A stretch of 32,000 nucleotides of DNA from Pseudoalteromonas translucida KMM 520 (GCF_001465295.1 NZ_CP011034.1:450001-482000), one strand, 5' to 3'. Positions 1 to 32,000 are shown, counted from the first letter of the stretch. Made by a program: numbers and translations. Notes: generated by a model not told the origin, from the sequence alone.

Positions 1-901
1 TAAACAACGTCGTATCCTGATTATTCTTGTAAATATCAGCTAATTTTTGTTTGCAGACATCATCGTCAGTTATTAGCCCCACATGACGTTCAGGTTGAGC
101 TAAATCTTTAATAAAAACAGGATTTATTTCATACTGGTTATACCAATGAATTTGAAATAGTCTCGACCATTGTGTTTTTGCTATGTGTTGAATGCCATTT
201 GTATCCAGCCAGTCCTTAAGCTCTTTTACTAAAGACGCTGTTGTGGTTAACTTAGCGCGTTGTGCATAGTAATCACGCAGTAAGTTTTGATTTAAGAGTG
301 ATAAAGAGTAATGAGTAGGAAAATGGGGGATATCTGTATTTTTATACTGGTGTTTAACGCGCAGTCTAGGATAAGGGCATTCATTAGTTATCGATTGGGA
401 GTCATTTAAAATAGTTGATATATCGCCAAGCGATAAAGGCGCTATCTCAAAGCCAATCATAATCACCATAAAAGCAGTGCCGAGCTCACGCTGCTCATAA
501 AAATTTTCGAGGTCTATTTGGTAGCATGAGAACACACGATGTGATAGCCCAGCTTCGTTTGCTATACTTTCAAACCACTCATGATCTGCGTCAGTAAGTA
601 AGGATTTAACAAGTTCAGAGCCATCCTGAGACTCAGGCAACTGCCACTGGCATGCATAACGTAAATAATAAAGAATGTTTTGCAAAGCTTTAGTGTAGTG
701 TACTCGCTTACCTGTTGGCACAGTTGCTATTATTCTTTGTGCTTTCTTTATTTCTTTTTCTTTTAATGAACGTGTTTGCTGCTGCATTACCGGCCATTTA
801 GTTAAAAGTTCAGCAATAACTTGTGTATCAGCACACGGCTGTGCCGTTTTACTTAGGTAGTCTTGAATATCTGTTGCATGTATCAATGCGGGGTTAGACA
901 T
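1..901 (-). CDS. hypothetical protein, third gene of the recombinase-like operon (N-terminal ~300 aa only; continues past the left window edge)
   Basis: Not in the supplied ORF track because it is truncated. My own minus-strand translation from ATG 901..899 gives MSNPALIHATDIQDYLSKTAQPCADTQVIAELLTKWPVMQQQTRSLKEKE..., with no stop down to position 1. Its ATG overlaps the TAA (896..894) of the upstream 521-aa ORF (ATGTCTAA), which implies translational coupling. I recognise no motif. Confidence 0.6.
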   Translation of the reverse strand, partial: MSNPALIHATDIQDYLSKTAQPCADTQVIAELLTKWPVMQQQTRSLKEKEIKKAQRIIATVPTGKRVHYTKALQNILYYLRYACQWQLPESQDGSELVKSLLTDADHEWFESIANEAGLSHRVFSCYQIDLENFYEQRELGTAFMVIMIGFEIAPLSLGDISTILNDSQSITNECPYPRLRVKHQYKNTDIPHFPTHYSLSLLNQNLLRDYYAQRAKLTTTASLVKELKDWLDTNGIQHIAKTQWSRLFQIHWYNQYEINPVFIKDLAQPERHVGLITDDDVCKQKLADIYKNNQDTTLF

Positions 902-2459
902 AATGTAACTCCTTAACGCCGATATGTTGGTCTAGCCCGTTTAAGTAAGCTTTTAGAACGCCAATATTTTTTGGGAACATAATGTCGCTACCTAAATGTT
1001 CTCCTGTATTTTCATGGCCCATTAGGCGATCAATATCTTGAGCCGTAAGTGGGGTAAGACTAATAATTGTATGAGCACATTGAGCAAAATAGTGCCTGAG
1101 CTGATAAGGAACAACACCAGCCCAGTGTTTGTTCATAAATACACGTAATGCACGAGCACTTAATGGTGTTGGAGTTTCTGACTTATCATAAATGTACCAA
1201 AGCTCAGGTAAATCATCATGTAAGCTTAGTTGGGAATGAAGTGATGCTTTTAGCTCAGTGTAATGCGTAATTTCTCTAAGCAGGTAATCACTTAAAATAA
1301 CTTGCCTTAAGTGGCCTTTATCTTTGACAAACGTAACGTGAGTGAATGAAAAATAATGAGAGAGCAAACTAATACTGTGAGTTGGCCTTACTCCTGTTAA
1401 TACAATAAACAGCAATGCTATGCGAAAGCTGACAGCATTAAAGTAGGCTAACCACTGCGCACGTGAAGCTCTACTGGTTGGTTTTAGTTGTTTAACATAA
1501 CTATCAATACGATTAAAAAAGTCAGTGACGTCTTTATCTTTAGGAACACGGCGACTACCGAGCATAATTGCAGGCGCTGCAACATGATCACTCTTTCCTT
1601 TTGTTTTAATGATTTTATATTGACCCATACTCCCTTTATGTTTCAGATCTGGATCAATATTTTCGTAAGGCGTATCTCTTAGGCGCTCAGTAATAAGGTT
1701 AACCGTTTTACTTTCGAGATGAACTTTGAAATACGAATGCAAATTCTCTTTTCGTATGAATTCAAATAAAAAGCCGATATATCTGTGATGGGCATCAAAA
1801 ATTTTAAATCTCAGACGGTCGCTGCTGAGCCGTTGATAGCATATAGCGCTAGTATGGTGTGCTTTAACTGATTTTACTAAATGCTTTCTTGGGATAGGGG
1901 TCAAGGTTTCGTCTGCGCGAGCACATAACGATATATAACGATAAAAGGTATTTTTTCTCGCCGGTTTAAAAGTTTTGAGTACTAGTGGCCTCGTCCAGTG
2001 GCTACTTATTAATTTAAAAAGTCGCTGTTTAACGCGATCAGTTAAAAGGGGAGTATTATATCTTAGATCACCGAAATAAGGTTGGAAAATACAATTCAAA
2101 TAGCGCGGGATCGGTTGCCATACGTAATAAGTGTGTTGATTATCTTTTATTTCATGAGCGTACTCGACCCAACTATTATTACCTCGTGTAAAGGTACGAA
2201 AAGTGAATGGCTGACAATCAAACGCTCCTGATATACGAGTAAAATTTGGAATATCTTTGTAAGATTTAATACTAGACCATTGCTGAGTGAGCCAAAGGAA
2301 AAGAGTAATAATAGTCATTACAAGACGATCTTTTTTGTTTTCTTTATTTAGCTTTATCATCAAGATAGTAAATGTTGTAGCATGCTCCATTGCATCTGGA
2401 TAGCAGCCCCCCGCATTGTTTAAACGATTACTTCTCGCTATGTGTGTATACTTACTCAT
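894..2459 (-). CDS. tyrosine-recombinase-like protein with a ~340-aa unrecognised N-terminal region
   Basis: The C-terminal ~180 aa carries integrase-like blocks: LLFIVLTGVRPTHSISL (box I Arg), VTFVKDKGHLRQVIL (Lys hairpin), PYQLRHYFAQ (box II Arg) and LMGHENTGE (GH). The only candidate Tyr downstream is in VLKAYL, ~24 residues after the GH His, which is non-canonical spacing. A GGAGAGG SD lies ~5 nt upstream of ATG 2459. Confidence 0.6.
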   Translation of the reverse strand: MSKYTHIARSNRLNNAGGCYPDAMEHATTFTILMIKLNKENKKDRLVMTIITLFLWLTQQWSSIKSYKDIPNFTRISGAFDCQPFTFRTFTRGNNSWVEYAHEIKDNQHTYYVWQPIPRYLNCIFQPYFGDLRYNTPLLTDRVKQRLFKLISSHWTRPLVLKTFKPARKNTFYRYISLCARADETLTPIPRKHLVKSVKAHHTSAICYQRLSSDRLRFKIFDAHHRYIGFLFEFIRKENLHSYFKVHLESKTVNLITERLRDTPYENIDPDLKHKGSMGQYKIIKTKGKSDHVAAPAIMLGSRRVPKDKDVTDFFNRIDSYVKQLKPTSRASRAQWLAYFNAVSFRIALLFIVLTGVRPTHSISLLSHYFSFTHVTFVKDKGHLRQVILSDYLLREITHYTELKASLHSQLSLHDDLPELWYIYDKSETPTPLSARALRVFMNKHWAGVVPYQLRHYFAQCAHTIISLTPLTAQDIDRLMGHENTGEHLGSDIMFPKNIGVLKAYLNGLDQHIGVKELHYV

Positions 2460-2472
2460 ATTGACCTCTCCA

Positions 2473-2955
2473 TTATCGAAAAGCAGACGGTGAGGTATTA
2501 GCTAAGTTTGCCAATATCGTTTTTTTAGGGGCGTGTATACCGTGCGCTTTAAAGCAAGCATGTCGCTGTTGAATATTAGCGCCCAAGCAATTTTTTAAAT
2601 AAAGTGTTACCGCACAGTTATATAGCAAGGTAACACTTAGCATATGCTCAACAGCATCTGCTGGATAAATAAGTACCTTTAAGGTAAGCTTTTTACTTAA
2701 AGGATGGGCTTTAAAGCGCTCTAGTATTCCACTCGACGCAAGTGTCAGGTAGCAATCACCATCAGTACTAAGTGTCACCGGTAGCGGGTGTAAATCTAAT
2801 ATTGTTTGTATAACCTCAATGGATAACTCACCAATGCAGTGGTTTACTTTTAAATTTACGAGATCATTTTTAATCAGCTCCCCTAATAGTGGATGAGCTT
2901 GTAATTTTGCTTTATCAAGCTGAATAGCTTTTTGCTTATGTTTCATATGACTCAT
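2473..2955 (-). CDS. hypothetical 160-aa protein, first gene of the recombinase-like operon
   Basis: The ORF ends 13 nt before the 521-aa ORF start, on the same strand. I recognise no motif. The C-terminal KKTILANLANTSPSAFR could be part of a DNA-binding helix, but that is speculative. The start could be ATG 2955 or ATG 2946. Confidence 0.5.
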   Translation of the reverse strand: MSHMKHKQKAIQLDKAKLQAHPLLGELIKNDLVNLKVNHCIGELSIEVIQTILDLHPLPVTLSTDGDCYLTLASSGILERFKAHPLSKKLTLKVLIYPADAVEHMLSVTLLYNCAVTLYLKNCLGANIQQRHACFKAHGIHAPKKTILANLANTSPSAFR

Positions 2956-3818
2956 TCTTTTTAATTAACGTATTCATGTCTAATTTATGGTAACCCTTTA
3001 CCATTGTTGCTTTGACGATTATGTCCGGCTATGTAGGCCTACTTATTTAGTGCGAATACAACACTCGCGTTTTGTAAAAAAATTCTTAATCGGTAAGCGC
3101 CAAAAATATTTATCTTGTCTATGTTAAATGATAAAAAATTTTTTTTGTGTGACAGAGGTACCTATTTTCGACGCTCTACCATTTTCCTAAGAACAAAAGT
3201 GAAAAACTTTTTGTTCTTGAAAAAACTTTTTAGACGAATATTTTTTAAATTTTTTATATTTAATAAATTTAACGCGCTTTTTTCGTCACAGCTTCGATTA
3301 ACCCCTACTTTGTTGGCACACTTATTTGTCGTGCTAAACATGAATATTCATAAACATTAAAATGACCAACTAGTTAAAATGTGAATAATTTAAATCGTAA
3401 AGGATTTTTTAAACGAGTTTCAGATTAGAGACCCCTTTTTTGGCACCTGAAAAAGAACACGTGATAAAAATATTTTTTTATAAAAAACATTATTTGTTCG
3501 ATAGTGGTTAATATCATTTATTTTCAATTGCCTAGAGTTTTTTCATTTTTTATTTTATTTAAAAAAATGTCTCTTTGAGTTTTTTAAATTTTTGTGGTTT
3601 TTTCTATTGTTTTAAGTTGACGGTGGGTTTTTAAGGGTAAATCAGGTTTTTGTATGCTTTTCTGTACGAATTTCATGGGGAGGGTTAGAGTATATGTGTT
3701 TTCAGCTCGCTGCTTTATTTGAAATTTGTTGTGTTTTTTTACTTTAACGCTGCTATTGAACTATGCATTTTTTCCAACAATGCCAGTGAAAAAACATCCA
3801 GTTATTTAATCACTGCAT

Positions 3819-4100
3819 TTAAGAAACAGTTCTGGTCATTACTTTTAATGTTAAAACAAACCCACATGGTTTTAGTACTTTTTTTAAAACCGATAAGCGA
3901 GGATCTGTGTTGTTTTTCTCAATATCACGCAATGTTCTATCTGATACTTTTACATAATTAGCAAAGCGTGTTTGCGACATTTTATAAAGCTTAGTGCGAA
4001 CTAATCGTACTGCATCACCTATTTCTATCTCATTATTTAAAATATCGTTCTCTATTTGTGCTAAAAAGGCTAACCTTTCTAATCCATCATATTTACTCAT
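3819..4100 (-). CDS. XRE-family helix-turn-helix protein (putative antitoxin/regulator partner of the HipA-like kinase)
   Basis: Classic XRE HTH: LYKMSQTRFANYVKVSDRTLRDIEKNNTDPRLSVLKKVL. The preferred start is ATG 4100 (MSKYDG...), with a GGGAG SD 6 nt upstream. It overlaps the kinase stop (4095..4093) as ATGAGTAA. The track's longer start at 4121 lies inside the kinase gene. Confidence 0.8.
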   Translation of the reverse strand: MSKYDGLERLAFLAQIENDILNNEIEIGDAVRLVRTKLYKMSQTRFANYVKVSDRTLRDIEKNNTDPRLSVLKKVLKPCGFVLTLKVMTRTVS

Positions 4101-5424
4101 CCATAACTCCCATTTGTACAAATTTACTCTCTAGAAACTCAAGCCCTATAGACGGAAAATAAACAATACGCTCAGGGCAACCAGCGGCTAAAAGTTTCAT
4201 GGGTAAATTTTTGAGCCTTTTGGCTATTTCTTGAAGATATGCAATCAATTCATCTGGATCACACATAGGTGAAAGTTGCTCAGCTATATGTAAAAAGTTT
4301 ACCTTGCCAGCACGTTCAAAACCCTCATCCCACTTAAATAGTCGCGTTACCATTTTAGGATCTGCTTTCATTGGCGCAAAGTCATAGATAGGGGCAAACG
4401 AAATCTTATTCTCTTTTTTGATAAATGAAATATTACGTCCATGATTGTCTGAATTTCCAAAGATTAAGTTCAAAAAGTCGCGTGCAATATATTGTTTTAC
4501 AAACTCTTCAGATGACATATCAGTCGTGTTACTAATTTTTGCCCAAAGGCAATTAATCACATCAAAATGATTCTGCGCACTTCCTGGCTCTGCATTAATA
4601 ATTGAATAGATACTTTCCATGCCTAACCTATGAGCAATTCCATCAACAATTTCAATATCAAAGCGAGGTAACCATAAGCTTACTTGGCCATTATGTTCGA
4701 GCATTTTTATTAAAGAGGGATCCATAGTCTCTACTGACAAACCATCGAGCACTTGGTTTAGCACTTGGTAATAAACGCCTTCAGCCTTCAAAATATCGTT
4801 ATCAATCTCTTGCCGGTTGTTTCTAGCAAATTTAGTTAAGTAAGCAGTGCCGGTTAAAGGTTTTCCTGCAAAGTCGCCATCTATATATACTTTATCTTCG
4901 ACAAGCATTAACAGTAGTTTAGGAGCAACACCGCCTGCACCAGTTGCCCCTCCAACCGTGGCACCTTGCTCATTGGCATATTCTAAAAAATCATACTGCA
5001 AAGACACAACGTCATTTATTTCAAAGTAAAGTACATGATTCTTGGTTAATACTTTGTTTGTTGATTCTTTGACTCGAAGATTGCCTACAGGAGAATTACA
5101 TGCGTTTTCTAACAAAGCGATATTTTTCTTAAAGGGTGTTTCATGCGCTACATTTAAGCGCCGTAACCACCAGGAGCGAGATTTTCCTACAGGCATTAAA
5201 TCATCCAAAAGAGCAGGCCATTTTAGATAGTCTGTCGGAATAATACTCAATGATGCATTAACAGAGCATGCTCTGTTATCAATACAGTCATTATCCGCTA
5301 AAGAAAACAGATATTCCGTAAAGTAAGTGAGCCTTACTTTAGAGCTCATTTCATCACCTGAAAACGTTAATTCAGCAGCATCATGCCACTGACCACCGTG
5401 AAACAATTGGAATATTACACTCAT
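4093..5424 (-). CDS. hipA: HipA-family serine/threonine kinase (type II toxin-like)
   Basis: HipA catalytic-loop motif GNSDNHGRNISF (D-x-H-x-x-N), Mg-binding APIYDFAP, and a Gly-rich ATP loop GGATGAGGVAPKLLL. Length 443 aa, similar to full-length HipA. A GAGG SD lies 5 nt upstream of ATG 5424. The symbol is a family-level assignment only. Confidence 0.8.
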   Translation of the reverse strand: MSVIFQLFHGGQWHDAAELTFSGDEMSSKVRLTYFTEYLFSLADNDCIDNRACSVNASLSIIPTDYLKWPALLDDLMPVGKSRSWWLRRLNVAHETPFKKNIALLENACNSPVGNLRVKESTNKVLTKNHVLYFEINDVVSLQYDFLEYANEQGATVGGATGAGGVAPKLLLMLVEDKVYIDGDFAGKPLTGTAYLTKFARNNRQEIDNDILKAEGVYYQVLNQVLDGLSVETMDPSLIKMLEHNGQVSLWLPRFDIEIVDGIAHRLGMESIYSIINAEPGSAQNHFDVINCLWAKISNTTDMSSEEFVKQYIARDFLNLIFGNSDNHGRNISFIKKENKISFAPIYDFAPMKADPKMVTRLFKWDEGFERAGKVNFLHIAEQLSPMCDPDELIAYLQEIAKRLKNLPMKLLAAGCPERIVYFPSIGLEFLESKFVQMGVMDE

Positions 5425-5713
5425 AAATACCTCAGAAGAATGCTTCCGAAAATTATAATGATTATGATCAAAAGGGAAGTATAGTTCTGTTATTGTGGTT
5501 ATTCAACAAATAAAAAGGAATTAAACTTCTGTTTTTAATTCATGCTAGTACAAATAAGAATTACATAATGCAATGCCATGTAAGAAACATATTAGCTACA
5601 TCAGTATGTCAGGCATTTTGATATGACGCTTGGTGTTAACAGGATTATGTGAATAAGTTTGGACTTCACCTGATAGGCAACTTTAAAAAGCCAACACAGC
5701 CCAAAAGGATTAA

Positions 5714-5812
5714 TTTGATTTATACATCTTCACTCTATAAATCAAAACCCCTTTCTATATGATTCATAAAGTGTGGACTTTTAAATCACAATTCGATATA
5801 AGTTGATTTATA
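5714..5812. promoter_or_regulatory. three copies of TTGATTTATA / TATAAATCAA in the hipA-fic divergent intergenic region (candidate operator)
   Basis: TTTGATTTATA (5714..5724) and TATAAATCAAA (5736..5746) form a perfect 11-bp inverted repeat with an 11-nt spacer. A third copy, TTGATTTATA, is at 5803..5812, ~22 nt upstream of the fic ATG. Confidence 0.35.
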
Positions 5813-5833
5813 AAATGCAAGAGTTTAAATCAT

Positions 5834-7156
5834 ATGTATCATTGGCAACAAAAAAATTGGCCTCTATTCGAATATGATGTGACACGCTTTGAGGTAAGTG
5901 TCAGCGAGTATTCGAAAAAGGCTTACAGTATTGAAGGGGCATTATCGCAAATACCGTTAAGTGACCATAATGATGCATTTGTCCACTTACTAGTGGAAGA
6001 AGCATTAAGCACCAGTGCCATTGAAGGTGAAAAACTTAACCGTGAAGAGGTGCGCTCATCGGTTGCTCGTTTTCTAGGGTTAAAAGAGCCAGAGCGTGGT
6101 GGTTACTTCCCTAAAGAAAAAGGCATTGCGGCGATGCTTGTTGATGTGCGCAAAAGCATTAAAAGTGCTATGTCTAAAACCTTACTTTGCCGTTGGCACA
6201 CGCTACTATTACACGGTAGTGAAGACTATTATGTAAACCCTATTACAAAAGGCGATTATCGAGACTCGTCCATTGATGTAATAAGAGAAGACTTATACGG
6301 CGACAGTGAAATCATCTACAAAGCACCCGGTAATAATCGCACTGAGGTTGAACATGAAATGGATGCTTTCATACAGTGGTATAATAGCGCCAATTGTTCA
6401 GGCCCTATAAAAGCAGCAGTTGCTCATTTATGGTTTGTCGCTATTCATCCGTTTCAAGATGGTAATGGCCGTGTTGGTAGAGCCATAGCCGAGCATGCGT
6501 TATTTCAAGACTTTTCGAGACCGCCGCTTTTTAGTATGTCGAGCATGATTAATACTAATCGAATGGAGTATTATCAACAGCTTAGAAATACTAATGCTAG
6601 CTTACAAATTAATGAGTGGATAGCGTGGTTTGTTGAGCTAGTTAGAACTTCGCAAGATAAGTCACTTGAGTCCGTTGAATTTGTATTGCAAAAATCAAAA
6701 TTTTGGGCTGAATATGCAGAGGTCAAACTCAACCAACGCCAAGAAAAAGTGATGAAAAAAATCTTCACTGTCGGCGCTGACGGCTTTGTGCGTGATGGTT
6801 TAACTAACGAAAAATACCGAGCTATTACTGGTGCGCCAACAGCAACCGCAACGAGGGATTTAAAATCATTGGTTGATAATGGCTTACTATATCCGTCAGG
6901 CGAAGGTAAGCGTGGATTACGCTACTTTGTGAACTTCCCGCAAGAGAAAAATCTATTTGCTGACAAAGGAGATGTTTCATTGGTTACAGATGTTAGCCTA
7001 ATTAAGATCTTGCAGAAAATAGAGCGTAATATTGAATATTTTCGTGGTGAAAAAAACTCAGGCTTAACAAAGCTTATTGATGAATATAAGGCTCTATCAT
7101 TAGATGAAAGAGTAGCGGATCGAAAGTTAGAAAAGCTTTTAGGACGAAACAGGTAA
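5834..7156 (+). CDS. Fic-domain protein (AMPylase-type) with an N-terminal intramolecular inhibitory motif and a C-terminal winged-helix-like region
   Basis: Canonical Fic motif HPFQDGNGRVGR (HxFx[D/E]GNGRxxR). The inhibitory (S/T)xxxE(G/N) motif is present as TSAIEG in LSTSAIEGEKL. The N-terminus MYHWQQKNWPLFEYD is typical of the Fic N-terminal domain family. Confidence 0.85.
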   Translation: MYHWQQKNWPLFEYDVTRFEVSVSEYSKKAYSIEGALSQIPLSDHNDAFVHLLVEEALSTSAIEGEKLNREEVRSSVARFLGLKEPERGGYFPKEKGIAAMLVDVRKSIKSAMSKTLLCRWHTLLLHGSEDYYVNPITKGDYRDSSIDVIREDLYGDSEIIYKAPGNNRTEVEHEMDAFIQWYNSANCSGPIKAAVAHLWFVAIHPFQDGNGRVGRAIAEHALFQDFSRPPLFSMSSMINTNRMEYYQQLRNTNASLQINEWIAWFVELVRTSQDKSLESVEFVLQKSKFWAEYAEVKLNQRQEKVMKKIFTVGADGFVRDGLTNEKYRAITGAPTATATRDLKSLVDNGLLYPSGEGKRGLRYFVNFPQEKNLFADKGDVSLVTDVSLIKILQKIERNIEYFRGEKNSGLTKLIDEYKALSLDERVADRKLEKLLGRNR

Positions 7157-7216
7157 ATTAGTTACAGGCTCGTAGTTACACAAAATCCGTTACAGGCTCA
7201 CCACGTCAGTATTTTT

Positions 7217-7263
7217 ACATGAGTAATACAGGCGTTTTCACGCATAAACGCTCGCGCTTTACG
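7217..7263 (+). repeat. left copy of a 46-47-nt direct repeat flanking the tnpB element
   Basis: acatgagtaatacaggcgttttcacgcataaacgctcgcgctttacg compared with 8742..8787 shows 3 substitutions and 1 indel. Confidence 0.8.
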
Positions 7264-8741
7264 TAAATACGTCCCCTTGGTCCTAAAGAAAGGCAGTTAG
7301 CGAGTTGTAATGGTCATATATGTAAAATCCTAGTATTTATCTTATCAACTTTTGCCGTAAAACACCGTTCCTTTAGGTCGGTGATATAAGGCAATAGTCG
7401 CGAAGCGACTAAGTGGGTTGTTCCTTTTTGATTGACTGTATATAATAACAGTATGATTATTCGCAAAGCTTATAAATTTCGTTTAAAAACAACACCCGAT
7501 ATTAACGCTAAAATGGCGCAATATGCGGGAAATTGTCGATTCTTGTGGAATAAAGCCCTAGCGATTAACTTATTTAAGTTACAGAATAAACAAAAAATTT
7601 GCTACTACCAAGAGTTGGATTTCTTTTCTAAACTTTGGAAAAAAAGCGAGGAGTATGGCTTTTTAACACTATCGCCCGCACAAACTATCCAACAAACATT
7701 GAAACAGCTTGAACGCGCCTTTAAAGACGCATTCGATAAAAACCAACCACTCAAACGGATGCCTACTTTTAAGAAAAAAGGAGAGGTGAATAGCTTTAGT
7801 TTTCCTCAAGGCTTTAAAATCGACAAGAATGGGAAACGTATTTTTTTACCTAAAATCGGTTGGGTTAATGTTAGAAAAAGCCAAGCTATTTTAGGAAAAG
7901 CTAAAAACGTCACTGTTTCACAAAAAGGAAAGCACTGGTTTGTTTCAATCCAAGTTGAACAAGAAGTAGCACCACCTAAGCACCCATCAAACGCCATGAT
8001 TGGGGGAGATTTAGGCGTGAAACGCCTAATTACCCTTTCTGATGGCAGTTTTGTGGAGCCGATAGATACCAGCAAACAGACAATCAGGATCAAACGATTA
8101 CAGAAGCAACTTGCTAGAAAAGTGAAATTTTCAAGTAACTGGAAAAAATTAAAAGCAAAGATCACAACATTTCATACGAAAGTTGCCAATATTCGTCATG
8201 ACAAATTACATAAGATCTCAACACAGTTGAGCAAAAGCCACGCAATCATCGTGCTAGAAGATCTTAAAATTAGAAATATGACGAAAAACAGCAAAGGCAA
8301 CAGTGAGCAGCATGGAAAAATGGTGAAACAAAAATCTGGCTTAAACCGCGTCATTCTCAATCAAGGATGGGGAATGTTTAAAGAGATGCTGAAATATAAG
8401 CAGGATTGGCTCGGCGGTCAGGTTATTTTTGTTGATCCGAAACATACCAGTCAAACGTGTCCGGCGTGTGGTCATCAATCAAAAGATAACCGATTAACGC
8501 AGTCTAAGTTTGAATGTGCGAAGTGCGGTTATCAAGATAATGCGGATCATGTTGGCGCATTAAATATTTTAGCGCGAGGTCATCGCGTTCTAGCCTGTGG
8601 AGAGATTGACATTAGTCAGCTTGTTGAAGCAGGAACTTGCCTTATGAGTGATCACAAGGCCCCGATGGTTTTAAACTAATCGGAATCCCCCTCCTTTCCT
8701 GAACTTGTTCAGGCGCTTGGCGAGGTGGTGGAGGATGTCAA
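7263..8741 (+). mobile_element. IS200/IS605-family (IS1341-like) tnpB-only element; right end well supported, left end uncertain
   Basis: The element holds a single tnpB ORF and no Y1 tnpA ORF nearby. The proposed right end ...GGAGGATGTCAA (ending 8741) is supported by a second, independent copy of the same end structure at 29709..29752. The proposed left end follows TTAC (7259..7262) where the flanking direct repeat stops, by analogy with IS608 (TTAC on the left, TCAA on the right). The left boundary could lie anywhere between 7263 and ~7430. Confidence 0.55.
7453..8679 (+). CDS. tnpB: TnpB (IS605 OrfB-family RNA-guided endonuclease)
   Basis: Typical N-terminus MIIRKAYKFRLKTTPD. RuvC triad candidates are IGGDLGVKRL, IIVLEDLKIRNM and NADHVGALNIL. 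Zinc ribbon CPACGH...CAKCG. The preferred start is ATG 7453; the track start at 7432 is a TTG extension. Confidence 0.9.
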   Translation: MIIRKAYKFRLKTTPDINAKMAQYAGNCRFLWNKALAINLFKLQNKQKICYYQELDFFSKLWKKSEEYGFLTLSPAQTIQQTLKQLERAFKDAFDKNQPLKRMPTFKKKGEVNSFSFPQGFKIDKNGKRIFLPKIGWVNVRKSQAILGKAKNVTVSQKGKHWFVSIQVEQEVAPPKHPSNAMIGGDLGVKRLITLSDGSFVEPIDTSKQTIRIKRLQKQLARKVKFSSNWKKLKAKITTFHTKVANIRHDKLHKISTQLSKSHAIIVLEDLKIRNMTKNSKGNSEQHGKMVKQKSGLNRVILNQGWGMFKEMLKYKQDWLGGQVIFVDPKHTSQTCPACGHQSKDNRLTQSKFECAKCGYQDNADHVGALNILARGHRVLACGEIDISQLVEAGTCLMSDHKAPMVLN

Positions 8742-8787
8742 ACATGAGTAAAACAGGCATTTTCACGCATAAACACTCGCGCTTACG
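8742..8787 (+). repeat. right copy of the 46-47-nt direct repeat flanking the tnpB element
   Basis: acatgagtaaaacaggcattttcacgcataaacactcgcgcttacg starts immediately after the TCAA of the proposed right end. Its 3' part is the first unit of the 20-bp tandem array. Confidence 0.8.
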
Positions 8788-8851
8788 CATAAACACTCGC
8801 GCTTACGCATAAACACTCGCGCTTACGCATAAACACTCGCGCTTACGCATA
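8765..8851 (+). repeat. perfect 20-bp tandem repeat, 4.35 copies (acgcataaacactcgcgctt)
   Basis: Units at 8765, 8785, 8805 and 8825 are identical, and a partial fifth unit (acgcata) starts at 8845. More degenerate units follow (ttacgctctaaaccactc at 8864..8881, ttacgcaagaacacca at 8955..8970). Confidence 0.95.
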
Positions 8852-9012
8852 GAACCGGTGATTTTACGCTCTAAACCACTCTAATTTTATTAGGTTATTA
8901 CAAATAGTCATCATGTACCATTATGGATATTTTACAAAAGTGATATTGGCGGTTTTACGCAAGAACACCACACTATACCTATCGACCTCATCTCATTTTG
9001 TCGTGTATAGCG

Positions 9013-9107
9013 CGTCGAGCATTGATATTTACTTTTACATTCACTATTTGCTGGTGAACGGCGATAAAATCGCTGATTTGAGAGCGGCAGAACTACTCAC
9101 TGGTTGT
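9013..9107 (+). repeat. ~95-nt direct repeat, copy A (downstream flank of the lipoprotein gene)
   Basis: Shares identical blocks with 10298..10398: cttttacattcactattt (18/18), tcgctgatttgag (13/13) and actcactggttgt (13/13), plus cgtcgagca.tga. Confidence 0.8.
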
Positions 9108-9256
9108 TTGCTGTTTGGCTCTATTGTTATCGATGTTGACTTGTCTATCATCAACATAGGTATGAGTTTGTGCTTTGTAATAATAGTTTACGAGGTATCA
9201 GTATTGGATAGATACGCTGCATGAGGCAACGTACCTATAGTTTTGAAGTGCTTTAA

Positions 9257-10003
9257 TTAAGAGTTAATTACTTTAGCTATTTTCGCTTCTACGCTTTTGA
9301 TAATTGAAGCAACATCAATCACGTTATTGTTTGATTTTTGAGTTTGTACTACTGCATTTACCACTACTTTAGAGCCGTTTCTGTATGGGAATGACTCTAC
9401 TAGCATAACAACTTTAGCGCCTTCAACGTCAAGCATGTAATAATCATCTAAAGCAAGCTTAGAGTTACTACCGTAAATACGGAAATTTTTACGTACTTTG
9501 TTCATTAAACGGTCAAAGTTTGCTTTAACCGATTGAGAAGGGTATTCAGAGTCTATTTCAAACTTAGTTTTAAACTGAGTATTTGATAGGTAGTCAACAA
9601 TATCCATACTAGGAACTGGAAAAGGAAGTATTAAACCTTGTTGATAAGAGGACATCTTAGCAGGCTGGTATGTAACGATATTTGAATCTGAAGTGCGTTC
9701 AGTTGTCTCATTAATTGTGTATACAGCGCCTGATCCAATTGCTCCGTTATGAGTACGTTTTTCAACAATAACATTTCCAGCCTCATTGCCAAGCTTGATG
9801 CTGCCATACTTAGTACAACCTTTGTCACCATAGCTTTCACATTTATCATATGTGTTAAAGCTAATATCGATTGGTTGATTTAGTGGTAGCTTGTAGCTAA
9901 CAGCAGGCAAGTTTGTGAGTGGAACATCTGCTGGCGGTGGTGTTGATTTACACGCGGCTAATGCTGATGCGAATAATGCGACTGTAATTACTTTTTTAAA
10001 CAT
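9257..10003 (-). CDS. lipoprotein of unknown function
   Basis: Signal peptide with lipobox: MFKKVITVALFASALAAC|KS. An AGGA SD lies upstream. I see no recognisable catalytic motif. Confidence 0.75.
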   Translation of the reverse strand: MFKKVITVALFASALAACKSTPPPADVPLTNLPAVSYKLPLNQPIDISFNTYDKCESYGDKGCTKYGSIKLGNEAGNVIVEKRTHNGAIGSGAVYTINETTERTSDSNIVTYQPAKMSSYQQGLILPFPVPSMDIVDYLSNTQFKTKFEIDSEYPSQSVKANFDRLMNKVRKNFRIYGSNSKLALDDYYMLDVEGAKVVMLVESFPYRNGSKVVVNAVVQTQKSNNNVIDVASIIKSVEAKIAKVINS

Positions 10004-10297
10004 TTTCTATCCTTTTTTAGAGTGAGATCCTTACACTTCCTATGCCTTGTATTTTTTGAACAAAAAACTACAAGGTTCTAACGCATTAAGAAGTAAAAAG
10101 ATTCTAATAATATTCCTTAGTAACTTCAACTGGTATTGTTGGTTTTAGTTGGTAATAAACGATGAGAGAACAATCTTAGCGCCGGTTTACTGATAGCTTT
10201 GTTTTTTTTTCGTTAAGAGCTTCACTTTTTGACTCAATTATTTACGCCAAACAAAGGCTTTTAGTTACCGTTTTTTACTTTTTTATACGCTAAAGAA

Positions 10298-10398
10298 CGT
10301 CGAGCACTGAGTCTTTTACATTCACTATTTCACCTATTGCACGTGAAGCTACGATAAAAATCGCTGATTTGAGCGCGCCAAAACGACTCACTGGTTGT
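10298..10398 (+). repeat. ~100-nt direct repeat, copy B (upstream flank of the lipoprotein gene)
   Basis: See copy A. It lies in the same orientation, 1285 bp away. Confidence 0.8.
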
Positions 10399-10448
10399 GA
10401 TTTTAACGCGTAAATCAGCCTTAAATTAGGTAAAGAATTGCCTTCCCA

Positions 10449-10651
10449 TATAATAAAAAAGTGAATTTTTACACTTTTTTATCTCAGACTTTTAGCTGCT
10501 AAGACCCTATAAAATTTCCATATTGAGACATTGTGGATCCTTTTTTATGGGCATTAATTGATACATCGGGATATTAAAAATTGAATTTTTACACTTTTTT
10601 ATCTCAGACATTTAGTGTGCTAGCGTGTCGTAAATAGCCAGATTGAGACAC
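10449..10651 (+). repeat. tandem duplication with an exact 120-bp period (two ~83-nt homologous units)
   Basis: 10451..10495 (taataaaaaagtgaatttttacacttttttatctcagacttttag) matches 10571..10615 (atattaaaaattgaatttttacacttttttatctcagacatttag) almost exactly. Both units end in ..cca.attgagaca. Each unit contains the inverted repeat AAAAAGTG-n8-CACTTTTT (10456..10479 in unit 1). Confidence 0.85.
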
Positions 10652-10740
10652 TTTCCACTCGCATTTTTCACGATTAAAACTGTCTCAAATTGCCAAATTT
10701 AGATGTTTTACTGTCTCATTTAAAAAGCTAGAAAGCGCGC

Positions 10741-10764
10741 AAAGCCTTGCTGTGCAAGGCTTTT
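10741..10764. terminator. strong hairpin, possible terminator downstream of the minus-strand thioesterase gene
   Basis: AAAGCCTTGC-tgt-GCAAGGCTTT, a 10-bp perfect stem with a 3-nt loop. The flanking U-tracts are weak on both strands, so terminator function is uncertain. Confidence 0.4.
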
Positions 10765-10898
10765 GGGGGAGGGAGGTGTTTTCTTCTAATAGCGGGAACT
10801 ATTTAAACTAAATACTCAACACCATTCCGGCACAAAAAGTGAATAGCTTCTAAAGTGTTGAGTGATCGTGATAGATGAGTATATAGGTGCTCTATATT

Positions 10899-11297
10899 TT
10901 AGATATTGAAGTTACTAATAGTACCCAGCGCAGCTGCAACTAACTTTTCACCCTCCTCATTGACAACATAAATCTTACATTCACATGTTGCTTGTTTTCT
11001 TCCTGAGGATAGAACCGTGGAGCGAGCAATGAGTAACTTGCCTATAGCTGGGCGAACGTAACTAATTTTATACTCCGATGTTATACATTTATCAAATACG
11101 GTAGCCGCTGCAAATGTTATGCAATTATCAGCTAAATAACTCAGCACACCGCCATGAACGAACCCATAGTTCTGTGTTAATTTATTGCTTATTTTTAAAG
11201 ATAATTCTGCTTTACCAAGACTTAACTCAGTTAATTCAGTCCCTAATAATCTACTGAATGGTTGATCCTGAAGTATTTTATTCCCTTTTTCGAACAT
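10899..11297 (-). CDS. PaaI/hotdog-fold acyl-CoA thioesterase
   Basis: Typical PaaI-type blocks: PFSRLLGTELTEL...GKAELSL and GFVHGGVLSYLADNCITFAA. The preferred start is ATG 11297 (MFEKGNK...). The track start at 11363 is a GTG with no SD. Confidence 0.75.
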   Translation of the reverse strand: MFEKGNKILQDQPFSRLLGTELTELSLGKAELSLKISNKLTQNYGFVHGGVLSYLADNCITFAAATVFDKCITSEYKISYVRPAIGKLLIARSTVLSSGRKQATCECKIYVVNEEGEKLVAAALGTISNFNI

Positions 11298-11776
11298 TGA
11301 ATATGCTTGCCTTAATATAAAATTGTGATGAATAAGCCCTAAACGAAGAATGTAATGAAACACATTTCTAGAATATATATTTTATCGAAAAAAACTTAAA
11401 AAACCCAGCGTTCAGAGCAAAGTGATGTTACAGGATCGTTCACATTCGCCTAATACTATTCAAAAGCCAGTCGTTCAGCTCTTTTCATTATTAGGTTTTA
11501 ATCATTTGCACGTATTTAATTTTGTAAACATTACTTATAAGCACTTTAAAGTTCACTTATGTATCTTGCTGGTGGTTTTTTTTGATACTTCATCGTTAAT
11601 GTGCTTTTTAACTGAATAATTTAAAGTTCTTTAAAATCAATTAATTGCAAGGTTTGTTGGTGATCGAGTTGCCTGGGGATGTATTAGTTGTTAATGGTTG
11701 TTAATTTATGTTGAATTTATGCATACATCTCTGTATCTTTATTTTGTTGAAAAATAAAAATGACAGAGGAAAAATA

Positions 11777-12805
11777 ATGAATATATTTAAAAAACTAATA
11801 CTAGGGGCTGCGCTTACTTTGGGTTCAGGGGCTTGTTTAGCTGCGGATGTAACCCTTAGGTACAATCAGTGGTTCCCATCTCAACATTGGTCACAAAAAG
11901 ATGGATTATATAAATACTTTGAAGAAATAGAAAAAGTAACAGAGGGGCGTGTGAAAGTTCGCCCATCTGCTAAGCCTCTTGCACCACCTACAAAAAACTA
12001 CCAAGCTGTATTAAGTGGAATTGCAGATATAGCATGGGGTCCACATGGCTATACACCTGGAGCTTTCTTATTAACTGAAATGGTGGAGTTTCCTTTTTTA
12101 ACTTACGATGCTGGGATCAGTTCAAAAGCATATTGGCGTACATATAAAAAGTTTTTTGAGCCTACTGGTATGCAGGATGGCGTTATCACTCTAGCAATGC
12201 ATGTTACTTCAGGCGGTAATATACATATGCGAACAGAGGACATCTCAACACCAGATGATTTTTATGGTAAAAAAATGCGTGTCCAAACAAGTGTGTTAGG
12301 TAATGCTTTGCAGTCGTTAGGGGCTGTTCCAATATCAGGCTCTCTGTCAGAACTTCGAGAGTTTTTATCTAGAGGGATTATCGACGGAACTATGCTGTCT
12401 GATGAATTACTCTACGGATTTAAAGTAAATAAATATGTAAACAAAGTCACTCAAATTCCAGGTGGCATTTATACAAACAGCGCTTTTATTATTATGAATA
12501 AGCAGAAATGGGAGAGAATTAGTTTAAAAGATCGTACTGCGATTATGGAAATATCGGGGGAAAAGTTATCAGTAAAAATGGGGCGTTTATGGCATGAAAA
12601 CGATATTGATGCACGTGCAAAGCTTATTGAATCATTAGGCGATGATTATCAAGTTGCCAGTGAAAGCTTAATTAAAGCGATTGATACTTCTTTTGAAGAA
12701 GGGCGTACAAGATGGTTTGAAAAAGCGAAAGAGCAAGGAATTAACGGTGAACAGGCTCTGGACTATTATAAAAAGTTAGTAATTAACTTAGATTCTAAAC
12801 TTTAA
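11777..12805 (+). CDS. TRAP transporter substrate-binding protein (DctP family)
   Basis: Signal peptide MNIFKKLILGAALTLGSGACLAADV. It is followed directly by DctQ- and DctM-type membrane genes. The preferred start is ATG 11777, after an AGAGGA SD; the track start at 11708 adds a non-signal extension. Confidence 0.8.
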   Translation: MNIFKKLILGAALTLGSGACLAADVTLRYNQWFPSQHWSQKDGLYKYFEEIEKVTEGRVKVRPSAKPLAPPTKNYQAVLSGIADIAWGPHGYTPGAFLLTEMVEFPFLTYDAGISSKAYWRTYKKFFEPTGMQDGVITLAMHVTSGGNIHMRTEDISTPDDFYGKKMRVQTSVLGNALQSLGAVPISGSLSELREFLSRGIIDGTMLSDELLYGFKVNKYVNKVTQIPGGIYTNSAFIIMNKQKWERISLKDRTAIMEISGEKLSVKMGRLWHENDIDARAKLIESLGDDYQVASESLIKAIDTSFEEGRTRWFEKAKEQGINGEQALDYYKKLVINLDSKL

Positions 12806-12835
12806 ATTTCACTTTATATAATTCTGGGGAAATTG

Positions 12836-13324
12836 ATGCACAAAAAGCTACTAAAAAGCATTGAATCTATTTGTAATAAGATTTGTATCTATTCGCTACT
12901 ATTGATGGCATTGGTTACATTCACAGACGTTTTTGGGCGACTATTTTTTAATGAGCCTTTAGGTTTTGCATATGAGTTAGTGGCTATATTATTAGCCATC
13001 TCTTTTTATGCAGGACTTTGCCAAGTCAATAGGAAGCGTCAGCATATTCAAATTGATTTACTAAATAAATATTTTAAAGGAACAATTGGAGTCATTCTAA
13101 ATTGGTTCTGCTACTTAGTTGAACTCACCTTCTTTACGGCACTAGTAGTAATGGTATATGAGCAAGTTGTAATGTCAGCTGATTTTGGTGAGGTATTCAT
13201 GTTTCTGAATGTAGAAAAATGGAAAGTGCTAGCGCTTATATTTGGGTTGGCATTTGTTTCTCTGATTAGTTTACTACAAGCGTTTCCGGCAGCTGGAAGA
13301 GTAAATATGGAAGGAAGTCGCTAA
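12836..13324 (+). CDS. TRAP transporter small permease (DctQ family)
   Basis: ~162 aa with four hydrophobic segments. It sits between the P and M components, and its stop overlaps the next start (TAATG at 13322..13326). Confidence 0.8.
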   Translation: MHKKLLKSIESICNKICIYSLLLMALVTFTDVFGRLFFNEPLGFAYELVAILLAISFYAGLCQVNRKRQHIQIDLLNKYFKGTIGVILNWFCYLVELTFFTALVVMVYEQVVMSADFGEVFMFLNVEKWKVLALIFGLAFVSLISLLQAFPAAGRVNMEGSR

Positions 13325-14610
13325 TGGTAATGTCAATAGTGTTTATAATACTACTCGTTATGCTATTTATTCGAGTACCAATTGCGATTGCAACAGGAGG
13401 ACTCGGAATTTTAGGTTTGGCCTACTATCAAGGATGGGCTATAGCTTTAAGTCAGCTAGGGATGATCGCTACAGAAACAGTACTTTCCTATGAGTTCGCG
13501 GTTATTCCATTATTTATTTTAATGGGTAATATTATCAGTCGCTCGGGGTTAGCTGAAGAGCTTTATAATGCAACGAATGCAATCGTGGGGCACTATCGAG
13601 GAGGTCTGGCTATTACAACTATTGGAGCTTCTGGCGGTTTTAGTACTTTTTGTGGTTCAAGCTTTGCTACGGCAGCAACGATGGCTAAAATCGCTTATCC
13701 ATCGATGAAAAAGTTTGGCTATAGTGATGAATTATCTACAGGTTCTATCGCTGCAGGAGGGACGCTTGGTATATTAATACCGCCTTCAATAGCCTTGGTT
13801 TTTTATGGGATTATAACTGAGACTGATATAGGTGAATTGTTCATTGCTGGGGCATTACCAGGTATTCTTGGAGTTATACTTTATGTTTGTGCTGTGCTGG
13901 TTGTTGTGCATTTCTCTGATAGTAAAGCGCAAGAATGTGAAGAAGTTAGCTTTCGAGAGAAGCTGCAAGCTTTAAGTCAACTATGGGCATTTAGTTTATT
14001 AGTAATATCAGTGTTAGGTGGGATTTACTTCGGTTTATTCTCACCTACTGAAGCCGCAGGAATAGGATCAGTGGGGGCAATATTTATCACAGTCTTACGA
14101 GGAAAGTTTTCATTTAAAAGTTTACTCGAAGCCCTTGATGATTCCGCATCTACAACCGTAACGCTTATAGCTATACTTATCGGCTCTTTAGTATTTGCTA
14201 ACTTAGTAAATGTATCTGATCTACCTTTTGATATTGTTGATTGGATTGAAGGTATGGAAATGGGGTTATTTGGTGTTTTATTCGTTATCTTATTAATCTA
14301 CTTTGTCTTAGGCGCAGTTTTAGAATCAATCTCAATGCTATTACTAACTGTTCCCGTTTTCTTTCCTATCGTATCAGGAATGGGAATGGACCCAATTTGG
14401 TTTGGTATCATAGTGGTGGTTGCAACGGAGATAAGTTTAATAACACCGCCTGTAGGGCTTAATGTATTTGTACTTAAATCAGTACTACCTAAAGTGGAGT
14501 TGAAAACTATTTTTAAAGGAGTATTTCCATTTGTTATAGCAGACCTTATTCGCTTGGCTATTTTATTAGCATTCCCAAGCATATCGCTATTTTTGGTACA
14601 GCAGATGTAG
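13324..14610 (+). CDS. TRAP transporter large permease (DctM family)
   Basis: A 428-aa polytopic membrane protein, translationally coupled to the DctQ-like gene. Confidence 0.85.
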   Translation: MVMSIVFIILLVMLFIRVPIAIATGGLGILGLAYYQGWAIALSQLGMIATETVLSYEFAVIPLFILMGNIISRSGLAEELYNATNAIVGHYRGGLAITTIGASGGFSTFCGSSFATAATMAKIAYPSMKKFGYSDELSTGSIAAGGTLGILIPPSIALVFYGIITETDIGELFIAGALPGILGVILYVCAVLVVVHFSDSKAQECEEVSFREKLQALSQLWAFSLLVISVLGGIYFGLFSPTEAAGIGSVGAIFITVLRGKFSFKSLLEALDDSASTTVTLIAILIGSLVFANLVNVSDLPFDIVDWIEGMEMGLFGVLFVILLIYFVLGAVLESISMLLLTVPVFFPIVSGMGMDPIWFGIIVVVATEISLITPPVGLNVFVLKSVLPKVELKTIFKGVFPFVIADLIRLAILLAFPSISLFLVQQM

Positions 14611-14639
14611 TTTAGCTTTATTAAATAGGCGTATTAGAT

Positions 14640-14667
14640 AAAGGACATACCAATTAGTGTGTCCTTT
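14640..14667. terminator. hairpin between convergent dctM-like and tetR-like genes (putative bidirectional terminator)
   Basis: AAAGGACA-n12-TGTCCTTT, an 8-bp stem flanked by A/T-rich sequence. Confidence 0.45.
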
Positions 14668-14696
14668 ATATAAATTATCAACTTTCTCAGGAATAA

Positions 14697-15275
14697 TTAT
14701 GATGAATGATTATTGCTCAGTGAAGAGAGTAACTCCATAATTCTCTCTCCCTGATCCTGTGATTCGGACGTGTTTCTATCTACGGGTAAAAGTGATGTCA
14801 TTACTAAATAAGAATAAAATAAAAAAGCAAGATCTTCAGATTTCTGCTTATCGTTGGTCATTTCAGTAAATAGCGACTGTATGAAAGACACCCTATACTT
14901 ATCAATCTCTTCAAGAGTTGCTCTTGCAACTTTATCTCTTCGCGCCCAAGCACGTAAAGCTAACTCTGTAGAAGCTGCATCATATGCGCGCTTACCTTTT
15001 AAAGGCAGGGCAGCAAGGCTAATAAGTTGCTCTTTAGGCGAAGTGTGTTTAATACGCAAACTTGAAATAACTGATTCTGTAGCACTCGTTCTCCACTTAT
15101 CCAGTACAGCAGTCAATAACTCTTCTCTATTACTGAAGTGATAATAAAAGCTGCCTCTCGTTATTTTTAACTCTTTAGCTAAATTATCAATTTTTACATG
15201 ACTGATACCTCCACCAGATACTAAAACATTAGTAGCAGCTTCTATCCAGTCATCTTTTGTTAGACGTTTTTTCAC
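14697..15275 (-). CDS. TetR-family transcriptional regulator
   Basis: TetR N-terminal HTH: VKIDNLAKELKITRGSFYYHFSNREELL. GTG start with an AGGA SD 6-7 nt upstream. Confidence 0.85.
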   Translation of the reverse strand: MKKRLTKDDWIEAATNVLVSGGGISHVKIDNLAKELKITRGSFYYHFSNREELLTAVLDKWRTSATESVISSLRIKHTSPKEQLISLAALPLKGKRAYDAASTELALRAWARRDKVARATLEEIDKYRVSFIQSLFTEMTNDKQKSEDLAFLFYSYLVMTSLLPVDRNTSESQDQGERIMELLSSLSNNHSS

Positions 15276-15343
15276 AATTTTCCTTTTTATAAAAATACCA
15301 AGCTAATCAATATCAAATTATTTATATCATACACGACTAAAAA

Positions 15344-15366
15344 TATAAAAATTGTAAATTTTTATA
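15344..15366. promoter_or_regulatory. perfect 23-bp palindrome in the tetR/porin divergent region (candidate TetR operator)
   Basis: TATAAAAATT-gta-AATTTTTATA, with 10-bp perfect arms. Confidence 0.4.
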
Positions 15367-15510
15367 CTTCAATTGTTTAATTCTTGTTAAATACATGTCT
15401 GTATGTTAATTTCGTTTTAACAGCAATGCATTACTGTTTCAATTGAAGTTGGTGGTTAAAATAAATATCAAATAAATATCAAATAAATCATAAATATAAG
15501 GTTTAATTAA

Positions 15511-16806
15511 ATGGTTGATAAAACGAATTTAAAAATAACACTATTGCTATCTGCTTTTTTAAGTACATATGTGAATGCTTATGATGGTGATCGGGTCGAT
15601 GAAATAGAAAAAAAAATAGAGTTACTTCAGCAATCTTTACTGGAAGTTAAAAAACAACAAAATACTCATGATAAAGTTGAAAAAGAACTTTTATCAGCAA
15701 CGCCAGGATATTTTTCTGTTTTAGGCTCTGAAACAGAATTTAAAATAAGTGGTTTCGTTCATTTAGATGCGGGAGTAATGGAAAGTGGTTCTGGTATTAA
15801 TAATACAAACTTTTCAACTTATGCACCCATACTTAATGGAACAGTGATAGGCAGCGATAAAAAAGACACATTTGACATGTCAATACGTCGCAGTCAGTTG
15901 CGACTTAATACAAAAACTCCTATAGAAGATAAATCAATACAAACACATATCGAAGTTGATATGCTCGGCAGCGGTGGTGATGAAAACTTTACAAATAGTT
16001 ACGATGTTCGAATTCGACAAGCATATGTTACATACAATGGTTGGTTAATAGGTCAGACATATACTAACTTTTTAAACTTTGCATCATTAGGAGAGATTGC
16101 CAACCTTGGTCAGCATGCTAATGCTCTTTTCATTAGGCAGACTCAAGTTAAGTATACAAGTAAATTTGAGGGAGGTAGCTGGAGTGTCTCTGCTGAAAAC
16201 CCGTATGAAAGCAAATCAGTTACAATATCAGGTGACATAAAAGATACGAATAAAGATGACCAACTAATTCCTGATTTAATTGGTCGTGTAGACCTTAAAG
16301 GTGATTGGGGAACCGCAGGTCTCGCTATGATGGCAAGAAAGCTTGTGATGGATAATAGTGAACCAGGGAGTGTTGATGATTCGACAATAAGCGGAGCTGT
16401 GAGCATGACTGCTCGCTTTCCTATTCTTAAAGGTAGTGTTGGGTTACAAGCAAACTATGGGGCACTAGGGCGCTACTTAGAGTTAGGGCCTTATCCTGAC
16501 TCATATGTTGAAAATGGTGAGTTAAGAGCTTTCCTTGCTAAAGGTGCTTCAGCTGTTTACGGTCATACTTGGAGGCCTGGTCTTAGGTCGACTCTCGCAT
16601 TAGCTTATACAGCTTCCGCTAAAGATTTATCTTACTTTTCTCCATCTTCTATAGATAAAACCTCATCACTGCAAGCTAATGTGTTTTGGGATCCAATCAA
16701 AAAAACAACATTCGGTTTAGAGTATGGCCTCTATGGTATAGAGCTAGCTAACGGATTAAAGCAAGATATTTATCGCTGGCAAATGACGGCTCAGTATAAC
16801 TTTTAA
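15511..16806 (+). CDS. outer-membrane porin, DcaP-like (N-terminal coiled coil plus beta-barrel)
   Basis: Signal peptide KITLLLSAFLSTYVNA|YDG; a coiled-coil segment VDEIEKKIELLQQSLLEVKKQQ; alternating beta-strand-like sequence; and a C-terminal aromatic residue (..MTAQYNF). Assignment to the DcaP family is from memory of that architecture. Confidence 0.65.
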   Translation: MVDKTNLKITLLLSAFLSTYVNAYDGDRVDEIEKKIELLQQSLLEVKKQQNTHDKVEKELLSATPGYFSVLGSETEFKISGFVHLDAGVMESGSGINNTNFSTYAPILNGTVIGSDKKDTFDMSIRRSQLRLNTKTPIEDKSIQTHIEVDMLGSGGDENFTNSYDVRIRQAYVTYNGWLIGQTYTNFLNFASLGEIANLGQHANALFIRQTQVKYTSKFEGGSWSVSAENPYESKSVTISGDIKDTNKDDQLIPDLIGRVDLKGDWGTAGLAMMARKLVMDNSEPGSVDDSTISGAVSMTARFPILKGSVGLQANYGALGRYLELGPYPDSYVENGELRAFLAKGASAVYGHTWRPGLRSTLALAYTASAKDLSYFSPSSIDKTSSLQANVFWDPIKKTTFGLEYGLYGIELANGLKQDIYRWQMTAQYNF

Positions 16807-16833
16807 GTTCTTCACTGTTTGAAGTGTTTAGGC

Positions 16834-16870
16834 TGAGCTGCGCTAAGAATATTGCAGCTCAACCTTTTTA
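16834..16870 (+). terminator. Rho-independent terminator after the porin gene
   Basis: TGAGCTGC-n12-GCAGCTCA followed by accttttta. Confidence 0.6.
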
Positions 16871-17313
16871 CATGTGAACGACCCAGCAACATCATTTCGC
16901 TCTGAACATGGACTGTATCAGTTGTTTTTAGTAAATTACTGCAGAGTTAATTTGTTAACAATTAAGCGTTTTTATTTTGCTTTTAATCTATTTTTAAAAA
17001 GCAAAGATACATGTGTGTATTTTTTTTATATGTAAAGCTAGCTGGATTTTATCATTTAAATGAAGAGTATATATTTATAAAGCTTTTATATTTGTAAAGT
17101 AATGAAAAGACAGGGGGAGGTAGTTAACTGGTGTCAGCATATAAAGTCATATTAAAGCTTTATATTTAGAAAGGAGGACTCTTGCGAACAGGGGCCAGCA
17201 TAATCATTGCTCGCGCTGGTAGCGACAAGAGTCGAGGCTGTTTATTCTATCGAGGCGTGAAAAGCGACTTTTTTATTAAATTGAACACTGTTTTAAGCTG
17301 CATCGTTGATGAA

Positions 17314-17880
17314 CTATAATAAAGTATTAAACACTTTTTCTAGGTGGCAGCCATCCATATTAATCCCCACAACTTTATATCCCTGCATTGTATAGTAAAA
17401 TCGATAGGCTTTAATTTCAGCTTCTTCTTGATCGCTACCTAATGATTTAAAATTATCTGATATGAACTTAAGTCTATGATTATCAACTTCATTAATGGTT
17501 TCCTTTACATTTTCATCATGTTGCGACCAGTTGCGAATAGCTAACTCTAAAGCACCACCATTAATGCTTTTAATATTTTTATGTGGAAGGAAAAATAACT
17601 CCCTGAGTTGTTCCTTAGCTGTAAAGTTTGCATCACTTAATCGTTCTATGATTGCGTTAGTGGATCTAACTCTCCAGCTTGTTAGTAGTTGTTCAAATAA
17701 TTCCTCTCTCCCACTGAAATGCCAATAAAAACTTCCCTTTGTGACTTTTAATTTTTTTGCTAAAGGCTCCACTTTTACAGCTGAAATACCAAACTTAGAC
17801 AGTTCACACTCTGCCATATTTAACCAATCTTTGGCTGTCAGTTTGTTTGATTTTGAAGGCTTTTCATTTGTTATAGCCAT
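17314..17880 (-). CDS. TetR-family transcriptional regulator (divergent from the catabolic operon)
   Basis: HTH VKVEPLAKKLKVTKGSFYWHFSGREELF. The preferred start is ATG 17880 (MAITNEK...), with an AAGGAG SD upstream. The track start at 17922 adds 14 aa. Confidence 0.85.
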   Translation of the reverse strand: MAITNEKPSKSNKLTAKDWLNMAECELSKFGISAVKVEPLAKKLKVTKGSFYWHFSGREELFEQLLTSWRVRSTNAIIERLSDANFTAKEQLRELFFLPHKNIKSINGGALELAIRNWSQHDENVKETINEVDNHRLKFISDNFKSLGSDQEEAEIKAYRFYYTMQGYKVVGINMDGCHLEKVFNTLL

Positions 17881-17977
17881 TACATAAGCTCCTTTTTTTG
17901 AGAATAATAGATTGTATTTCATTTGGAATGAAAAAATCAGACTTTATGAATAGAATTAAAAAACATACGCTACCGTA

Positions 17978-18006
17978 TTGACAGTTGTGTATGTTTGGAT
18001 TAGTGT
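17978..18006 (+). promoter_or_regulatory. candidate sigma70 promoter of the catabolic operon
   Basis: TTGACA (17978..17983), a 17-nt spacer, then TAGTGT (18001..18006). GTTAC-containing imperfect inverted repeats overlap it or follow directly: GTTACTT-aaa-AAGTAAAC at 18005..18022 and the palindrome TTACGTAA at 18025..18032. These could be the TetR operator. Confidence 0.4.
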
Positions 18007-18063
18007 TACTTAAAAGTAAACAAGTTACGTAATTGTGATTATTTATGTTAGAGGTGAATGGGA

Positions 18064-18894
18064 ATGAGAATAATTGATTCAGGTAAAGGTAAAACAATTG
18101 AAGCTTTTGGGTTGCAGACAAATTATCTGGAGCTAGGTGAAGGCGAGCCATTAATTTTATTGCATGGCTCAGGTCCCGGTGTTTCTGCAAGTACAAATTG
18201 GCGCAAAGTAATGCCAGAGTTAGCAAAACATTTTCGAGTTATAGCGCCAGATTTAGCCGGTTTTGGACACACAGAAAGAGCTGAAGGTTTTTCTTATGAC
18301 ATAAAGCATTGGGGCAAACATTTATTAGGCTTTTTGGATGCATTAGGTATTGAAAAAGCTCACGTTATCGGAAATTCATTTGGTGGCTCTCTCGCACTAG
18401 CAACTGCAGCACGCTTTCCGGAGCGATTTTCAAAGCTTTGCTTAATGGGTACTCCTTGCGATAAATTTTTTATGACACCTGGGCTTCGCTCTGGTTGGGA
18501 TTACACACCATCTCTTGAAAATATGCGTAAAGCAATGTCACATTTTCCATTTTCAGAAAAAACGATAACGGATGAACTTGTTGAAGAGCGCTATCAAACT
18601 AGCCTTATTCCAGGTGCTCAAGAAGGCCTACGTAAGTTGTTAGTAAAACCAAGTGAAGACGGTGAGACAGCGCTTTCAGGTATGCCAGAGCATGTAGTGG
18701 CTAAAATAGCTCACCCTACACTTGTCTTACATGGTCGTGAAGATAAAGTTGTTCCGACTGAAATGGGGTTAAAACTCGGTCGCTCAATGCCTAACGCTGA
18801 TATGCACATTTTTGCTAACTGTGGACATTGGGTTATGGCTGAGAGACCAAAAGAGTTCTTGCGGCTTGTAATTAACCACTTTTTAGCAGAGTAG
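18064..18894 (+). CDS. meta-cleavage-product (2-hydroxy-6-oxo-dienoate) hydrolase, alpha/beta fold (BphD/TodF/XylF-like)
   Basis: LHGSGPGVSASTNWRKVMPELAKHFRVIAPDLAGFGHTE, the nucleophile elbow GNSFGG, and C-terminal CGHW. ATG 18064 has better SD spacing (GAGGTG 7 nt upstream) than ATG 18058. Confidence 0.85.
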   Translation: MRIIDSGKGKTIEAFGLQTNYLELGEGEPLILLHGSGPGVSASTNWRKVMPELAKHFRVIAPDLAGFGHTERAEGFSYDIKHWGKHLLGFLDALGIEKAHVIGNSFGGSLALATAARFPERFSKLCLMGTPCDKFFMTPGLRSGWDYTPSLENMRKAMSHFPFSEKTITDELVEERYQTSLIPGAQEGLRKLLVKPSEDGETALSGMPEHVVAKIAHPTLVLHGREDKVVPTEMGLKLGRSMPNADMHIFANCGHWVMAERPKEFLRLVINHFLAE

Positions 18895-18899
18895 GACGC

Positions 18900-19214
18900 A
18901 TGACCATGTTTTATGTTTGTAAATTAGACGACTTGGAAATTGGCGATTCAATTAAGCTTGAGCAGTATAAGCCACCTATTGCTGTAATACGTGGTGAAAG
19001 TGGTCAAGTATATGCAATTGATGACACTTGTACGCATGCTGAAGCATCTTTTTGTGATGGTTTTGTTGAAGGTGATACGGTTGAGTGTCCTCTTCATATG
19101 TCAGTATTTTGCCTCAAGACTGGTGCGCCAGATAATCCGCCTGCAATTAAAGCGGTTGCGACTCACATCGTGAACATAAAAGATGGGGATGTATTTATCG
19201 AGGTGCAAAGATGA
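18900..19214 (+). CDS. Rieske-type [2Fe-2S] ferredoxin component of the ring-hydroxylating dioxygenase
   Basis: CTH-x16-CPLH Rieske ligand motif in a ~104-aa protein. Confidence 0.85.
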   Translation: MTMFYVCKLDDLEIGDSIKLEQYKPPIAVIRGESGQVYAIDDTCTHAEASFCDGFVEGDTVECPLHMSVFCLKTGAPDNPPAIKAVATHIVNIKDGDVFIEVQR

Positions 19215-20461
19215 GTACTGTGAATGTGAACTCGGTAATTATCGTTGGCGCTAGCGCTGCAGGTGTGAGTTGCTTAAGAGGACTTCGTAATAACGGATTT
19301 ACTGGCAAAATTATACTTATCGACAAAGACACGTATGGTGCTTATGAACGGCCTCCATTGTCTAAGCAAATCCTTTTAGATCAAAAGCTAAAAAGTGAAG
19401 ACATATCTTTAATAACACCAACCGAATTATCTGATCTGAATATTGAAAGTTATTTTGGTGAGTCGGTAACCTATGTACTTCCAGATTTGCGTAAGGTTAC
19501 TCTTGAATCTGGAGTTGAGCTTGCTGCTGATGCGATTGTGCTAGCAACAGGTGGAGAGGCTCGACGATTACCTATAAAAGGTTCTGCATTAACTAATATA
19601 TTTGTTCTTCGTCACTTTCAAGACGCTGTAAAACTACGTGAGAAATTACTACCCAACTCACGAGTTGCAGTAATTGGTGGTGGGTTTATTGGTGCAGAAA
19701 CATCAGCCTCGCTTTGTAAGCTAGGTGTTTCAGTTCATTGGTTGGATGCAGCGGAGCTACCTCTGGCGCATATATTACCTTACGAGTTATGCGAAAAAAT
19801 AGTCAATAAACATTGTGATGATGGGTTAAACCTTATTACTAACTGCCGAATAAAAGAGTTTGTAGAGCAGGACGATGGCAGCCTATCTATTTTATTTAAT
19901 GATGACAGAGAATCGTTAAATGTTGATGCGATTGTTTTAGGCGTTGGCATGGCTCCTTATACACCTTACTTCTCTGAACAAGTTAACGCAAAGATCTTAA
20001 ATAAAGCCAAAGGCGGGATTGAGGTTAATGAAAGCCAAGAGTCTAAATACCCAGATATTTATGCTGCTGGAGATGTTGCAGCAATAATTCAAGGTAATGG
20101 CTCGGTAATTCGTCATGAGCACTGGCAATCTGCACAGTTTCAAGGAGAACGTACAGCAGCTTCAATTCTTAATATATCACTTCCTTCAGAGCCCGTTGAT
20201 TGGTTTTGGTCAGATCAGGGGGATTTACATATTGAAATGGCTGGTGTGTTTTTACCCAATGAGCAGCAGTTAGTTGTTAGAAATGAAGGGGATTGGCCGG
20301 TGTATTTTAGTGTGCTGAACAATCGTGTTGTTGGTGCTGTAAGTGTTAATAACCCCAATGCGGTGCGCGCAGCTATGCGAATGATTAAAAACGCAGTAAC
20401 AGTAGACGTAGCACAACTTGAGAACACAGACTTGCCGTTACGTAAATTAATGCGTGGCTAA
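19211..20461 (+). CDS. FAD-dependent ferredoxin-NAD(+) reductase
   Basis: Two dinucleotide folds (VIIVGASAAGVS and VAVIGGGFIGAE) plus YAAGDVA. The start overlaps the ferredoxin stop (ATGA). Confidence 0.85.
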   Translation: MSTVNVNSVIIVGASAAGVSCLRGLRNNGFTGKIILIDKDTYGAYERPPLSKQILLDQKLKSEDISLITPTELSDLNIESYFGESVTYVLPDLRKVTLESGVELAADAIVLATGGEARRLPIKGSALTNIFVLRHFQDAVKLREKLLPNSRVAVIGGGFIGAETSASLCKLGVSVHWLDAAELPLAHILPYELCEKIVNKHCDDGLNLITNCRIKEFVEQDDGSLSILFNDDRESLNVDAIVLGVGMAPYTPYFSEQVNAKILNKAKGGIEVNESQESKYPDIYAAGDVAAIIQGNGSVIRHEHWQSAQFQGERTAASILNISLPSEPVDWFWSDQGDLHIEMAGVFLPNEQQLVVRNEGDWPVYFSVLNNRVVGAVSVNNPNAVRAAMRMIKNAVTVDVAQLENTDLPLRKLMRG

Positions 20462-20488
20462 ACAAAAACTATAACGTTGGACAAATAT

Positions 20489-21376
20489 ATGTCAGAAATT
20501 AAGGCTTTAGGCTACCTCGGCTTTTCTATCTCCGATCCAGATGCATGGAAAAGATATGCAGAAAATATACTCGGAGTTAGTGTTACTGAAACTGATAATG
20601 GTGATATGTACCTCAGAATTGATTCTTATGCATGGCGAATCCATTTAAAAAAATCAGATCATGATCAACTGGATTACATAGGTTGGGAAGTGAGTGATAA
20701 ACAAAATCTGGAAAGTTTAAAAAGTCGTTTAACAGAACAAAAAATAGTATTTGAAGTTGGATCAGAGAAATTAATAAAAGATAGGAAAGTAAAAGATCTA
20801 ATAACTTTTCATGATCCAGATGGTACATGTTGCGAAGTGTTTTATGGCCCTTTACAAGTAACGAACAAACCATTTGTAAGTCCTAAAGGGTTTCGCTTTA
20901 TTACAGGAGAACAAGGACTTGGGCATATTGTCCTTATAACTAAAGATCATGATGCGCAAGAAGCATTTTATACTGATTTTTTAGGCTTTAAGTTATCAGA
21001 TTATATTAATACTGAGGTTGTGCCAGGCAAGCCCTTTAATATTTCATTTTTGCGTTGTAACGGACGTCATCACTCGTTGGCACTTGCTCCGGTTCCGATA
21101 CCTGCAAAAGTTGCACATATTATGTTTCAAGTAGACAGCATTGATGATGTTGGTCGTGCAATGGATGCGGCAGAGAAAGATGGAGTACATTTCTCATTCA
21201 CTCTAGGGCGCCATTCAAATGATGAAATGTTGTCATTTTATACAATGACTCCATCAGGTTTTGACGTTGAGTTTGGATGGGGAGCAATAGAGGTCGATGA
21301 CGATACTTGGCATGTAAAGGTGCACCATACTAATTCAGCCTGGGGCCATAAATTCCAGCGTCCTCCGCGTAAATAA
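20489..21376 (+). CDS. type I extradiol (catechol-type 2,3-) ring-cleavage dioxygenase, BphC-like two-domain enzyme
   Basis: Collinear with BphC as I remember it: MSEIKALGYLGFSISD, GLGHIVLIT, CNGRHHSLALA, HIMFQV, LGRHSNDEMLSFY, FGWG. The preferred start is ATG 20489. Confidence 0.85.
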   Translation: MSEIKALGYLGFSISDPDAWKRYAENILGVSVTETDNGDMYLRIDSYAWRIHLKKSDHDQLDYIGWEVSDKQNLESLKSRLTEQKIVFEVGSEKLIKDRKVKDLITFHDPDGTCCEVFYGPLQVTNKPFVSPKGFRFITGEQGLGHIVLITKDHDAQEAFYTDFLGFKLSDYINTEVVPGKPFNISFLRCNGRHHSLALAPVPIPAKVAHIMFQVDSIDDVGRAMDAAEKDGVHFSFTLGRHSNDEMLSFYTMTPSGFDVEFGWGAIEVDDDTWHVKVHHTNSAWGHKFQRPPRK

Positions 21377-21392
21377 TAATTATATAAGAGTC

Positions 21393-22181
21393 ATGATCAT
21401 GAGCAATAAAACCATTTTAAGTTTATCAAAGTTACTTTCTGATGCGTATGAAGGAGGTGTAGTTGCACCTTTAAGAGAGTTGGTCGAATCTGCAGATATT
21501 TCGCTGGCATATCAAATCCAGCAAGAAAACCATCTCCGTTGGAGTGAAGAAGGCCGTATAACAATAGGTCGAAAAATAGGACTGACATCGAAAGCTGTTC
21601 AGACTCAACTAGGTGTAGATCAGCCAGACTACGGCATGGTTTACGCTGACACTTGTTATGGCTCGGGCGCTCAATTATCAGTATCTAAATTTTTACAGCC
21701 TAAAATAGAAGCTGAAATAGCGTTTGTCCTAAAGTCTGATTTAGATTCAGAAAGTTTAACTATAGTAGACATCATTAATGCTATCGATTATGCAGTGCCA
21801 GCCTTAGAGATTGTTGATAGCCGTGTAGAAAATTGGGATATCACTCTGTTTGACACTATCGCAGATAATGCGTCGTATGGCGGGATTGTAATGGGTACAA
21901 CTCCTGTCCAATTAAGTCAATTAGACCTTGAAAACTGCACCATGAAACTGTTTCAAAATAGTGAGTTAGTATCTGAAGGTGAAGGACGTGCTTGCTTAGG
22001 AAACCCATTACTAGCGACTCTTTGGCTAGCTAATATCATGATTAAAAATGGCCTACCACTTCGAGCAGGTGATGTTGTGTTATCAGGTGCTTTAGGCCCA
22101 ATGGTGCCTGTTCAAGCTAAGAATACATTTACCGCTACCATTGATGGCTTAAACAGTGTCTCAGTCACTTTTACAGAATAG
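21393..22181 (+). CDS. 2-keto-4-pentenoate (2-hydroxypentadienoate) hydratase
   Basis: [23 protein letters not shown], typical of MhpD/XylJ/BphH, and its position before the dehydrogenase-aldolase pair. Confidence 0.85.
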
Positions 22182-22191
22182 GAGAAGAAAT

Positions 22192-23133
22192 ATGTCTACT
22201 AAAACAAAAGTTGCCATTATTGGCTCTGGGAATATTGGGACAGATCTGATGATTAAAATTTTAAGGACATCTGATGCTCTTAAAATGGCTGTGATGGTTG
22301 GAGTTGATCCGAATTCTGATGGTTTGGCACGCGCAAAAAATATGGGAGTAGCAATTACTCATGAAGGTATCAAAGGGCTAGTTGAAATGCCTGAATGGCA
22401 AGAAATAGGTATTGTCTTTGATGCAACTTCAGCTGGAGCTCACGCAACACACGCAAAAATTTGTAATGAAGCGGGTAAAGTTATTGTGGATTTAACACCG
22501 GCGGCAATAGGTCCATTTATTGTTCCAGCGGTTAATGGGGACGCAAACCTTGAACAGTTGAATGTCAATATGGTGACTTGTGGGGGACAGGCGACTATTC
22601 CTATCGTTCATGCAGTTTCTCGTGTTTCTCCCGTTATTTATGCAGAAATAATTGCTTCAATTTCCTCTAAGTCTGCTGGACCAGGGACACGTGCGAATAT
22701 TGACGAATTTACAGAAACTACTTCACAGGCAATTGAAAAAGTTGGTGGGGCAAAAGTAGGTAAGGCGATAATAGTACTTAATCCTGCAGAGCCTCCGATG
22801 ATAATGCGTGACACTGTTTTTACTTTCTCTGAAGGAGGAAGTGAAAAGGAGATTACGCAGAGTATTGAAGACATGGTTAAAGCTGTTCAAAGTTACGTGC
22901 CAGGGTATCGTTTAAAACAAAGCGTACAGTTTGAGTATTACACAGAAGAAGAACCATTATACCTTCCTGGTATAGGTGCATTAAGTGGAGTGAAAACGTC
23001 AGTGTTTTTAGAGGTGGAGGGGGCTGCTCATTACTTACCATCTTATGCGGGTAATCTGGACATAATGACTTCTGCGGCACTTAAAACAGCTGAAAAAATT
23101 GCCATTGCTAGATCTTTACAAGGTGGAGAGTAA
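22192..23133 (+). CDS. dmpF: acetaldehyde dehydrogenase (acetylating)
   Basis: [48 protein letters not shown] and [15 protein letters not shown] are near-identical in pattern to DmpF/MhpF. The real start is ATG 22192, after an AGGAGA SD; the track start at 22156 overlaps the previous gene. Confidence 0.9.
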
Positions 23134-23136
23134 CCC

Positions 23137-24159
23137 ATGAATAATAAAAAACTATATATCCAAGATGTAACTCTTCGAGATGGTATGCACGCAATCCGTC
23201 ATCAGTACAGTACAGATCATGTTCGAAGCATAGCTAAAGCACTGGAAGACTCAGGTGTTGATGCTATTGAAGTCGCTCATGGAGATGGTCTAAGTGGAAG
23301 CAGTTTTAATTATGGTTTTGGTGCACATACAGATTGGGAGTGGTTGGAAGCTGTTGCTGATGTGCTAGAAAAGTCGGTGCTGACAACTTTATTATTACCC
23401 GGAATAGGATCAGTAAAAGATTTAAAGAGGGCTTATAACTTAGGTGTACGATCTGTACGTATTGCAACACATTGCACTGAGGCTGATGTTTCAAAACAGC
23501 ATATTCAAACAGCCCGTGAAATGGGTATGGATACTATTGGCTTTTTAATGATGTCTCATATGGTTTCCCCTTCAGAGTTAGCGAAACAAGCAAAGCTAAT
23601 GGAGTCGTACGGTGCAACAACTGTTTATGTAGTTGACAGTGGTGGTGCTATGAATATGAATGATATTAGTTCTAGAGTGAAAGCATTAAAAGACACATTA
23701 GACGTAAATACAGAATTAGGAATTCACGCTCACCATAATCTAAGTTTGGGTGTGGCTAACAGTATAGCGGCAGTCGAAAACGGTGTGAATCGTGTTGATG
23801 CGTCCCTAACAGGTATGGGGGCTGGTGCAGGAAATGCACCATTAGAAGTATTTATTGCCGCAATCAATCGCTTAGGCTGGAGCCATAACTGTGATTTATA
23901 CAAGTTAATGGATGCTGCCGAAAACTTAGTAAGACCACTTCAAGATAGACCGGTACGTGTTGATCGTGAAACTTTAACATTAGGTTATGCGGGTGTTTAT
24001 TCAAGCTTTTTACGCCATGCTGAAAAAGCAGCAGAGCGTTATAAAATAGATGTTAGAGAAATCCTAGTCGAAGTAGGAAAGCGAAAACTGATAGGTGGTC
24101 AAGAGGATATGATCGTTGACGTTGCACTGGATTTAATAAATAGCTCTAAGGAGAAATAA
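23137..24159 (+). CDS. dmpG: 4-hydroxy-2-oxovalerate aldolase
   Basis: [21 protein letters not shown] and [15 protein letters not shown], typical of DmpG/MhpE. It immediately follows the dehydrogenase. Confidence 0.9.
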
Positions 24160-24161
24160 TT

Positions 24162-25151
24162 ATGACAGATCGCGCAATCGTATCTTCACTTTATGACTCA
24201 ATGAAGCTACCTACAATCGTTGCTCCTATGTTCCTCATATCAGGTCCAGATTTGGTAATAGCTGCTGCAAAAGCAGGAATAATAGGGTGTTTTCCGACAC
24301 CAAATGCTCGAACAATTAATGATTTAGAAGAATGGTTAGAGAAAATAAAATCTGAGCTTAAAGGTACTAAGCAGGAAGGCATGTGGGCAATTAATATGAT
24401 TGTTCATAAAAGCTATGACCGATTCGAAGCCGAAATGGCCTTGGTTGAGCGTTATAAGCCTAAATTTGTTGTTACCGCATTAGGTAGCCCAACCCGAGTA
24501 CTTGATAGAGTCCATGCTTTTGGTGGAAAAGTGTTTGCTGATGTTATTAATATGGAACAAGCAAAAAAAGCCATCGCAGCTGGGGTTGATGGTCTTATCC
24601 TAGTGTGTTCTGGAGCCGGCGGACATACAGGAAAGTATTCACCATTTTCATTTGTTGAAGAAGTCCGACGTTTTTACGATGGGCCTCTGATTGTAGGTGG
24701 TGCAATGCAAAGTGCTCGTTCTATTGCTGCACTAATTGCACTAGGCGCTGACTTTGCTTATATGGGGACTCGCTTTATCGGTTGTCCTGAAAGTTTAGTT
24801 GTTGATGAATACCGCGACATGCTTGTCAGTTCATCAATGGATGATGTTGTTACATCTGATGTTGTTTCGGGGGTAATGGCCAACTGGCTCAAGGCTAGTC
24901 TTAGTAAAGCCGGTTTTGATTTGAAATCAAAGAAAGGCAGTACCGAAATTGATTTCTCAGATATTCAAGGCGAAGGAAAAGCGTGGAAAGACACTTGGGG
25001 AGCCGGACATGGTGTTAGTGCAACGCAGAATATAGAAACGGTTAAAGAGATAGTGGATTCGCTAGTAGATGAATTTGCACTTTTACAACCGAATTTAGCT
25101 AATGAGTTGTCACGTTGGCCCAAATTTTTGAAGGATAATAATAATGATTGA
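24162..25151 (+). CDS. NMO-family (nitronate monooxygenase / FabK-like enoyl reductase) FMN enzyme
   Basis: APMFLISGPDL, the GAGGHTG motif and a TIM-barrel-like layout. AAGGAG SD. The exact reaction is unknown. Confidence 0.65.
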   Translation: MTDRAIVSSLYDSMKLPTIVAPMFLISGPDLVIAAAKAGIIGCFPTPNARTINDLEEWLEKIKSELKGTKQEGMWAINMIVHKSYDRFEAEMALVERYKPKFVVTALGSPTRVLDRVHAFGGKVFADVINMEQAKKAIAAGVDGLILVCSGAGGHTGKYSPFSFVEEVRRFYDGPLIVGGAMQSARSIAALIALGADFAYMGTRFIGCPESLVVDEYRDMLVSSSMDDVVTSDVVSGVMANWLKASLSKAGFDLKSKKGSTEIDFSDIQGEGKAWKDTWGAGHGVSATQNIETVKEIVDSLVDEFALLQPNLANELSRWPKFLKDNNND

Positions 25152-26994
25152 ACGTAAAATAAAAATTATCCCAAAAATTCAACTCGGATGTCATAACGTT
25201 ATTGCGGATAAAAGTACTGAAGGTGCCATAATCTTACGTAATGAAGAAGATCTAAATCTTGATAATCATACAATGCTTGATTGCTTGGATTTCTGGTCTG
25301 AGAGAGCTCCCAATACAGTATGTATGCGAGAGCGAACTTCTGATGGTTGGTCAGAGATATCATATAAGGAGTTTTTATCACGAGTAAAGGGAGTTGCAGC
25401 TAATTTAGGAACGCTTGATATCTCTGCAGATAAGCCACTTATGATCATAGCACCTAATTCGGTTAATCATGCCTTAGTAGCCTTTGCTGCAATGACAATC
25501 GGTGTGCCAGTAACTCCTGTCTCAATTGCGTATGCCCAGCATGGGGATACCTTCGAACGGCTCGACAATATTATAAATATAGTCAAACCAGGTGCTATTT
25601 ATTTTAGTGATACTAGGTTCTTTAAAAAAGCAGTAGATGTCCTTCGTCAAAAACACGATATTCAATATATTGCGTCGTACTCAAATATAGATGATATACC
25701 AGCAGTACGTGACTTACCAAAAATTAGTGATGAAGAAGTTGCAGTTAAAAGAAGTGAAGTTACACAAGATACAATCTGCAAAGTAATGATGACTTCAGGA
25801 TCTACAGGGCTTCCAAAAGGGGTTATTAATACTCATCGTATGATGTATAGCAATCAAGTGGCACTTTATAAAATGTGGCCATTCTTACAAGATATGACCC
25901 CTAATTTAGTTGACTGGTTACCTTGGAGCCATACGTTCGGTGGAAATGTCTGTATCAATATCACATTATTTAATGGCGGCACACTGACTATTGATGATGG
26001 TAAGCCTATCCCTGGACAAATTGGCCGCACGATCGAAAATATTTGTTTAATAGAGCCAAACATTCATTTCAATGTACCAGTTGGTATTGAAGCGCTACTC
26101 GCTCAGTTTGAAGATGATCATAGAGTTGCACGGAAATTCTTTACTTCAGTTAAGGTTATTTTTGTTGCAGCAGCGGCGTTGCCTGAGAAAACAAGAAATC
26201 GATTGACTTCTTTATCTATGGATCTTGTCGGAAAGAGTCCTAAGTTACTGGCCGGTTGGGGCTCTACAGAAACAGCCCCATTTTCTACGTGTTTGAATTT
26301 TGAATCAGATCTGTCAGTAAATATCGGTGTTCCAATGCCTGGAACTGAAATAAAACTTACGAACTCACAAGATAAACAGGCATTAGCTGTACGAGGACCA
26401 AATGTAACCCCAGGATATTGGCGTGATGAAAAAGCCACTGCAGCCGCTTTTGATAAAGATGGCTTTTATTCTATGGGGGATGCCGGGCGATTAGTTAATG
26501 AAGATGAACCATCAGAAGGGTTAGTATTTGATGGACGCACTTCAGAAAACTTTAAGCTTGGCTCAGGTACATGGGTTAATGTTAATCAAGTTAGACTTGC
26601 AATCGTAACTACACTTAAGCCTTACTTTTTAGATGCTGTAATCACTGGACATAATCAGGCAGATATTGGCTTGTTACTTGTTCCAAATATGACTTACCTA
26701 AAAAAGAAATATAATTTAACAGAAGAGCAGCAAATCTCATCGTACTTGCAAACTATAAATGAGCTTATTGAATCTGTTGTAAAACTATTAAAAGAATACA
26801 ACGAAACTCATTACAGCAATAGTACTAGAGTTTGTCGGTTTGCTTTTTTACCCCAACCTCCATCCATTGAGAAAAATGAAATTACAGATAAAGGTTACCT
26901 TAATCAAAGAGCGCTATTAGGTAATTGGTCTGACTTAGTTGATAAAATGCACAATAAAGAAAAAGCATCATCTATCAACTTCTACTCATTTTAA
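25144..26994 (+). CDS. AMP-dependent synthetase/ligase (acyl- or aryl-CoA ligase, long 616-aa type)
   Basis: AMP-binding signature MMTSGSTGLPKGV, plus GWGSTE and the later GD..GR block. The start overlaps the NMO gene stop by 8 nt. Confidence 0.8.
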   Translation: MIERKIKIIPKIQLGCHNVIADKSTEGAIILRNEEDLNLDNHTMLDCLDFWSERAPNTVCMRERTSDGWSEISYKEFLSRVKGVAANLGTLDISADKPLMIIAPNSVNHALVAFAAMTIGVPVTPVSIAYAQHGDTFERLDNIINIVKPGAIYFSDTRFFKKAVDVLRQKHDIQYIASYSNIDDIPAVRDLPKISDEEVAVKRSEVTQDTICKVMMTSGSTGLPKGVINTHRMMYSNQVALYKMWPFLQDMTPNLVDWLPWSHTFGGNVCINITLFNGGTLTIDDGKPIPGQIGRTIENICLIEPNIHFNVPVGIEALLAQFEDDHRVARKFFTSVKVIFVAAAALPEKTRNRLTSLSMDLVGKSPKLLAGWGSTETAPFSTCLNFESDLSVNIGVPMPGTEIKLTNSQDKQALAVRGPNVTPGYWRDEKATAAAFDKDGFYSMGDAGRLVNEDEPSEGLVFDGRTSENFKLGSGTWVNVNQVRLAIVTTLKPYFLDAVITGHNQADIGLLLVPNMTYLKKKYNLTEEQQISSYLQTINELIESVVKLLKEYNETHYSNSTRVCRFAFLPQPPSIEKNEITDKGYLNQRALLGNWSDLVDKMHNKEKASSINFYSF

Positions 26995-27024
26995 GAAACT
27001 AATAAAGAATACAGAGGATTAATT

Positions 27025-28329
27025 ATGTCGATGAATATAAAGTCACTTATCGACCATGAAAATGGGTTAATTGATAGACGCATTTTTTGGGATAACGCTA
27101 TATACCAACAAGAACTAAAGCAAATATTTGCTCGTTGCTGGCATTTTGTAGCACATGAGTCACAAGTTAAATCATTTGGTGATTTTATCACCACTTATAT
27201 TGGTGAAGATGCTGTTATCGTAGCTAGAGCTAAAGATAAGAGTATCAATGTAATGCTTAACTCTTGCCCACATAGAGGGAATAAGGTTTGTTTTGCAGGG
27301 GAAGGGAAAATCCGTTCATTTGTATGTAACTACCATGGTTGGGCGTTTGGGTTAGACGGTAAACTAAATGGAATGCCTGAAAACCAATTATACGATAATA
27401 CAGAAGGCTTTGATAAATCTGATTGGGGGCTGCATAAAGCGCGAGTAGAAACTTATAAAGGTTTAGTTTTTGCTACATTTGATGAGGAAGCCCCTTCTCT
27501 TGGTGATTATCTTGGTGATTTTAGATGGTACATGGACGCAATTCTTGATATCGATGATAAAGGAACTGAGTTCATTCCAGGTACAACTCGATCATTATTA
27601 AAATGTAATTGGAAGTATCCGGCTGATAACTTTGTTGGTGATATCTATCATGCATTATGGACTCACCTTGGTGCTGCAGAATCGACACTGAAAAGCTCTG
27701 GTGGAATACATGTATCGAATGAAGATTCATATCAAAGTAGCGTTAATGGGCATGGTTGGGAGTTTTCGTTAGCAAACAACTTCGGAAATGCTGCGACAAT
27801 GGGTGATAAGGAAATCGTGAAGTACTTACGTTCTCGTGAAGAAAAGATAAGTCAACGCCTCGGAAGTGTTCGTGCAAAAATGATCGGCTCTGTTGCATCA
27901 GGCGCTATTTTTCCAAATTTTGCATTCCTGCCCGGGTATTTAACGTTTAGAACCTTTTTACCAAAGGGGCCAATGGAGACTGAATTACATAGTTGGACAT
28001 TAGTACCAAGTGAAGCATCTGATGAAATTAAAGATCGCTGGCGTCTAGGAGCTATGCGTACGTTTTCTCCCAGCGGTATTTTAGAGATGGATGATGGTGA
28101 GAACTGGGAGCATGCAACAATCGGTAATTCAGGTTATGTAACTCGTAATCAAAAGCTTTGCTATCAAATGAACCCAACTAAAGGCGAAAGTATACCAATC
28201 GATTTACCTGGGATAGTAACTAAGGGTCAACTTAATGATGCTAACCAACGACTATTCTTCAAAAGGTATGCTGAATTTATGGATGCTAAAAGTTGGGCAG
28301 ATATCCCATTAGCAAAACCGCAATTTTAG
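27025..28329 (+). CDS. Rieske ring-hydroxylating oxygenase, large (alpha) subunit
   Basis: CPHRG-x..-CNYHGW (CxH-x17-CxxH) Rieske motif, and the mononuclear iron motif NFVGDIYHALWTH (H-x4-H). Confidence 0.9.
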   Translation: MSMNIKSLIDHENGLIDRRIFWDNAIYQQELKQIFARCWHFVAHESQVKSFGDFITTYIGEDAVIVARAKDKSINVMLNSCPHRGNKVCFAGEGKIRSFVCNYHGWAFGLDGKLNGMPENQLYDNTEGFDKSDWGLHKARVETYKGLVFATFDEEAPSLGDYLGDFRWYMDAILDIDDKGTEFIPGTTRSLLKCNWKYPADNFVGDIYHALWTHLGAAESTLKSSGGIHVSNEDSYQSSVNGHGWEFSLANNFGNAATMGDKEIVKYLRSREEKISQRLGSVRAKMIGSVASGAIFPNFAFLPGYLTFRTFLPKGPMETELHSWTLVPSEASDEIKDRWRLGAMRTFSPSGILEMDDGENWEHATIGNSGYVTRNQKLCYQMNPTKGESIPIDLPGIVTKGQLNDANQRLFFKRYAEFMDAKSWADIPLAKPQF

Positions 28330-28342
28330 TAAGGGTATAAAA

Positions 28343-28891
28343 ATGACTAAAGATCAATTGCTAGCGCTTGACGCTAAGGGTAAACATGTTGATATCGAAA
28401 CTTTTTTTTCAATCCAACAGTATATCAACAAAGAAGCTTACCTGTTAAATAATGAAAAGCTTGATGAGTGGTATAACAGCCTTGAAGAGGATCTAATTTA
28501 TTGGGCTCCCTTGCGTGAAAACATCTTGCGAAGAAACCGCACACCCGAAATAACGACTTTTAGGGTTCCACTTTTCGAAGAAAGTAAAGACTCAATAGCT
28601 ATGCGATTGAGACGTAATGATAGTGGAATGTGCTGGACAGAAGATCCACCAACGCGCCAAGTAACGGCTATATCTAACCTGGAAGTATTCCATACAGATA
28701 AAGTCGATGAGTTTGAAGTTCATACTGTTTTTACTCTATATAGAAGTCGATTTGAGCGTGATGATTCTACGTTAATGGGTCGTCGGAAAGATATTTGGCG
28801 TAAAGTGGGTAACGATTACCGGTTATCGGGTCGACTTATTCTGCTACAGCAATCTACGTTATTGACTAAAAATTTAAACGTATTTATGTAA
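28343..28891 (+). CDS. ring-hydroxylating oxygenase small (beta) subunit
   Basis: 182 aa, immediately downstream of the alpha subunit. SnoaL/NTF2-like beta-subunit pattern (EAYLLNNEKLDEWY..., WAP). Confidence 0.8.
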   Translation: MTKDQLLALDAKGKHVDIETFFSIQQYINKEAYLLNNEKLDEWYNSLEEDLIYWAPLRENILRRNRTPEITTFRVPLFEESKDSIAMRLRRNDSGMCWTEDPPTRQVTAISNLEVFHTDKVDEFEVHTVFTLYRSRFERDDSTLMGRRKDIWRKVGNDYRLSGRLILLQQSTLLTKNLNVFM

Positions 28892-28912
28892 TTTAAAGGT
28901 GGTATTAGGCAT

Positions 28913-29686
28913 ATGTTACTTAATAGGCGCGTGGTTGTAACAGGAGCAGGTAGTGGTATTGGAAAAGCTATTGTTAAACGTTTTTTAAAGGAAGGTGCTT
29001 GTGTCCTTGCTGTAGTACGTAAACCAGAGCAAGTAGAAGAGTTTGCTTCGCATAAAGACTTCTCATTCGTAGTAGGTGATGTGAATGATTATTCAACAAA
29101 TGAATTAGCCGTTACTTCCGCTATAAAAAAGTGGGGAGGTCTAGATGTGATGATTGCAAATGCTGGCGTTTGGGATTTTTTTAAAAAATTACAAAAAATG
29201 TCAGTAACAGAGCTTGAAGATGGTTTTTCGCAAATAATGTCTACAAATGTAAAGGCTGTACTAATGGCAGCACATGCGAGCTATTCAGAATTAAATAAAA
29301 CCAATGGGTGCTTAATCACAACTGGTTCTAATGCATGTTTCCGTCCCGGCGGCGGCGGGCCGTTATACACAGCCTCCAAATATGCATTAAGAGGTATTGT
29401 TGGTCAATTAGCTTTAGACTTTGCACCTAATGTGCGAGTTTGTGGGGTTGCGCCAGGCGCAACGGATACTCCGATCAGTGGAACTGATGCATTAAATCAG
29501 CGACAAAAATCAATGAATTCTGATAGGTCACGTTTAGATTCAATGGGGCAGCACATCCCATTAGGACGCGTATCTTCTCCTGAGGAGCATACAGATTTAT
29601 ATGTGATGCTAGCAAGTGCTAATGGCGCAAGGTACATAACAGGAACAGTTTTAGTAAGTGATGGTGGCTTGACTGCAGGGCAATAA
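28913..29686 (+). CDS. cis-dihydrodiol dehydrogenase (SDR; BphB/HcaB-like)
   Basis: VTGAGSGIGKA cofactor loop; NAGVWD; GGGPLYTASKYAL (YxxxK); APNVRVCGVAPG. Collinear with BphB as I remember it. Confidence 0.85.
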   Translation: MLLNRRVVVTGAGSGIGKAIVKRFLKEGACVLAVVRKPEQVEEFASHKDFSFVVGDVNDYSTNELAVTSAIKKWGGLDVMIANAGVWDFFKKLQKMSVTELEDGFSQIMSTNVKAVLMAAHASYSELNKTNGCLITTGSNACFRPGGGGPLYTASKYALRGIVGQLALDFAPNVRVCGVAPGATDTPISGTDALNQRQKSMNSDRSRLDSMGQHIPLGRVSSPEEHTDLYVMLASANGARYITGTVLVSDGGLTAGQ

Positions 29687-29708
29687 TTTTTCATTTATCT
29701 AATCAAAA

Positions 29709-29752
29709 CTCCCTTCTTTTCCTGCAAATGTTCAGGAAAGGAAGGATGTCAA
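29709..29752 (+). mobile_element. relic resembling the right end of the tnpB element (solo RE-like hairpin ending in GGATGTCAA)
   Basis: Collinear matches to 8691..8741: tttcctg, tgttcagg (8/8) and aggatgtcaa (10/10). It forms an imperfect 14-bp hairpin ctcccttcttttcctg / caggaaaggaagga. It lies in the 87-nt gap between the SDR and thioesterase genes. Confidence 0.6.
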
Positions 29753-29773
29753 TTATTCATAAAGGTTTCAATC

Positions 29774-30187
29774 ATGACAGAAGTTATAATCAGAGGGTAC
29801 CATCTAGATGGTTATCAGCATGTAAATAATGCACGTTATTTAGAGTTTTTAGAGGAAGATCGTTGGGCTTGTATGAGTGAAGAGCTAGAATACTTTTCAC
29901 AGCAGGGGGTTACATGGGTTATTGCTAATATCAATATTAATTACCGTCTACCTGCAACTTTAGGACAAAGTCTTCTAATTAAGACTGCAGTTAGCAAAAT
30001 TGGTAATAAGAGTGGGGTTGTTACCCAAGTCATCCAATGTAAAAAAACGAATGACATAGTTGCAGATGCAGAAATTACATTTGTTCTATTTGATGTAAAA
30101 ACCAACAAAACTACTCCTCTCATTAATAACTTTCTAGAAAAATTATTAATTTGTCAGAAAAGATTAAGTGATTCTGTTATTTTATAA
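29774..30187 (+). CDS. YbgC/4HBT-type acyl-CoA thioesterase
   Basis: RGYHLDGYQHVNNARYLEFLEE, the signature of the 4HBT/YbgC hotdog family. 137 aa. Confidence 0.8.
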   Translation: MTEVIIRGYHLDGYQHVNNARYLEFLEEDRWACMSEELEYFSQQGVTWVIANININYRLPATLGQSLLIKTAVSKIGNKSGVVTQVIQCKKTNDIVADAEITFVLFDVKTNKTTPLINNFLEKLLICQKRLSDSVIL

Positions 30188-30562
30188 CTCAATGGTTTGA
30201 GAGGTTGGGACTCGGAAAAATCAAATCATTATACTACAGAGTTTTGCAAGGTAAACGTCCGGCAAAGTGCATCTAAACAATAAATGGAGATCAAGTTAAG
30301 TTACTTTAAACAATGATTTGGAGTAACAGATGAAAATAACTAGAAGTCAGGAGTAATGGCGAATGATCCTTAACGAACAACAAACCAGCGGCTTAACCAT
30401 TATCGATTATGCCGAGGAGGGCGTTCAAAATTCGTGTCAGGCTAAAAATGAAATATCTAACACGTCAACTATTCGACCATTCGAAATGGGTCGATAATTG
30501 CGACAATGCCAGGCTCCAATTAAGGATGGGCATTATCCATTTTTATTATTTTTAAACACAAT

Positions 30563-31930
30563 TTAAGCTCGACCACGCAGTGCAGAAATACAGCTTGCGA
30601 GAATTACAAATCCTAAAGACATTTTAAACGCCAATGAAATAGTACTCATTAATGCGGGGCTATTTTGCGCTGAAAAAGTACTGTCTCCAAGGTAATACTG
30701 CACAATTAAGTTGATTAAGCTCATACCAAATAAATTACCAATCGTGCGTGACAAATTCATTGAAGAAGACGCGACCCCTAACTCACTTTTATCTACGGCG
30801 CCCATAATGGCATTGTTATTTGGGGTCGAAAACAAGCCAAAGCCAATGCCTAGCAATAACAGTGAGCCGCTAATATAAGTCGTGCTTGAGTTCACCGTTA
30901 GTAGAGAAAGTAGAAAAAAGCCAACCATAACAATGATACAGCCTAATGTGGCAAGTAAGCGCGGCTGTATTTTATCAGCAAATTTACCTGCCAGTGGCGC
31001 CATAATAGCCATTGATACGGCTTGGAGTAATACGATTTGCCCAGCATGTGCGGGGCTTAATCCTTTAATATATTGCAAATACAAACTTAATAAAAAGGCC
31101 AGTGAAAAGTTACTGGCATACATTAAAAAGGAAGTGGATAACGAGAGGCTAAATACACGACTTTCTAAAAACATTTGTACTCTAATGAGTGGTCGTCTAC
31201 TGCGACTTTGATGAACAATAAATAACATCAAAAAGATGATTGAAAGTAATGTTAAAAGCCAGCCAAGAATACTTGGTAAATTACTTAACCCTAACACTAA
31301 GCACAGTGAAAAAAGCGAGAAAATAACGGTGCCCCACCAGTCAAATGGCGATTTTTTATCGTTTTTCCACTCACCATGTAAACACAGTTTAATGGTAATG
31401 AGCAGCATAAGTACCAGCGGGATCTGCGAGTAAAACACGGCGCGCCATCCCCACATTTCAGTGAGCCAACCACCCATTGCCGGGGCTGCGCTGAGCCCTA
31501 TATACACACATGCCGCAGAGGTACCCAGTGCCATCCCTCGTTTATTATCAGGTGTGACAGAGGTAATGATCGCAACGCCTATACCAAAAATCATGGCGCC
31601 TGCGGCCCCTTGTATAAAGCGCCAAAAAAGCACCCACTCAATCGATGTTGCCAGCGCGCACATCAGCGAGGCCAGTGCATTTAAGGCTAAGCCAGAAGCA
31701 TATACGCGTTTGCGGCCATAGTTGTCTGCTATTTTTCCGCACGGTAGCATAAACATGACGCTACTGAGTAAATACAAAGTGGGCATCCACGCGATCATTT
31801 TCGCGCTCGCATTTAAGTCTTCAGCGAGGTTTGGGATCGCTATGTTAACGCCCGCCATGCCAAGCGGCCCAATAATAGATCCGCTGCAAACGATAATAAG
31901 GGCAATAGTAGTCGGGGGAAGTTTAAACAA
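30563..31930 (-). CDS. MFS transporter (drug:H+ antiporter-like)
   Basis: Polytopic 455-aa protein with MFS motif A, GKIADNYGRKRVY. TTG start with an AAGGAT SD 6 nt upstream. Confidence 0.8.
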   Translation of the reverse strand: MFKLPPTTIALIIVCSGSIIGPLGMAGVNIAIPNLAEDLNASAKMIAWMPTLYLLSSVMFMLPCGKIADNYGRKRVYASGLALNALASLMCALATSIEWVLFWRFIQGAAGAMIFGIGVAIITSVTPDNKRGMALGTSAACVYIGLSAAPAMGGWLTEMWGWRAVFYSQIPLVLMLLITIKLCLHGEWKNDKKSPFDWWGTVIFSLFSLCLVLGLSNLPSILGWLLTLLSIIFLMLFIVHQSRSRRPLIRVQMFLESRVFSLSLSTSFLMYASNFSLAFLLSLYLQYIKGLSPAHAGQIVLLQAVSMAIMAPLAGKFADKIQPRLLATLGCIIVMVGFFLLSLLTVNSSTTYISGSLLLLGIGFGLFSTPNNNAIMGAVDKSELGVASSSMNLSRTIGNLFGMSLINLIVQYYLGDSTFSAQNSPALMSTISLAFKMSLGFVILASCISALRGRA

Positions 31931-32000
31931 GAAGAATCCTTTTATTTACTGGCCTTAAAATGATACGTGAAGATATTTACTTGTACAGGCTTTGATGTTG

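Follow-up and report, generated by a model that had tools for sequence, protein, structure and literature searches.

The window analysed in this work is a stretch of 32,000 nucleotides from Pseudoalteromonas translucida KMM 520 (NZ_CP011034.1:450001-482000), the left end of which carries three consecutive genes, here called A, B and C, behind a conserved upstream region (Table 1). The preliminary description of this DNA had noted three minus-strand ORFs, a 13-nt spacer with GGAG, an 8-nt overlap and a set of integrase-like motifs, all of which are present at the positions given there. The 521-aa protein B contains LTGVRPTH, VKDKGHLRQV, VVPYQLRHYFAQ, RLMGHEN and GVLKAYL. Similarity to relatives that are 94% identical ends at position 3047 in blastn comparisons, and promoter signals show no significant excess in the upstream region of the operon.

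Table 1. Features at the left end of the window and the basis on which each was assigned.
Feature	Position	Strand	Basis and remarks
Gene A, 160 aa	2473..2955	-	ORF call; first gene of the operon
A-B spacer, 13 nt, TGGAGAGGTCAAT	2460..2472	-	Direct reading; holds GGAG, the ribosome-binding site of B
Gene B, 521 aa	894..2459	-	ORF call; N-terminal ~340 aa family-specific, followed by tyrosine-recombinase/TopIB-fold catalytic domain
ATGTCTAA, overlap of B stop and C start	894..901	-	Direct reading; translational coupling; overlap kept in relatives
Gene C, first 300 codons	1..901	-	ORF call; ATG at 901-899, cut off at the left window edge
Conserved upstream region of the operon	2956..3047	-	blastn boundary and alignment; putative promoter/operator
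Perfect palindrome GTAGGCCTAC in the operon upstream region	3033-3042

Searches of Pfam and NCBIfam with A, B and the window part of C gave no match at E<=1, and PHROGs and PADLOC had no match for A or B. Judged by comparison between genomes, A, B and C are real genes rather than chance ORFs, because homologues of B form 108 full-length clusters, the gene order is repeated in ~30 genomes and the junctions are conserved, both the B/C overlap and a tight C/D junction being kept among relatives. The notion of a translationally coupled recombinase module stands, but its extent has to be revised from three genes to four co-transcribed genes (A to D) and an adjacent integrase gene, E.

The likeness of the 521-aa protein to integrases is borne out at the level of its fold. 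The structure of B predicted by AF2 (pLDDT 86.5, pTM 0.83) has its best Foldseek match in XerA (4a8e, E=4e-4, probability 1.0), with other matches to the integrase 3nkh, TopIB 3m4a and the SSV1 integrase. The B profile retrieves the same XerA structure from the PDB (E=0.016) and, weakly, the protelomerase TelA (4f41, E=1.7), and PF00589 is matched weakly by 8 of 38 family members. According to these models, B has the catalytic fold of tyrosine recombinases (YR) and TopIB. Among 105 homologues R358, K381, Y452-x-x-R455 and H482 do not vary. These residues would form an R-K-Y-R-H pocket in which Y452 takes the position of the box-II His, a substitution that the preliminary description had noted. 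The same pentad, with a box-II Tyr (Y-x-x-R), is known from telomere resolvases of the ResT/TelK type, which have a nucleophilic Tyr of their own and act alone on hairpin telomeres. B differs from them in having no conserved nucleophile, the TelA match is just E=1.7, and no linear replicon is evident. The Tyr of VLKAYL does lie far behind the GH His (23 residues from H482 to Y505), but it is found in only 42 of the 105 homologues, the others having His (39), Phe (21) or another residue (3) at position 505, and there is no column with a conserved Tyr after H482. B is thus left without a canonical nucleophile and is probably not the enzyme of the module, an inactivity that we infer from conservation alone.

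A complete R-K-H-R-H-Y active site belongs instead to protein C. In relatives with DNA 87-94% identical, C has a full length of ~950 aa (about 930-1000 aa), and the full-length copies in two relatives are 85-88% identical. Its catalytic domain, located from the relatives at approximately residues 470-680, falls beyond the window edge. An alignment of 22 homologues gives R488, K521, H590/H591-L-R593, H662, Y665 and Y672 as invariant, and the full active site is present among them. C scores 24.6 bits against PF00589, under the cut-off of 27.1, and 2.2e-9 against the phrog_1 integrase; sequence and profile searches of the PDB with C gave no match. By its conserved residues, C is a complete tyrosine recombinase and the likely catalyst of the module.

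Protein A, which has no match in Pfam or NCBIfam, nor in the PDB by sequence or by profile, ends in an invariant, helix-turn-helix-like segment, K..LA.LAN.SPSAIR (14 homologues aligned), and its homologues are repeatedly found upstream of B in other genomes; it is putatively a small DNA-binding protein. The fourth gene of the operon, D (~430 aa), lies outside the window, and its product found nothing in Pfam, NCBIfam, PHROGs or PADLOC, nor in sequence and profile searches of the PDB. Its AF2 model, which is of moderate confidence (pLDDT 67, pTM 0.48, from an alignment of six sequences), consists of six beta-alpha-beta-beta-beta units, and the top 50 Foldseek matches are all DnaN (E=2e-9 to 4e-8, ~410-440 aligned columns). 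One D homologue carries the UniRef name 'DNA polymerase III subunit beta'. With moderate confidence, this model suggests that D has the fold of the beta-sliding clamp, with three domains of two beta-alpha-beta-beta-beta units each; the Pfam domain DNA_pol3_beta was not detected in D, and we therefore speak of the fold and not of membership in the family.

The adjacent gene E encodes an integrase with a PF12167 arm domain, Phage_int_M and Phage_integrase (Pfam). An assignment to the P4-type integrases was considered and rejected, as the arm domain PF12167/DUF3596 is that of the IntBPP-1 subgroup (PMC8138268), with which E has it in common. A LexA-like box precedes E in 22 of 24 loci, as in the SOS-controlled integron integrases. 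E is not an IntI and lies outside any prophage; it differs from both groups in being chromosomal, in tracking the host genus (its identity is 96-97% inside one genus and 67-77% from one genus to another) and in having a conserved, switchable leader RNA. The leader shows covariation at five pairs in P1, and 26 of 27 pairs in the helix that sequesters the Shine-Dalgarno sequence are Watson-Crick. No Rfam family was found in the D-E spacer, and the leader is a well-supported candidate, from comparative sequence analysis, for a new cis-regulatory RNA. Only 8 of 32 loci have a hairpin CCAATAG...CTATTGG upstream of E. A metagenome scan with the leader pattern was too unspecific, only one of 120 loci being real. 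Fragments of the 3' part of the integrase gene begin at differing residues (222, 269, 294, 340) and hence are apparently products of decay; an SSV-type att site inside the gene was rejected on the same grounds.

The operon order A-B-C-D with E adjacent is repeated in ~30 species of Vibrionales and Alteromonadales (~30 genomes), and Enterovibrio has the permuted order E-A-B-C-D. That adjacency is kept in two arrangements argues for a functional coupling of ABCD with E. The hosts, all marine Gammaproteobacteria, carry the module on the chromosome and belong to Pseudoalteromonas, Vibrio, Shewanella, Photobacterium, Psychromonas, Enterovibrio and Tolumonas. Modules that are 94-96% identical sit in different, variable flanks of toxin-antitoxin and polysaccharide genes, and variable DNA begins within ~30-90 bp upstream of A and directly after E. 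In the window, HipBA and Fic adjoin gene A, which fits this pattern of toxin-antitoxin and defence-rich flanks. The module is putatively mobile: an integrase fold is found in B, and neighbours differ between close relatives instead of being identical at one locus in all, so that the idea of a mobile module is not contradicted outright. The more specific proposal, that these genes are the mobility module of an island to their right, found no support. Apart from HipBA, Fic and an IS605 TnpB, the right side of the window contains transport and aromatic-catabolism genes and no defence island. Looking up the window's B, DctM and Fic as exact proteins, with sister strains or an empty site in view, returned no record. 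Terminal or att repeats were looked for around the module, as were further occurrences of the boundary sequence within the window, and all matches were at chance level. Neither a tRNA or tmRNA target near the module nor an empty site or circle was found, and there was no copy of the module in 72,556 plasmids, 50,697 phages or the IMG/VR contigs. Protein C gave one weak match among plasmids, within an unannotated stretch of pSA70-4.

These genes are best read as a new heteromeric YR recombination module that matches no named element class and probably moves or reshuffles neighbouring DNA. Specifically, we consider it nearly an even chance that positions 1-3047 hold the upstream region, A, B and the start of C of an A-B-C-D operon which, with E, makes up a five-gene site-specific recombination module of an undescribed family, probably driving gene turnover in its flanks. 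C, whose complete invariant active site is known from sequence, would be the catalytic tyrosine recombinase, and B a partner with the recombinase fold and a retained phosphate-binding pocket, R-K-Y-R-H. Because B has no conserved nucleophile and C is complete, we propose that a B/C hetero-complex would cleave and exchange one strand pair only. The resulting Holliday junction would then need replication or host factors for its resolution, a scheme that has been proposed for SE and GInt with Tfp and GinC and for XerC-only reactions. XerC/XerD and the trans active sites of the Flp type are precedents for a silent subunit or for a Tyr received in trans; that B and C might supply a Tyr to each other in trans is pure speculation. 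A may contribute sequence-specific DNA binding or directionality, and D may anchor the complex on DNA or link it with the replisome. E with its control region would be a separate unit linked to ABCD. Its leader RNA could switch between conformations and sequester the Shine-Dalgarno sequence of E, and the LexA-like box could place E under the control of DNA damage. The module marks, and probably drives, turnover in flanks where genes for toxin-antitoxin systems, defence and polysaccharides abound.

The first alternative is that ABCD is not machinery but cargo of E-type islands, namely a conflict, defence or DNA-maintenance system beside an SOS-inducible integrase, with C as a nicking or trapping enzyme, B as a decoy or partner and D as a clamp-like sensor. 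We regard it as unlikely, though it explains several observations. E occurs without ABCD in V. cyclitrophicus, which suggests that ABCD may be cargo, and ABCD was never seen without E wherever the contig extended far enough. Several Shewanella species share a syntenic locus in which only the B-C-D block is replaced, deep allelic types of B, C and D being exchanged between conserved flanks, and D is the fastest-evolving protein of the module (16-28% identity). The neighbourhoods are rich in toxin-antitoxin, Abi, Fic and phage-receptor polysaccharide genes, and the zero count on plasmids and phages points the same way. Against such a system, PADLOC has no match for A-D, there is neither a nuclease nor an ATPase domain nor any other of the usual effectors, C retains all residues required for full strand exchange, and the operon architecture resembles that of known multi-gene recombinase elements; moreover, we know of no described defence system built on a tyrosine recombinase.

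Somewhat less probable still is a resident chromosomal rearrangement system, itself immobile, that captures, inverts or exchanges toxin-antitoxin and polysaccharide cassettes beside A and E in the manner of an integron or shufflon. The variable DNA lies close to A and E while the module stays put in several Shewanella species, and one hipBA cassette is found beside A in one Shewanella and beside E, in the opposite orientation, in another. Just upstream of the E leader of V. cyclitrophicus, a toxin-antitoxin cassette lies between the copies of a 550-bp duplication, and the module recurs within or at the end of polysaccharide clusters. The LexA-like box upstream of E adds a parallel with integrons, whose integrases have a LexA-type box upstream. 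By sequence comparison, the genus-tracking of E and the B/C/D swaps would suit a resident locus under diversifying selection equally as well as a mobile element. However, repeated attC-like or cassette-boundary sequences were looked for and not found, and the arm-binding domain of E is typical of element integrases. A tandem copy of the module, several decayed integrase copies and the patchy species distribution suggest in addition that the module itself has been gained and lost.

The preferred recombination module was also compared with the known multi-gene recombinase systems. GMT islands have the order GmtY-GmtZ-GmtX with PF13009 (Phage_Integr_2) at the N-terminus of GmtZ, occur also on plasmids, and have been shown to use a replicative mechanism (bioRxiv 10.1101/2023.03.28.534373). 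Further marks of the class are a circular intermediate and a naive site with inverted repeats as the place of insertion. The module shares with them a recombinase pair of ~500 aa and ~900 aa, accompanied by a small DNA-binding protein, and a place at the edge of islands with toxin or defence cargo in Vibrio-like bacteria, and by analogy a replicative mechanism is conceivable for it. It differs in its order, A(small)-B-C-D (small-521-950-430) as against Y-Z-X, in the absence of PF13009, and in the clamp-fold gene and adjacent PF12167 integrase that GMT lacks. Neither PF13009 nor any Gmt model of Pfam and NCBIfam matches the module proteins. The A/B/C/D profiles also gave no match to GmtY/Z/X/VPA1267 of NZ_CP036336.1 in hhalign (probability <=0.7%), single-sequence templates limiting the sensitivity; these negatives are weak, since a profile-profile comparison of B with C in the same insensitive set-up also scored nothing.

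SE (intA-tfp-intB-srap) and GInt (ginABCD) combine an inactive recombinase with two complete RHRY recombinases that flank or precede it, SE end in imperfect terminal inverted repeats of 13-19 bp with a 6-bp spacer, and the iterative PSI-BLAST of the authors detects the tfp-srap and ginC-ginD synteny blocks (PMC10214605). The likeness lies in a multi-gene tyrosine-recombinase operon that is translationally coupled and borders variable DNA, in the pairing of a large protein of recombinase fold that lacks the catalytic Tyr with an accessory protein of unknown fold, and in gammaproteobacterial hosts, among them Vibrio, Shewanella and Pseudoalteromonas; a common logic of one-strand or replicative recombination is plausible. 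In contrast to SE and GInt, the module operon contains one complete recombinase (C), the arm-domain integrase (E) being encoded separately, starts with a small protein, and has a clamp fold in its fourth gene where Srap and GinD are coiled-coil. Tfp has no RHRY motif whereas B keeps R, K, R and H, and GInt has three consecutive recombinase-family genes and ginD, an architecture not that of the module. SE-type terminal inverted repeats were not found around the module, the ends of which were not located, nor were plasmid copies. In TAC125 (NC_007481) the SE screen lists only 2,501,795-2,505,971, and the homologous ABCD locus is near 440 kb; one of two presence/absence listings for NC_007481 in the supplement is 0, presumably that of the GInt screen. 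The module is set apart from SE by this published listing and by architecture. Judged on architecture alone, it is also unlike Tn554, in which TnpA and TnpB are both active YRs accompanied by TnpC, and unlike RIT, with three adjacent active YRs of 300-400 aa. Profiles, published listing and architecture thus leave no fit to the GMT, SE, Tn554 or RIT classes raised in the preliminary description. That the module is a divergent GMT island, SE, GInt, Tn554-like element or RIT is very improbable: the sizes of GmtY (485 aa) and GmtZ (866-879 aa) loosely recall those of B and C, Tfp and GinC are likewise recombinase-fold proteins without the catalytic Tyr (PMC10214605), and the hosts are similar marine Gammaproteobacteria, but the Gmt signals are absent, TAC125 is listed at 2.50 Mb only, and gene number, order, the clamp-fold gene and the single complete recombinase of the operon all differ.

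It is only in recent years that multi-gene tyrosine-recombinase elements such as SE, GInt and GMT have come to be seen as major vehicles for genes of resistance, defence and toxins, and the module would add a fourth architecture beside these three. Its two unexpected parts are a recombinase-fold protein that keeps the pocket without the nucleophile and an encoded sliding-clamp homologue, the latter making the proposed link of one-strand recombination with replication directly testable. It is possible, though this most far-reaching version is doubtful, that the giant recombinase C, its paralogue-like partner B, which lacks the nucleophile, the dedicated beta-clamp homologue D and the small DNA binder A represent a new class of machine for replication-coupled one-strand recombination, which, linked to the SOS-controlled and riboregulated E, causes genes for toxin-antitoxin systems, defence and surface polysaccharides to turn over at hot spots on the chromosomes of marine bacteria. 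The module adjoins or lies within polysaccharide loci and toxin-antitoxin arrays. Such loci and arrays act as determinants of susceptibility to phages in Vibrio, Shewanella and Pseudoalteromonas, and the gene turnover at these hot spots could therefore be explained by the module.

At the left edge of the window, the minus-strand ORFs of genes A, B and C were read in the sequence just as the preliminary description had them, with a 13-nt spacer containing GGAG between A and B, a B/C overlap of ATGTCTAA, and the motifs LTGVRPTH, VKDKGHLRQV, VVPYQLRHYFAQ, RLMGHEN and GVLKAYL in B. No Pfam or NCBIfam family was matched at E<=1 by A, B or the cut ORF of C. There are 108 full-length homologous clusters for B in Pseudoalteromonas, Vibrio, Shewanella, Photobacterium, Psychromonas and Tolumonas, and when 1.84 billion cluster representatives were searched exhaustively by HMM, only 47 proteins fell into its family at E<=1e-30. 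A, B and C are genuine genes, and the B family is rare. The C-terminus of A holds an invariant K..LA.LAN.SPSAIR segment with the appearance of a helix-turn-helix.

Positions of the module genes, control elements and neighbouring features in the window and in homologous loci (L numbers; L001 is a close relative of the window, L043 the P. translucida TAC125 locus)
Feature	Position	Strand	Remarks
Gene A	window 2473-2955	-	160 aa ORF
Gene B	window 894-2459	-	521 aa ORF
Gene C, start	window, from 901 to left edge	-	300 codons, then cut
Gene D	L001:6034-7335		fastest-evolving module gene, 16-28% identity between types
Sixth gene of Vibrio-type loci	L006:17054-17635, L007:17063-17680, L019:18556-19143, L029:17344-17928, L171:11161-11760		
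LexA-like box CTGGACAAATAAACAG	L001:7373-7388, L043:15665-15680		D-E spacer
E leader RNA	L043:15940-16085, L003:7360-7505, L015:16030-16178		
HipB-like/HipA toxin-antitoxin pair and DUF4172-Fic protein	window 3819-5424 and 5834-7156		adjoin gene A
IS605-family OrfB/TnpB ORF	window 7432-8679		415 aa, Cas12f-like TNB domain; no adjacent TnpA noted
TRAP transporter (DctPQM)	window 11708-14610		
Aromatic meta-cleavage-type operon	window 18058-30187		12 genes

The integrase-like character earlier proposed for the 521-aa protein is borne out by modelling. Because the AlphaFold2 model of B is confident (pLDDT 86.5, pTM 0.83) and the structures it matches best are those of XerA (E=4e-4), the SSV1 integrase, a staphylococcal integrase and type IB topoisomerases from both bacteria and eukaryotes, we regard the predicted integrase fold as confirmed. 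Archaeal XerA (4a8e) was also matched by a 38-homologue profile of B (E=0.016), with PYQLRH aligned over PHQLRH and LMGH over LLGH; protelomerase TelA reached only E=1.7 with the B profile, and PF00589 was weakly matched by 8 of the 38 members. Residues R358, K381, Y452, R455 and H482 are 100% conserved across 105 B homologues, and the Tyr noted earlier in place of the box-II His is therefore invariant (Y452). Position 505, the Tyr of VLKAYL noted earlier as the only downstream Tyr, is variable in these homologues (Y in 42, H in 39, F in 21), and there is no other Tyr-conserved column C-terminal to H482. Since the pocket residues are invariant and neither position 505 nor any later column conserves Tyr, B is predicted to retain the phosphate-binding pocket, with Tyr replacing the box-II His, and to be devoid of the canonical nucleophile.

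The full layout beyond the window edge was read from five relatives (L001-L005) with 87-96% DNA identity to the window. In these, C is 949-950 aa long and is directly followed by D (433-436 aa), a 230-500 bp spacer and the integrase gene E (384-396 aa); the window portion of C covers the N-terminal, non-catalytic 300 residues only. Invariant in 22 C homologues are R488 (MLRRGE), K521, H590/H591-L-R593, H662, Y665 and Y672 (TTRWSYLH), and C scores 24.6 bits against PF00589, slightly below the cut-off, and 2e-9 against the phrog_1 integrase; on the strength of this full active-site set and these scores, C is predicted to be a complete tyrosine recombinase. Sequence searches with D returned no match, and UniRef gives one D homologue the name 'DNA polymerase III subunit beta'. 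The D model, of moderate confidence (pLDDT 67), comprises six beta-alpha-beta-beta-beta units, and its top 50 PDB structural matches are all DnaN sliding clamps (~E=2e-9); AlphaFold2 and Foldseek thus predict a beta-sliding-clamp fold undetected by sequence methods. By its PF12167 (DUF3596), Phage_int_M and Phage_integrase domains, E is assigned to the IntBPP-1 subgroup (PMC8138268). The module is of the multi-gene tyrosine-recombinase kind, what is new being this variant, and we tentatively favour its interpretation as a new heteromeric tyrosine-recombinase module. One of the five relatives, L005, is a 6.3-kb contig from a Cognaticolwellia sp. MAG assigned to another family, Colwelliaceae, and is 96% identical in nucleotide sequence to window positions 1-2600, reflecting either a recent inter-family transfer or mis-binning of the short contig.

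A scan of species-representative genomes yielded 31 true loci, with the order A-B-C-D-E on one strand at every locus whose contig is long enough. Shewanella baltica (L170:1916-11167) has the full gene set, with an IS interrupting D, Enterovibrio norvegicus (L172:10001-17411) the permuted order E-A-B-C-D, and Vibrio cyclitrophicus (L171:10001-11760) E and a gene F, ABCD being absent. From these three layouts and the scan it follows that ABCD always occurs with E, in two arrangements, and that E is able to occur alone. A second module copy lies in tandem at one locus (L009), and decayed integrase copies are present at five (L011, L017, L021, L027, L035). No tRNA was found near the module, and none of 72,556 plasmids, 50,697 phages and IMG/VR contigs carried a B homologue. 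A sixth conserved gene (~170-205 aa) of Vibrio-type loci, its start overlapping the stop codon of E, has no Pfam match in the four scanned. Just downstream of E, TAC125 carries a group II intron (L043:17559-17633; Rfam RF00029, 41.9 bits) with its reverse transcriptase, and after it an IS21 element.

E proteins share 67-77% identity across genera and 85-97% among members of one genus, and the lowest identities are 33-48% for B, 29-49% for C and 16-28% for D. Two Shewanella loci (L015 and L022) share 97% identity in E and 88-89% in the DNA flanks, but 44-48% in B/C/D; L001 and TAC125 share 96% in E, 48% in B, 49% in C and 28% in D. The switch points lie ~80 bp 5' of A and inside the D-E spacer. 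These comparisons indicate that the evolution of E is decoupled from that of B/C/D. Both flanks are variable, close relatives included, with polysaccharide-synthesis genes common on either side and toxin-antitoxin, Abi and Fic genes also common. With such neighbours, and with E found alone in V. cyclitrophicus and ABCD found only with E, ABCD might be cargo of E-type islands, possibly conflict-related, which we consider rather unlikely. A hipBA cassette adjoins A in S. subflava and lies inverted after E in S. holmiensis; that the module is a resident cassette-shuffling system seems slightly less probable again. In V. cyclitrophicus, a 550-bp direct duplication (L171:6743-7289 and 9293-9842, 96-99% identical) flanks a YafO-type toxin-antitoxin cassette directly 5' of the E leader, and may be the footprint of cassette insertion or of tandem recombination.

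To the right of A, the similarity of the window to 94% relatives stops at 3047, at the palindrome GTAGGCCTAC. HipA and Fic genes also stand beside the module in L014, L017, L047, L170 and L171. The aromatic operon encodes a hydrolase, an extradiol dioxygenase, an aldolase/acetaldehyde dehydrogenase, Rieske oxygenase alpha/beta subunits, a CoA ligase and thioesterases; TetR regulators and a porin also lie farther right in the window. A search for a second island end found none.

The D-E spacer contains, 5' of E, the box CTGGACAAATAAACAG, which conforms to the LexA consensus CTG-N10-CAG and is present at 22 of 24 loci (background 0.15 matches per kb). In three Shewanella loci (L016, L025, L047) the region 5' of A carries a near-copy, CTGTACAAATAAACAG, that is missing 5' of A in the window. 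A conserved, structured leader RNA, ~140 nt long, immediately precedes the start codon of E; its hairpin has five compensatory pairs, and it matched no Rfam family. Its CCAU[C/U]GG segment can pair with the invariant GCCGAUGG, G-U being tolerated, or alternatively with [G/A]AUGG of the Shine-Dalgarno, a pairing kept in 26 of 27 loci (16 C:G, 10 U:A, 1 mismatch). Mutually exclusive pairings of this kind typify riboswitches and attenuators, and the leader is a candidate for a new riboswitch or translational attenuator of an integrase. Box and leader remain with E where ABCD is missing or relocated, the 3' half of the leader differing in Enterovibrio.

Membership of a named class, left open in the preliminary description, is now very improbable. 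The Gamma-Mobile-Trio (bioRxiv 10.1101/2023.03.28.534373) begins with GmtY of 485 aa, continues with GmtZ of 866-879 aa, which carries PF13009, and ends with GmtX of 225 aa; the module proteins gave no Pfam or NCBIfam match to it, and hhalign probabilities against its proteins were <=0.7%. Tn554 and RIT were rejected on architecture, which is unlike that of the module. Nearest in concept are the intA-tfp-intB-srap (SE) and ginABCD (GInt) elements, with two complete RHRY recombinases, Tfp/GinC and Srap/GinD (PMC10214605), where a Tyr-less recombinase-fold partner resembles B; the module departs from them in which genes it has and how these are ordered, in the pocket that B retains, in the clamp fold of D and in its linkage to a PF12167 integrase. 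The iterative PSI-BLAST of the same authors lists TAC125 at 2.50 Mb only (PMC10214605), and the TAC125 ABCD locus, near 0.44 Mb, is not in that listing. Our literature searches found no description of an ABCD-E module.

The three genes had been taken for the mobility module of the island to their right; that proposal is supported in part. The analysis establishes the folds, the motifs, the conserved gene order, the mosaicism and the covariation in the control element, and mobility, like each step of the following mechanism, is an inference. In a new heteromeric recombinase module, C would be the catalyst and B would pair with it; as B would be unable to cleave, the reaction would be one-stranded, with replication finishing it. 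A would bind DNA, D would anchor the complex on DNA or on the replisome, and E would be an SOS-inducible integrase unit under separate control, ABCD always occurring alongside it. The module is of clear interest to specialists in mobile elements and recombination.
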